A stretch of 64,000 bases of DNA from Podarcis erhardii. Lineage: Eukaryota. The notes beneath the pieces were generated by a model, which saw only the letters and a list, made by a program, of their open reading frames with translations, had not been told where the DNA came from and ran no database searches. The stretch's first letter is position 1. Every line of letters begins with the position of its first letter. The stretch lies in the NCBI GenBank assembly GCA_964252035.1, contig OZ176200.1; one strand, written 5' to 3'. This document shows positions 1 through 64,000 of the stretch, one piece after another. Both the position numbers and the translations under genes were made by a program.

Positions 1-82
1 GAGGTACTATTTCTGGGTTAGTGGAGTCTGTAACCTGAAGTGTATGTAACCTGAAGCGTATGTAACCCAAGGTACCACTGTA
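1..82. mobile_element. Tc1/mariner-type MITE, right end (truncated by window edge)
   Basis: Ends ..GGTACCACTG then TA; internal sequence nearly identical to the full copy at 29244-29469. Confidence 0.9.
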
Positions 83-2754
83 TACACACTTATGTGACAG
101 CAAATCCCTCTGCATTCAGTAGGCTTTTCTCACAGGTAAGTGTGTATTGTATTGCAGGCTTCTGGTTGCCAGCATCTTTTATATCGGTCATGCTTATTTG
201 CCATTGGCATGTAGAAATTAAGCAGGTTAAGCTGCACGTCAGGCCGAAGAGCACAGCTAACAGCAACAACAAAGAGAGTCTGGCAACCCTTGTCAGGTAT
301 GCCTCGCTCTTTTTGACATGCTGGGTTTTAAATCCTTGCTACCAGCCTTACAAAACAGAAAAGCAAGGAGGCAAGCTTTTATCTCATGACGTATAGACTT
401 TGTTGTCTCCCACACAGCCTGCTGCCCTTCTTCCGAAGAGCCCAGGTACAGTCTATTCAGTTCAGCAGCCATCCTTTCACAATAGACCCTCCCCTCCGGC
501 TCTCTATTTGTGGGTAGCCCTCAGCAGCTGGATTGCTTTTTAGTGTTTGTTCTTGCTTTCCCTTCCCCCATTTTATTATTTTGTAGCAAAGAATGGTAAT
601 TCAAGCGATTAATCAAATGCTAGGCCCAGCTGGAGCCATCTGTGGAGTCCTCATAATCTCCCTCCTCCCCTTGCATGTGTGCACACGGCTCATTGCAATT
701 GGCTAGCAGTGACATCACCCCTGCTTGGATGTGGGGAGCGTGGAGTGTGTGAGGGGGAAAAATTACTTCTTGCCTCCAGTCTGCTTTACTGACGCTTCAA
801 GGGAAGGTTACAGAGAATGGTTCCTGAATGGCTTTTTAAAGCACTACGAAGAACACTGGATAATATACAGCATTATCTCTTTTTGTTCTTAACTGCTTAG
901 GGAGCTGGAGGGGTGAGGGGGGGTGTCTGTCACTGCTGCCGTGCTTAAAAGCTAAACACAATTCTGAGAGAGCTTCTTGACCTAGAATAACTTGCTAGCT
1001 ATTCCCAAATACTGTACAGGGAAATTGACTTGCCATCTGGTAACTGCTGCAAGGAGAGCAAGAAGTGAGTTAAGGAGCTGCTCTCAAATGAGACAGCTCA
1101 GAAGGCATCTGCAGACATACCTGTATTCCATGATTCTGTATTCCATGCAGGCACCACGTAAGCATGGGCAGTGTCCTGAGAACCTTAGCTCTGCACTTAA
1201 AAACCCCCAAACCCCAAACAAACCTACAACAGGTTTGGAGCTCTTTTGATTACACACGATAGGCTTTCAATGTGCATGTGACCTGGTCAAAGGTATACAT
1301 ATGTTGAATTGGATTTTTAGTGATCATTGTAGAAAGGCAGAAAAAATGGTATGATAAGCCAAAGTTACACACATTTCTTCATTTAGATCCTTCATGCATG
1401 TTGTAGAACTGGTCTCTTTGGGAGTCAGATTTTGGGTTACATACGTGTAGAAGTTTGATCTTGCTTTTATTTTTTAGTAGAGGGTGGTCCAAACACCCAG
1501 ACAATTAGTTGGTGATTGCGGAATGAATGCAAGCTTCTTCTCTCCTTGCTCTCCAAAGGTGAAGAGTTGGAGTAAGGGGCCTGATTTAAATCAGGACCGC
1601 TGTGCAAAACAACACCTCTCCTATACCTCATGCCAGTGCCCTGATCCAGATTGGGCCTCCCAAAGCTGCAGTTTATTTTAAAATATCCATTCACACAATT
1701 GCTAACTGTGTGGTGGCTATCTCATCTATAGAATTTGGCCCTAAATCTTCTCCCCAGAAATTATTTTTGCCAGTTAAAATTTTTAATTAGATGGTTTAAG
1801 AAAAAATAAGTTGAGTTGAAAGGCATTATTTTTTTAATTTAAAAATATTTCTGTTTTTGCTTTATGGTTTGGTTTTCAAATGCTGCAGTTTACAGGTTTT
1901 GATTTCATATAACTACTAAAATAGCAAATATGAATATCTATAGGGGAAAGAACTGGAGTTAAAATGCAACAACAGTAAAGGAACTTGGGGGAATTTTCAT
2001 GGTGACTTTCACAGGAACAAAACATTTATTGATTCAAATGATGTAATCAAAAACTTGCACAGGTCTTTTGTATTCATCATGCTAGATTTCTCAATGTAAA
2101 TAATAGTACTGCATCTGTTGTATTGTTGATCATCATGTGTAGATATGGATATACAGTGTTTGATTCGTAGATAAATTCTGCAGCCTGAACAAACTATCCC
2201 AATCTGACAAATTTGCTTATTTTGCTTATTCTTGCATAATTTACTCTGCTTCAGAGACTCTTAGCCCTATCCTTTCTGAATCCTTTTTAAAGCAGTCTGG
2301 CAGTCATCATATCATGTGAGAGCAACTTTTACAAAGTAATTATACATCATATGAAAAAAAATTCAATGGAATACCCACCCACCATTGCTTTCAATGGGAG
2401 TCAGTCAAGATACCTGAAACCTGTGCCTAAATTCCATTGATTTCAACAAAAGGGCATTAACGAGAAGGTACATTGAAGATGTAAATCATGTAACAGCAGC
2501 AAATTCCTAGCTCTACGTGTTTGGTGATCTGTTGAAAGTGGGGTGAGCAATTTTGCATGGTTGGGTTTTTTTGTTTTTTGTTTGCAAGATTTGGAGAAGA
2601 GGTGACAGTAAAGGAAGAATGCCTTGTGAGATTTTGGGTGCTAGTTAATTGTCTCTCTTGGGAAATGAGGCAATTCCAGGTGGAGATTTCTGCTATAGGA
2701 TTTGTTTATTTTGTCACATTCCAGCAAAGGCGCTATCCATGTATGTTGTTCTTG

Positions 2755-2872
2755 CAATGAATCTCTGAGGTGGGTTAGGCTGAGAGTGGCAAGACTTACC
2801 AAGTGAACTTCATTCTTCAAGAGCTTGAGAAAGGGATTTGAACCCAGGTCTCTCTAGTCCACATTAAACACT
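2755..2872 (-). mobile_element. Degenerate tRNA-derived SINE (Squam3/MIR-like)
   Basis: Reverse-strand gtgaggtgggttaggctgagag and gatttgaacccaggtctc (B-box) motifs, resembling the + strand copy at 3425. Confidence 0.55.
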
Positions 2873-3109
2873 ATATACATTACATCTGATTTAGGCACTG
2901 TATCCTTCTGTCAAGGACATAGCAACTCTGTCTAAAAGGAAGCAATCCTGGCCCTCTAACAACATATTGTTTGCATATTTGCTCTGAAGTAAGTGTCATT
3001 GTATTCAATGGGGTCTACTGACTTGTATGTCTGCATAGAATTATACAATTAATAAAGCATATTATGTAGGACTCTGTTAACACACCACATTATTCACAGT
3101 AGTATGACC

Positions 3110-3399
3110 AGTTTTGAATCCCCGTGAAGGGGTGAGCTTCCGTTGTTCGGTCCCAGCTTCTGCCAAGCTAGCAGTTCAAAAGCACATCAAAATAGGTACC
3201 GCTCCGGCGGGAAGGTAGACGGCGTTTCCGTGTGCTGCTCTGGTTTGCCAGAAGCGGCTTAGTCATGCTGGCCACATGACCCAGAAGCTGTCTGCGGACA
3301 AACTCCAGCTCCCTCGGCCTATAGAGTGAGATGAGCTGCCAACCCCAGAGTCATCCATGACTGGACCTAACGGTCAGGGGTACCTTTACCTTTACCTTT
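3110..3399 (+). mobile_element. Sauria SINE, 5'-truncated
   Basis: B-box-like ttgaatcccc, body ggtaccgctccggcgggaagg..gtcatgctggccacatgacc, and the characteristic (ACCTTT)n tail. Confidence 0.92.
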
Positions 3400-3424
3400 T
3401 TATGGCCAGTTTACTGTCAACTTA

Positions 3425-3651
3425 CAGCCAGTGTGTTGTGTAGTGGTTAAAATAGGACTTGGGAGACCAGGGTTCAAGTTGTTACCTGGCCATGAAGCTC
3501 ACTGGGTGACCTTGGTTCAGTCACTGTCTTTCAGCCTAGCCTACCTCACAGGGCTGTTGTGAGTAGAAACTATGGGAGAATACCATGTATGCCACCTTGA
3601 GCCCCTTGGAGTAAAGGTGGGATATAAATTTAAGTGACATAAATAAATAAA
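3425..3651 (+). mobile_element. tRNA-derived SINE (Squam3-like)
   Basis: Head agccagtgtg..tagtggttaa, core ctgggtgaccttgg..agcctagcctacctcacagggctgttgtgag, (TAAA)n tail. Confidence 0.8.
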
Positions 3652-4320
3652 CTTCACATGCACAGAACAGGATTCTGTGCCAAAGTGACCCAAGTTCAGT
3701 TGTAAAAAAAAATTGAATTCTGCAGCAGCAATAAATTATGCATGTCTAGCAAATTTGCATGCACTGCTTGTTTTCCATGTTCTGATGCTTCTGGTCATGA
3801 GCATAGACTAGGAGCTGTGCAGGATGGTGAAGCTTTGCCTCCTGATGGCTAGAAATGCCATGCAGCAGCTCTCTGGCTCCTGCATCTCCTATGCTGGCCT
3901 CCTGAACCTGGCCATACCCTCACCATCACCCTGCTGTCCACACATAGTGGCCAAAGATCAGAAGAGAGGAGCCTGCTCTACACACATAGGCACCCCACCT
4001 CCATGATCTAGAACCCTGTGCTATCAGGGTTCTAAGTCCACCAGGGAGCCCCCATGCATAGAGTAGGCCCCTTTCCTGAGACCTTACCCTCAGCGCATGG
4101 ACAGCAGTTGGGGCATTCAGCCGGGATAGGGCGCAGAGTCAGAAGCATGGCCTTGATCTCCTTATGCAGCTGTAACCACGCAAGGGGTAAGTGCCCAAAC
4201 AGATCTTATATGTTGTCAAGATGCTTGTAATAAAGGTCATTCGTAAATTATAGCTGTAAGCCTTTGGGGTTCTGGGACTAAGGGGTTTTAGTTGTTGTTA
4301 GAGGTAAGTTCAGAGATAGC

Positions 4321-4346
4321 AGAGAGAGAGAGAGAGAGAGAGAGAG
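4321..4346. repeat. (GA)n microsatellite
   Basis: Direct reading. Confidence 0.95.
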
Positions 4347-4572
4347 AAGCAAATCCCTTTCAGGATGTTGATTGTTGCACCCTTATCTTCTCAGTTGCTC
4401 ATGTAACAACTGCATGAAATACAACTAGTTCTTCTTTAGCTTTTTTTTTTTTTTTAAAAAAACAATATTAATTGAATATGTGTTTGCTTTCCTTGTGGTC
4501 AGGGAGGAGAAACTTTGGAGGACTGCCAGTCCATTCATGAAGTTGCAACCTCCTCCTTTAACTTGCAGCCCC

Positions 4573-4969
4573 TGAGTCAGTCCCATGTGTTGCTTCTGGC
4601 AGGTCGATGGGAGCCTCCTTAAGCTTAGTTCAGATAGTATATTTACGTGAAGCATTGAGTCAGAAGAATCTGAGAGCAGGGCAGATCCCTACTACATGCC
4701 TCGATTGCTCGCCTGCAACCCAGGGCCACTATTTTTGGGACAGTAAAAAACCCCAAACCAATTACGTTTAAATTGTGAGTTTGGGCCTTCTTTTCTAACC
4801 GGTGATGCTTCTTCAAACTCTCCTGAGATGAGGATGGACACGTGGAGGGCAGCAGTGTTGTGAATTACCCTCATGTTATTATGTGGGGTCTTTTTGTTTC
4901 TAATGGGGGAGGGGGCAGGGGGTGAGTGGAGCTGCTGCTGAGTAGCAGATGGCAGGAAGGGTGACATCA
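4573..4969. promoter_or_regulatory. AP-1/ATF motif cluster (candidate enhancer)
   Basis: TGAGTCA at 4573 and 4656, TTACGTGA at 4643, CACGTG at 4839, TGACATCA at 4962. Confidence 0.3.
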
Positions 4970-7822
4970 TAGGCACAATTGTCCTACCCCATTATTCTTC
5001 CTGACAAGCTCCTGCCCTCCTTTTTGGTTTCCTGCTGACAGAATTTGAAATTGTGTGTGTGTGTGCTGGGAGGCAGCCAGAGGTCCTCCCAAATTCCTCC
5101 CTTTTGGGTAAATTATGTTTATCTAGTACTAGTAGTATTTTATTATCGCTTCTAAAACAGTCAGGTACTGACCATAAAGACAGGCCCTCCTCCCAATTCG
5201 CAACTGTAGGGAATGGAAAGAGTAAGAGGAGATCAGTATGGCCTATATAATTTGGGTTGGTATGTGAGACAGGAAGGTTATGTTTTTACACATGTGCGCA
5301 GGCCAGACGTGGACATGCTTTCCCAGGATCAGGTTCCTGTGAGTTCATTGTGACTTACTTGAGATTTAGGATTGCAGCCTTGGGAGTTGTCAGCTCCAGG
5401 CTCTACAAGGTCTCCTGTTTCTTTATGGTTTAAGAGAAGGAAGATAATGTGCTGTGTGTGTTGCCTCACCTCCCAGCAATTGTCATTCCAGTAATGTGAT
5501 GGGGAAAATGCATTGGGGAAATATGCCCTTCCCTGTAGCCAAGGCTGGCATCAAGACTCTGCAATCTGTTGCTCATGCCAAGGCCTCTGCATTGTGCCTG
5601 GCACCAACTTCTGGCCCTGGTCTTGCCCCCCTCCTTGCTATGGCTAACGTTTCACCTTCCCTCTCTGAATGAGCAGGTTGGGACAGGATTAGGAGCAGCA
5701 TCCTCTGCTTACCTCACCCTCTGGACCAATATGCAGGTTGAGCCCACAGAAGGAGGGCAAGTGAATGGGGCATTCGCTTCTTCTTTGGAGATCAATCGTA
5801 GCTGAGTAAGATTGTCTTCCATAAACATGGTTTTAAGAGGAGGCGGTCCCATTCAAGGAGATGGCTTGCTAAGGCCATTTTGCCCAAGGACCCCTCCATA
5901 CACGCAGTAACGATACAGGAGACTTCTCTAGTTTGGAATGTCACTCTTAGTCTGTGTCCCTTGCTACTGGGTTGGCGAATTTGCATGATCACATTTGTGG
6001 GCTGAGATCGGTTTCCTTCATTAGCAACACTAAAGGGGGGGGGGGTAGGATTCTTTTATCATGGCAAACCAGTTTATATGTAGGGATTGATTTGTTACTC
6101 TGCAGCTTGAAACGTGCTTGATGTGGAAGGTGATTTCCATGGCATTTATATTTTCATGCAAATGTGCTTAGGATCGCAACCTTTTGAATGAGGAAGAATC
6201 AAGGGGGCTCTTGAGTTAAGAAATGTTGCACATCACTGCAGTTAAGCTTGATTATTTGATTGTGGGTTTTGCTTTGATGCTACAGGCTCATTCAGCCGAT
6301 GACGGCAGCATTGTATAACCCAGGTAAGTTTGTTTAGAAGTGCATCCCTTTTCCATGCCTCTTCTGTCATTCTCACAAGTTGGGACGAGGTAGTAGGTGA
6401 TGAAGCCTGAGCTGGAGACAAGGAAGAAAGGCTTTGGCTATGACAAGTGGAAACTGCATAGGTCTGGTCAGGGAAGCATTCTGGGGGCAGAGAAAGGGTT
6501 TGGGAACCCTGTGCAAGCAGGCACTAACAGTTGAGGCTTTTAAACATTCATCCATGTCAGCCGTCACTCAACACTTTTATAGTTGAAGGAAACGCAATCC
6601 CGTTTAGCCAAAATGTATTTGAAACATCCACACCCCTTCCCGCTATTCCCCAGTTCTGAACTCAGTCCAGGCAATACCATGTTTACTCGATGTGGCTTGC
6701 TTCTGTGCTGCCAGTGCTTGTCTGGGATTTCTATTGCCTGAAACCTTATAACTTTAATAAGATATAAACCGTGTCGCATCCATCTGCCGTTGCTCAGCAA
6801 CCTGTCAGTAATGCCCAAAACAAAGCTCCCCATGTGGAAGGAACACTAAATCCTACTGTGGGATAATTCTGCTTCCAAAGCTGTTGTTTCCTTCGCTGCT
6901 AATAGCCCTGTCCTGGTAGCGAATCCTCCCACCTGTGGCAGCAGTGCACACTGCGCATGAGTGACTCTCCTGTCACCTTTGCCCCTGTGGCCAGGGCTGG
7001 AGGGATTACAGTACTTTGCTTGCCATGCTGGATGTGCTTAGGTTATGTCACAAGAATAAATGTCTGCTGTTATCTTTAAAAAACGCAGGGCACTTGTATT
7101 AAATTTTCCAATACAAGCCAGGAAATATATTGTTGTTGTTGTTTGTTTGTTTGTTTTTTTAAGTCAGAAAGGCCAATGAAGTGTATCCTTTGGTGCTTCT
7201 CAGCTAGATCAATAACTCAATTTCTCAGTATTCCTCTCAGGTGCAAAATGATCGTTGCAACACTGCATGTCACATGCATTTTCTTAGCAGGTTATTCATG
7301 CTGAAGCCTTGGAACTGGTGTTAATGTGCATGTTGCAGGGGAAATTAAAATGGGAACGGGCCACTCAGTATCTTTTGGATTCTGATCACAGGGTTTTGGA
7401 ATATGTACTAGGGAAAATGGCAGGCAGTGAGTATAAAAGATGTGGCGTGAGTATATATGTGTGAAGGTGCAGGTGAAGGCAGGATCAGCCAAAGAACCAG
7501 GCTCCCTTCTTATGAGAACCTCTCCGTTAGCGCATAAAAAGGGGAATTCTCTCCCGCTCCTTTTCCAGCCGTAATGTCCCACAGTCCTTCTGCTTCTTAA
7601 CTCCCACCCCTCTTGAGTTTCAGATACTACAGACAAAACCAAATATCCATTTCCACTGGAAATATTTAGTGAGGCATGACATGCTTGGCATTTATTTATG
7701 CTGCTCTCTTATAGTGGTTTGTTTTGACAGTCATAATTGAGGGCTAAATTAGCATCAATAGCATCCCTCAAGTTTCATGCTGGCAGCCAGACACGAGTCA
7801 ATCAGCAAGGGATGTGTTGAAA

Positions 7823-7835
7823 GTTGCCAGGCAAC
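7823..7835. promoter_or_regulatory. RFX X-box palindrome
   Basis: GTTGCCAGGCAAC fits the RFX palindromic consensus; related sites at 6789, 8412, 15921 and 24515. Function untested. Confidence 0.4.
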
Positions 7836-8006
7836 TACACATGGTTAAACAGGTCCAGTGAACTCAAAACAACTTGGAATAGAATCTGTTTTCTCTGTGG
7901 ATTTGCAAGTTGGTTTTGCACACTCTTCTATGTCCAGAGGAAGGTGTGTGGGATGTAGCTTTTTGTTCATCTTGTTTAGGCTTGCATGAGCTTCTCAACT
8001 GGCTAA

Positions 8007-8140
8007 CATAGAGTCGTAGACTTGGAAGGTTCCCCAAGGGCCATCTAGTTCAACCCCCTGCTATGCAGGAATCTCAACTAGATTGTACATGACAGATGGC
8101 CATCCAACCTCTGCTTCGAAACCTCCAAGGAAGGAGACTG
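8007..8140 (-). mobile_element. CR1 LINE 3' end fragment
   Basis: Reverse complement of the CR1 3' terminus: catagagtcgtagacttggaagg..catctagttcaacccc..atggccatccaacctctgct. Confidence 0.85.
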
Positions 8141-8689
8141 CAATTAAACAAAAATCTGATGTGACCTTCCCTAGCTTTTTGAGGATGCAGTCTTTTGTTC
8201 CCCACCCCAGATTTGTTAGTATAAAGGGAGAAATGTGAGAGATTGGTGTGGCATAAAAAGGGTCAGCCACAAGGGCTCCATAGGCTTCATCCAACTGAGT
8301 TAAACCAGACCTAGTGATATTGATGGATCTAATATAGCCATGTCCATCCATTTAGTGGGCCTACTTGCAGGACTCTCACAAAAGTGGTCTCATATAGGAA
8401 CGGGTGGTACGGTTCCCATGGCAATTGCACACCTGACGTGTGCTGCATGGCTGGACTCTTTCTGCCATCTGGGCTAGTGGTAGTCTGCATGGGCACTGAC
8501 ATGCCAGACACTTGAATACCAGATGTGCACAGAAGCAGCATTAGCTTCTATCCACAGAGAGGTTTTCTTATTTTCATGCATCTAATTAACTAGGCTAGTG
8601 CAAAGGAATTTGAAGGTAAAAAGGAAGTGAAAGGAAATTTGGAGTTATTAGCATTACAGCAAGCCCTAAATGCTGCAGTCAGAAGTCTC

Positions 8690-8765
8690 TCCCATCCTGA
8701 CCCAGAAATAGAGCCTGGAAACTTCTGCAAGTAAACTAGATGCTCTACCACTGAGCCATGACACT
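8690..8765 (-). mobile_element. tRNA-derived SINE head (Squam2-like fragment)
   Basis: tgctctaccactgagc is the reverse complement of the A-box gctcagtggtagagca; preceded by gagcctggaaacttctgca. Confidence 0.6.
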
Positions 8766-9330
8766 TCCCCATATTGTGACTGTATGTTTCCCCACCTTTT
8801 TTTGCTAACAGCAGCTCTGGAAGGGGTTTGGATAGAAGCTGTGGGGATGGGGGAGAGAAAGGGTTAGGGACCTCCCCCCCCCCACTTTGCACAGCAGTTC
8901 TATGGTTTTATACAAAGAAATTTACTGATGCAATCACCGATTGGCTTCATGTCTATTTGAGTGCATAGGCTTGTGCCAGAGATTTAGTAACTCCCTCTCC
9001 TCAGGGCCTGAGTTAGGAATCTGAAACAAAGAATTCTCAGCAAACTACAATTCCCGGCATTCTTTAGGAGAAGGTATGTGCTTTTAGTTTTGTTACCAGG
9101 GCATGTATGCTTTCCACAGCTCTTCCTCGGTCTGATACACTGAACAGCAGGATGGCTGCATATGAAAGCGAACTTGATTTTAAGTGTCTTTCAAAGCTGA
9201 CCAAACACATACTCAGAGACTATCTGTAATGTAATGGAAAGAGCTGTTTAGTCCTTTCCCCCATTTGGCTAGCACCCTCTCTCTTTCTATCCGTCTGTCT
9301 GTCTGTCTCTCTGGCTTTGCTTCACCACAG

Positions 9331-9555
9331 CTGCTGTTCGCTGACAGCAGAATGATAGATGTGCTTTGCGCCAGAGGGAGGAAGGCCGCCAGCTCAGAAG
9401 GCCGGCGTATGCCACCCATCAGCCTATTCAGTGGATGCACTGAGCCGTGGCACTGTGAGGATTTTATCGGCCTTTAATGCATTAACCTTTCATTAGGCAC
9501 GGCAGCCCCTGACTGTGCCTCGCACTCTCCGCCTCTGCTCCTGCCATGGCCCTAG
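9331..9555 (+). other. Candidate alternative exon with several uORFs and a terminal strong-Kozak ATG
   Basis: About 45-nt CT-rich tract ending ttcaccacAG (9329-9330); GCCATGG with ATG at 9546; donor CTAG|GTatgc after 9555. Confidence 0.4.
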
Positions 9556-10035
9556 GTATGCCATGGAGGCTTGTCATCGGAGGGAAACCCCTTTTGTCCC
9601 TACTCAGGGATCAAATGATACATTCTCACAAACCCGGGGAACCTCATGCCTTTTTTTCTGCACATGTACAAAGTTCCGGACTTGGGTCTGCTTCCTTGTG
9701 CTGGTGTAAAGAAAATTGTTTACCTTCCCACCACAGCTCCCTCGGCCTGAAACAAGATGAGTGCCACACCCCATAGACGCCTTTGAATGGACTTAATCAT
9801 CCACCGGTCCTTCACCCCTTTTTTTTTTTTTTTACTTTATCTTAGAGAAAATTGTACTAGAGAAATCGTCCCCCGACCTTCTTCTCTGCTCTAATCTGCA
9901 CGCACCCCACCCCCACATGGCATTTTGTACCATGGAGAAATCCTGTTAGAATCTGAGAGAATACAACTGATTACAGGCCAGATGGCAAAGAACAGCTTAT
10001 TCTGATTCTGGGAATGGGAGTAGATGTGTTTCCTG

Positions 10036-10148
10036 CAGCCTTTGCTAACCTAGTGCCCTCCAGATGTTTTGCACTGTGACTCCCAGCCAGCACGGCCATT
10101 GGGAGTTGCTGTCAAAACACCTGGAGGACGTCAGGTTGGCAAAGGCTG
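10036..10148. mobile_element. Palindromic lizard hAT-type MITE, degenerate
   Basis: TIRs CAGCCTTTGCTAACCT / AGGTTGGCAAAGGCTG with ccagatgttttg..caaaacacctgg arms; no clear TSD. Confidence 0.75.
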
Positions 10149-10605
10149 CCTTAGGAGGTGTGTGCTTTCTGCCCTTGTTCTGAAAGGGGGCTTAGCTTAG
10201 CTGATGAAGGCTGAGGTCTAACCCTAGCCCCCTTTTATGGGCACCCACAAACACTTGATTCTCCCTGCTTCCTGACAAATCCCACCCAATTCTTCAGAAA
10301 CGATACCACTCCTATTGGGGTGGATGGTTAGGAAGTGGGTGGTACGGGATGGAAGTATGAAAATGTGGGGTGAAGAGAAAGAGTACGCATTTCCACCCTG
10401 GTTGTCCAGCTTTAATTTCTGTGTTTGGGTGGGTGGAGTTAGCGTAGTGGCTTTGACCTCCCCCCCCCCCCCATAACCCACTGTCGAGAGGAAGCCTCTT
10501 TTCATGCTTTGTCTGAAACATATGCAATGGGACTTTGCACCTCTGCTTTTCAGAGAGAGAAGTGTGAGCTCCACACAGATCTGTAATTACTGTATCTCCC
10601 CACAG

Positions 10606-10811
10606 ATGCAGTGTGCAGATTCCCACTTCACACCTTCCTAGGAAGTGTGAAAGAAAGCGTGGGTCATTTGTACTTCGTCTGCTCCTGCTTATTGCTAACA
10701 TCTGTAGTAGTCCTCAGTCTTGTGGTAGTGGTTGTGTTCTTCATAGCGGATGTATCCCTGCCCATAATTAGTTCCCTGTCCTCGTCTATCAAATGGCTCC
10801 TATTCCTTTAA
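10606..10811 (+). CDS. Candidate second exon of a small transmembrane protein nested in the DUSP8 intron
   Basis: Branch-like ctgTAAt (10581-10587), tract tgtatctccccacAG. The frame entered from the 9555 phase-1 donor stays open to TAA 10809-10811 and encodes a long hydrophobic stretch. Confidence 0.25.
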
Positions 10812-11719
10812 AAAACAAAACAAAACAACCTCTGCTTTTTCTTCCTTCCCTGAAATTTCCTCCAGAGCACGTATATGACACCACTTCTCCAGATCACTCC
10901 TCTTCTTCTGTGAGGCTGCTGGCTTAGCCCAGCTTCCTCCAACCTTCAAAGTACCCATTAGCCATTAGTCCTTGTCTCGTTTGGAAACTAGTAACCGAAA
11001 TGAATGCATATTCTCCTGCTGTGAGCTGCCTCCATTTTCTTACCCTCCTTTTTTGTCTCCTCTGTTGTCAAATTTTGGTTTATAAGCTTCTGAGCAGGGA
11101 TCTGACTTTCATTTTGCAAAGCAGCGCACACATTTTAGTGTTGCTTTGTAAATAATCGCTGAGTGCATGGGATGCTAATAGCACAGAGACAGGGGTGGTT
11201 GATGACAATTTGGCTGAGTTAGTACTTCTGCTATAAACATCCATTATCATTTGTGTTATTTGTTCTGCGAAGGTGCTGAGAGGACCTCTTCTCCCTCTCC
11301 TGGCCTCCACAAACTTCAGATAACTGAGCACTGCACTGTACTGTACAGTTCCTGAATACAATTTGTGCATTTTCGGAGCTGTGTTACCTGCTACGTTCTG
11401 GCATGGCTTGACCACCCTTTGCTAGCATAGGTGGATAACAGAGTTTCTGTATTTTACATATGCCAGAATAATAAACTCTGTTAACTCTTTCTGCAACCAC
11501 TAACAACAGCTTTCTCACACGAGTCCTGCTCTCTCCTGCTTTCCTTCAAAGCATTTATAAATGAATAGAGATCATACGAAGGAGTGGGGCAAACCATTGT
11601 TCCCCTGGGTGGGGACAGTAAAGAGATCCACTCAGTTTTCTTTGTTTTGAAAGCTGTAGCAATTTAACATTTATGGGTTATGGAATAACGGTTGTCTTCT
11701 TGTGGCACTTCTCTTGCAG

Positions 11720-11858
11720 GTAGAAGCAGAAGACCACCAAGATGTGGTGGTCTATGACCAGAGCACACGGGATGCCAATGGACTGGCGTCTGACAGTTTT
11801 CTCTCCATCCTCCTAGGCAAGCTGGACAGCTGCTTCCACAATGTCTCCATCCTCACAG
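11720..11858 (+). CDS. DUSP8: DUSP8 internal coding exon (second half of rhodanese/CH2 domain; equivalent to human exon 3)
   Basis: Acceptor ctcttgcAG|G, donor ACAG|GTagga; 139 nt, phase 0 to phase 1. Translates VEAEDHQDVVVYDQSTRDANGLASDSFLSILLGKLDSCFHNVSILT(G), recognisably the DUSP8 segment QDVVVYDQSTRDA..DSFLSILL.KLD.CF. Confidence 0.97.
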
Positions 11859-12388
11859 GTAGGAATTGGTGGCAGCCATAGTGAAAGGCCAAGATTTTGC
11901 CTGTTAAGTGTATGGGAAAGAAGCACTTCAGAGGACAAAAAGCGGCGGTAGAAAGCCACACACTACTCTGTCTTGCCTTTTAGTGTTCTTTCCATGTGAT
12001 TTATGTTGGACACAAGCCCCAGATGTGATGTTTGCTGTAACTAATAGAGCTGCATTGGTGGACCGAGGGTGGAATAGCTTCCCCCCCTCCATCTTTTGTG
12101 TCACTCCTGAATTTAATTGCACAGCTACGAAGAAGGGAACTTTACCAAGGGCTTGGATGATGTGTCATGGCATCAAGATAGATGCTAGAATGTGAGAGAG
12201 GAATCAGTGGTAAGCCTTTATTGCAATACCTTTCTAGGTCTCGAGTACCTTGTGGCCTAAATAGCAACCTGTACTCCTGAAAGTGCTTTACTGCAGCCAC
12301 GTCACAGTTTTGTTTTGTTTTTGTTTTGTAAACCCTCCTCTTCGGGAACAGTAACATTATCTGAAGTGGAATGTGCATGCTGATATAA

Positions 12389-12862
12389 TTTTGGGAAGGG
12401 AGCTTGTGACCCTAAATGTTGCTGGACTATAAATCCCACCATTGGCCATGCTGGCTGAGGCCTTAAATGGCTCAGGACCACAATATCTCAAGGACCGCCT
12501 CTTTCCACATGAACCTACCCGGTCGCTGAGACCATCTTCTGAGGCCCTTCTTCATGTGCCTCTTCCTTGACAGGTCCAGAGGGTGGCAACACGAGAACGG
12601 CCTTCTCTGCAGTGGCTTCCCATTTGTGGAATGCTGTCCCAGGGAGGCTCGCCTGGCGCCTTCATTATACACCTTTAGGTGCCAGGCAAAAAACATTCTT
12701 TTTTAACCAGGCCTTTGGTTGATTTGATTTATATCCTATGCCCTTTTAAAATGTTTTTTTGGGGGGGCACTATTGGGTTGTTTTTATTTTTATTAGGTAT
12801 TTTGTGGTTTTATATCTTGATTTTATTCTGTGAATTGCCCTGAGACCCCAGGGTATAGGGTG

Positions 12863-12909
<47 letters not shown>

Positions 12910-12960
12910 TAATGGGAGTCAGTTCAACGACATCTACAGGACCACATTATTCCCACTCCT
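12389..12960. mobile_element. Palindromic MITE remnant split by an L2 insertion
   Basis: Left arm atgttgctggactata..ccattggccatgctggctgagg (to about 12460); right arm aatgggagtcagttcaacgacatct resumes at 12911. Confidence 0.6.
12460..12908 (+). mobile_element. L2-clade LINE 3' fragment with (AAT)n tail
   Basis: Decayed ORF2 C-terminus (YLKDRLFP.EPTRSLR..AFS.VA..LWNA.P.E.RLA..), 3' end tgtgaattgccctgagac..gggtatagggtgg, then (AAT)n at 12864-12908. Confidence 0.85.
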
Positions 12961-15900
12961 ATGCTACTAGATACCTTGACTGCCTTTAGCAGGGATTCTG
13001 CTAGGATTCAAGAACTTGCAGACCCATGGAAGGGGCTTTAAAGTGACCATCATGCTTGATGCCTGATGCAGGTGCCTGATGATGCCACTGAGCTTAAAAT
13101 ATCAGATAGAGAAAATAGGCCGTGTTCCTACAAAACTCAAGCACTCATATGATTGCACCTTCTGGGGCTTCTTTGCCATATACCTTTATTCCCAAGTTCT
13201 AGTTGCCTTGCTTAACTCTGTTAGCTATTGTGTGAGAGCAAGATTCATGGTCTTCTCTTTTGCCCTCTTATATGGACAGGAATTGAGGTTAAATATGGAT
13301 ATGTGTTGTGGACTCAATTAGGGACTCTAAGGATACGGTTTGTTCCATATATTAAGATTATCTTGTGATAACTGAATAATCTTTATTCAGTTGCTAATTG
13401 TTATAACCCTTTGGGGTTTTGTAATCGGTTCCTCTACTTAGAGGTGTAACATATCAGGGAATATAAAAGCCTAGGGAGAAAAATGTTTTTGGAGATGAGG
13501 AGAATGGAAATTGAGGGAGGGGGAAAGAATGGAAATATGCAGATTTTTTATCCAACCAAGCTTAAGTTAGGAACGTGAAATCCATTATGTATAATTTAGG
13601 TAGCAGGAAAAAGTGTGGTGTTTGGCATTTTTATGAAATGTGAAAGTATAAATTCTTAATTTTAATTCTAGCAACAGTTAAAAACATTCTGCTGCTGTGA
13701 GCTTTTACACCCTAATGTGCCTGAGGAATTGTCTGCCACAAAATGTTGCAATGGCCACAATGCAAATAACTTTACAGGGGTATAAGTCAAAGGCATAGAT
13801 AGTGGAGGCCCATCAATGGCTAGTAGTCATGGTGGCTAGATAGAACATTGCATGTTCAGATGTAGTGCACCTTTGAATATTGGGGAACACCATTGGAAGA
13901 GAAGGCTGCCTGATTTTGGCCATGGACTGGTTGAATAATATGTTCTGAAGGAAGCAGGAGTAACTATAGACACCTATTCCACTGACCTGTTCCACTTAGC
14001 ATGGAAAAGTTCTGTATGCTGTGCTGGGGGGTGGGCAGAAGGATTGCTGCATCGATGCTCTACAAATCCCATTTTGCCCAGTAGAGGGGAGTGTTGCACA
14101 TCTGCAGGAATCAGCCTGAGCCAGTCTGAGGCAGCGAGCCCAGGCTTACTGAACATGAGCACATTGTCGTGCCACTGCAAAGCTTTCTTCTTTCTGTGCC
14201 TTTCCCTCTTACCTGTGCCATAACTGCTGGCATGGATCTTGCATCTTGGCTCTTGTTTGGCGTCATTTCCATGAAACTAGTAACCAACAGAGTCTGCAGA
14301 ACTGGACAATCAGAGTAGAAAAGTAGGTAGGATTTCAGGGAGTCAACAAATCTTCCCCGCTAACCTTGTTAGTATTTACAGAGTGAATGAATGAGCAGGG
14401 CTCTTTTCCAGAACACTTAAAAAAAAAAAATCAATGGATTCATTCGGAAAGAGGAAAAGGAGGGTGGTGGCGGGGGGTTCATTGCAATGAATCAGGGTCC
14501 CTGAGGGACTCTTATCCCAAACCACAGCCCATATGGTAAAGTGGCTAAGTAAGCATGATATTCTAATTATAGCTTTCTGCAGAGTGTGTACAGTTACAGT
14601 GCTAGCGAGCTCCAAAGGAAAGGCGTGTGAATGAATGAAATCTCCCAAGTGGACAAAGAAAGGAAAAGGCAGATGAAGATTAAACCCACTTATTCATTCC
14701 ATAACTCTGGGAGCCAGATCTGCTGCTTATATTGTTACCTAGCACTCTGGGCCAAGCGACACATGGCATTTACTCCATAGCTTGCTTTTGAGTGCAACCC
14801 TTATTTTTTCCAAAAACTGCCGGCGTGCCCCCTCCCCACACCACAATATGGGTTCAGATCCTAGCATAGAAGTTAGGGAGCTTTAACACATGCACCCTCA
14901 TGCAATGGTCCTAAACTGGATCAGGGACTCTCATGTCTGCAATTTGCATTGGGGGGGGGTTAGCTTCCAATATCAAGAATAAAATTTTCGGCCCCCCCTG
15001 TGCAAATTGCAGAAGAAAAACTTGTGGTGCTCAGAATCCCTTTGAAAATAACAGGCAAAACATCTGTTCTTCTCCCCCCAAAATAAAACACAGATAAGGA
15101 AATCAAGCAATCAACACACCCCAAAACAGAAATTACCCACAGCAACTATCCAAAGAGGGGGCCCCCATCTCAGTTTTAAAATCATTAAATTTGGGAGGGG
15201 CAGGGAACCCTGGCAGATGCCAAAGGGGCTGTCTGAGAGTGCCACATGCCTCGATACACAGGGTGCCGAAATAGACACCCCAGTACTAAAGTCCTTTCTC
15301 CGTTCAGCTAACTTTTCCACATTCATGTCTGGCGTTAAAGTCAAGCAAATTAGTTACAATATAGCACGTGAAATGTTTCTGTTTTAGCCCTTGCATTATA
15401 ATGTGTATTGCCACCGTAGATTGAACAGAGCTGCTGTTTATATAGCTTTGTTTACAACTCTGCCAAACTTGTCCAACCAGAAATGTCACTTGTAGTACCA
15501 GGTTTGTGCCATGATGGTTGTTTTTGTGAAATGTTGCATTTATCTGGATGCCTTGAATGCATAACTGCTTTAAGTGGCGTACACATTTGAAGGTGGTGAT
15601 GATGATGATGATAATGTCACGGGTGTGGAGAGGGGGTAGAATTTCTTTAGACATGGGATCACAGGAACAAGCATGTGATGCAAGGAGAATGTCTTGGAAG
15701 CAATGTGAATAAAAATCTCAGAAATACAGTCAGGGTGTCTTCACTGCAGAATTTTAGTCCACTCCCAAGAGTATATTTGATCTCTGGAGAATAGTTCTTA
15801 CCATGAGCTTGCTGTCTGCTATTGACAAGTTGAATAATCTTTTGTCCAACACCTATAAAATGGAGAATGCAAATGTCAGTGTCTTATCTGTTGGTGCCTG

Positions 15901-18377
15901 AGTCCTTCTGGGCAGAGACTGTTGCTCAGCAACAAACAGCATTTGGCATAGCAGAGCTCTGATGTTATATTGGCTAAAGATGCTTACTCTCGCTACAGTA
16001 TATAGCCGTAAAATAATCGCTAGCTTAGGAAGATAGTATCTGTAATGATGGCTTTAGAGTCTGCTGCCCATGCCCCGCACTGCTTTAAATTTGATTGTTA
16101 CAGAACACAAGCAGTGGGGAGAGGAGGAAGGTGGTGATTCAGCCAAGTGTATTTGCTGTGCTCTGAACAATTTTCACATGACAGCAATTCCCCATGGAAG
16201 GAGAACGGATGTAGGCAAGGCGGGACTTGCGGGCGGCAGACTGTGTGCCACGGTTGCAAGGTCACTGTGGTATAAATCAAGGAGAAGCAGCCCCTGCACA
16301 AATCACATAATTCTGGGTCTTCCGTGAGCTTGTTTAAGGTGTGGGGCTGTGCCAAGCGCATCCAGAGTATTTGTAATTTGCCCCGAACTCCCAGAAATCC
16401 CTTCTGCTTTCCTGGAGGTAGAGTCTGTAAAACAGCTCACTGGTCATACATTTCAGTATCTCCTAGGCACAACTGTGAATAAAGAGCAGCCTTTTTACCC
16501 TGGAGTCTTGCTGCCCAAGTTGTAGCTGTTTATTTCCAATCAGTATGTGAACTTCATCCTCTCTCATGTCCCTGCAGTCCCTGACCATGTTTGCCTTTCC
16601 TCTCTGCCCATTCTCACTCCCAGTATGTTTAGGAATACAGGAAGCTGCCTTATGTAGCATCTGTCCAGTTCAGTTTTGTCTACACTGACTGGACAAACCG
16701 TGGCTCAGCACAAACATATGAGTTCCTGGACGGAAGACTGTAGCTGGAGCACTCTTCCCCCAGCCTCCCTGTATTGTTTGACTTAGTTTGTTGTCCAAGC
16801 CACAAGCAGTAACCCAGCTTTGTTCTTGGGTTTACATCTTGTTGTTTGTCTGGATGAGACAAACTGAGCCCAGATTTAGATGACACAACAGCCCAAATCA
16901 TGAGGGAGGAGTGCAGTGGTCAGGATCTCTCTGGGAGCTTGCGGGTTCATGGTAAGCCATGGTTTGGCTTAGTTTAATGTGCAAACCAACTCGCTATCAC
17001 ATTCCCCCTGTAGGTGTGGACAGGCAGGAGGCCTGCAGGATCATTTAATTTTTACTCAACTCCTGAGGTCCTCCAACCAGAGCAAGCTGCAGAATAGTGG
17101 CTCAAGGAAACAGAGACAAATACAACATGATGGCTTGGGGACAAAGCCAGTTACTTGCATATAAAATTAGCTTACCTACATCTGAGTTATTACTAAGACA
17201 GGATTCTAACAACCCAGTTTAACAGCAGAAGAAATGCAGTTTTGCTATTAACACTGTTAAACATGTGAGAGTCAGAAACCTTTGACAATCTAACTGAAAA
17301 TATGCCAGGAGATCCTGATCTACTTCCATCCACCTGACCCCAGTGTAAGGGATTGGATGTTGGGCTTGGATTTGGGATTAACAGGTTCAATGCCTAATCA
17401 ACCACACGGCAGAATTATGAGGATAAAATGAGCTGCCTTGAGCTCCTTAGAGGATAAGCATGATAAAAAACCTCATTTTTGAACTAAAAAAACAGTATAA
17501 GTGTCTTGTAAATGTTTTCTCAGCATTCTCCAATACAGTCCTTTGTGTATTTAGCAGAACTTTTGCCATTGAAGAAAAAGTGGCTTATCAGACTCCATAT
17601 ACATTTCTGTTTTACATTCACATATCCCAACTTGCACATATATTCAGTTTCTCAGGCGTGTGCATGCACACCCACCCCATTACATTCAGGGAGGGGAGTG
17701 AGCCCGTTCCCAGAAGTTGCTGGTAATTTCCTTCCTGAGGTTTTGGCAAAGATTCTTATGTGTGTTTTTGCTGTGGCGTCATGAACTGCATGCCCTGGAG
17801 CCCGCCAATTCACTAATGTCAAACACAGACCACTAATGTGCTGGGTGGAGGAGAGGAACTGAAATGTAGAACACTGGGTCACGGCTGCTGAGTTTTATGT
17901 GGAAAGCATGACTCAAAATAAGAAAAAGGCTGCTGAAAACTTAAAAGAGGAAGGCAGAGCAGATTTCTAACATGCACACACACAAAATTTCCTCTTTGGT
18001 CTAATGTACAGGCTATTAATTTAGACTAAATGGTTCAATGCCTGGGTGGTCTGAAGCTTACTTTGGTGTCAATTTCCAAAGGTATACCTGCCCAAACATG
18101 CAAACATCTATTTTAAGATATAACATTGTAACATACATCCATAACTACCAGGAAAGGTTCCTATTCTTCACATTTGTTTCTTTATAGAAGCTTTCCTGTG
18201 CAAATGTATTGTTTTTCTGTGGTCCTGTTTTCTAACATTTTATGTTTCAAGAGAGTGAGCATGTCTTACATTGAGAAGTGGCTATAAGGGGAATATTTCA
18301 TGGATTCTGTTGAAACTGTAACGGATTCAGTTACTAAAATTTCAGTTGAATAGCCATTATATGCTACAATTGGCATA

Positions 18378-18632
18378 CATAGGTAGGCAAACTAAGGCCC
18401 GGGGGCCGGATCCAGCCCAATCGCTTTCTAAATCTGGCCTGCGGACTGTCCGGGAATCAGTGTGTTTTTACATGAGTAGAAAGTGTCTTTTATTTAAAAT
18501 GCATCTCTGGGTTATTTGTGGGGCATAGGAATTCGTTCTCCCCCCCCAAAAAAATATATATATAGTCCGGCCCCCCACAAGGTCTGAGGGACAGTGGACC
18601 GGCCCCCTGCTGAAAAAGTTTGCTTACCCCTG
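18378..18632 (+). mobile_element. About 250-bp lacertid hAT (Charlie-like) non-autonomous element
   Basis: cataggtaggcaaactaaggcccgggggccggatcc ... gaaaaagtttgcttacccctg; same family as 26281 and 45053. Confidence 0.88.
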
Positions 18633-20313
18633 GGTAATCCATCACCTCCTCCAGGTGTTTTCCCCTTATGTAATCAAGGTTCTAGATGACAAGGAGAGCC
18701 CACATGCATTTGGCAGGCTTGCTGGTTGCAGACATTTTCCTGGTGAATGGGTGTTGTCCCAATGCAAGGATGTGTGGTCTGCTGGTGTGGCCCTGTTCTC
18801 CCTCTCAAGTAATTTAATTACATGAGCAGGGACACAGGAAGGGGGCTTATTTCTCTAGTATGTGAAATGTGGGAGGATTGTTGAAACATTCACAATGAGG
18901 GAAGTAACATCCAGTACCTGCACTTACACCCAAGTAATCATGCATAGGATTGTTCTGAAAGCACCCACAATTAAGGCCCACCAAATTCAGTGGGACTTAT
19001 AGGAAACCTGTTTAGTATTAGACAGCTTGTCTGCCAGGTAGTACCAATAATGTCAATATAGTGTAATCATGACTACATCAGTAATTGAATCAAGATCATC
19101 ATCACCACCATCATCTCAGAACTGTAACTCCAGATTTTTTTGTACGCTGGTATGGGTGCCCCCATGATGAATGCATGTGGGGACAATTGGATATGAAGGC
19201 AGCATCCATGCATTTTTCAGGCATGCTGTTTCCATACATGTCAGGAGAGACCCAGTTTGTGCCTGACCATTGCTCACCTATATTTTAAATTCAGGTAGGT
19301 AGCCGTGTTGGTCTAAAGAGGGCCATAGCATGCATTGATGGGTGCTTCCTTCATACTGGATGGGCTGTACCTGTGCTTGGTACTTTTATTGGGGAGTCAT
19401 ATCTCAGTAGATAGAGGGGGAGGAGGCCTTCAAGAATCTTTGTGCTAGCATTTCTTCTAGGGCACAAAAAATGAAAGAAAACATCTGAGCCAAAATTGTG
19501 TTTTTAAAATCTTCTAGGTAACTTTTTTTTATTAAAAAAAATTGTTAATCAGATGAATATGTGCAAATGTGACTATGTTTTCATAGGCAAGAAGCAATAT
19601 CCAAAGCCCAGATGGTTAAGCCCATAGATAAAGATCTGTTTCAGATAGACTAGTCTTCATACCTATATAGAAAACTAGCAGAAAGGCTGCTGGTAAGCAG
19701 CAGTATCCTCTTTTACCCTTGATATCTTGTGGTAAGGATACAAAGCACTCCCACTGGCCTCAGAAACCCCATTTGGAATTTCCCTGCCGCTGACAGCCAT
19801 TAAAATCTCTTGGCTTATGCAACCGGGTGAGCTTGCTGCAGTGAGAATTCCCCACTTGTAGCAAGAGTTCAATCACTGCTACAGCTCCACAGTCAGCAGG
19901 GCTAGGACTCCAGGCTGTCTTACCCTTGATGGTGCTGCTTGCTTGCTTGCTGGGATGCCTTGGGCACACACACCTGCTGTATGGCTCTGCTTTGCTGTCT
20001 TTCATAATGCTTTTATCATACCTCATACCTCTGCATGTAGCGACTTGGTGCCCATGTTACCCGCAGGGAATATAGCAGCTCATAGTGCCAGAGGATTGAC
20101 ATGGGGTAGAAGGGATTCCTCCTGCAGCCCCAGCTCTCAGCAAGCAGGTATAGGTGGGAGGATGGGAGATGGGAAGGAGGAGGAGAGTTCTTCTTCTTCA
20201 TTTCTCAGGCAGTAGGTAGGTTGCCAGTACTGCTTTGCAAGTAAGTGTAAACAGCCCTGCCTGCTGCCCACCCTTTGCAGGAAGAGCAAGCCTGTTGATT
20301 TAGATGGATTTCC

Positions 20314-20321
20314 TGACGTCA
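20314..20321. promoter_or_regulatory. Canonical CRE palindrome
   Basis: TGACGTCA with intact CpG in non-repeat intron; other bZIP-type sites nearby. Function untested. Confidence 0.35.
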
Positions 20322-20998
20322 CAAGAAGCAGTGAAAAAGTGAATGGAGCCAACATTTTTTCTGCATTACGTATCCCCTCTCCCTCCCAGCGCCGCTATTC
20401 CTGCAGGAGCCTGACTGTTCTTTCACCTCTGCGGATTCCAGAGCAACATCTGCAGCCCCTCCCTCAACACCTCTGCGCTTTTATTATAATTGGCTTATCA
20501 AGCATGTTGCCTGAAAGTCCTCTTAAGTTCATGCTGTCAGCAAGGATGGTGTTGGGCTGGAGGAGGCAAGAGAGCCCTCACCAGCCTTTTTCCCCTTTTA
20601 TGTTTGCTTACAGGGGTGGTGAAGAGTTGGCATGTGCCGGACCCAAGTGCTGACACCGCAGCTGCCTTTGGTGCTTCTGTGCAGCTCGGCAGGGACCACC
20701 TACTCCGCTCTGGAGAGAGGACCAGGCGTGCATTGTTTGATTGCTAATAGGAATGGGAGAGACAGATTTCCTGGGGAGGGTGGGGCAGAGCTAGTCAAGA
20801 ATAGGATCGTGCTTCAGCATCAGTGGCACAAATCACAACTTACGTCACTGGTGCTTGAAACAGTTTATGGAATTGGTTATTTAAAGTCTGAGTCAAGTAG
20901 CTCTTTTGAGACAGATGGCAGCAGTGTTTTCCCTTGCTTCCTCCTCTAACAAAAAATGGGTGCTGTGAGCCGGGGTACACCATGATGAGGGCTAGCAC

Positions 20999-21107
20999 CA
21001 TGGGCATAGCCAGGATTTTTTGGGGGGGGAGAACCTCATATTTGTATTGATTTGAATTGATTTAGGAGGCAGCTGCCCCCTATCCCCCCCCCTTGGCTAT
21101 GCCCATG
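20999..21107. mobile_element. 109-bp hAT-type MITE
   Basis: TIRs CATGGGCATAGCCAGG / CCTTGGCTATGCCCATG; degenerate 8-bp TSD gctagcac / accagcgc (5/8). Confidence 0.75.
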
Positions 21108-22884
21108 ACCAGCGCACTTACTAACAGTAGAACCATTAGCATTATCATGTCACACTAGCTTGAAAGATGTTCCAAATAGTGTGTGTGCTGTTGCCCACAG
21201 TAGTACCTGACCCTAATGATAAATGAAACTAACAACACATGGTGTATCTCTATAGGACTTAGTTATACTTCCTCACAGTTGGTCAGTGCTAAGTCAGATG
21301 TATTCACCTCAGGTGGTGGCCCAGAAGGCCTGTTATTTAAAAACAAACAAACAAACACAAACAAACAAACAAACAAACCCTAATTTCCAACTAAAGGCCT
21401 CTTTCTGTGTTATCCTGAAGCAAGCAAACCAGATCCTAAGCTTTGCCCTGAATATACAAGACAAGGTTGTGGGTGCTGAATCTGATTCTAGCAGAGGGGA
21501 AGTTACAGATTGGGCCCTGGCTTGGTGGAGACCAAAGGACTTGCTGAAAGTAAGACTCTGCTCTCAGTTTCCCATAGCTCTGAAGTAGCTCTTGCTTGAA
21601 AATTAGGGAGCATAATTTGGTGGTAGCCTACTTAGGACTAAAATGCACCAATCCTACCTGGTTCTGCATCACAGGACTGATGAGGTGGTTCTGACGGTTG
21701 GTTTTTCAAGTGCAGCATCCTTTATGCTTTCATAGAAGCAGCCTGGGAGTGTGGAATAGCCACATCTTTCTCATGGGAGGGTTCACTGCAGGCACATGAG
21801 GAGTAACCTAGGGCAATTCATGTGAGAAGCCTAAGGCCATTCACAAGAGAAGTGGATGTGTGCACAGCCTAGAAAAATAAAACAGTTAACACTAAGAGTT
21901 GTGTGGAATTAGACTTTGAAGTAAAATAAATTAGAGGGCTAAATTCAGCCTGCATTTGAGCGCAGGATGAATAGTTTACAACAGTTCAAGAATTAGGTTA
22001 TAAAGAATTCAGTATTCTGCAACTGAATGAGCTACTTCTGAAGCTCTGACTGAGTCCCTCCCACACCCACACTCTTGGTCACCAAGCTGTGCTAAAGCCT
22101 TTTGTACCTTTTCTCAAGCCAGTAGCTTTTCATCTGGCCCTGGTGTACATGTGAGCTCATCAGCCATCTTCTTCCCCACTCTAGAGCTTGTACCAGTTCT
22201 GTGAAGAATGTTTAGATTTTTCCATCTCTCTTTTTTTCTAAATTTAGAGGACCCATTTAACACTCATGATTTGGAAAGAATGTGGCATGGTAATAATTGA
22301 TGAGTGATCTCTCCATCCCCCAGCTCTTCAGCAAACACATTGCCTTTGACAGGTCTGGCCATACTCCCAGACCACTTGCAAACCTGCAGTGCTATGGAGA
22401 GCCTGTGTCTTTCAGAGGCATATCATACATGCCCATTTCTCCTCCACTCCTATTTCCCTAAACTCAGTAGATCCGTTTATTTTCTTTACCTCCTGTGGGA
22501 TATATATATCAGGAAGGGTTGAAAGCACATTAGCAGCTGTGAAGAAATACTTCTATATTCACCTGACAAGTCAGGAGCCAATATTTGTGTCGGCCCATTT
22601 AATTTCCCCCCCATTTGTTTATGTGGGGTTGTTTAATGGTGCCTGGTAAATGAAGCAAAACAGGGCCCCAATATTTACAAGTATGTGCAAAGGAAATGGT
22701 CAAACCAGTAGCATAGACGTATATAGTTTATTTGAACTTCCTAAATGGGCCTATCGATGTCCTTCTCTGGAGTCTATTAAAAAAGGTAAGTATCATAGAG
22801 GTAAGATCTAAAAGTTTAGTAATGGGTTAGAAATTGGCTAAGCACTAAAAAGTAAAACAGAAGAGAAGGGTCAGATGCTTAGAG

Positions 22885-22985
22885 CAGGCCCCATTAGCTA
22901 AAGTGGTACCTCAGGTTAAGAACAGTTTCAGGTTAAGAATGGACCTCTGGAACGAATTAAGTTCTTAACCCGAGGTACCACTGTA
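22885..22985 (-). mobile_element. Tc1/mariner-type MITE, truncated copy
   Basis: Reverse complement of the left half of the 29244 element; ends GAGGTACCACTG plus TA. Confidence 0.88.
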
Positions 22986-24815
22986 CAGCTTTCAAAAGAT
23001 GTACTAATTGTTGATCACATGGCAGCACATAAAGATAACAAAACAACTTTCCACTGCATCAAACTATACTGTTTGAGATGTTCTTTAAAAAGAAACAAAA
23101 CAAAAAAAGCTTTTTCAAAACCATTCACTTTTCAGATACTTGGAAAGTTTTTTTTTAAAAAAAAAGTTTAGCACTGTGAAGCGGTCCATTGCTGCTGTAT
23201 ACATGATAACTGAACATCTAAGCTTTTATCTTACCTTGGGCCAGCAATAAGTAGAATGTGACAGTGAAAGAGGTATATACAGGGTTTGGGGGTTTTTTAA
23301 CTGCAACTTTTTAATTAAATCTTAGTAAAGCTGCCAACACAAACTTGATAAACTGCTCTTTCAACTGGCAGAGTCATTGTGTTGACTTGAGATGTTGGTG
23401 TTTCTTTTTCATGCACTGCTTAATTGGCTAACTTGTATGTCCAGCTTTTGATCTTCCTTACAGCCATCATGCTTTAGGGCAGTGATACATGTTGTGTATC
23501 AGTCTTAATGGATAAGATACTTTCAAGGCAAGTGATTGAGGAGGTGGCACTCAGTACCCATTAATGCTGGAGAGCATTGTGTTGTGAGTCCAAATATGGT
23601 GGCTGACTGTGCAGAAAGGGAGAGCTTTGAAACTTGGCATCCTAATTTAATTCCATCTTGTTTTAATATGCTGCCAATCCATGTTCTCTGCACTGAATTC
23701 CATTCTAGCTAATGTTTGGTGGCAGATTATATCATGCCTTTAGATATGGTTTGTTAAGGGATTTGGCATTTCCAGTTTGCTACATTTTCCACAGGACCGG
23801 CCTGTAAGGAAACTACAGGAACGTGGACGAAGATATTTTGAAAACATGTAAATACTATACTTGGGAGCCACAAGGTATTATTGGAAATTTTACAGAAGAA
23901 AACTTCTAGGCTTGGTTTGGATTTGTCTAATAAATCAGTTTCCAGCAAAAACAGTGAAGCACGTTTTGCATAGTGAAATAGTGAACGTTCCCTATGACAT
24001 AAGCTTTCATGAACAAGATCCCACTTTATCGAATGCATGATAATAGATAAAAGTTCAGGGGTTTGTCGGATATGACCATTAAGGTATCAGTTAAGTTTTC
24101 TAAAGGAATTATCCTTTGTGCATCCATGTTTCACACTTACGTTAACTCTCAGGACAGGAGTGGTTCATCATTGACATGACTACTTACTGTACTGAGATAG
24201 AAACAGTAGTTTGTGCATAAATGGTGGGGAAGAGAATGGGAATATGTTCTTGGGTTGGCCCAGAAGCTGAGGTTGCAGCTGCTGTCTGCTTAGGCGGCAG
24301 CCTCCTTAAAAGCTTGTTAACAGCAGGTGTTAATGAAGTGCTAATGAAGCAGTTTGCCAGAAGCAAATCAAAGGCGCTCACTAGCCTCTTCATCTCAACA
24401 GGAACCTCAATGGTCCCCTAGTACAAACTGGTTTATTAGATAGAGTCAAATAACCTGTAACAGATGCAGCCTTTACTTCTGGAAAGTGGGTTAGCAACAC
24501 ACTGATCATTTGTAGTTGCCTAGCGACTGTTACACACACACACCAATGGAATACTGCCCCAACGCAAGCAGTACTGATACTTGCACAATTCTATTTTCCA
24601 GTGAAATTCCAATAGAGATTCTTCCAAGTGATCTTGTTCAATATCACTGAGTATCCACAAAGAATCATAGTTGGTGATGATGGCTTTTAGTTTAATACTG
24701 AAAGTTCAGGTGATTGCTTCCACATTGGGCATGTACTGTGGTGTTGCCATACTTTGTTTACCCACTTTTTATGGGGCATCTACATGATCTCATGTACAAA
24801 ACCCTCCCTCTTAGT

Positions 24816-24962
24816 CAGTGGCGTAGCGTGGGGGGTGCAGGGGGGGCCGGCCGCACCGGGCGCAACATCTGGAGGTTAGGGTTAGGGGGCGCAAATCCAC
24901 GAGTTAGGGGGTGCAAATTACTTGCCTTGCCCCAGGTGCTGACAACCCACGCTACGCCACTG
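24816..24962. mobile_element. 147-bp hAT MITE with perfect 8-bp TSD
   Basis: TIRs CAGTGGCGTAGCGTGGG / CCCACGCTACGCCACTG; CTCTTAGT at 24808-24815 and 24963-24970. Confidence 0.95.
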
Positions 24963-26280
24963 CTCTTAGTCCTGTTCAGCTTGGTTCCCCCCGACCAAGT
25001 TCAGAAAATGGTTGTTGTTTTCAGAGCAATGACATAGCAACACAATTTCCCCCTATCTACACAGCATGCCGTGCTCCTACGCTGTTCAGTTGTGGTGTAT
25101 ATTTCTGCTCGTGGGTGGGCGCCATTGAGCCAGTTATTTGGCATCTGTGATGGGGATTAATGTGGAGCTAGCAGCATTAGTCACAGTGGCATGGAGGTAT
25201 GGCTTTTGGTCCATTGAAGCAGAGACAGAAAGTCTTCCAGAGCATACCCATATCTGTTCACAGTCAAACAATAGATTATCTTTGCCTTGAACAAGCATGT
25301 GGAAGCGAAATGTTTCATTGCTGCACACCACCCCGATATTGCAGTATAGAAATGGTGGCATATAATTACTTTTAAATAAAACTAATGGGTAGTACTGTAC
25401 TAATTTTTGAGCAAAGCACAGCTCTCTGCCCAGCAACTTGGAAGAAGAACTAATTCTCAGCTCTGTACAGAGAATTATGATTTTAGTGTTTTCCCCTGCT
25501 GCTGCCCCCCCCTTTAAAGTAAGCTCAGGAATATGCTGCAAGCTCAAGGCTTGCTAGCGTGGCCTTTTCAAGGCTGGACCCACAACAGTAGAACTCCCTT
25601 ATGCCAAAAAAGGAAGAAGGAAAAAAACCACCAATCCTACTTGGCTGGCCTCCTTTTTTGGAGAGCTGTAAATATTCTTTTCTCTTTTCTTTTCTTTTCG
25701 ACGCTCTCTCCAGTCAGTCGGTGGTTGAGAGTTGCCATTGTGACCTCCAATTTTACATGGAAATTGATTTGAACTTCTTATAGGTTTATATTCATAATTC
25801 CTTTATTCATTTGGATTTGAAATGTCATAATATTTTGTTATGCTTTGAGGATATAAATGCATACATGTCAGTAAAAGCCAGTGGCTTCATAGTGGAAGCC
25901 TTAACCAGTCAGGTATCAAAACAGCACATGAAAAGCCCCTGTCTTTGCCTGTCCTGTCTAGCCCCCTGAAACACAGCTTGTAAACTACAGGTCCTGCATG
26001 CGGAATCTTGGAGCTCTGACAAAGACTGTGTTAGCTCCCAATCTGCCAGTTCTGCACTCTTCCCCCCACCCTCTTTCCTCTTATGCTTCCTGAAACAACT
26101 CAGAGAGGGGTGCCTGTGTGAGCACACCCTGATCAATCCCTTCAAGGAAAGGGGATGGATTAAGGTGAGATGAAGCAGGAAGAGGGATGTCTTCCCTGGT
26201 TTTTTCTTTTCTCTTTTCTTCTAGAAACATCGTACAGAAGAGAGGAGAATGGTGGCTATGTTTTCTGTCAGGGGCTAGCC

Positions 26281-26505
26281 CAGGGGCCAGCAAACTTTTT
26301 CAGCTGTCCCTCAGACCTTGTGGGGGGGCCAGACTATATTTTGAAAAAAAATATGAATGAACTCCTATGCCCCACAAATAGCCCAGAGATGCATTTTAAA
26401 TAAAAGCACACATTCTACTCATGTAAAAACATGCTGATTCCCGGACAGTCCACAGGCCAGATTTAGAAGGCGATTGGGCTGGATCCGGCCCCAGGGCCTA
26501 GCCTG
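26281..26505 (-). mobile_element. Lacertid hAT (Charlie-like) non-autonomous element
   Basis: Reverse-orientation copy of the 18378/45053 family (caggggccagcaaactttttcag .. gggctggatccggcccc). Confidence 0.85.
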
Positions 26506-27052
26506 TCCTTCACTCTTGTACAAAGTGGCCCCAGTGGAAGTGTAATCGCCAGCCAGAATCTTAGATGTTTCTGAGTGCTTCATTCAGAGAGAGAGACTGA
26601 GCCAGGTCACATGGCTGAGTGAATTGTATTCCAAGCCTGTGTTCTATAACATTCTGTTTAGCAATGTCATCATCAGAAGACTTGTTTTCCTGATTCTATA
26701 ATTATTCTTTGGAATGCACTCCCACCCACTGTCTTCCCTCCCCCCACACTGCCAAGACAGCTTTTGTAACAATTGGACCAAGAGCAAGAAACTCATTGTG
26801 TGGGGCTGCTGGGGGTGGGCGGGGAGAGGAGATGCATTCAGCAAATTTCTACATACAAAAATGGCAAAAGTACTGTGTCACATCATAACTCAATGCTTGC
26901 AAATAGAAAGGAGGTGTGTGTATAACATAAGAGCCTGTTCCCAGTTAATATTTATTTCCTTTTAAGAAAACTGATTTTATTATTATTTTTCTGACAGAGC
27001 TACCTAAAGAAGTCATGCAATGGAAAGGTGGGAAGTTTCTATTGTTGTAGAT

Positions 27053-27168
27053 CACAGGAATCCTGTGAACTGCAACTCCCATCACTCTGAACCAGCATGG
27101 CCAATAGTCTGAGGTGGTGGAAGTTATAGTCCAACAACATCTGGAGTGCCAGAAGTTCCTCACCCCTG
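27053..27168. mobile_element. Palindromic MITE with partly deleted left arm and intact TSD
   Basis: actgcaactcccatca..gttatagtccaacaacatctggag..cacccctg; TTGTAGAT at 27045-27052 and 27169-27176. Confidence 0.8.
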
Positions 27169-28805
27169 TTGTAGATGTTCTTTCTCATCAGCTGGAGCTT
27201 TTGATAAATCAAATGCTGAAGTACAAAGTGCTTTCAGTATTGCAGACACTTCTTGATTGCTTTCACAAATTGTGTTGTGCCAGTCAGTGTTGACGTTGCA
27301 GGGAGCAGCTGCTGTAATGTTTGCACGGGCCCTGGTTGTCCGCATGCTAGGAGGACTTGCACTGCAAATGTGCAACCAAAGATGCTTATTTTTTTTAAGG
27401 TGCCCGCAGGATTCACCCAAGTGCTAAAGAGAGAGCATAGGAAGTCCTGACAAGAAGCAGCGTCTACTGTCCAAGGGGCTTGCTCAGCTGCGACAAGCCA
27501 AGGAGTAAATTAAATAACATTAAAAGATAAGAAACTGAGCTTGTACATCTCAGTGTAGTGACCTCTCCATTGATAAATGGTATATTTATGGTACCTCAGT
27601 TCTAAACCAGGTCTTTAAACACATTATCAACCTTTTGCTTGATTGTTGGGAGGTGGAGGTTTTTTTTTAATTGGAGGAAGGTCCAATTAAAAATGGGAGG
27701 AAGGTCAATTTTGAGCAGTTCAACTGGGCAGAGAATACATACATATTGACCTGAAAATGATAGACTATAGTATGTTATAAAATATGACCTGATTTTTCAT
27801 TAAGAAACTCCAACCGTAATGCAGAGGGGACATGACCGCATAGGGTACTTACTCCCCCTCCTAAAAATAGTTTCAGGAAGCAGTGTTCAGAAATAGAGTA
27901 AATAACAGGTTTGCTTGGCTAAACCTACTTTACCCAGTGAAAATGTTACGCAGTTTCAGGAAACAGTTCTAAATGCTAGGAAAGCAAATGTGATTGTCCT
28001 CTAATGTGCTTCTTCCCCAGTTTTGCTGCCGTACACTGGCATGATACATTGACTGGGGGTCAAGTGATATGTTCTGAGGGCTAACAGGAGCAGCATTCAG
28101 CGTACTGCCTCTGTTTAAACACTGCCCCTCTTCTCCAGTGTAGTTTCATTGTACTTCTCTAAACTCCAACCCACATATGATAATAATCAACCCCATATTT
28201 GTTACAATAACAAGTCTCATTAGAACACTGGTTCCAATCATGGAGCGGCGGGTGGGAGGGAGGGTTTATTTAATGCTGGTGACTTCATCTGGAGTGATGT
28301 CACTGTTAAGGAAAAACACTGAACTCCCATGAAACAGTTCAGCCTTGGATTCCTTGCCCTTGTAAATCGTTGGCTTTAAAGAGACAAAGCATCCCATCCA
28401 GCACATCTAATCCTGGATGGTTTTCCATAGAACTAGGAACCATTCAGTCCATGAGCAGACTTAGAGAGCATCAGGGCATAAAGGCAATTAAAGAATACTG
28501 AGTATATGCTTGTCCAGTGTCCTTGTCACAGCAGAACAAACATTAGGCCCCACTGCCTTATCAAGCTCTCCTCTGTCACCAGTGTGGAGTACCCTTACAG
28601 TCCACACAAGTTCAGGAACTAGGAGCCAGGCCTCAATATCAGCTTCCTTCACTTCTCCCTTTATGATTCTTGCTCTGGTGTCAAAAAGCATGAAATGTAA
28701 AGGAGAGCAGAGCAGAGTGCAAAGGCCATAGAAGCTGGGTGCAGAAAGGGTGGCAGTCTGTGGAGCAGGAGATTCGGATATGTTCAGGCCAACGGGTTAG
28801 GAAAC

Positions 28806-28960
28806 TAGGAAGGTGCTGCACACTGAGTCAGGCCCATTGGTCCATCTAGCTCAGTATTGTCTACACTGACTGGCAGTGGCTCTCTGGGGTTTCAGATGAC
28901 ATTCCCAGTGCTACATGGAGATGGCAAGGATTGAAACTGGGATGTTGTGCATGCAAATAG
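28806..28960 (-). mobile_element. Squam2-like SINE fragment
   Basis: taggaag..ctgagtcaggcccattggtccatctagctcagtattgtctacactgactggcag..gattgaaactggg; a related short fragment lies at about 16637-16700. Confidence 0.75.
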
Positions 28961-29243
28961 GGACTAGAGGGCCAGCAGTGGCAAGTGGCAAAGAGCTTAC
29001 ACGTTGGAGAGTTGAGCGTGCAGTGGGGTGCTCACACCACCAGGGCAACTGGGGATGGCAGCAGTGCCATATTTTAAGAGACAAAATGTGAGAAGGTGAC
29101 ACATTGGGATTTGATAGCAAGAGGGTTTTTTTCTGAATTAACCACTGGCCTTACAAAACCTTCCTTGCCCTCATAAAAATGGATAATTTAGTTGTGACAA
29201 TTAATTTCATTTAAATTGTTCCCCGGCTGACCTGGAATGAATA

Positions 29244-29469
29244 CAGTGGTACCTCGGGTTAAGAACTTAATTCGTTCTGGAGGTCCGTTCTTAACCTGAA
29301 ACTGTTCTTAACCTGAAGCACCACTTTAGCTAATGGGGCCTCCTGCTGCCGCTGCGCTGCCGGAGCACGATTTCTGTTCTCATCCTGAAGCAAAGTTCTT
29401 AACCTGAAGCACTATTTCTGGGTTAGCGGAGTGTGTAACCTGAAGCGTCTGTAACCTGAGGTACCACTG
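29244..29469 (+). mobile_element. Full-length 226-bp Tc1/mariner-type MITE
   Basis: TIRs CAGTGGTACCTC / GAGGTACCACTG flanked by TA on both sides (29242-29243, 29470-29471). Confidence 0.95.
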
Positions 29470-30496
29470 TACTTGTGTGCATTCTGTTATATGCATTGTG
29501 TGGTTGGTGTTGGCATGAAAAGGTGTTGGGAGGCAAAGTCTAGTTGAGCCCTGGTTCCAGCTTAACGAATGGGCAAATGTTGTGGTGCAGATTTGCTCTT
29601 AAAAACAATGCTTTCATGATGGAGCAGGAGCTGGGCAATGGCCAGAAATAAGGACTGCTTGGGACTCCTGTTCAGAACAGTCTTTAATGAGATACATAGT
29701 TTTCTCCTGGGTGTGGAGGTAGTGGAGAGGTGAAGTTCAAAGAGTTTCAGGAAGAGGATGTAATGTACTGCACTGCGACCCCTGATCACAAGGGAGATGC
29801 AATGGATTGTGCAGGAAACTGCCAGCTCAGACGTTAGCTGCTCAGGCTAGTACTCTGCCCACTATACCACACTTCCTTCTGCTTTCTGTTGGTGCTTTGG
29901 GACCAAGCTTGTATCAAATGGATGAGCAGGGCTGCACAGCCTTCTAAAGCTTCAGTTTGCTGTGCAGATATATTGACGTGCAAAAACAAAAGGCACCAGA
30001 GCTGCTTCTTTTACCCCTGCCACCTGCCATTCACTAGGGTGGTTGGAGGAAGCGGGGAAAGGGATGTTGTCCCTTTAAGCAGCTGAGCGAACCATATGCC
30101 AGTAGCGTAGCCCTTGAGTTAAACTGCATGTCTGTGTGCTGAGTAAGGAATGCGGTTGCATGCCTGACCCGTTAGCTATGACTGCTCCTTAGTGGATCAG
30201 CACGGCTGTTGCTCATGTGCTGATCTCATTCAGCCTCACTGGAGCTGGCGCTGCACATACACAAGGAGTGGAGAGAGGGGGAGAATCGTTCTGCTGAGAA
30301 GGAGCAGGAGTATTCCTGTCCTGCTCCCTCCCTCCCTCCCCTTTTTTATTTCTCCAAGAAGCTGGATCTAGGGGTGTTTCGGGCTCCCCTACTTTTTTGG
30401 GGAAATAAGGAGGCTTCCACCCACCCACCTCTGGCAACTGTTGTTTTGCGAGGGCAGGAGGTAGCTCTTGGAGAGAGACGCAGCGCAGCTGCCTGG

Positions 30497-30614
30497 ATGC
30501 CTTTGGATGTTATGATTGCTCCCTCTGAGGACCAGTTCTGGCCAGACATGCACAAAGAGCAGATGAAGCTGAAAATCAGGGTGAGACGGATGAAGGAGAG
30601 CAGGGAGATGCGAG
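30497..30614 (+). CDS. DUSP8: Candidate alternative DUSP8 coding exon giving a new 39-aa N-terminus (MPLDVMIAPSEDQFWPDMHKEQMKLKIRVRRMKESREMR)
   Basis: ATG at 30497; 118 nt (39 codons + 1) ending at GAG|GTtggt. The phase-1 donor joins exon 44741 in frame (..EMR-G-GFATF..). Protein-like composition. No transcript evidence available here. Confidence 0.7.
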
Positions 30615-33600
30615 GTTGGTTCCCTGGATTTCCCATCCCTTTTAGATGGGGGGTGTGCATGAGAAGTGAATGGGGATGGGACTGGAGTGTGCTGGGGGGG
30701 GGTGCGGGGGGGATGGAGGAATCAATTCTGTTGCCTGAACCATGTCTCCTGCCTCCTGAGTGTGCCAAGTGGGGAGGAGATTGGCAGCTGGCATCTTGCC
30801 ATCACAGGACTGGGACAAGTTTAAAATTCTGGCGGCAGGAGGGGGAGAATGCCCATCATTTCTCCAGCCTTCGCAGATGCAGGACACAACAGGCAGCAAT
30901 CCTAAGCATGCGCATGAAAATCTCATTCGTGAGACTTACTTCTGAGTCAACATGTTCAGAATTGGGCTGTTGGAATGTGACAGAGTAACACTCCCCCTTC
31001 CCCAGAATAATCAGAAAATGTGCTGCTCTTTCAGTGTGGGTCTTCTCTCTCTCTCTCTCTGTCTGCTGCAAGAAGATGGGCATTGGGTTATGCTTGCCTT
31101 GAGTCCCTCTGTGTTCCTGCATGTGCAGTGCTGCAGCACTCATCTGAAAAAAGAGTTGCTTCCCCTTTAACAGGGTCTGGATTTTTTTAAAAAGGATGGG
31201 GGGGGGTCCTTAATTTCACAATGAACTGGGATCGTTAAAACTGGAATATAATGGGAAACTCAGAGGAGTGAGGCAGATTCTTCCTTTCTTATGTAACTCA
31301 CCACATTCTCCAGGGCAGAAGGGTAGGGAGCTGTGGAAATTTCCTGGGGACATCTCCATGCATGAGAAAGCATCTTGCATTCACTGCTACCTTCTTTAGA
31401 GGTCACTTTCTATCCAGTGGATGTGCAGATGGAAGGAAAGGAAGGAAAGGAGGAATTACCTTCTAGAAAGGCAGAATAAGAGAAGAGGCATCGAGGAAGG
31501 TGGGGGCACTATGCTGTCCATAGCTTTAGATCTTGTGCATTTGCTTTGCTGCTCAATATGCCTGACTGCATTTCTCTACTGAGAATGACTCCTTTATTGA
31601 AAAGGCATCCATAGTGGTTTATTACTCGCAGGGCTAGCCCGAAAGGTGAGAAGAGAAATGAAAAGCAGCTTTAAAAAAGTAGAATGACCTACTTTTACCA
31701 AACGATGGAACCATGAAACTTTCCCACAGCCCTTGCACTCTTTACAAAATCAGAATTCTCCTGCAGTGCTTGGAAGCCCTTTTGTGTCATGAGATGCATA
31801 GCCCAGCGATTGTGTCATTAGTAATAAGTCATTTATGGAAATGACACATTTTTCTTTACTTAGAACCAGTAGAGCTGGTCCTGGTGAGGCACATTTACCA
31901 GAGGAAAATCTAGACCAGCAACTCAGGAGGGCTGATTCTTTCAAGGGTGTTATTGCCCAATGCTTTTAAAAAAATATATATTGGTGTTAATGGTTGCTTT
32001 CCTATTTATGTAAGGTCTTGCACCTTGGAGAAATATAACAGTTGGCAAAGATTCAAAAAATGAAGCATGACTTACTTGAGGACAGGGAATGTGGAGTTTC
32101 CCCCCACTCTCCCTTATGGATTCTTCTTTCTGTTGTACACGCAACCCAAAACTGCCTGCCCAACAGATGTTAGTTAGCTCAGTAAAAGCAAGAAGCATAC
32201 TTACTTCTATCCTCTGATACTAGTATAGACAATCAGAACTGGCTATATGCTGCATATAACATGCCTAAAACATTTGTGTGTGTGACAAGGGGGAGCATAG
32301 AATGGGTAGAAGTGTGCCTAGAGGTTTGGGTCTTTGTATGGTGGTGAACTAAGGTTCCTGTTCCTTCAGCTAGGAAGAATTTAGATGTGATAGTCTTTCA
32401 TCTGACAAATGATTGAGCTTCCTCACACAATGGCAGTGTCAAAATTGTCTGAATTGGGGGGAACAGAAAGCAACCACCCCAGAGTTAAAGATACCTGATG
32501 ATGATGATGATGATGGCACCAGCAAAAGTGCCACCAGCCATGATGACAAAGGCATGAAAACAGAGATTACTTGATGCAGCACAGGAAGATGGTGAGAGTC
32601 AATATAGCAGGGGGCTGTGAGGGGAACAGCTGCAAAGACCAACCGAACCCTTTCACTGCAGTAATAGAATTCAAATAGGAACTTGATGAGGTAAGATCCT
32701 AAAGCCATTTAAAATGAGGGATCAGGGGAGGCAGTCTCCAGAGACCTAAGAGAGAGTGTCAGTTCTTTTTCCCCCCTTTTCAGAAAGCTGCTTTAACTGC
32801 CATTTTAGAAGCCGGTGTTTGGCTCTGGCGAAACAGCAAATGTTGCCCTTGCAAAAGGGGCCAGTGAGGCTGCATTGAAAAAATGTGCTGAACGTTCCAT
32901 CCGCTTTGATACATACGAAAAGGGGCTTTATGTGGAATTGGCCAAGGTCCAGCAATGGGTGAGATAATCGAGCCGATATAAGGAGTAGAACACCATTTGT
33001 TACTTGAGGAAGGAAGTCAGAACTGACTTTTGCTAATCCTAGAAGGGGTGGGGGTGGGGAATGCAGCCAAGTGTCCTTTCCTCATGAATTTCAGAGAATA
33101 TTTTGCTGTTTCAGGTCTTGATATATCCCACCCACACTCTTCAGTTATGACAGCTCTCCCTTACTTAGCCTCATAAGAACAGAGGCCAAATTCCCATAGC
33201 AATATAGTGTGATCTACCTCTGTCACTTGCTTGTTCTGCTGTTTCTCCATACTCAAAAATGCATACCTGTGCATGGGAGTGAAGGTGTGAAGTAGCCCTG
33301 GAAGTGGTGTCACTGCTCTCCTCCTACTTATTTAGCTCTGTTGAGAGAGTAACAATGCTCCAGTATGACAGCTAAGCAGGGTTTTGTATGTGACCAAAAC
33401 ATATAGCTCATGCTGGAGGACTCTGCTTTGTGTGGGAACAAAAGAACCAAAATCAGGGCTGTTGTCTTGCACGTAAAGGCAAGACAGCAGAGCAGACCAT
33501 CTAGCTGCAAAAAGGAAGTAATGGTTGTGAAAGCCAAGGAATTTTCTATGGCAGGACTGAGTAAGATTTTCAAGTGCTGTGATTTCATCATTGGCAAGGC

Positions 33601-33919
33601 TTGTAATGGAAGCCGTCCTTAAGCAAAAGTACCCCCCGCCCCCGCCACAGCCACCGCACACCCCTAATGTAAGAGATCGAAGCTAGAATGTAGGAGACTG
33701 GGCTTTTCTCAGACATTTACAGGAGGAAACACAGAATGAAGGTGTTTTGATACAGGCACACAGTTCCCCTTTTGTGGCTTATCTGTTCCTGACACTTATT
33801 TACCTGGTCATCTCTTCCATACTTAAGGCACTGAGTTAACTGCTGTTGAATAAAGTGTGTGGTGAGTTAATAATAATAATAATATCAGCACTACCACTGG
33901 CTTGGTAATGGATGATTTT

Positions 33920-35195
33920 CACATATGGGGAGAAGTGAAAATGACATTGAACCGTATATCTTGAATTCAGTAAGCCTTTTGACAAAGTCCCCCATGATAT
34001 TATTGGGGAGAAGCTGGTAATATAAGGGCTGGACAAGGTCACCGTTAGGTGGATTTGTAGCTAACTGAACCCCAAGAGTGCTCACTAATGGTTCCTCATC
34101 ATCTTGGAAAAAAGGGACAAGTGGGATGCTGCAGGGTTCTGTCCTAGGCCCATTGTTGTTCAGCATCTTTATAAATAACTTGGATGAATGAACTAAGGGG
34201 ATGCTCATGAAATTTGCAGACAACGCCAAGCTGGGAGGGGTAGCCAATGCCTTGGAAGACAGAATCAGGATTCAAAATGACCTTAATAAATTGGGAAACT
34301 GGGCCAAAACTAACTAAATGAATTCCAATAGGGAGAAATATCAGGTTCTATACTTAGGCAGGAAGAACCAGCTGCACAAATATAAGATGCTGGGCACCTA
34401 GATTGCCAGTAGTACATGTAAAAAGGATCTAGGGGTCTTAGTAGATCACAGTTTGAACATGAATCAACAGTGTGATGCAGCAACAAAAAAGGCTAATGCT
34501 CTTCTATGCTGTGTCAACAGAAGTACAGTGGTACCTCCGGTTGCGAACGGGATCCGTTCCGGAGCTCTGGTCGCATCCTGAGGAATTTCCAAAAGGAGGT
34601 GATGCTTCTGCGCATGCACGTGACACGGTTTAACTCTTCTGTGCATGTGTGCAGTACATAGAGCACTTGCGTGTGGGGAGAAACCCTGCAAAATATTTCT
34701 GGGTTTGCCACATACATATCCTAAAGGATACATAACCAGAGGTGAACGCAAGTAGAGGTACCACTGTATAGTGTTCCAATCAAGGGAAGTTATAGTCCCA
34801 CTCTATTCTGCCTTTGGCAGACCACACTTGCAGTACAGTTCTGGGCACTACAATTTAAGAAGGATATTGAGGAACACGTGCAGAGAAGGGTAACCAAGAT
34901 GATAAAGAGTGTGGAAACCAAACCTTATGAGGAATAGTTGTGGGAATTGGATATGTTTAGCCTGGAAAAGAGGAGACTAAGAGAAGATATAATGGCCATC
35001 TTCAAATATCTAAAGGGCTGTCACATAAAATATGGAACAAGCTTGTCTTCTCCTGCTCTGGAGTGTAGAACCCGAACCAATGGCTTCAAGTTAAAAGAAA
35101 GGAGATTCCAACTAAACCTCAGGAAGAACTTTCCAACAGTAAGAGCTGTTTGACAGTGGAATAGACTTCCTCAGGTGGTGGTGGACTCTCCATTT
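33920..35195 (+). mobile_element. Decayed CR1 LINE ORF2 (reverse transcriptase and C-terminus)
   Basis: Degenerate RT motifs: ..FSKPFDKVPHD (about 33965-34000), QGSVLGPLLFSIFINNLD (about 34130-34185), KFADNAKL (about 34210-34235); many stops and frameshifts. Confidence 0.93.
34526..34766. mobile_element. Tc1/mariner (Tigger-like) MITE nested in the CR1
   Basis: TIRs CAGTGGTACCTC / GAGGTACCACTG with TA duplicated at 34524-34525 and 34767-34768; removing it restores CR1 ..cagaagTAtagtgttcc.. . Confidence 0.93.
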
Positions 35196-38042
35196 AATAG
35201 TTTCAAGCAGTGGTTGAATGCCTACCCCTGGTCTAAATCTTACCCTAGAGTAGGTGCCCAAATCTCTAGTCACAGGTAGTTTTAAATGCTTTATCAACCA
35301 GACTTGCCTAGCAGATGGCTTCAAGCTCTATTGTCTGAGGGGATCACATATCCTTAAAGTACATAAGATGGAAGATGATATACCATTAGTTGCAGTTAAA
35401 CAAATACAAGGCCCTGAATCATTTGACATCCTTTTACAGTTGCCTAGTCTTTGCTGTCCAAGAGAAGCCACAAGATATATTATTTCTGAGCTAGTTGCTA
35501 AACCCAAAGCCAAACTTGTCTCAGAACCTGTTTGCGGGGGAGATCTTCCTCCACTCATTGATAGGCAGCTGGCTGGTTGCAGTGGCTTTTTCACCTAAAG
35601 AACAGTGTGAAAATGCATGTGCACCACAAAGAAAGCTAAGGCTGCATCTGCTCCCTCCACTGCCACCACACTGACATGAAAAAAAACATGAGGGGTTTGG
35701 AGGTATATTGTTCTCTAGATAATGGACTGTGAAGTGCAGGCCTCATTCAAGAGTTCCATACAGATGCTGGCACAATGATTGCATCAATGGCTGAGCAAGC
35801 CTTTTGTCCAGATCCTGTGGCTTGGTTTTAAATTGGTGCAGGAGTGACGTACAATCGATCAATGCCACAATGCAGATTGCAAGGGCTGGTTGCACATCGG
35901 CGCATAATGATGTTAAACTAACCTGCTGCTTTGTTCCTGTGTGAAAACAGATAGGGGGAAAAAAAGATGAATTGTGAATAATCAGTGGAGTTATCTTGGA
36001 TGCTGTGATTGCTGGCCATTATTCCTGTATTTTCAAGGGATATTTCTAATGTGTAGGCTCAATGCTTGTTCCTGGTTTCATAGACCAGGGATCCAGATAT
36101 GCTTTATGCAAACAAGCTCAATATATTTTAATTGTTATCGCAGCCAAATAATAATGTATGCTTGTTCAATACATTAATTCAAAGTGAGTATCTTTATTTA
36201 AATCACTGATTTAAGACTGTCTTTTTATTGGTGATGTAATTCATATTTCTAACAGCCTTAATTTAAATCAATCCACCTTGGGGGGAGGGGGAAAGGACAT
36301 TTAAACATGGAATCCAATTGTAAAAGAGTAAAGAACAGAGGGCAGGAGAAAGAAATGTTTAAGATTAAGGAAGCAAATATTTAGAAAACTAAGATTCAAT
36401 CTCAAAAAAGGGAAGGGGGAGCAAGAAAAGAAAATATAACAAGAGGAGCATGAGTGAGATATGTTGAAGGAACAAGAGAAAATTAAAGTAACACATTTGT
36501 CAAAGTAGGAGCAGTTAGCAGCTGTTGCATGGCAGATAGATTCCACCAAAATAGGAGACAACATCATTAGGAGAAAGGCAAGTTGGCATGGCAGGGTTAG
36601 GAGATGAATAAAGAGAAATAATATTTGACAAAAGGTGGCAAGGATTAGATGATGAGCAAAAAATTTGGGGTGTGGGGGGAGAAGCAGAAAGAAAAATAAG
36701 TATTTTGTGACCAAATATTCAAACATGACCACTGGAAACCAAGAGAAATGAAGAGCTGTTGCCAAAGGAGATCAGTGGACAGGTTAGAAGAAAAGTGAAG
36801 GAAAAGAATGAGCTGTAAATGAACTGACTGCTCTGCAAGGGAACACAGAAGAATAGGTGGGGAAAGAAATCAAGGGCAGAAGAATAGATTAGGAAGAAGA
36901 AGAAAAAGAATCCAACTCAATACAAAACTAAGCAAGGGAGTAGTTGAATTTAGAAGTAGAAATCACAGAGGTAATTAAATTGTAGTTAGGAAGAGGAAGA
37001 CAGAATTGCAAAGACAGCACTGCAAAGTAATAACTAAATCTAGAGCAATCTTGGGGAACTAGGGGATTTCCATGGAACTGTAGGGAAGCCAGTATGTGCC
37101 AATATTTACAAAGGCGGACAATCTTTGGTGTAGAGGAATAATAGATTGGCTTCCGCATGATCAAAAAGATGCTAAGTGCTTAAAACATAAATAGCCACCA
37201 GGCACCACATTATGGTGGAAACTAGTTCTTTTCCAGCAAATAGACTTTTTGATACTTTGATGATGGTGATGATATTTCTTTCACATTTCTGGTTTTCATA
37301 CTATGGTTATTACAGAAGAGAAGGCTTTCTTAGTGATCAGGCACTAACCTGGGGCTTGCAAGTCTAGCTTTATTGACTTCAGTCTCATGGATGGAAAAGA
37401 CGGCATCTGCCTGAACTCTGGGGACTTTCTTCAGAGTTTTCCCAGGCAGCTGCTACCAGCTGGGCTCACTAGGCTGAGAAAGTGATAAACCACGAATGAG
37501 TTAGTTGGGTGTTGTGTCTGGAGAAAACCTTTTCCGTGTGTTCTTTGGGAGTGCAGCCATTAGCTGCTGTGCCACAGATTTCCTGTGTGGCCTTGGAAAA
37601 ACCTGCTCTGTGTAACATGTGAGATAAAAGTAACATTTCCACCTCACTCTAATGCTGTGAACAGTGATATGCTCAGGACTGCAGGTGTTCTTCCCCTGCC
37701 CACCCCCTAATATTCTTAAGAGGGTCTCTTCTCCAGTCTTCAGAGAGTAGCTGGAAGTGGCGAGGCAGAAAAAGGTCCTCCTTTCCTTCCACACTGCAGT
37801 TTTAATCTGAAAACTTAGGCGCAGTACTACACCCAGAGCTCAGAAACCACTCACGCTATTGAAATTCCCTGTCGCAAAATGCACCTAGAACAATGGGAGT
37901 TTCTAACATTGCACTTGACCCTATGCAAATTGCCATAACAAACCTTCTTTATGTAGCTTGAGAGACAAAGTGCAAAATTTCCAACTGTACCTGTGGTCCA
38001 GCAAATTCCCAACAAATCATTTGCAATGAGCATGGGGTAGAG

Positions 38043-38178
38043 CAGTGTTTCCCAACCTTGGGCCTCCAGCTGTTTTTGAACTACAATTCCCATCATCCCT
38101 GACCACTGGTCTTGCTAGCTAGGGATGATGGGAGTTGTAGTCCAAAAACAGCTGGAGGCCCAAGGTTGGGAAACACTG
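38043..38178. mobile_element. 136-bp palindromic hAT MITE with perfect TSD
   Basis: TIRs CAGTGTTTCCCAACCTTGGG / CCCAAGGTTGGGAAACACTG; GGGTAGAG at 38035-38042 and 38179-38186. Confidence 0.96.
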
Positions 38179-38691
38179 GGGTAGAGTACAGACTGGGAGA
38201 AATGATGTTGGTTGCACAAAGAATGACTGGGTGAATCCAGCCTCTCTAATGGCCTAAACAAGACAAGGATTAAGAAAGCTGTCTTCTGTGACATTTAAAA
38301 GCATGCTCTTATTTCTCTTGGATGGTGTGAGGTAGGATTATTTAATGTCTCCAAGATGCTTTAAGATGCTTAAATAGAAAGGTTGATTCATGAGTAGCTT
38401 GACTGCTAAAACGGAGCCTGCATGTGGAGTAGTCCTAACCCTTTTCTGCTGACACCCAGGTGGTGCCCCTGTGATGTCCTAATCACTTGTAACCTTTCTA
38501 TCATATGTTTTAAAAGAGTGAGAGAGGCAGGAGCCAAGTGTTCTCTCCATATTAGATTCCATATCTGCTCTCAGGTTATAGGACACTTTTACTGGAGTTT
38601 TGGGTGCTCTGCGGATGCCCTAAAAAAAAAAAAGCTCAACAACTTTGATTTACCCCCGAAAGCTCCAAGAGTCACTGCTTGCATTACCAGA

Positions 38692-38748
38692 GTTTGGACT
38701 AGATAATCCTTGTGGTCCCTTCCATCTCTATAGTTATATCATTCTGTG
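38692..38748 (+). mobile_element. CR1-type 3' tail fragment
   Basis: gtttggactagataatccttgtggtcccttccatctcta..attctgtg matches the CR1 terminus. Confidence 0.65.
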
Positions 38749-39789
38749 CTTGGTAATCTTGTCTAAACCCTCCAGGAAATCTACAGCTCTGGCCAGCCTC
38801 AGGATTTTTGACCAGATCTCCTATTGGAGAGAGCACTTATAAGTAATCTGAGAACTCTTTCCGCCCACGCTGTCCCGCATACAGATGCACTCCCTCTCTT
38901 AATTCCACTCATGCCAAGATAATACCACTCCTAGGCCATATAGCTTGACAAATAAAAGAACCACAACTGTACAAGGCCAGGACTTTTGTTATTCCCTGAC
39001 CCTCCACTTGCTTGATCTGATGCTAGAAGGGCAACTAGCATGTGTTAATAGCAAAGCCAACCCAATCATCAGTCATGTCTGGAATCCTGCTTGTGGCCTT
39101 TGCATTTTTTGCATTAAGCTATGTTGACTTCTTAAGATTAAAAGAGGTTTTAAGGCCACTATTGTGGCTGAGAGGTCTGTTCCCCCCCCCCATTCCTTTG
39201 AAGGATTGCTTAAACCCCCGTTTAGATTAAGGAAATTAACTATTTAATTGGATATTTAACCCCCACCCCTGTTCCAGTGGGACTCAGGCAGACTTAATGT
39301 TTCTTTATTCTATCCAATAAATTAGCTTATACAGCCTTTGCAAGATCATGCTCATAATGAGGCCTGTATCTCTGAAACAAAAGCTTGTTGGGATAGGAGG
39401 ACGTGTGCCAAGAGTAATATCAGATGCTGGGCCCTCCTTCCCTCAATGAATCCCCACTGGCATTCTTAATAGACCCTGCATGCTTGCTTGCATTTTCCTG
39501 AACAAAACTAGCAGTGAATCTGCTGACAGTTAAATTCCCTCCGCCTGTATTTTCTAGTAAGGCTGTTAGAGATAAGAGCAGCCTGGGTCTGAGCAGATTT
39601 CTCAGAGCCCCAATCCCTCCCAGCTGAAAATGGGCATAATAGCAAGTAAATGAATGGCATGTTTCTCCATCTGCAAAGATTTTAAAACCTCAAGGGGGAC
39701 GTTTTTGCTGAAATGAATGGGAGCTGTGCAAGAGCTTAGCAGTGCCCAGTGGACTGAGCCCTAAGACAGAGCTACTGCTCCAACATGGC

Positions 39790-40043
39790 AAGAAGAAGAA
39801 GAAGAGTTTGGATTTGATATCCCGCCTTTCACTCCCTTTAAGGAGTCTCAAAGCGGCTAACATTCTTCTTTCCCTTCCTCCCCCACAACAAACACTCTGT
39901 GAGGTGAGTGGGGCTGAGAGACTTCAGAGAAGTGTGACTGGCCCAAGGTCACCCAGCAGCTGCATGTGGAGGAGCGGAGACGCGAACCCGGTTCCCCAGA
40001 TTACAAGACTACCGTTCTTAACCACTACACCACACTGGCTCTC
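39790..40043 (-). mobile_element. Squam1-type SINE
   Basis: (GAA)n tail at left, body gtgaggtgagtggggctgagagacttcag.., tRNA-derived head reversed at right (ttaaccactacaccacactggctctc). Confidence 0.92.
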
Positions 40044-40926
40044 AGGTATTACTGAGAGGGTATTACTTAAATTAGGAAGTGGTAGGGCACAACCCTGCAC
40101 TACATGACCTCCTTCCTATGACACCCTACAGCATAGTGACAACTGGCAACCGCATCACTCTGCAATATAGATTACAACAGGGCAAGAAGTGATGCAGTGA
40201 TGCATAGCACATGTATGACCAATTCACACCACAGTACAGATTATTTAGCACATGCCCAGTGTAAAATCAACCCATAGCTTTGTGCTCCAGGACATGCAAC
40301 CTTGTTTCTTTGTCTCTTGCATCTATTGGGAGACAAAAAAAGCAAGCAAAAAACAACAAACCCCCTCCCTGCCTGACACGCTGAGTGCTGGCTATTCTTA
40401 GCTTTTCTTCTGAGTATTCAGAAAAACACATTAGGGAAGGAGGAAATTATAGCTCAATAGCATGCATAAGGGTGCCAGGCTCAGTTTCTGACATCTTCAG
40501 TTAAAAGATCATGAGCACAATAGATCTGATGGCAGCAGACCTGTATGCTTAAATGTGGCTCTACCCCCAACCACATGGAAGAAGGAAGAGGTTGTTTTTT
40601 AGGGACAAATACATGGCAGCCCGGTGTTCACAGCTTACCTGTCCACAGTTTCTGTGATGGTTCTCTCCTTCTTTCCTTCTCAGCTAAACTCCAGTAGCAG
40701 GAGTGTGCTCAACTGAGAAAAGTGCTTGAAGAGTAAGGACCACAGGGACATAAGCTGCAAGCAAGGGGAGGATTCTGCACTCATTTTGCTGTTAAAAACA
40801 GACCGTTCACTCCCTCTTTCTGCAGTTCTGTCTTGAGGGGGTTGAGTGGAGAGATCTATATCTAAATGCACAGATCTGCCACTGCCAGAGCTAGTTTGAA
40901 CCTTAGCCTTAGAGAGCCTCTACCAG

Positions 40927-41073
40927 CAGTGGCGTAGCGTGGGTTGTCAGCACCCGGGGCAAGGCAAGTAATTTGCGCCCCCTAACCCGTGGATTTGCGC
41001 CCCCTAACCCTAACCCGCAGATGTTGCGCCCGGTGTGGCCGGCCCCCCCTGCACCCCCCACGCTACGCCACTG
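40927..41073. mobile_element. 147-bp hAT MITE with perfect 8-bp TSD (opposite orientation to 24816 copy)
   Basis: Same TIRs as 24816-24962; TCTACCAG at 40919-40926 and 41074-41081. Confidence 0.95.
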
Positions 41074-43044
41074 TCTACCAGTCAGAATACACAATTCTGT
41101 CCTCTAGATGGACCAGTTGACTCAACTCGGCATAACACTGCTTTATCCATTTGCAGCAATACAACAAGCTGTGTAGAGGATGACTTCTTTTGTCTAGTCT
41201 TTCCAGATGCCCAGGTCTTGACTCCTGGATTATCTGCCAACACCCCTCATTCCACGAAAAAATAGAGAATTACATATGCTTATATACACACTTCCCAACC
41301 CCGTAATTTATGCTTCATGGTGAAATTGATGCAATTGTGGTGCGGGGCGGGGGGGGGGGGGTGAGGGAGGCAGCTAGGAGTAACCAGAGCTCATGTGCAC
41401 CTGTGCTAATCTTGTTTCGTTCATTCTGATTTAATATCCCAGTTGAGGGGTGATGTCATGCCACAAAGAGCCACAGAGGAAGTGGTGTTGCAAAGTGCAT
41501 TTAACTCCTCACATCCTGAATGGACAAGACTTGGTGATTTAAAAAAAAAAAATTCTAGTATTTATCTGGCAGCAGAAATACTGTTGTTCACAAATATTAT
41601 TAGTGTTTAGGGATTGGGGGTTTTTTTGTTTAGTTAGTTGCCAGATTCTGCAGGGAAAGCAAAAAATATACCCTGAGAAGCATTAGATCAGAAGGCTGTC
41701 TCAAGGAAGATGCTTGTGTGAACTGTATGGTCAGACTTTACCTTCTGATAAGAGTATCCAGGAACAGTATTTTATGTAAAAGGTGGCTTTTCATTTGTGC
41801 CTGGCGCGAGGTGGAAAACACAAGTCCTTTGTCAAACAATTTTTTGTCAAACTGTATTATAAATTGGTGCTTAAGCAAATATTTCCTCCTACTGAACCTT
41901 TGTAGCTTTTCCCAATTTAGTTGTGTCAATCCAATATAAGATGTGCAATTTGGAAAGTAAGCTTCACAGAATCTCGCTACTAAACATCAGTGTTTCAGAA
42001 GAAGCCATTATCACCAATATGTCCTTGCTGCTCAGTTTTGGGAAGCTGATCAGAACAAGAACAAGCCTGAAGCTCTAAGCTAGAACAAGATCTGTTTGAT
42101 TCAGGTGCTGCTTGCTATGCCATGTTCTGCAACGTCTGGGGGGGGGGGGGATCACTGTGATCTGTTCAGAAATGAGATCCTGCCATCTATCTCAGCCGCC
42201 CACCCAGTATATGGGCTCGCTTTCCTAATTAGTATTGTACACGGGGCCGCTTTATCGGCCATCCACTTGGGCATGAAATAGAAAAGAGCTCTGTGTGCAT
42301 GCGTGGGAGCCACAAAGAGAGAGGCAGACTACTGAAACGCAGCATGACTTTGACGTAGGTCTGTTTCAAGTACAAAGGCCTGCAGCTATGTATGCTGTGA
42401 TTCAGCTGGAGATTACGGATGACGGACCAGGGGAACAGGGATCTACCACTAACAGACCGGCGCAGTCGAAGGATCCTAGGAGTGATTTCCTAAGCCACTG
42501 ATTTTCAGATTGTTCCAGAGGGAACACTAGGGTGAGGATCCTCAATGAGAAGATCACTCAGGGCTTTCCTGAAAGGCTGCTTTTACCCAATGTCACAATT
42601 CTTCCCTCTGAATATGCGGTTTTCAGCAAAGTCTTGGATGTGTTTGAGGCTGATAGTCTTCAATCTTAATAGATCCAGGTCCTATCTTTAAATGAAATGT
42701 ACATTGGGGGCACGTCCCGCTTCTTAATTATTATTTTTTAACATATATTTGTGTGGTGGCAGTGCCGTTGGTGCAACCCAACTTAGTATCCTAGGTCACA
42801 TTCTGATTTCACTCAGGGTAGCAGGGAGACCCGACACATCCAGCCACTGCCCTGAAGAAACTGAGGGTGTGCTCTAGAAAATGCCCTAAATTTGTCTACA
42901 GCACACTGGGTTATCCCGGCAGCCATAGCAAGGCTTCCTTGGCAGAGAGGTCAACACAGAAAATGTACCAAAAGGTAGGCAATTTGAAGAAACACTGCTC
43001 TGGGCAACGCTTTCCCCGCAGTCACTTCTAAACCTACAACACCA

Positions 43045-43215
43045 CTGGCAACTGCCGTTTCTCAGATGACAAGCGTTGCTCACATGTGGCTGCTAAAGAT
43101 CCCGGGGGGGTATTTATAAAAGAGGAGTAAAATTAGCCCATAGCATCCTGGCCAAATTCCAGTGCAGGTAATTTATTTCCTGCCTTCCTAGAATTACATG
43201 CACACACATTCTCTT

Positions 43216-43259
<44 letters not shown>

Positions 43260-43286
43260 CACCCCCACCCCCTGCAGATTCAATTT
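43045..43286 (+). mobile_element. AmnSINE1/DeuSINE central (Deu) domain relic interrupted by a (CT)n microsatellite
   Basis: Ordered motifs ctgccgtttctcagatga, TAAAGATCCC (43094), TCCTGGCCAAATTCC (43146), ggtaattt..ctgccttcct, CCCCTGCAGATTCAATT (43269) match my recollection of the Deu-domain consensus; not checked against a library. Confidence 0.7.
43212..43258. repeat. (CT)n microsatellite
   Basis: Direct reading; lies inside the AmnSINE1 relic. Confidence 0.9.
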
Positions 43287-44065
43287 ATTTTATTTAGCAT
43301 GGTGTGTTTATCTGCTGCTCTCCCGTCACTAAGATACTTGGTTGCTTTGTAATCATTTAAAAATCTGCAGGCTGGAATCAGCCTATGCTGCTTGCTCATG
43401 CAGCTGGGAGGCGACAGCCTCCTAAAACGTTAAAGGGTAATGTGAAAAATAGTTTATCCTGTTGGTGAGTTACTGGGGATTGACAGTAGACAGGACATGT
43501 GAATCGGCTGGTGCCCCCGCCCCCCCCCCAAAAAAAACACCAGTACTGAAAGATATGCACAGTAATCGGAAGAGAAATGGTGAATGGTAAATCCACCCTC
43601 TGTTTACTATTATAGTAAAGGCTGAAGGAATGAAGCGATTAATGGATATGATAAATGAGCTGATTCATTAAACTCAGATTTAAAATGTGGGGTTTTTATT
43701 GGAGCGTGCAGCACACTCGATTTGGTGCTCAGTGCTGATGACAGCGCTGTTGAAAGCATTGCATGTCTCAGGATTTCAGCAGGGCGTTTATTTCCCAAAG
43801 GGAAAACAATGCAATGTTGTTGGTTAGTCCGCAGAATTGTTCGCCTTCATTTCAATATCCACAAAACAGCACACTTCTTTGAGTATGTTAATATTTATTT
43901 CAGTCAGTTGATTAGCTAACCTAGTAATAGGTGGAGAGCCCTAGCCCTTTGCAGAGAGACCACACACAATGCTTCATGCACCAAGGGTTGGGGGCAGACG
44001 GCAGGACTGCAACAAAGGAGTGAGCCAAGTGTGACAAGGGAGGCGGGTTTAAAAGCCATTAAAAG

Positions 44066-44190
44066 CAGGGGTGGGAATGCTGATGATGGACTCCAGTACC
44101 ATCAGCCCCAGCCAGTGTGGCCAGTGGTCAGGAATGATGGGAGTTGTAGTGCAACACTACCTGGAGGGATCACAGGTTCTCTAGCCTTTC
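44066..44190. mobile_element. Degenerate palindromic MITE
   Basis: caggggtggg..tggtcaggaatgatgggagttgtagt..ctggagg; flanks attaaaag / attagatg (6/8). Confidence 0.6.
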
Positions 44191-44740
44191 ATTAGATGCC
44201 AGGGAAACGCCTGTCTTTGTAATAGGTAACTGAGCAGGGAAGTTTATAGATTCTAGGGACTAATCATAAAAAGATGAATTTTACACACCCAGACAATCTG
44301 TGTCAGCAGAGGTCCAGTGTTATCCCCAAGAGTGTTGCTTTATTTTTATTTTTGCTAATGAATAGAATTGTTGCCTTTCCCGTCCTCTAGAGGACAGAAG
44401 GGGACATGGCACCAGAAGCCCATCATCTGTAACCAAGGCAAACGGCGAAGGAGCTTGCTTTTATATGCATCTAGTATCTAATGCTCTTGTGGGAGCTTAG
44501 GGTCTTAATATGTAACATTATGCATTTATATTATGTGAGAATAAAATATAAGGTTTCCCTTCAGTGTGGAAGAATGGGGTTTAATTGTCCTCTTTACCAC
44601 AGGGTCATTATTTGACTTTGGGACTTTGCTTCCAGTTCTCTGATTCAGTTCCCTATCTGCAGAATTTTCATAAAAATCAGTTTGTGGGAAAATGGGGATA
44701 GTTGCTGAATAACATTATTCCCTCCATTCTCTTTCTCCAG

Positions 44741-44907
44741 GGGGCTTTGCCACCTTCTCATCTTGCTTCCCAGGACTCTGCGAAGGGAAACCTACTGCTA
44801 TCCTGCCAATGAGCATCTCCCAGCCATGCATGCCAGTGGCCAATGTTGGCCCAACTCGCATCTTGCCTCATCTCTACCTAGGCTCCCAGAAAGATGTCTT
44901 AAATAAG
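44741..44907 (+). CDS. DUSP8: DUSP8 coding exon (end of rhodanese domain, linker, start of catalytic domain)
   Basis: Acceptor ctttctccAG, donor AAG|GTacat; 167 nt, phase 1 to 0. Translates (G)GFATFSSCFPGLCEGKPTAILPMSISQPCMPVANVGPTRILPHLYLGSQKDVLNK. Confidence 0.98.
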
Positions 44908-44935
44908 GTACATCATGTAAAGAAGAAGAAGTGAA

Positions 44936-44977
44936 GGGAGGGAGGGAGGGAGGGAGGGAGGGAGGGAGGGAGGGAGG
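44936..44977. repeat. (GGGA)n tetranucleotide repeat just downstream of the exon 44907 donor
   Basis: Direct reading. Confidence 0.95.
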
Positions 44978-45052
44978 TGTAGCTTGCGTTAAAGAAACCC
45001 TTCCCCTTAAGACTTGGGAGAGCAGGTGGGTCACCTGTGTGGGAAACTATAT

Positions 45053-45288
45053 CATGGGTAGGCAAACTAACATCTGGGGGCTGGATCCAGCCCAATCGCT
45101 TTCTCAATCCGGCCCGCAGATGGTCTTTTTACATGAGTAGAATGTGTGCTTTTATTTAAAACGCATCTCTGGGTTATTTGTGGGGCATAAGAATTCATTC
45201 ATTTTTGTTCCAAAATATAGTCTGGCCCCCCCACAAGGTCTGAGGGACAGTGGACCAGCCCCCCACTGAAAAAGTTTGCTGACCCCTG
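45053..45288 (+). mobile_element. Lacertid hAT (Charlie-like) non-autonomous element in DUSP8 intron
   Basis: catgggtaggcaaacta..gaaaaagtttgctgacccctg; same family as 18378. Confidence 0.88.
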
Positions 45289-46469
45289 CTGTATATTGTC
45301 TGATCAGGACAGGGGTAGGCCATTTTTGAATTGTGCAGCAAAACAGAGCTATAGACGTGAGCTCCCTTTTGAAGTGCTAAGGACATTAGCAGCAGGAGCA
45401 TCAAAACTGCAACGTTGACCCTGAGAGATCTTTATGACAGGGGAGCCAGCTGTTTCTTGCCAGAGCCCAGTGCCAGCCAAGCTAAAGAATAACACTGACC
45501 TCAACTCTTCCATGTCCAGCCTCAGAGCCAGAGGATGAGGTATTAAGCTTGGCATTCAACAGTGACTGATGGTGAGGTGAGGGCAAGGGAGAGTGTAGGG
45601 AACGGCAGCCCACATCTGCAAGCAAAGAACCCTTTGAGCAGGCCCCCAAATGGACAAAGATCTGCTTTGGGAGTTGGAGAGGGAAGGGAACAGGCAGCAT
45701 CCTCTCAAAGGACACCAGAATGCTTGGGCTATGATATCACATCGGGGAAGAGAATTTCATTGAAAGAAAAAATAATACAAGTTAGAAGAAGAAAGAAACC
45801 GCAGTTGTTGTGAACATACCAGTGGGCACAAATCCTGGGCAGGAGGGAGCCAGTTGGGCATTCCTGCCTTGGGGGGAGGGTTAGGTAGAAGCGCCAGAAC
45901 TAGAAACACTGAGAGGGGAAGGGGGAACATTTTACACAGGGAGTAGAAGGGAATGGGGGAGAAAAATGCCAGGAATGTGAGCTCGGGAGCTAGGCTGGCT
46001 CCTAGGGACCGAGGTGAGAGTTATTACACAGAGACTATTTGGAAAATGGAGCCACAGAACTCTGGGGGGGGGGGCGGGCATAGCATTGGGCATCAGTAGC
46101 TGAAAACAGGAGGAATGGAATATGAGTGGGAACCCCAAAGAACTTAGCTCTGGATATTTTCTGTAAAACTCTGCTTTTAGAAGTGAGTCTTGGCTTCCCT
46201 ACAGAAGTCCTGCTTTTTTTCATTTTGGCAGCAGCCAGTGGTTTTTACTGAATCTTCATTGACCTCAGGCAACAGTGCCCAGCTGGCGGCCCAAACAGCC
46301 CCCTCTGTGATAGCACAGCCATACATTGCAGGCTGGGCAGCCTAGTAGCCAATGGAGGAGAAAGAAGAGGAGGCAATGACATCCTCAGGGCCTCTGGAAG
46401 AATGGGTGAAAACATCCTACACTGGACTGCCAAACATCCATTGCTTCTCTCTTTCTCTCTCTCTCTCAG

Positions 46470-46629
46470 GACCTGATGACCCAGAATGGGATAAGCTATG
46501 TCCTCAACGCCAGCAACTCTTGTCCCAAGCCAGATTTCATATGTGACAGTCACTTCATGCGCATTCCAGTCAATGACAATTACTGTGAGAAGCTTCTGCC
46601 CTGGCTGGACAAGTCCATTGAATTCATTG
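46470..46629 (+). CDS. DUSP8: DUSP8 coding exon (catalytic domain)
   Basis: (CT)n pyrimidine tract plus cAG, donor TTG|GTaaga; 160 nt. Translates DLMTQNGISYVLNASNSCPKPDFICDSHFMRIPVNDNYCEKLLPWLDKSIEFI(D); residues match DUSP8 rather than DUSP16. Confidence 0.98.
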
Positions 46630-47593
46630 GTAAGACTGCGGACCAGCCACATTTGGGGCAGTTCATTAGTTCTTCTGGGCTGTAACCTTGGTTGCTGCAA
46701 TAGTGGCTGCGTGGTTCATTTTCCCCCATGCACATGCACGGACTTCTGGTTTTTGTTTTTTGTTTAACTCTGATGTGTTCAAAACACTCAGTCTGCCCTT
46801 GGGAGGCACACTTTCTCCCTTTGTACAAAACAACCATCCTGTCCCCAGACAGCAAAGCTACCAAGACCATTGTAAACCCATAGCATCACCTGAGGTATAG
46901 CTAACACCACTTGGGAGAACAGTTGCTGCTACAGAAAGAAATGTCTCTTGCTCTATCAAGGTGCTTTTCTTTATTAACAACAACTATGCTCTTTCTGGTT
47001 CCAAAGATGATTGATTAAATGAGACTGGGAGTTCAAATAGTAATTTTCTTCCTAGCAAATAGAGAGGGTGGGGAATTTTTTTTAAAAAAAGTCTCTTTAA
47101 AGCATATACTAGTGAATGGTTTGTTTTTTAAAAAAGAATAATAATCCGGTGCTTTATTAGCAACCCATTGCAGGCCAGGAAGTCCCTCCACTATTTCTCA
47201 TCAGATAAAACAGCAACATTATTGACAAGCCAAGAAGCCAAATAAACAACTCATGGTTTCTAGCTTCCACTTCTTGGTTGCACATATTTGACTTACTTAA
47301 ACCATTTAGATTTGTGTTTTTCCTCTATATTTACTCTTCCAATTTTGTTTAAAAGCATCTTCCTTCAGAGTCATTTCCAGAGAGGTAGCTGTGTTAGCAT
47401 GCAGCAGGAAAAACAACCAAGACACTTGTGGTGCCTTGTTCAAGCTTTTGTGAAGGGGCTTCTGGTCCACAAAAGCTTATGCTGCCATAAATCTTTGAGC
47501 CTTTGAGGCACTGCAAGTCTCTTTGTTGTTCAGAACAACGTCGATAGTAGAGTCCCAGAATATCGACCTGAAGGCTGTTTTCTCCTGCTGCAG

Positions 47594-47717
47594 ACAAGGC
47601 CAAGGTGTCCAGCTGCCAGGTGATCGTTCACTGCCTGGCAGGGATCTCCCGATCGGCCACCATTGCCATTGCATACATCATGAAGACCATGGGGATGTCT
47701 TCAGATGATGCCTACAG
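47594..47717 (+). CDS. DUSP8: DUSP8 coding exon containing the HCX5R active site
   Basis: Acceptor ctgctgcAG, donor CAG|GTaagt; 124 nt. Translates (D)KAKVSSCQVIVHCLAGISRSATIAIAYIMKTMGMSSDDAY(R). Confidence 0.99.
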
Positions 47718-48552
47718 GTAAGTTGCTTTCTGAAAGAGAGGGCACTAATGTTTTTCTTTGCATTTGACTTTGGGGTGTGGTTTTTTTGTTTAAAGTGGTG
47801 CCGTTTATCATGAAGCATACTTTCCATGTGTCTCATTCAAGGGTACTGGCTAATAAGCATGAAAGAACATAGTGCCATATACATTATAGGGTTGATTCCA
47901 ATCATAGTCCTACCAGGTGTAAACCCATGGAAATCAATGGACGTGACTATCTCAGGTCCATTAACTTCAGTAGGTCTAGTCTGATAATACCTTAGTTAGA
48001 TACCTCCCATAATCTACCTGTGCTGTGTTTTCAGTTACTCATTTGCCAGTTTCTTCAGTGTAAGCTTACCAGGCTGGTTTGCATGACTGTCAGGCTTGTA
48101 GTTGCCACTTGAATCTCATCTGCAGGTTGGCTCCCAGCCTGTTGCCAGCTGGTCCCCATGCATGTGCCAGCAGGCTCACAGCAGACGTAAGTGTTTAGCT
48201 GTTAGTGGCAACATGCAAAAAAAGAAGGAAAAGAAAGAAAAGAAACACCTTGGTGTGACATGTGGCAGTGGCAGAATGGGGACAAGGAGCCAACATCCAC
48301 AGACAGATCCCATGGCTACTGCCGTGAGTCTTAAGGTTGTCCGAAATGACCATTGCATGAACAAGGAGCAATCTTTAAAGCATCACATTGCACCCCTACT
48401 CCTTGATGTCCCAGGATGTGGGGGGGGGGACAGATCCAGCCGATTTCCAGTGCTGCATTGAATCATACAATTCTTGCAGCATCCCGCGCCCAAATCCTTA
48501 GAAGTAAGAAAGGGCCCAGTAACAACTGCAGCTGTCTCGTTTGCCCCAACAG

Positions 48553-49666
48553 GTTTGTAAAAGACCGGCGTCCCTCCATCTCACCCAACTTCAACTTCCT
48601 GGGTCAGCTCCTAGAGTATGAGAGAAGCCTGAAGCGGCTCAAGGCTCTGAAGGCCCAAGGGGAGAAGGGCGAAGGAGAATCCCAGCAAGACCAGCCAGAA
48701 GCCCCTGAAGGCTGCAGGCACCAGATTCTGTCTACCTCAGAAAAGGCTGAGGAGCTATTCAGAAGCACAACCTCGGAGACCTCCTCACTTGACTCCGAGA
48801 AGCCAGCGGGAGTCTCCAAGGTTGTCTCGCCTACAGCACTGCAACAAGGGCTCCGTGGCCTCCACTTGTCTTCGGAGCGCATCCAAGACACCAACCGGCT
48901 GAAGCGTTCCTTCTCCCTGGACATCAAGTCAGCCTACACCCCTAGCCGGAGGCAGCAGGACCCTCCAGGTCCAACAGAGGCAGGAGAAACCCCCAAGCTG
49001 TGCAAGCTGGACAGCCCATCAGGTCCCAACGGCACATGCCAGTTCTCCCCTGTCCCAGACAGCCCGGACTGGCCCAGCGGGCCCGACTTCCTCCTCGAGG
49101 CCAAAGTACGGCAGAGACGGAAGCACAGGCACCAAGCCGGCTCCCCTGCCCACGGGCTGAGCCTTAACTTCAGTGGGGTGTGCGCCATGCACAAGAGCGC
49201 CAGCGTGGAGGACAGCCTCAAGCAGACGCTTCGGGCGGGCCTCCCCGGTGTGGGGCAGCAGCCGACCGCCACCCCGGCCCCCACCGGCACTTGGGGGGTG
49301 CACTTGGAGTCCCCCAGCACCCCTTCCTCTGAGAACCCCTGGTACTTCAGCACAGACTCGGCGGCGGGCAGCAAAGGCAGCGGGAGCGGGACTCTGTTTG
49401 CCGGCGCCGCCACCTACTCCTCCTTCAGCTGCAGCACAATCCAGGCGAGCTGCGAGATCAGGCTGAGGGACAAGCAGCGGGGCGAGCCGCGGGACGTGCG
49501 GCACAGCTGGCACGAGGACACCGCGGCCGAGAAGCAGTTCAAGCGCAGGAGCTGCCAGATGGAGTTCGAGGAGACCCTGTCGGAGAGCAGGTCTCGGGAA
49601 GACCTGGGCAAAATCAGCAAACAGTCTAGCTTTTCGGGCAGCATGGAAATCATTGAGGTGTCCTGA
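48553..49666 (+). CDS. DUSP8: DUSP8 last coding exon (end of catalytic domain and long C-terminal tail)
   Basis: Acceptor ccccaacAG|G; runs FVKDRRPSISPNFNFLGQLLEYERSL...LQQGLRGLHLSSERIQDTNRLKRSFSLDIKSAY...FKRRSCQMEFEE...SFSGSMEIIEVS to TGA at 49664-49666, matching the conserved DUSP8 C-terminal motifs. Confidence 0.98.
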
Positions 49667-50773
49667 CACTCACCTTGTGAGATCTGAGAGCAAGTTGCGT
49701 GTGCATCAGTGGGTGGGTGGGGAGGGGGGAGGCTGGCGAGATATTTAACTAGGGAGAGGGAAGGGGGAGGGGAGGGTATTATTTATATGCCTGTGTGCGT
49801 TTCCAAAGGGCACACATGCTGAAGCAAAGGCAAAGCTAAACGAATCCAAAGTCAGGAAACATAACGGTGCATGCTTGGTGCCCTCCCTTTTATGTTCCTA
49901 CCTCCACCACCAAGGCAAAACCACACCGCATTCCCTTTTTTGGCTGGTGGAGGGTGTATTAACTCTTTAAAGCCTGGATTCCTTCCTTTCGCATGTAGTG
50001 CTCTCTCTGCCTGCCCGCCCCCCCCAAAAAAGGCAGGGGGAAGGGGAGAGCTGAGGTGTAACTTCAAAGGTGGGGTGAAAGAGAAACAGGGGAGATATTA
50101 ACATTGTAAAGACTTCCACTGATGTAAAAGCTTTTTTTTTTTCATTGAAAGAAGATTATTGTTGTTTGATCTGCAGGTTTGCAGTGGGGGAAGTCTAAAG
50201 GGAAGCAGGTTCTTTTCTTGTGAGAGTACATTAGCAACTGTTGATATTACCCACCCGCTCCCATTACAGGAGGAGAGCTTCCCTCCTGTTCCATCAGGGT
50301 GGGACATTATCTGTGGGTGGCTCCTTCCCAGATTGGGCTGCAGAAACCTGGAGGGGCTAAATTTCAATAGCTTCCCTAGGTGTGTGTCCCCCTTCCCATA
50401 CTGAGCATGCTCCTCTTGTGTTTCTCTGGCTAGAATTCTTAAATGCTGCACTGCGGCAGCCCTATACATATATAAATATATATTATATATAATATAAGAG
50501 AGAGAGAGAAACACAAAGAAAAAAGTTTAAATGGTTTTACTACAGTTTTTATTGAGACAAATAATATTTCAACTTTTCTTTTTAATTTATTTGAAGCTGT
50601 TCATTCTGGCAATGATTTTCAGACAATGTAGGGGCGGTACTTATCAGCTCTATTTTTACTGTGTATGGTATTTAAATCTGAAACACGAGTTTCAAAGCAA
50701 TATCCTAGGCCTGCGGCTCCTTCTGTAACTCACGTCAGTGACGCAGACACCCCAAAAAGTGGGATGAGAAATC

Positions 50774-50785
50774 TGTGTGTGTGTG

Positions 50786-50841
<56 letters not shown>
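50774..50841. repeat. Compound (TG)n(GA)n microsatellite in the putative 3' UTR
   Basis: Direct reading. Confidence 0.95.
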
Positions 50842-50845
<4 letters not shown>

Positions 50846-52214
50846 CATGTGCGTGCACTTTTATTTAAAAAGAAAAGTGAGAAAATGTTCAACACAAACT
50901 GAGCCAGGAATCCTTCTTAATGCTTCTTTACTTCCTACACCTGTCGCATCTGCAATCAAAGCCATAAAACCTTTCTCTTCCTGGGTCTGGGTGGAGTATC
51001 ACGGGGTTCCTTTATAAGAGAAGGAGAGTCCTGTTCTAAAGTCAGGAAGGGGCATCAAGAGAGCTTGATGAGTATTGGGTTTTCTTTTTAATTTTCTCTC
51101 TAGAGGAAATGTATTGGACCTGAGGGTTAAATTCCCAGAGGATGAGTCCCTTTCCAGCAGCCCAGGATATCTCCCAGATGAATGATGGTGACAAATAGGC
51201 CATTCCCTGCCCTTCCGAAGGGGGGTGGATTATGGTGAATGGCCATTCAGATGCTGCTCTTTTCAAATAGTGTTCAACCCAGTCTCCATCAGGTTTTGTG
51301 GAAGTGGTTAGGGAGATACTTGATGCCTAAAACCTTGGCAAAGGATGGCTTTAGCCAGCTGAATGCATTCTGTTATTGTGGTACTAGAGGGGGGGGAAAT
51401 CATTGAAGGTTCTTAGGGATCCATCCCACTGTAAGGAAGTGTCCACTTACTGCTGCAAGCAGGAATTTCTTCCCAGCTTCAGTTCTCCATCATAAATTTG
51501 TGCCTACTCTGAAGTACATGTTCACTTTCTATCAGGGAGCTGCTGCCATACAGAGACTTCATAACGAATGCAAATCAGCCAATGAGAAAACAGTCCAAAG
51601 ACAAATATAAAGACCAGTAAAAGACCAAACTGAACAGCCTTTTGAGAAAGGAAGTTCTAGGAAAGATAGAAAGTATTTCAGCTGTAGTGCAAAGGACCCA
51701 CTGATCCATTCCCAGCTCTCCCACATTCAGCAGTCATCTTCCAACTGATGTGTTCACAAGGAGATTAGCTTGGCTATAGAACCTATTTGTCTTATCATTG
51801 AGAAATAGTGTTCATTGGCTGTGATATTACCCACAAAAGAAACCTAGTCCTGAGATCCCCACTGGCATACTTCATGGGGGAATGGTTGGCTGTAAGAAAT
51901 CCTCCTGCACAGGATTAATTTTCCTTTTTTCGGAGATGGGGAAGAAAGATTCTCCTGACACTTTTCTAAAGATATACACCAAAAGACAGAGAAGAGGACA
52001 GGGTTAACCCAAGGTATTTTGACCCTTGAAATGGATAATCCATATCTTCCCACCTCATCCCAATGGTAAAAAGTATAAGAATAAAGTACACCACTTAAGT
52101 CACTCTTTAATGGCAGAAATCTGCTGCCTGAAGTGGCTGCTTCTTTCCGTTTCATATTGGGGCTGGCCCTGGATGAGGATGAGCTGGAGCCTGTTCCCCC
52201 TAGTTGAACTAAGG

Positions 52215-52299
52215 CAGCCTTGCCCACCCTAGGGTTCCCAGGTCTTGTTGGGATGATGAGAGATGTAATCCAACAACACCTGGGGTCAGGGGAAGGCTG
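52215..52299. mobile_element. Internally deleted MITE remnant within the putative 3' UTR
   Basis: cagccttgcccacc .. gggatgatgagagatgtaatccaacaacacctgg .. ggggaaggctg; similar flanks aactaagg / acctaagg. Confidence 0.55.
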
Positions 52300-53527
52300 A
52301 ACCTAAGGGCAGGTTGAAACATGATGGTCTTTTTTTGTGTAGTTGCTAGGAAGGTTGCTGTGCAGTGAAGGCTCTCTACAGAGGTGGTAACATTTGTAAA
52401 TCACCAACTGTGCAGATGGGCCCAGTCGCATGGAGAGTCGAACCCCAGCGAATCACGTTCATGGTTGCAATCTGTCCATGTGATTAGACTGATCTATGTG
52501 GTATGTAGCTGTGAAATATTACCATTCTTGCACGACGCTGCTGCACAAAGTATTTTTTGGAGGCCACATTGTTCACATTGGTCTCTTGTTCTGCTCCAAG
52601 TGATGGCCTCAGCAGTATGGTCGCTCCAACCCACAAGGCAAAGGTCTAGGTTCCAGCAGGTACTAAGCTGGCAAGGCAAGGTCTAGGTTCTGGCAAGGTG
52701 AGTGCTCCCTGGACAGCAGGCTGGAGACTCAGAGCAGAGCTCAGATGTTGTCTCGGCACTATTCAGCCTCATGCTGAACCTTATGTAGGAGCTGCAGCTC
52801 TGTGTAACCAACTCTACTTTGGGTGAGAGGATTCTCATTTAAAGGGGCCCATCCTGCTTTGACAGGCAATGGATCCAATGGAGTTAGGGAGACTCTAGTT
52901 GCATGAGGGCTTCTAGAGTCCTTCAGGTCAGAGGAGGGCACTGTGACCATCTTGGGCCAAAAAGGTGCTGCAACAACGGGCTTCTGCTGCGCCAGTGTTT
53001 CTGGTTAGTATGGACATTTGCAGCTGACCAAGGGTCGATCCCTCTCACATTCTGAATATTTGGCCTCATCTCCTAAAGTTTGGGAGTCTGACCCTGGGGG
53101 CTTGAGCAGGAGAATGAGTTAGCAAATCAGTAGAGTGTTGATAATTCAGCTAATAGGGCAAAGGTTCCCAGTCAAAAACACAAAAGTGGGAGGGAAGAAC
53201 ATTTTCGCTCTTTGGCCACACTGGTCTTCTTCCCTTTTGAGGAGTAGCAACACATTCCCCCAACAGCTCCTGGCAGAGGCACTGCAATGCTGCTTCCTTC
53301 TTTTGGAACACAGGCCTAGAGCCATCTCTCTTAAAGCCGAAAGCACATTTTTCTCTTTGTGTAACTGATTTTGCATTTGCTCCTTTCTTATCACATGCTG
53401 GTTTTTTGAGCCAATACCTCAGGGTTGTTTGTGTAGCTTTTAAATGAGAAAAAAAATTATTTGAGATAAAAGCAACTTCATTTCTTTTCCCATTTTCTTT
53501 CTTGTTGAAATGTGATTTTTTTACAAA

Positions 53528-53563
53528 AATAAAAAATCCTACACAAGACAAAAAATAAATAAA
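53528..53563 (+). terminator. Polyadenylation signal cluster (3 x AATAAA)
   Basis: AATAAA at 53528-53533, 53554-53559 and 53558-53563; U/GU-rich tgatgtttttg..tgtctgtttc at about 53612-53640. Confidence 0.55.
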
Positions 53564-54015
53564 AATCTCAGGTTCAGAGCTTACCAACACAAACCACAGG
53601 GAGCAGCAATATGATGTTTTTGCATCAGATTGTCTGTTTCCTGACTGTAACAATTGCTGTCTGTACTCTACCAAGACATAAGGTAGAGACCTCATGATAC
53701 TTATTTTACCAAAATATTTTCATATTAGATGCTGCAAGCTCAGAAGTGATCCGACTGACCTGCATAGTATTTTGAAAGTAGCATGACAGAGTAGTGGGGG
53801 CTGGGGGAAGTGGAATAGGATAAACATGGGTTACCTAGGTTGAGAGTTTCTTTTTGATCCCTCGTCACATCTTCAACCATAACTTAATGTATCTGGGTGC
53901 TTAATGTATATTGATGCTTTCAGATGCTTTAAGTTCAGAATCCTCATTTCCTTCAGTAGATTGCATCCAAAGGGTGGATTAACCCTTTAGCAGCATGAAA
54001 CTCCATGTTTTAAAC

Positions 54016-54141
54016 CAGTGTTTCTCAAACCAGTGTTTCTCAAACTTTGGTCCCCAGCTGTTGTTGGACTACAACTCCTATCATCCCTGACCACTGGTCC
54101 TGCTAGCTAGGGATGATGGGGACCCAAGTTTGAGAAACACT
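54016..54141. mobile_element. Palindromic hAT MITE with duplicated left TIR and shortened right arm
   Basis: CAGTGTTTCTCAAAC occurs twice in tandem (54016, 54031); right end gtttgagaaacact. Confidence 0.85.
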
Positions 54142-55371
54142 TAATCCTGTGCCTCTTTTCCTGTGGGACCAACAGGAGAATAGCATTCAGACATGCAGGT
54201 GATTAGAACAGATATTGCTGCAGGGCAGAACAGTTCATAATGGAGCACTGCTTTCATAAATGGTATGCAGTAGACATGAAGGATGAAATCTATAAGGCTG
54301 TTAAGCAATCCAGTCTTCAGCAGTCACTCCCCAGCATCTCTGCTTTTCACAACTAAATTGCTGTCCTAGGTTGGTTGTTGTTGTTTTTGCAAAAAATCCA
54401 CAAGGAATTAAAAACAGTCACTTGGAAAGTTCACAGATCATTGGCACTGCAGTGTTCAGCATGTCCCTTGGGAATTTTTACAGGGATGACCTGGAAAATC
54501 CTATCTCTTTTCAGTGTCTGCTGCCATCTTTGCCGTGACACAATGTGCTACTTGCACTCTGTGAATACCAAGGGCCCTTGAGATCTGTTCTGTGTTACAA
54601 GTGTAGCAGAGTTTGGTGCAGAAAATACCACAAGGACAAATTCGTGACAGCTACTGAACACTTGAAATTTATACAAAAGTGCTGCAGTCCATTCTGTCAG
54701 ACAAAAACTTTCTCAGTTCACAATCTGATTTCAGCCAGTGCTGCAAAGTCAATCCTTACAGTATATTCTAGCAACTAACAGCATCAGTGGGGAAGGACAA
54801 AAATGAATGGTTGCTTGCTCTGAAGAGCTGCCACCTGCTGTCATTTCAGAGCAATCACTCCTCCAGAATTAAAAGGTGGGGAAGAATATGTGGGTATTCA
54901 GGCTAGCATTCCCAGCAAGCTGCAAAATTGCCAACAGTTCCCTTCAGCAGGAAAAAAAAAGTGGGCCAATCTGAGTGGCGGGAGGAATTTCTAGGACAAT
55001 TGGTGGAGATTGAAGTGAAAATCTGGGGATTTTCTCAAATGCAGAGAATATCAAGAAAAGAAGAGCAATTTAAAATAGTGAAAGACACAGTCTTAATCTT
55101 CACCCTTCTTATGAAAATCAAATTTGCATTTTCTATTTCCTTTCTAACCGTGTTAGAAGCCATATTTGAGCTATTTTCCATAGCCCTATGTGGAATGTAT
55201 CCTGCAGGAAATAATCTACCATTGCCTTCTATTGAAAACATCAGAAAAATGCCATTATGCTTGTCTTAGTTGAACTCAAAAGGCATCTTTGCCTTGTCTT
55301 TATTGGGATCAGGTTAAGCCCACAGGTGACCTAGAACAGCTTTTCCTGAAAATATTATTAGCTGTTTAACT

Positions 55372-55549
55372 AAGGGTTGCCATATTTCAAAAAATGAAAA
55401 TCCAGCCACAAAAGTTGTTGAGCTTCTTTTGCTAAATTTCAAGTTTTTTTAAAGGAAATTGGCCAAAATCTACATGTCCAACATGGGCTGCCATATGGCT
55501 GGCCAAATCCCAGCTATGTCTGGAAAATTCTGGATGTATGGCAACCCTA
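55372..55549. mobile_element. hAT-Blackjack-like MITE
   Basis: TIRs aAGGGTTGCCATA / TATGGCAACCCTA; TSD gtttaact (55364-55371) / gttgaact (55550-55557), 7/8. Confidence 0.85.
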
Positions 55550-56474
55550 GTTGAACTCGCCAGTTCTTATCAGTCAGGAAATTGCTCCAGGGGACCTCTG
55601 ACTTCAATTCTAATCTGATGTTCATGCTTCAACTACACAGTAATCTGCCACAGAATTATTGCCAACTCAGTAGCAGAATGCAGGCGAACCAAAGCCCCCA
55701 TGTGAGAACTCAGAAGTAGGAATCTAGCGCCTGCAAATAGGTTCTGCTCACGGACAATCAGAATTATATGAAAATATTTGATTTGCTGTGAGACAAGTGT
55801 CTTCCGGGATGCAAATAAGGTCTTTAAGATTTATTGAAAAGGTAAGGCAAAAAAAAAAAAAAAAATACCCACTATAAAACAACCACCCTCTGGCACAACA
55901 ACCTGGCCTTGCGTACGATGTCAATGAAATATCCCAGGAACTTTTTAAAAAATTCCTCATAAATCCAAGCTCTAGTGTTTGTGGGACAATGCAGGCTCAC
56001 TGAGTTCATAATGCAAGTTTGCAGTTTGCTTTCATGGCAGATTCTGGAGAAGTATCATTTTCCTGCCTCTTAACCCTCAAGCTTAAAAAACAAAAAGTGG
56101 TGGAGATGTGCTGTTTTGACCTCACTTGAGATGCAAAACACTAAGGCTGGCACCACCCAGGTCTATGGTGAATTTCTGGCTTGCAGCACCTTCTCTTTGC
56201 AACAGCAACAAAAATAGGTTGAGTTTCCCTCCCGCTTTGTAAGTCTGTGCTATGTTTCTTTGACCCTCCACCTCTTTTGTCATCTGCGCTCTCTGGTTTT
56301 ATTTATTTTTCCTTTTCCCTGTGTTTCTTCCTGTAGCCATATGCTCTTGTTCTGTCTCCTCTCCTGGATGCCATCCCTTTAAAAGGAGGTATTTTCTGCC
56401 TTCCTCCTGATCCTAATGCTAATGATAATAAGCTATCAATGTTGTAATTGCAATGTATGAATTATAGATTTAAG

Positions 56475-56478
<4 letters not shown>

Positions 56479-56520
<42 letters not shown>
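56479..56520. repeat. (ATT)n microsatellite
   Basis: Direct reading. Confidence 0.95.
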
Positions 56521-56840
56521 GTAATTTTACTTCTATGTATGTTGATCTTTGTTTCTCTGTTGTGAGTATATGCAGAACTTTTCCATCTCCAACTGCCCTT
56601 TTGCCTTCCCTGACTCCTTGTAGGTAGTGGCTGGTCAGTACTATGGCACGTCAGGTTGTTAGATGTTATAAGGAGGAACAGATCAGTTTCTTGTGGAGTT
56701 TGGAAAGGTGTGGAGTAGCTATCTCTATTCCACGGAAGTTTCTAGGGAGCAACAGAAGAGTTCCAAAATGATTTCAAATTATTAAGTAGTACTTTAAAAG
56801 ATACAGAATCAACATATTCCACATTTTCTTCATCCTAGAG

Positions 56841-56976
56841 CAGTGATGGCCAAACTTGGCCCTCCAGCTGTTTTGGGACTACAACTCCCATCATCCCTAG
56901 CTAACAGGACCAGTGGTCAGGGATGACGGGAATTGTAGTCCCAAAACAGCTGGTGGGCCAGGTTTGGCCATCACTG
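56841..56976. mobile_element. 136-bp palindromic hAT MITE with perfect TSD
   Basis: TIRs CAGTGATGGCCAAAC / GTTTGGCCATCACTG; TCCTAGAG at 56833-56840 and 56977-56984. Confidence 0.96.
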
Positions 56977-58622
56977 TCCTAGAGCTTGTCTGCACTGCAA
57001 AAAACGTTTCAGTGCAACGTCTTCCCAAACCCTAAACACCCCCCCCACAAGTAGTCCTAAGAATTATAGTGCAATGACCACATTTCAGTAGTCCAGATTT
57101 CTCCCTAGAGATATAAAAAAACAAACAAACCTGCATCTGTGCCCGATGATGAAGCGTTTTGTTTCCAAATCCTATCATAAAAACTCTGAGTTTGATGGCA
57201 CTGTGCTCTAGAATTTTCAGCCACCTCAAGAACTGGGATTACGTTGGTCCAAACAGACCGGAAGAGATTTAAATGCTTATGATTTCCTTAGAAGTAAGGA
57301 CATTTCCACACAGGAATCTTAAACGAGTTCTTGCTTCAGTTGCTTTGTTACGCTAACGCAAAATTCTCCCTCTTCCACATTAATAGTGATCAGAGATTCA
57401 CATCACTAATGAGAAAGTTCAAAGGTGAATTAAGATTAAATTATTACTGAAATTATTGTCCTAGTAAAACTAAAACCACAATATAATTTATACAAAGTTC
57501 CAGGTCATGAACAAGTCTCCAAAACACCCCCTGATAAATGGGCTGAGGCCTTTTCCTGTATGAGAAAGAGCTGTCCATGTTCCGTCACAAATTTCTCAAT
57601 GAATTTAGGATGACAGAAACTATCAGGCACAACCCCTGTGTGTTTAGGTATCATCTGGTGACTCATGTCTCAACATTCCTATATTGCTAAACACATTTTC
57701 CTTCCCAGCATTGGAAAGAAATGTCAGTATTACTGAAAACTCCAGTGAACAAAAAGACTTATTTGTCTCCTGTAAAGACACCTCTGTGCCACAGTACTTT
57801 CCTAGCCAACCTTGGTAGGAATCAGTTTAAGGTAAGATTATTAAGAATAGCCATCAAACAGACTATATTTGCAATGCAAAAGACACAAAAGGTGGAGGAA
57901 GAGAGGTGCAGAATGAGGTCTTTCCATTGCAGTATCTTACATTTATTTATTGTTGCTCAGAATTCTTTTGGAAGGAGTAGAGAAACTGAGTTACCTATAT
58001 TCTCAGGAGGCATACGTAGAATCCCTTTTTGGTCTCTTGTCTTCAGAGCCATGTTTTTATCCCAGGTCTCCTGTCTTGCAAACATTCACAGACAAAGATT
58101 GATTAGGGGCGAGTTGTTGGAACCCCCTAATCCAGGCGCAGAATGGAAGGTCTTAGTCTGTGGGGAAATCCTCATACACAAGAAGTGAATAGGTCTCAAA
58201 CTGAGCAGTTCAGTATCAAAGGTTGCCCTTGGACGGCTGGGGAATGAGTTTTGAGGTCCCTGTGCTTTCTAGGATTGAATTCCGAGTACTGTCCAGGGTG
58301 GGCTACAGGTTGGGTGGGATGGGGTGGGGAATAGACTTCTTGCATCTAGTCTGTGAGTTTGTTCCCTCTCTCATGAGTCATGATAACCAAAATGCATCCC
58401 CTTCTGCCTGCTAAAGGAATGCTGACATTGGATGTTGCCTGGCAGGACTAAGTGGTGCACTCTGCCCCGGCTTTGACTTTATTTATTTATTACTGGAGGC
58501 TGTAAACAGCAGTGCTTTTTTACCCTCTCTTTCTTTTCCTTTCTTTTGTATTTGGGAACAATGTGTTGTAATAAATTCCTAATAGATGTTTTAACAGCCA
58601 GTGTCAGTTTTGTTCTTTAATG

Positions 58623-58623
<1 letters not shown>

Positions 58624-58667
<44 letters not shown>
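58624..58667. repeat. (TG)n microsatellite
   Basis: Direct reading. Confidence 0.95.
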
Positions 58668-58668
<1 letters not shown>

Positions 58669-58838
58669 AGTGACAAGGGAGGGAGAAAAGGGGGAGGGAG
58701 TAATGAGAGCATTCATAGGGGATCACAATAAAGCTGATGGGAGCAATGGTCAGGTCAGCTAAAACAACAGTATTTTACTGTTCCAACCAAGAAAGCCCAC
58801 ATTCTGCCATAGAACCAGTGCCGGGATGCGAATAGGGA

Positions 58839-59023
58839 CAGCCTTCCCCAACCTGATGTCTTCCAGTTATTTTGGATAGCTCCGTTGGTAGAGTATGAGA
58901 CACTCAGTCTTGGGGTCTTCTGCATTGCAGGGGGTTGGACTAGATGATCCTCGTGGTCCCTTCCAAGTCTACAATTCTGTTATTCTGCATCTCCCATCAG
59001 CCCCACCCAGTTGGCAAAGGCTG
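58839..59023. mobile_element. Palindromic MITE interrupted by a SINE
   Basis: cagccttccccaacctg..ttttgga [insertion] ctcccatcagcccc..ttggcaaaggctg; flanked by direct repeat GAATAGGGA (58830-58838, 59024-59032). Confidence 0.75.
58876..58987 (+). mobile_element. Short tRNA-headed, CR1-tailed SINE
   Basis: Head atagctccgttggtagagtatgagac (tRNA A-box like) fused to CR1 terminus gggggttggactagatgatcctcgtggtcccttccaagtctacaattctg. Confidence 0.75.
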
Positions 59024-59066
59024 GAATAGGGATGCTTGAGAAATGCAATCTCTGAAGATTTCTATA

Positions 59067-59480
59067 TGACACTGTTTTAGAAATTCCCAGGGGACCCCAT
59101 TTAAGAGGTAGACATACAGGAAGACTCAGGAAATCACCTCAAGACACTTTATTTCTGATCTGAAAGGCTCCCAGCAGACACACAAATGAAGGCCAGGACA
59201 CACATAATGGTCAGGCTGGAAGCCCCTAGCAAAGATTAAGCAATGGTCTTTATAGGGTAGGATAAGTTACGTTTAGGCTTTGTCCAGACTGAGCATGCCC
59301 ATTCCAGAACCTTCTAACTAGCTCAAATACTGACCAATCATAAAACTTCGCCCCATATATCAGAACCAATTACAGAACATCAACCCACTTAACATAGCAC
59401 TACACCTAGAATGTTCCCCCCAACTCCACTTCCCATCCAAGTTCACACAAAGTTTACCTCAAAAGAGACTTGTCTTAACA
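59067..59480 (-). mobile_element. Possible solo LTR
   Basis: TG...CA ends; read on the minus strand, CCAAT-type motifs, TATA-like tttataggg (about 59249) and AATAAA (ctttatt about 59147) fall in LTR-like order. No TSD found. Confidence 0.3.
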
Positions 59481-62400
59481 GTAGAAAAAGCCATTTCCCC
59501 ACCCCACCCCCTTACACAAAACCAGATCGGCACCTCCCAGACTTCTCTGAATTTCGCGACAGTTTGCCACCATTTCAGTGGCAACAACCTGCTGCATAAT
59601 GGTGGGATGGAAGTTGCCCCGCACGTTGAAGGTTTTGTACCTGCGCAGCTGGGGATGGTTACAAACATGTAGGAAGAAAGCATGATGAATTCTATATTGG
59701 TATGGTACACTGAGCTATAGGCAGGTACAAGTTAGGGAACGCATTGAAGCTTAGAAGAGGCAATAGGTTCTTAGAACTATCCAGATAAATATTTAAAGTG
59801 CTATATTTAAAAAGAAACCCATGTCCACAAACAAAAACAGGTAAGATTGAAAACAAAAGAATACAAATGCACAATGGCTTAAATGCTAACTAGAGATAAC
59901 TGGTGAATAAGGAGGCATGGACCAATTATTTATTTATTAGCTATAAATATTTATGCCCCACCTTTCCGTGAATCATGCCCAAGGCAGCCAAAAGCAGCAG
60001 TAGATACAAAAAATCAATAAAACAATTATGGTTGTATCAGGACGGGATGATGGAGTTAACCAGAAGGCATTACCCACTTTTAAGTGTGTGAGAGATCCAC
60101 ATAAAAACACCCAGACAGAAGTTCCCTTAATTCGAATAAATTTAAAGGAGCTGACACAAAATTACAGTGAAAAAATAGTTTTGAGACCTGACATTCGCCA
60201 TATATTTGGTACCAATATTCGGAAAGGTTTCCATATCCACCTAAAATAAGTTTGTTTCAGTGGCTCTAAAACAGAGGTGGCTGCCCTGTGGCTATCAGGT
60301 GTTATTGGCTTCCATCAGCCTCAGTCATGTGTATTGAGAAAATTAAATTGGATTTTATCTATATAAGCATACAAAGAAAATAAAATTGGTTCCAGAGACT
60401 AATAGACACAGCAAAAATCACTCAGGAATTACTTTCCACAGAGCACTTTTTTTGTTACCATAAGCCTAACTTTGCTTTACTGTATTTACCACAAGGTCTA
60501 AGCACTGAAGATTCAGACTGTCCTTTAACTCCCTCAAAATCTGCACTGGCACAAAATGCAGAACGTATACATTGGATAATAATCCCAAAGTGTCTCAAAA
60601 ATTACCTATTGCAATCCACAGTGGCACTGAGTTATCCCCCAGTCACCATGATAAGATGCCATTAATAAGCCTACTTCCCTATTGCATTGTGGGCTAGTCT
60701 CAGGAGACACAAAGGATAAGAGTTCTGTAGACTAAAAAAATTAAGAAATGGACTCCGTTAGTCTACACACCTTCTGTTAAACCTCTGCAGTCAAACCAAC
60801 TGCAGATGTCTTGGCAGCTGCCCTTCCTCTAGGTTCAACCTGGGTGGTCAAGAAGGGGAATCTTGTTCCATAGCCAGTTTGTGTCTGTCACATGGCCCAG
60901 GCTTTTTCATCACATTGGACAAATGATTGCACTTGTGCTAGCTCCAGTCCAACACTACTATCATGATACCCATCTCCGGTATAACAGCAGGGGCCAAGGA
61001 ATAGCACAGATTGAGAGGGGAAACTGAACTTGTTCTCTTTGCAAAAGGGCCTGAGGAGCTTTGCACTTCATCAATGGACACCAGGAGCACACAAATTTCA
61101 CAGAGCTAAGAAGGGAAATTGGCAGAAAGTTCGTGAAAGAACAGCACATTGCCATGGGCAGGGTGTACTCCATTTCTGGTGTCTTGCATTTTTGTGGCAA
61201 GGGGATTGCAAGACTCAGTAAGTGTTCCCCAGCTGCAATGGTAGAGCAAGAAGGAAGACATTTCTTCAAAGTCTGTGTAAATAAATAAAATCAAAACACT
61301 TTGTGAAATAGCACAGGCATAGACGAAGTGTAGTCATTAGTCATGCTGTTGTGGACACTGTTCAATAGGTGTCCCTGACACTTGCAGAGCCATGAGCCAT
61401 GTTCCACATTCCACACTGCACCCCACCCAGGGACAAAATCCTGCAGTTTGAGAACGCTTGGGAAATTTAACAAAATCAGAAACGGAACTGCTAGTTCTAG
61501 CAAGGACAATCAAAACTTGCTGCAGCAAATCAGCGGCTACTTTGTATTTATTCCCTTAAAAAAAAAAACAAATCCCAAAGACTGACCTGTGAACACATTC
61601 ACATTGCTACTGTGTGTAACAAAAATCGATCCCACTGGAAAATGGATCGTTGATCGTCTTCAGAAATCCCTAGACAGCTGTGCTTAAAGAATGCTGCAAA
61701 TGGATTTTGGCAGAGCAGTGACAAAGGCAGCCTCCTGTGTAGGAGATCTTCAAAAGGTTGGTAATCTTGGAATGGCTGGCTGCAATGCATCAAAGGCCTT
61801 TGATTAATGGCCTTAGATTCTGCATAAGGGGTGGGCAACTTGCCTGCCAACGTGCTGATCCCAACTCCACCTCTGGCAACAATTGAGCTAGTGCCCTTCT
61901 GCAGCTTTGAAGGGGAGCCTGGCTCAGGCAGAGATCTGGGTTGCTGCCCGAGTCTCTCCCCCCCCCCCATTTAATTATTTCCAAGCATTGCTAGTACTGC
62001 TAGTTTGTTAACCAGCTACAGTACAGTACTTGGCAAAGGAGGCCTTGCAACGCTCTCCCCTGCCTATTTATGCAGACTCTGTGACAAATATATAGCAGTG
62101 AGGAATCCAATGTTCTTAACAGAGATCAATGATAATGTGCAGCTTCTGTCTAGCAGCTACCAAAGGTTCTGCAGCATAATGAAGTGGCAAGAGGTGACCA
62201 ATCTAGGTCACCTATTTTATTGTCATGAACCTTTGAGCTGCATGTATTTCTAAAAGATTTGTGGACCTCCCTTTTGGAATTCAGTCCATAGCAAGAGCCT
62301 CTGAAATGTATTCAGCCTGAGCATGCTTCCTCAGGCAGAAATACCACTGAATTCATTGGGGCTTACTCCTAAGCAAAAGCGCATAGGATCACAGTCTTCA

Positions 62401-62654
62401 TATGTTTTTCTCTCTGTTCAAAAATCCTGTTGGATTCTTCCCAAACCCAACTTGTATATTATATATATATGTATAGCAATTTAAGCCTCATGGTTGATTC
62501 TATAATTTATAATTAAGTTTATCCTTCCTTGACTCTGCTGGGCAATACTTCATGGGGACAAAGCAGAGTGGTGCTCAGTCTGGGCACACAGAACAGCAAG
62601 CAATCAACATGGTAAAACCACACCAACATGGTATCCACAGGGGATATGATTTCT

Positions 62655-62944
62655 GAAGAAGAAGAAGAGGAGGGGGAGGAGGAGGGGGAGGAGGAGGAGG
62701 AGGAGGAGTTTGGATTTGATATCCCGCTTTATCACTACCCTAAGGAGTCTCAAAGCAGCCAACAATCTCCTTTCCCTTCCTCCCCAACAACAAACACTCT
62801 GTGAGGTGAGTGGGGCTGAGAGACTTCAAAGAAGTGTGACTGGCCCAAGGTCACCCAGCAACTGCATGTGGAGGAGCGGGGACGTGAACCCGGTTCCCCG
62901 GATTAGGAGACTACCGCTCTTAACCACTACACCACACTGGCTCT
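62655..62944 (-). mobile_element. Squam1-type SINE with expanded (GAA)/(GAG)n tail
   Basis: Nearly identical to 39790-40043; tail 62655-62707. Confidence 0.92.
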
Positions 62945-64000
62945 GAATGCAAACAGAAAGCTAGCACATCCAGGACAAAGGTTCTTGGCCAGCTCCTTCC
63001 CTGCTTTTGTTACACTTGATTAGATCAATGTCATAATTGAATTCAGTTTTCCGCACTGCACCAAGAAGCAGGATCCACCAGAACCACAACATCAGTCTCT
63101 AGTCTCGTAATCTAATCAAGGAATACTCTGAAGCTCTAATATAGATCGTTTGACCTTTCTATAACATAATCAGCTTGCAAAGCAAACCCCATGATAGCTA
63201 TTGTTTTCCCATTGCATAGGAAAGTAACAATTTTTAGTAACCCCTTTATATACATTTTCAATATAGTGGGAAAAGCAGCCTATCGTGAGCCATCAGGACA
63301 AGGTAGGATACGACTTCATAAATGAATGTGGGGAAAGCCTCCTTCAGGTGGCAGTGGTAGCAGCATTTATTGCATGAGAAATACTGGAACATCCTTTTTC
63401 CAGTACTCAGGCTTTTATTGACTCGGAGCGGCTGCCAAACCTATAAATAAATGTTCTCATGCTAAATATAGAAGCTACTGAAACAGGCTGCAGTCTATTT
63501 ATTTAGCTTGGTGCCTCCATGAGAGGCTGCCAATATCCAATCTATCACTGCTTTATCCCCATCGTGCTGTGACCACCCATGGAGGGCAGCAGGCCAAGGC
63601 GCCGCAGTGCATCAGCAGAAGGAGGTTGCATTGCTGAACCTCTGCACATAAACTGACCCCTCAAGGTGCAATCTTCATGAGCCCTTGCCCCGCAACGAGA
63701 GGGGGGCTTTTCCATCTTGTTCAGGGCAGTAATAGGCAATCTGTGACACAGGTGCTTGCTTGTGGCATCTGCATTCCTCCAGCAGTCCTCTATAGGGCAT
63801 TGAGAATTTATTTATTTGTTTAGTTATTGGTTCAAAAAAACCCCTGAGATCCTGCCCTTTGTCCTAAAACCCCATGGTGGGTTACAGCAATGCCTGTCAA
63901 CTTCTTACTAACTCTGATAGAGGCAACCTAGCCTTAATTCTCCCAAATCCTGGCAGCTTCCGTTGCATATTATGGAAATTGCTCCCTAATTATGCAAATA

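What the first reader, a model, noticed from the sequence alone, without database searches (positions are those of the whole stretch)
30359..30614. Hidden intronic exon predicts a DUSP8 isoform with a new N-terminus and no MAPK-docking domain
Seen: in the middle of the 32.9-kb intron, ATG 30497 opens 39 codons (MPLDVMIAPSEDQFWPDMHKEQMKLKIRVRRMKESREMR) plus one base, ending at GAG|GTtggt. This phase-1 donor fits the phase-1 acceptor at 44741, so the spliced CDS (118+167+160+124+1114 = 1683 nt) is open and gives 560 aa. Established: in DUSP8/DUSP16-type MKPs the N-terminal rhodanese domain carries the kinase-interaction motif, encoded here by upstream exons this isoform would omit. Inference: a catalytically intact but docking-less phosphatase. 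Its basic stretch KLKIRVRRMK could be an alternative docking, NLS or membrane-binding motif, changing substrate range or location. I have an unverified recollection of similar MPLDV..KIRVRR N-termini in predicted fish Dusp8 models, which would imply deep conservation.
Basis: partly seen in the sequence, partly recalled or inferred. Interest (0 to 1): 0.85.

Follow-up and report, generated by a model that had tools for sequence, protein, structure and literature searches.

The report
Known short DUSP8 isoform's first exon
The intronic ATG exon is real and has been kept from sharks to birds; it starts a DUSP8 phosphatase lacking its N-terminal rhodanese domain, but this isoform is already annotated in closely related lizards and was described in chicken in 2025, so it is not a new discovery.

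Summary
ATG 30497 opens 39 codons plus one base, with donor GAG|GTTGGT at 30614/30615. Spliced to 44741 and the three downstream exons, it gives an open 1683-nt, 560-aa CDS.

It is not chance. The same leader (MPLDV…KLKIRVRR…R|GGFATF) starts NCBI "DUSP8 isoform X2" models in lizards, snakes, turtles, many birds, a caecilian, coelacanth, paddlefish, a shark and teleosts. The window's product differs from Podarcis muralis X2 at 4 of 560 residues, and the leader is identical.

In five fetched loci the exon lies in the same intron. dN/dS between lizard and turtle or duck is 0.07-0.22. Conservation drops to background just after the donor. A single-copy non-coding block about 250-450 bp upstream is 86-93% conserved across sauropsids, and its 54-nt core is also found in a teleost.

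A 2025 chicken paper showed an alternative promoter in this intron driving a rhodanese-less DUSP8 transcript. The exon is therefore real and ancient, but already known.

"Docking-less" is overstated. The catalytic-domain FNFL motif is retained, and in the paralogue MKP7 this motif, not the rhodanese domain, binds JNK1. The function of the disordered, basic leader is untested. Its status in mammals could not be checked.

The parts
30497..30614 (+). First coding exon of the short (isoform X2-type) DUSP8 transcript: ATG, 39 codons and one base (phase 1). The invariant core KLKIRVRR is at 30566-30589.
   Evidence: Identical to the Podarcis muralis and P. raffonei X2 N-termini. dN/dS is 0.07-0.22 against turtle and duck.
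30615..30620 (+). 5' splice donor GTTGGT. It is weak (T at +3). Other lizards have GTTGGT, turtle and duck GTTTGT, and Salminus GTAAGT.
   Evidence: Five-species identity falls from about 0.9 to about 0.4 within 50 nt after it.
30435..30496 (+). Conserved proximal 5' leader. It holds a CAGCTG E-box and an ATG context tgcctggATGcc that is identical from teleost to lizard. A pyrimidine tract plus AG at 30438-30452 is a possible acceptor. The stretch is non-coding, because species differ here by 2- and 4-nt indels.
30054..30256 (+). Single-copy conserved non-coding block, a putative core promoter or start of the 5' leader of the short transcript. Its 54-nt core at 30126-30179 includes GGAATG. It is not a CpG island (observed/expected 0.3).
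   Evidence: It is 86-93% identical across lizards, turtle and duck. The core is 83% identical in Salminus about 450 bp upstream of that fish's ATG. The duck model P0123 includes this stretch in its mRNA.
28170..28400 (+). Upstream conserved non-coding block. Through the duck locus it is the orthologue of the chicken GW1 region that CRISPRa used to switch on the short DUSP8 transcript. It is a likely enhancer or alternative TSS region.
   Evidence: The chicken gRNAs match duck L003 at 21749-21908 with 0-1 mismatch. That duck stretch aligns to window 28170-28326. The gRNA sequences come from the supplement of PMC12536144.
44741..44907 (+). Shared exon (phase-1 acceptor) that begins the common part GGFATFSS...
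46470..46629 (+). Shared exon, the first part of the DSPc catalytic domain. The general-acid Asp in VND is at 46569-46577.
47594..47717 (+). Shared exon with the active-site loop HCLAGISRS at 47629-47655.
48553..49666 (+). Last exon, stop codon included. The FNFL docking motif is at 48590-48601, followed by the long C-terminal tail.
11720..11858 (+). Canonical coding exon 2, the second half of the rhodanese domain. The short isoform omits it. Coding exon 1, which carries the KIM (LVKRRL), lies upstream of the window.

Best explanation
Window 30497-30614 is the first coding exon of an ancient alternative transcription unit inside the long DUSP8 intron of a Podarcis-like lacertid. Transcription starts from an internal, non-CpG-island promoter. 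The start site is somewhere between about 28.3 and 30.2 kb and cannot be fixed from sequence alone. The exon's phase-1 donor joins the phase-1 acceptor at 44741. This gives a 560-aa DUSP8 in which the rhodanese (kinase-binding) domain is replaced by a 39-residue leader.

Shown here: the exon, its splice compatibility, its orthology to annotated isoform X2 models, protein-level purifying selection, and conserved flanking non-coding elements.

Inferred from the literature: the product is an active phosphatase that can still engage JNK. It keeps the active site and the FNFL motif, which in the paralogue MKP7 is sufficient for JNK1 binding and dephosphorylation. What it mainly loses is the high-affinity D-site contact made by the rhodanese domain. 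The internal promoter is probably tissue-specific, as in chicken muscle.

Inferred, weak: the leader is predicted to be disordered. It has an acidic/hydrophobic half and an invariant basic half with alternating residues (KLKIRVRR). It probably acts as a short linear motif for a partner or for localisation.
For: The exon, its phase and the open CDS are confirmed. The product has 4 mismatches in 560 residues to Podarcis muralis X2, XP_028590284.2, and the leader is identical. The same leader starts X2-type models from shark to birds and teleost models. The exon lies in the orthologous intron in five fetched loci. dN/dS is 0.07-0.22 between lizard and turtle or duck. Salminus uses different Arg codons for the same KIRVRR. 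Conservation is sharply bounded by the donor, and the upstream non-coding blocks are conserved and single-copy. Pfam finds DSPc only in X2 and Rhodanese plus DSPc in X1. HCLAGISRS, VND and FNFL are present. In chicken the intron carries promoter chromatin marks, CRISPRa there raises the short transcript, and the short form exceeds the long form in muscle (PMC12536144). The gRNA targets map through duck to the window's 28.2-28.4 kb block. The MKP7 catalytic domain alone binds and dephosphorylates JNK1 through FNFL (PMC4802042).
Against: These tools give no transcript, junction-read or peptide evidence for this lizard itself. The RefSeq X2 entries are computed models. I could not confirm by sequence that chicken XP_004941503.2 starts with this leader; that rests on position and on duck and other bird models. 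The donor is weak (GTTGGT) and the ATG context is weak (T at -3). If the start site is near 30.1 kb, several upstream ATGs lie in the leader, so translation could be inefficient. The JNK inference comes from the paralogue MKP7, not from DUSP8. AF2 gave no confident structure for the leader (pLDDT below 50), and the alignment behind it was shallow (24 sequences).
Confidence: 0.88

Rival explanations
1. The short isoform has truly lost MAPK targeting. Without the rhodanese/KIM domain it would act on other substrates, or only as a weak or buffering phosphatase, unless the basic leader supplies a new docking site.
For: The KIM (LVKRRL, X1 residues 54-59) lies in omitted exons. Deleting the kinase-binding domain of MKP5 raises the Km for p38alpha 280-fold (PMC4802042). 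The chicken authors call the product an atypical DUSP.
Against: For MKP7, the closest paralogue, the catalytic domain alone has the same kcat and Km for JNK1. The kinase-binding domain does not bind JNK1, and its removal does not drastically affect activity on p38alpha either. The FNFL motif is retained here.
Confidence: 0.2
2. The exon is an in-frame cassette included between the rhodanese and catalytic exons. The Willisornis 689-aa model and the Thunnus model show this layout. On this reading it is not a first coding exon.
For: The frame is open for 41 codons upstream of the ATG in the window. An AG at 30451-30452 would give a 162-nt in-frame exon. Two database models show the leader downstream of the rhodanese domain.
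Against: The 44 nt before the ATG differ between species by 2- and 4-nt indels, while the 117 coding nt have none in sauropsids. A frame through that stretch is therefore not conserved. The window has GAG, a poor acceptor. About 45 models from many species start at the ATG. M1, P2 and D4 are nearly invariant.
Confidence: 0.03
3. The transcript exists but acts only as RNA or by promoter interference, and the leader is not translated into a functional protein.
For: The Kozak context is weak. Upstream ATGs occur in the conserved leader. Nucleotide conservation in the second half of the exon is also very high at silent sites among sauropsids.
Against: dN/dS is 0.07-0.22. Variable columns are 12, 2 and 14 at codon positions 1, 2 and 3. 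The teleost shows synonymous Arg codon swaps in the invariant motif. The only indel in the coding part is an in-frame 3-codon deletion in Salminus.
Confidence: 0.04
4. The exon is a chance ORF in a slightly GC-richer intronic patch that happens to match phase 1.
For: The ORF continues for 204 codons through the donor into the intron. Local GC is the highest in the intron.
Against: All of the conservation, orthology and annotation evidence above argues against it.
Confidence: 0.01

Closest known systems
RefSeq 'dual specificity protein phosphatase 8 isoform X2' of lacertids: Podarcis muralis XP_028590284.2, P. raffonei XP_053250225.1, Lacerta agilis XP_033011010.1, Zootoca vivipara XP_060132318.1
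   Same: The architecture and length are the same (558-563 aa). The 39-aa leader is identical in the two Podarcis species. The P. muralis protein differs from the window's product at 4 of 560 residues.
   Different: Nothing of substance differs. The window is another individual or species of the same group. These entries are computed models whose supporting evidence I could not inspect.
Chicken short DUSP8 transcript XM_004941446.5 / XP_004941503.2, driven by an alternative promoter in intron 3 (Kim et al. 2025, PMC12536144)
   Same: It has an internal promoter in the same intron and a product lacking the rhodanese domain. The gRNA target region maps through duck to a conserved block 2.1-2.3 kb upstream of the window's ATG.
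   Different: The paper does not describe the leader peptide, its deep conservation or its motifs. I could not verify the chicken protein's N-terminal sequence directly.
MKP7/DUSP16 catalytic-domain-only constructs (Liu et al. 2016, PMC4802042)
   Same: These have a catalytic domain with the FNFL motif and no kinase-binding domain. They are sufficient for JNK1 binding and inactivation. The window's short isoform keeps FNFL.
   Different: They are engineered truncations of a paralogue. They lack the conserved 39-aa leader and the DUSP8 C-terminal tail.
Natural N-terminally altered MKP isoforms, e.g. the DUSP4/MKP-2 short variant lacking the KIM. This is recalled from memory and was not checked here.
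   Same: An MKP gene produces a KIM-less, catalytically intact isoform with a different 5' end.
   Different: It is a different gene. I know of no evidence for an equally ancient, conserved replacement leader.

Membership tests
DUSP8 isoform X2 (rhodanese-less short isoform) | N-terminal leader orthologous to annotated X2 N-termini | tested here: met
   The leader is 39 of 39 identical to Podarcis muralis and P. raffonei X2. It is 82-90% identical to other sauropsids and 67-72% to caecilian, coelacanth, paddlefish and shark.
DUSP8 isoform X2 (rhodanese-less short isoform) | Phase-compatible splice into the exon starting GGFATF, giving an open CDS | tested here: met
   The CDS is 1683 nt and 560 aa with no internal stop. 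It is 91.8% identical to Elgaria X2.
DUSP8 isoform X2 (rhodanese-less short isoform) | Exon lies in the intron between canonical coding exons 2 and 3 | tested here: met
   This holds in the window and in Elgaria, Varanus, Trachemys and Anas. In Salminus the exon lies 7 kb upstream of the shared exon.
DUSP8 isoform X2 (rhodanese-less short isoform) | DSPc domain present and Rhodanese domain absent | tested here: met
   Pfam on the near-identical P0194 finds DSPc at 84-214 only. X1 (P0199) has Rhodanese at 13-130 and DSPc. HCLAGISRS and VND are in the window.
DUSP8 isoform X2 (rhodanese-less short isoform) | Transcript and junction evidence in this species | not testable with these tools
   No RNA-seq or CAGE access is available. 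There is only indirect support from congeners' RefSeq models and chicken experiments.
JNK/p38-specific MKP subgroup (DUSP8, DUSP10, DUSP16) | FXF (FNFL) docking motif in the catalytic domain | tested here: met
   FNFL is at residues 203-206 of the short isoform, window 48590-48601. The motif is defined in PMC4802042.
Atypical DUSPs (gene group without a rhodanese domain) | A gene that encodes only a DSP catalytic domain | tested here: not met
   The architecture of this isoform resembles that group. The gene, however, is the classical MKP DUSP8, and it also encodes the rhodanese-containing X1.
MAPK D-motif / KIM in the leader | Conserved match to a D-motif or reverse D-motif consensus | tested here: inconclusive
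   No conserved match was found to five ELM-style patterns, which I wrote from memory. Only the loose pattern hydrophobic-x-x-[RK][RK]-hydrophobic (IRVRRM) is conserved in all species. The canonical KIM LVKRRL also fits that pattern.

The most novel reading that the evidence does not exclude
The 39-residue leader may be a gnathostome-old short linear motif. It is disordered, with an acidic/hydrophobic half and an invariant strand-like basic core, KLKIRVRR. On this reading it gives the rhodanese-less DUSP8 its own partner or location, such as the MAPK common-docking groove, a JNK scaffold, importin or a membrane. The isoform would then be a functionally distinct, promoter-switched phosphatase rather than a mere truncation. 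The unit may be absent from mammals, which would explain why the MKP literature ignores it. No identifiably mammalian sequence was among the 27 profile hits, but that is weak evidence.
Probability: 0.3. Interest if true: 0.55.

Novelty: already known. Interest (0 to 1): 0.27.

Why it matters
For annotation the result is ordinary. The exon belongs to an isoform already modelled in congeners and in many other vertebrates, and it has been studied at transcript level in chicken. Two things are worth keeping. First, the leader peptide and its promoter block are conserved over roughly 430-450 million years. Second, the papers I searched, including two MKP/DUSP reviews (PMC13147768 and PMC3594966), do not discuss the leader or any DUSP8 isoform. 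A conserved internal promoter that swaps the kinase-binding domain for a basic linear motif could be a general way to retune JNK versus p38 control in muscle and brain. In chicken this promoter region carries the strongest GWAS signal for meat nucleotide content.

Tried and rejected
- Looking up X2 proteins with the look-up of encoding contigs failed, because only the longest product per gene is on record. I used X1 or sole products instead.
- The region search with the Rhea leader returned only 13 candidates and missed known fish and coelacanth models, so it says little about absence. The profile search of all representatives was more useful.
- Origin of the leader by duplication of the KIM exon is rejected. 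BLASTP finds no similarity to X1 residues 1-130.
- The leader matches no Pfam family and no solved structure (best E 0.57).
- The Rfam scan of 29800-30800 gave only far sub-threshold miRNA-like hits on a poorly conserved hairpin at 30255-30355. I dismissed these.
- AF2 of residues 1-200 gave pLDDT below 50 for residues 1-74, so there is no structural lead for the leader.
- The region is not a CpG-island promoter (observed/expected 0.3 or less).
- E-box density is not clearly above the window background. The muscle-promoter reading rests only on positional conservation and on the chicken data.
- The upstream in-frame ATG used by the duck 664-aa model is not conserved as coding. In the window it is GTG in another frame with a stop at 30371.
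- The mammalian status of the exon could not be tested with the collections available.
- The earlier-findings look-up returned only this finding itself and an unrelated note on the same window.

Full report
**Observation.** ATG at 30497 opens 39 codons, followed by one extra base and the donor GAG|GTTGGT at 30614/30615. A good acceptor, a pyrimidine tract plus cag|GGGGCTTTGCC, sits at 44741. I located the remaining exons by AG/GT boundaries and frame: 44741-44907, 46470-46629, 47594-47717 and 48553-49666. With the leader exon they give 1683 nt and an uninterrupted 560-aa product. The canonical upstream coding exon in the window is 11720-11858 (donor ACAG|GTAGGA, phase 1). The intron holding the new exon is therefore 11859-44740, 32.9 kb. 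Canonical coding exon 1, which carries the kinase interaction motif LVKRRL, lies upstream of the window.

**Identity of the locus.** The last exon is 98% identical to Podarcis lilfordi DUSP8, and the next hits are other squamates. The window is therefore DUSP8 of a lacertid lizard.

**Is the exon real?** Many proteins returned lack the rhodanese Pfam domain, measure about 550-570 aa and are named "isoform X2". Their N-termini carry the same leader joined to GGFATFSS:
- Lizards, snake and turtle: Elgaria, Varanus, Candoia and Trachemys.
- Birds: ratites, ducks, raptors and passerines.
- More distant groups: the caecilian Rhinatrema, Latimeria, Polyodon and, from an internal Met, the shark Pristiophorus.

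In a 15-sequence alignment of these leaders, M18, K24, L25, K26, R28, V29, R30, R31, R36 and R39 are invariant. Cluster look-ups show dozens more bird X2 models. They also show lacertid X2 models of 558-563 aa from Podarcis muralis, P. raffonei, Lacerta agilis and Zootoca vivipara. The window's spliced product differs from P. muralis XP_028590284.2 at 4 of 560 positions, and the 39-residue leader is identical.

A profile of the leader searched against 1.84 billion representatives gave 27 hits. Those that could be named are teleost DUSP8 models or intron read-through ORFs, from Salminus, Sinocyclocheilus, Austrofundulus, Aldrovandia and Thunnus. No hit was identifiably mammalian. That is weak evidence, because alternative isoforms usually cluster under the canonical protein.

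**Genomic conservation.** I fetched five DUSP8 loci: Elgaria (L001), Trachemys (L002), Anas (L003), Salminus (L004) and Varanus (L005). In the four sauropsids the leader exon lies in the intron between canonical coding exons 2 and 3, 5.7-18 kb upstream of the shared acceptor. In Salminus it lies 7 kb upstream of the shared exon.

In a five-way alignment, identity to the window is about 0.9 across the coding part and drops to about 0.4 within 50 nt after the donor. Several features point to selection on the protein:
- dN/dS between lizards and turtle or duck is 0.07-0.22.
- Variable columns number 12, 2 and 14 at codon positions 1, 2 and 3.
- Salminus encodes the invariant KIRVRR with different Arg codons.
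- The only coding indel is an in-frame 3-codon deletion in Salminus.

By contrast, the 44 nt just upstream of the ATG differ between species by 2- and 4-nt indels. This places the start of coding at this ATG. It also argues against a conserved in-frame cassette, which is the layout in the Willisornis and Thunnus models. The duck 664-aa model starts at an upstream ATG, but in the window the equivalent codon is GTG, in another frame, with a stop before the leader.

**Promoter context.** A single-copy non-coding block at 30054-30256 is 86-93% identical among lizards, turtle and duck, as conserved as the exon itself. Its 54-nt core (30126-30179, containing GGAATG) is 83% identical in Salminus about 450 bp upstream of that fish's ATG. 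The ATG context tgcctggATGcc is identical from teleost to lizard. The region is not a CpG island.

Further conserved blocks lie at 26600-26713, 28170-28400 and 31780-31934.

Kim et al. 2025 (PMC12536144) reported a region in intron 3 of chicken DUSP8 with DNase, H3K4me3 and H3K27ac marks in muscle. They showed that dCas9-VPR aimed at it raises a short transcript whose product lacks the rhodanese domain. They also found the short form more abundant than the long form in muscle. Their gRNAs match the duck locus at 21749-21908 with 0-1 mismatch. That duck stretch aligns with the window's 28170-28326 block. The window therefore contains the orthologue of the published alternative-promoter region.

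The exact start site cannot be read from sequence. The duck model shows that transcripts cover the 30.19 kb-equivalent stretch contiguously. The conserved pyrimidine tract and AG at 30438-30452 would also allow a short non-coding exon near 28.3 kb.

**How it most likely works.** Shown: an internal transcription unit yields a DUSP8 with an intact catalytic domain. HCLAGISRS is at 47629-47655 and the general-acid Asp at 46569-46577, and Pfam finds DSPc only. The rhodanese domain is replaced by a 39-residue leader.

Inferred: the product is not simply docking-less. It keeps FNFL (48590-48601). For the closest paralogue MKP7/DUSP16, Liu et al. 2016 (PMC4802042) reported three relevant results:
- The catalytic domain alone binds JNK1 through 285-FNFL-288 with unchanged kcat and Km.
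- The kinase-binding domain does not bind JNK1.
- Removing the kinase-binding domain does not drastically affect activity on p38alpha.

For MKP5, in contrast, deleting the kinase-binding domain raises the Km for p38alpha 280-fold. The most likely consequence of the isoform switch is therefore retained JNK-directed activity, with altered affinity or selectivity for p38 and altered regulation.

The leader has no Pfam or PDB relative and no similarity to the omitted N-terminus. AF2 predicts it to be disordered (pLDDT below 50 for residues 1-74, shallow alignment). It is bipartite: net charge is -4 in the first 22 residues and +6 in the last 17. The invariant QMKLKIRVR has a strand-type hydrophobic moment of 1.32, against 0.09 for a helix. 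It fits no conserved D-motif pattern that I could write down. Only the loose pattern IRVRRM is shared with the canonical KIM LVKRRL, and RRMK is a weak NLS-like match. A short linear motif for a partner or for localisation is the best guess, but it is untested.

**Comparison with what is known, and novelty.** The isoform is already in RefSeq for congeners and for many vertebrates, and its promoter has been studied in chicken. The finding is therefore already known. In the library searched, the chicken paper is the only paper found that deals with a short or rhodanese-less DUSP8 isoform. A text search of two MKP/DUSP reviews found no discussion of DUSP8 isoforms. None of these papers describes the leader peptide, its conservation from shark to bird, or the teleost-to-lizard promoter core. 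These are modest additions to what is known.

**Verdict.** It is wrong that the exon is hidden or new, and "docking-less" is overstated. Interest is low to moderate.

Noticed in passing
window 30054-30256 (core 30126-30179): A single-copy non-coding block is as conserved as the exon, at 86-93% across lizard, turtle and duck. Its 54-nt core, containing GGAATG, is also found about 450 bp upstream of the leader ATG in the teleost Salminus (L004 9548-9601).
   Followed up: partly
window 28170-28400; L003 21746-21926: A conserved block holds TTTATTTAATGCTGGTGAC.TCATCT..GTGATGTCAC. Through the duck locus it is the orthologue of the chicken GW1 CRISPRa target region of PMC12536144.
   Followed up: partly
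window 26600-26713 and 31780-31934: Two further intronic blocks are 77-81% identical to turtle and duck. One lies 3.8 kb upstream and the other 1.2 kb downstream of the leader exon. Their function is unknown.
   Followed up: no
window 30438-30452: A pyrimidine tract plus AG (TGTTGTTTTGC[C/T]AG|G) is conserved in four species but reads GAG in the window. It may be the acceptor of a 5'UTR intron from an upstream non-coding exon.
   Followed up: partly
window 30485-30502 and the equivalent sites in L001-L005: The start-codon context tgcctggATGcc has T at -3, a weak Kozak context. It is identical from teleost to lizard. Several upstream ATGs lie in the conserved leader (30119, 30150, 30160, 30178, 30215), which hints at translational control.
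   Followed up: no
window 30575-30586: Inside the exon, the codons for R-V-R read AGG|GTGAGA. This is a strong-looking cryptic donor in phase 0 that would frameshift if used. It is conserved only in the lizards; turtle and duck have GTGCGG.
   Followed up: no
L004 (Salminus) 1-10000: No rhodanese-coding exons were found within 10 kb upstream of the leader exon. The only annotated product (527 aa) is the short form with a 36-residue leader. This paralogue may have lost the long form, or its upstream exons may lie farther away.
   Followed up: no
P0030 (turkey), P0005 (Rhineura X5), P0066 (Parus X2), P0110 (Gekko), P0120 (shark X2): Other database models join different, non-conserved N-termini to the same GGFATF exon. 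At least the turkey model looks like an upstream extension into the intron rather than a spliced exon.
   Followed up: no
window 33891-34247 (-): An antisense ORF fragment containing GPRTEPC.IPL looks like the C-terminal part of a CR1-type LINE ORF2. This was recognised from memory, not tested. The Varanus intron (L005 22734-24275) also holds an RVT_1 ORF.
   Followed up: no
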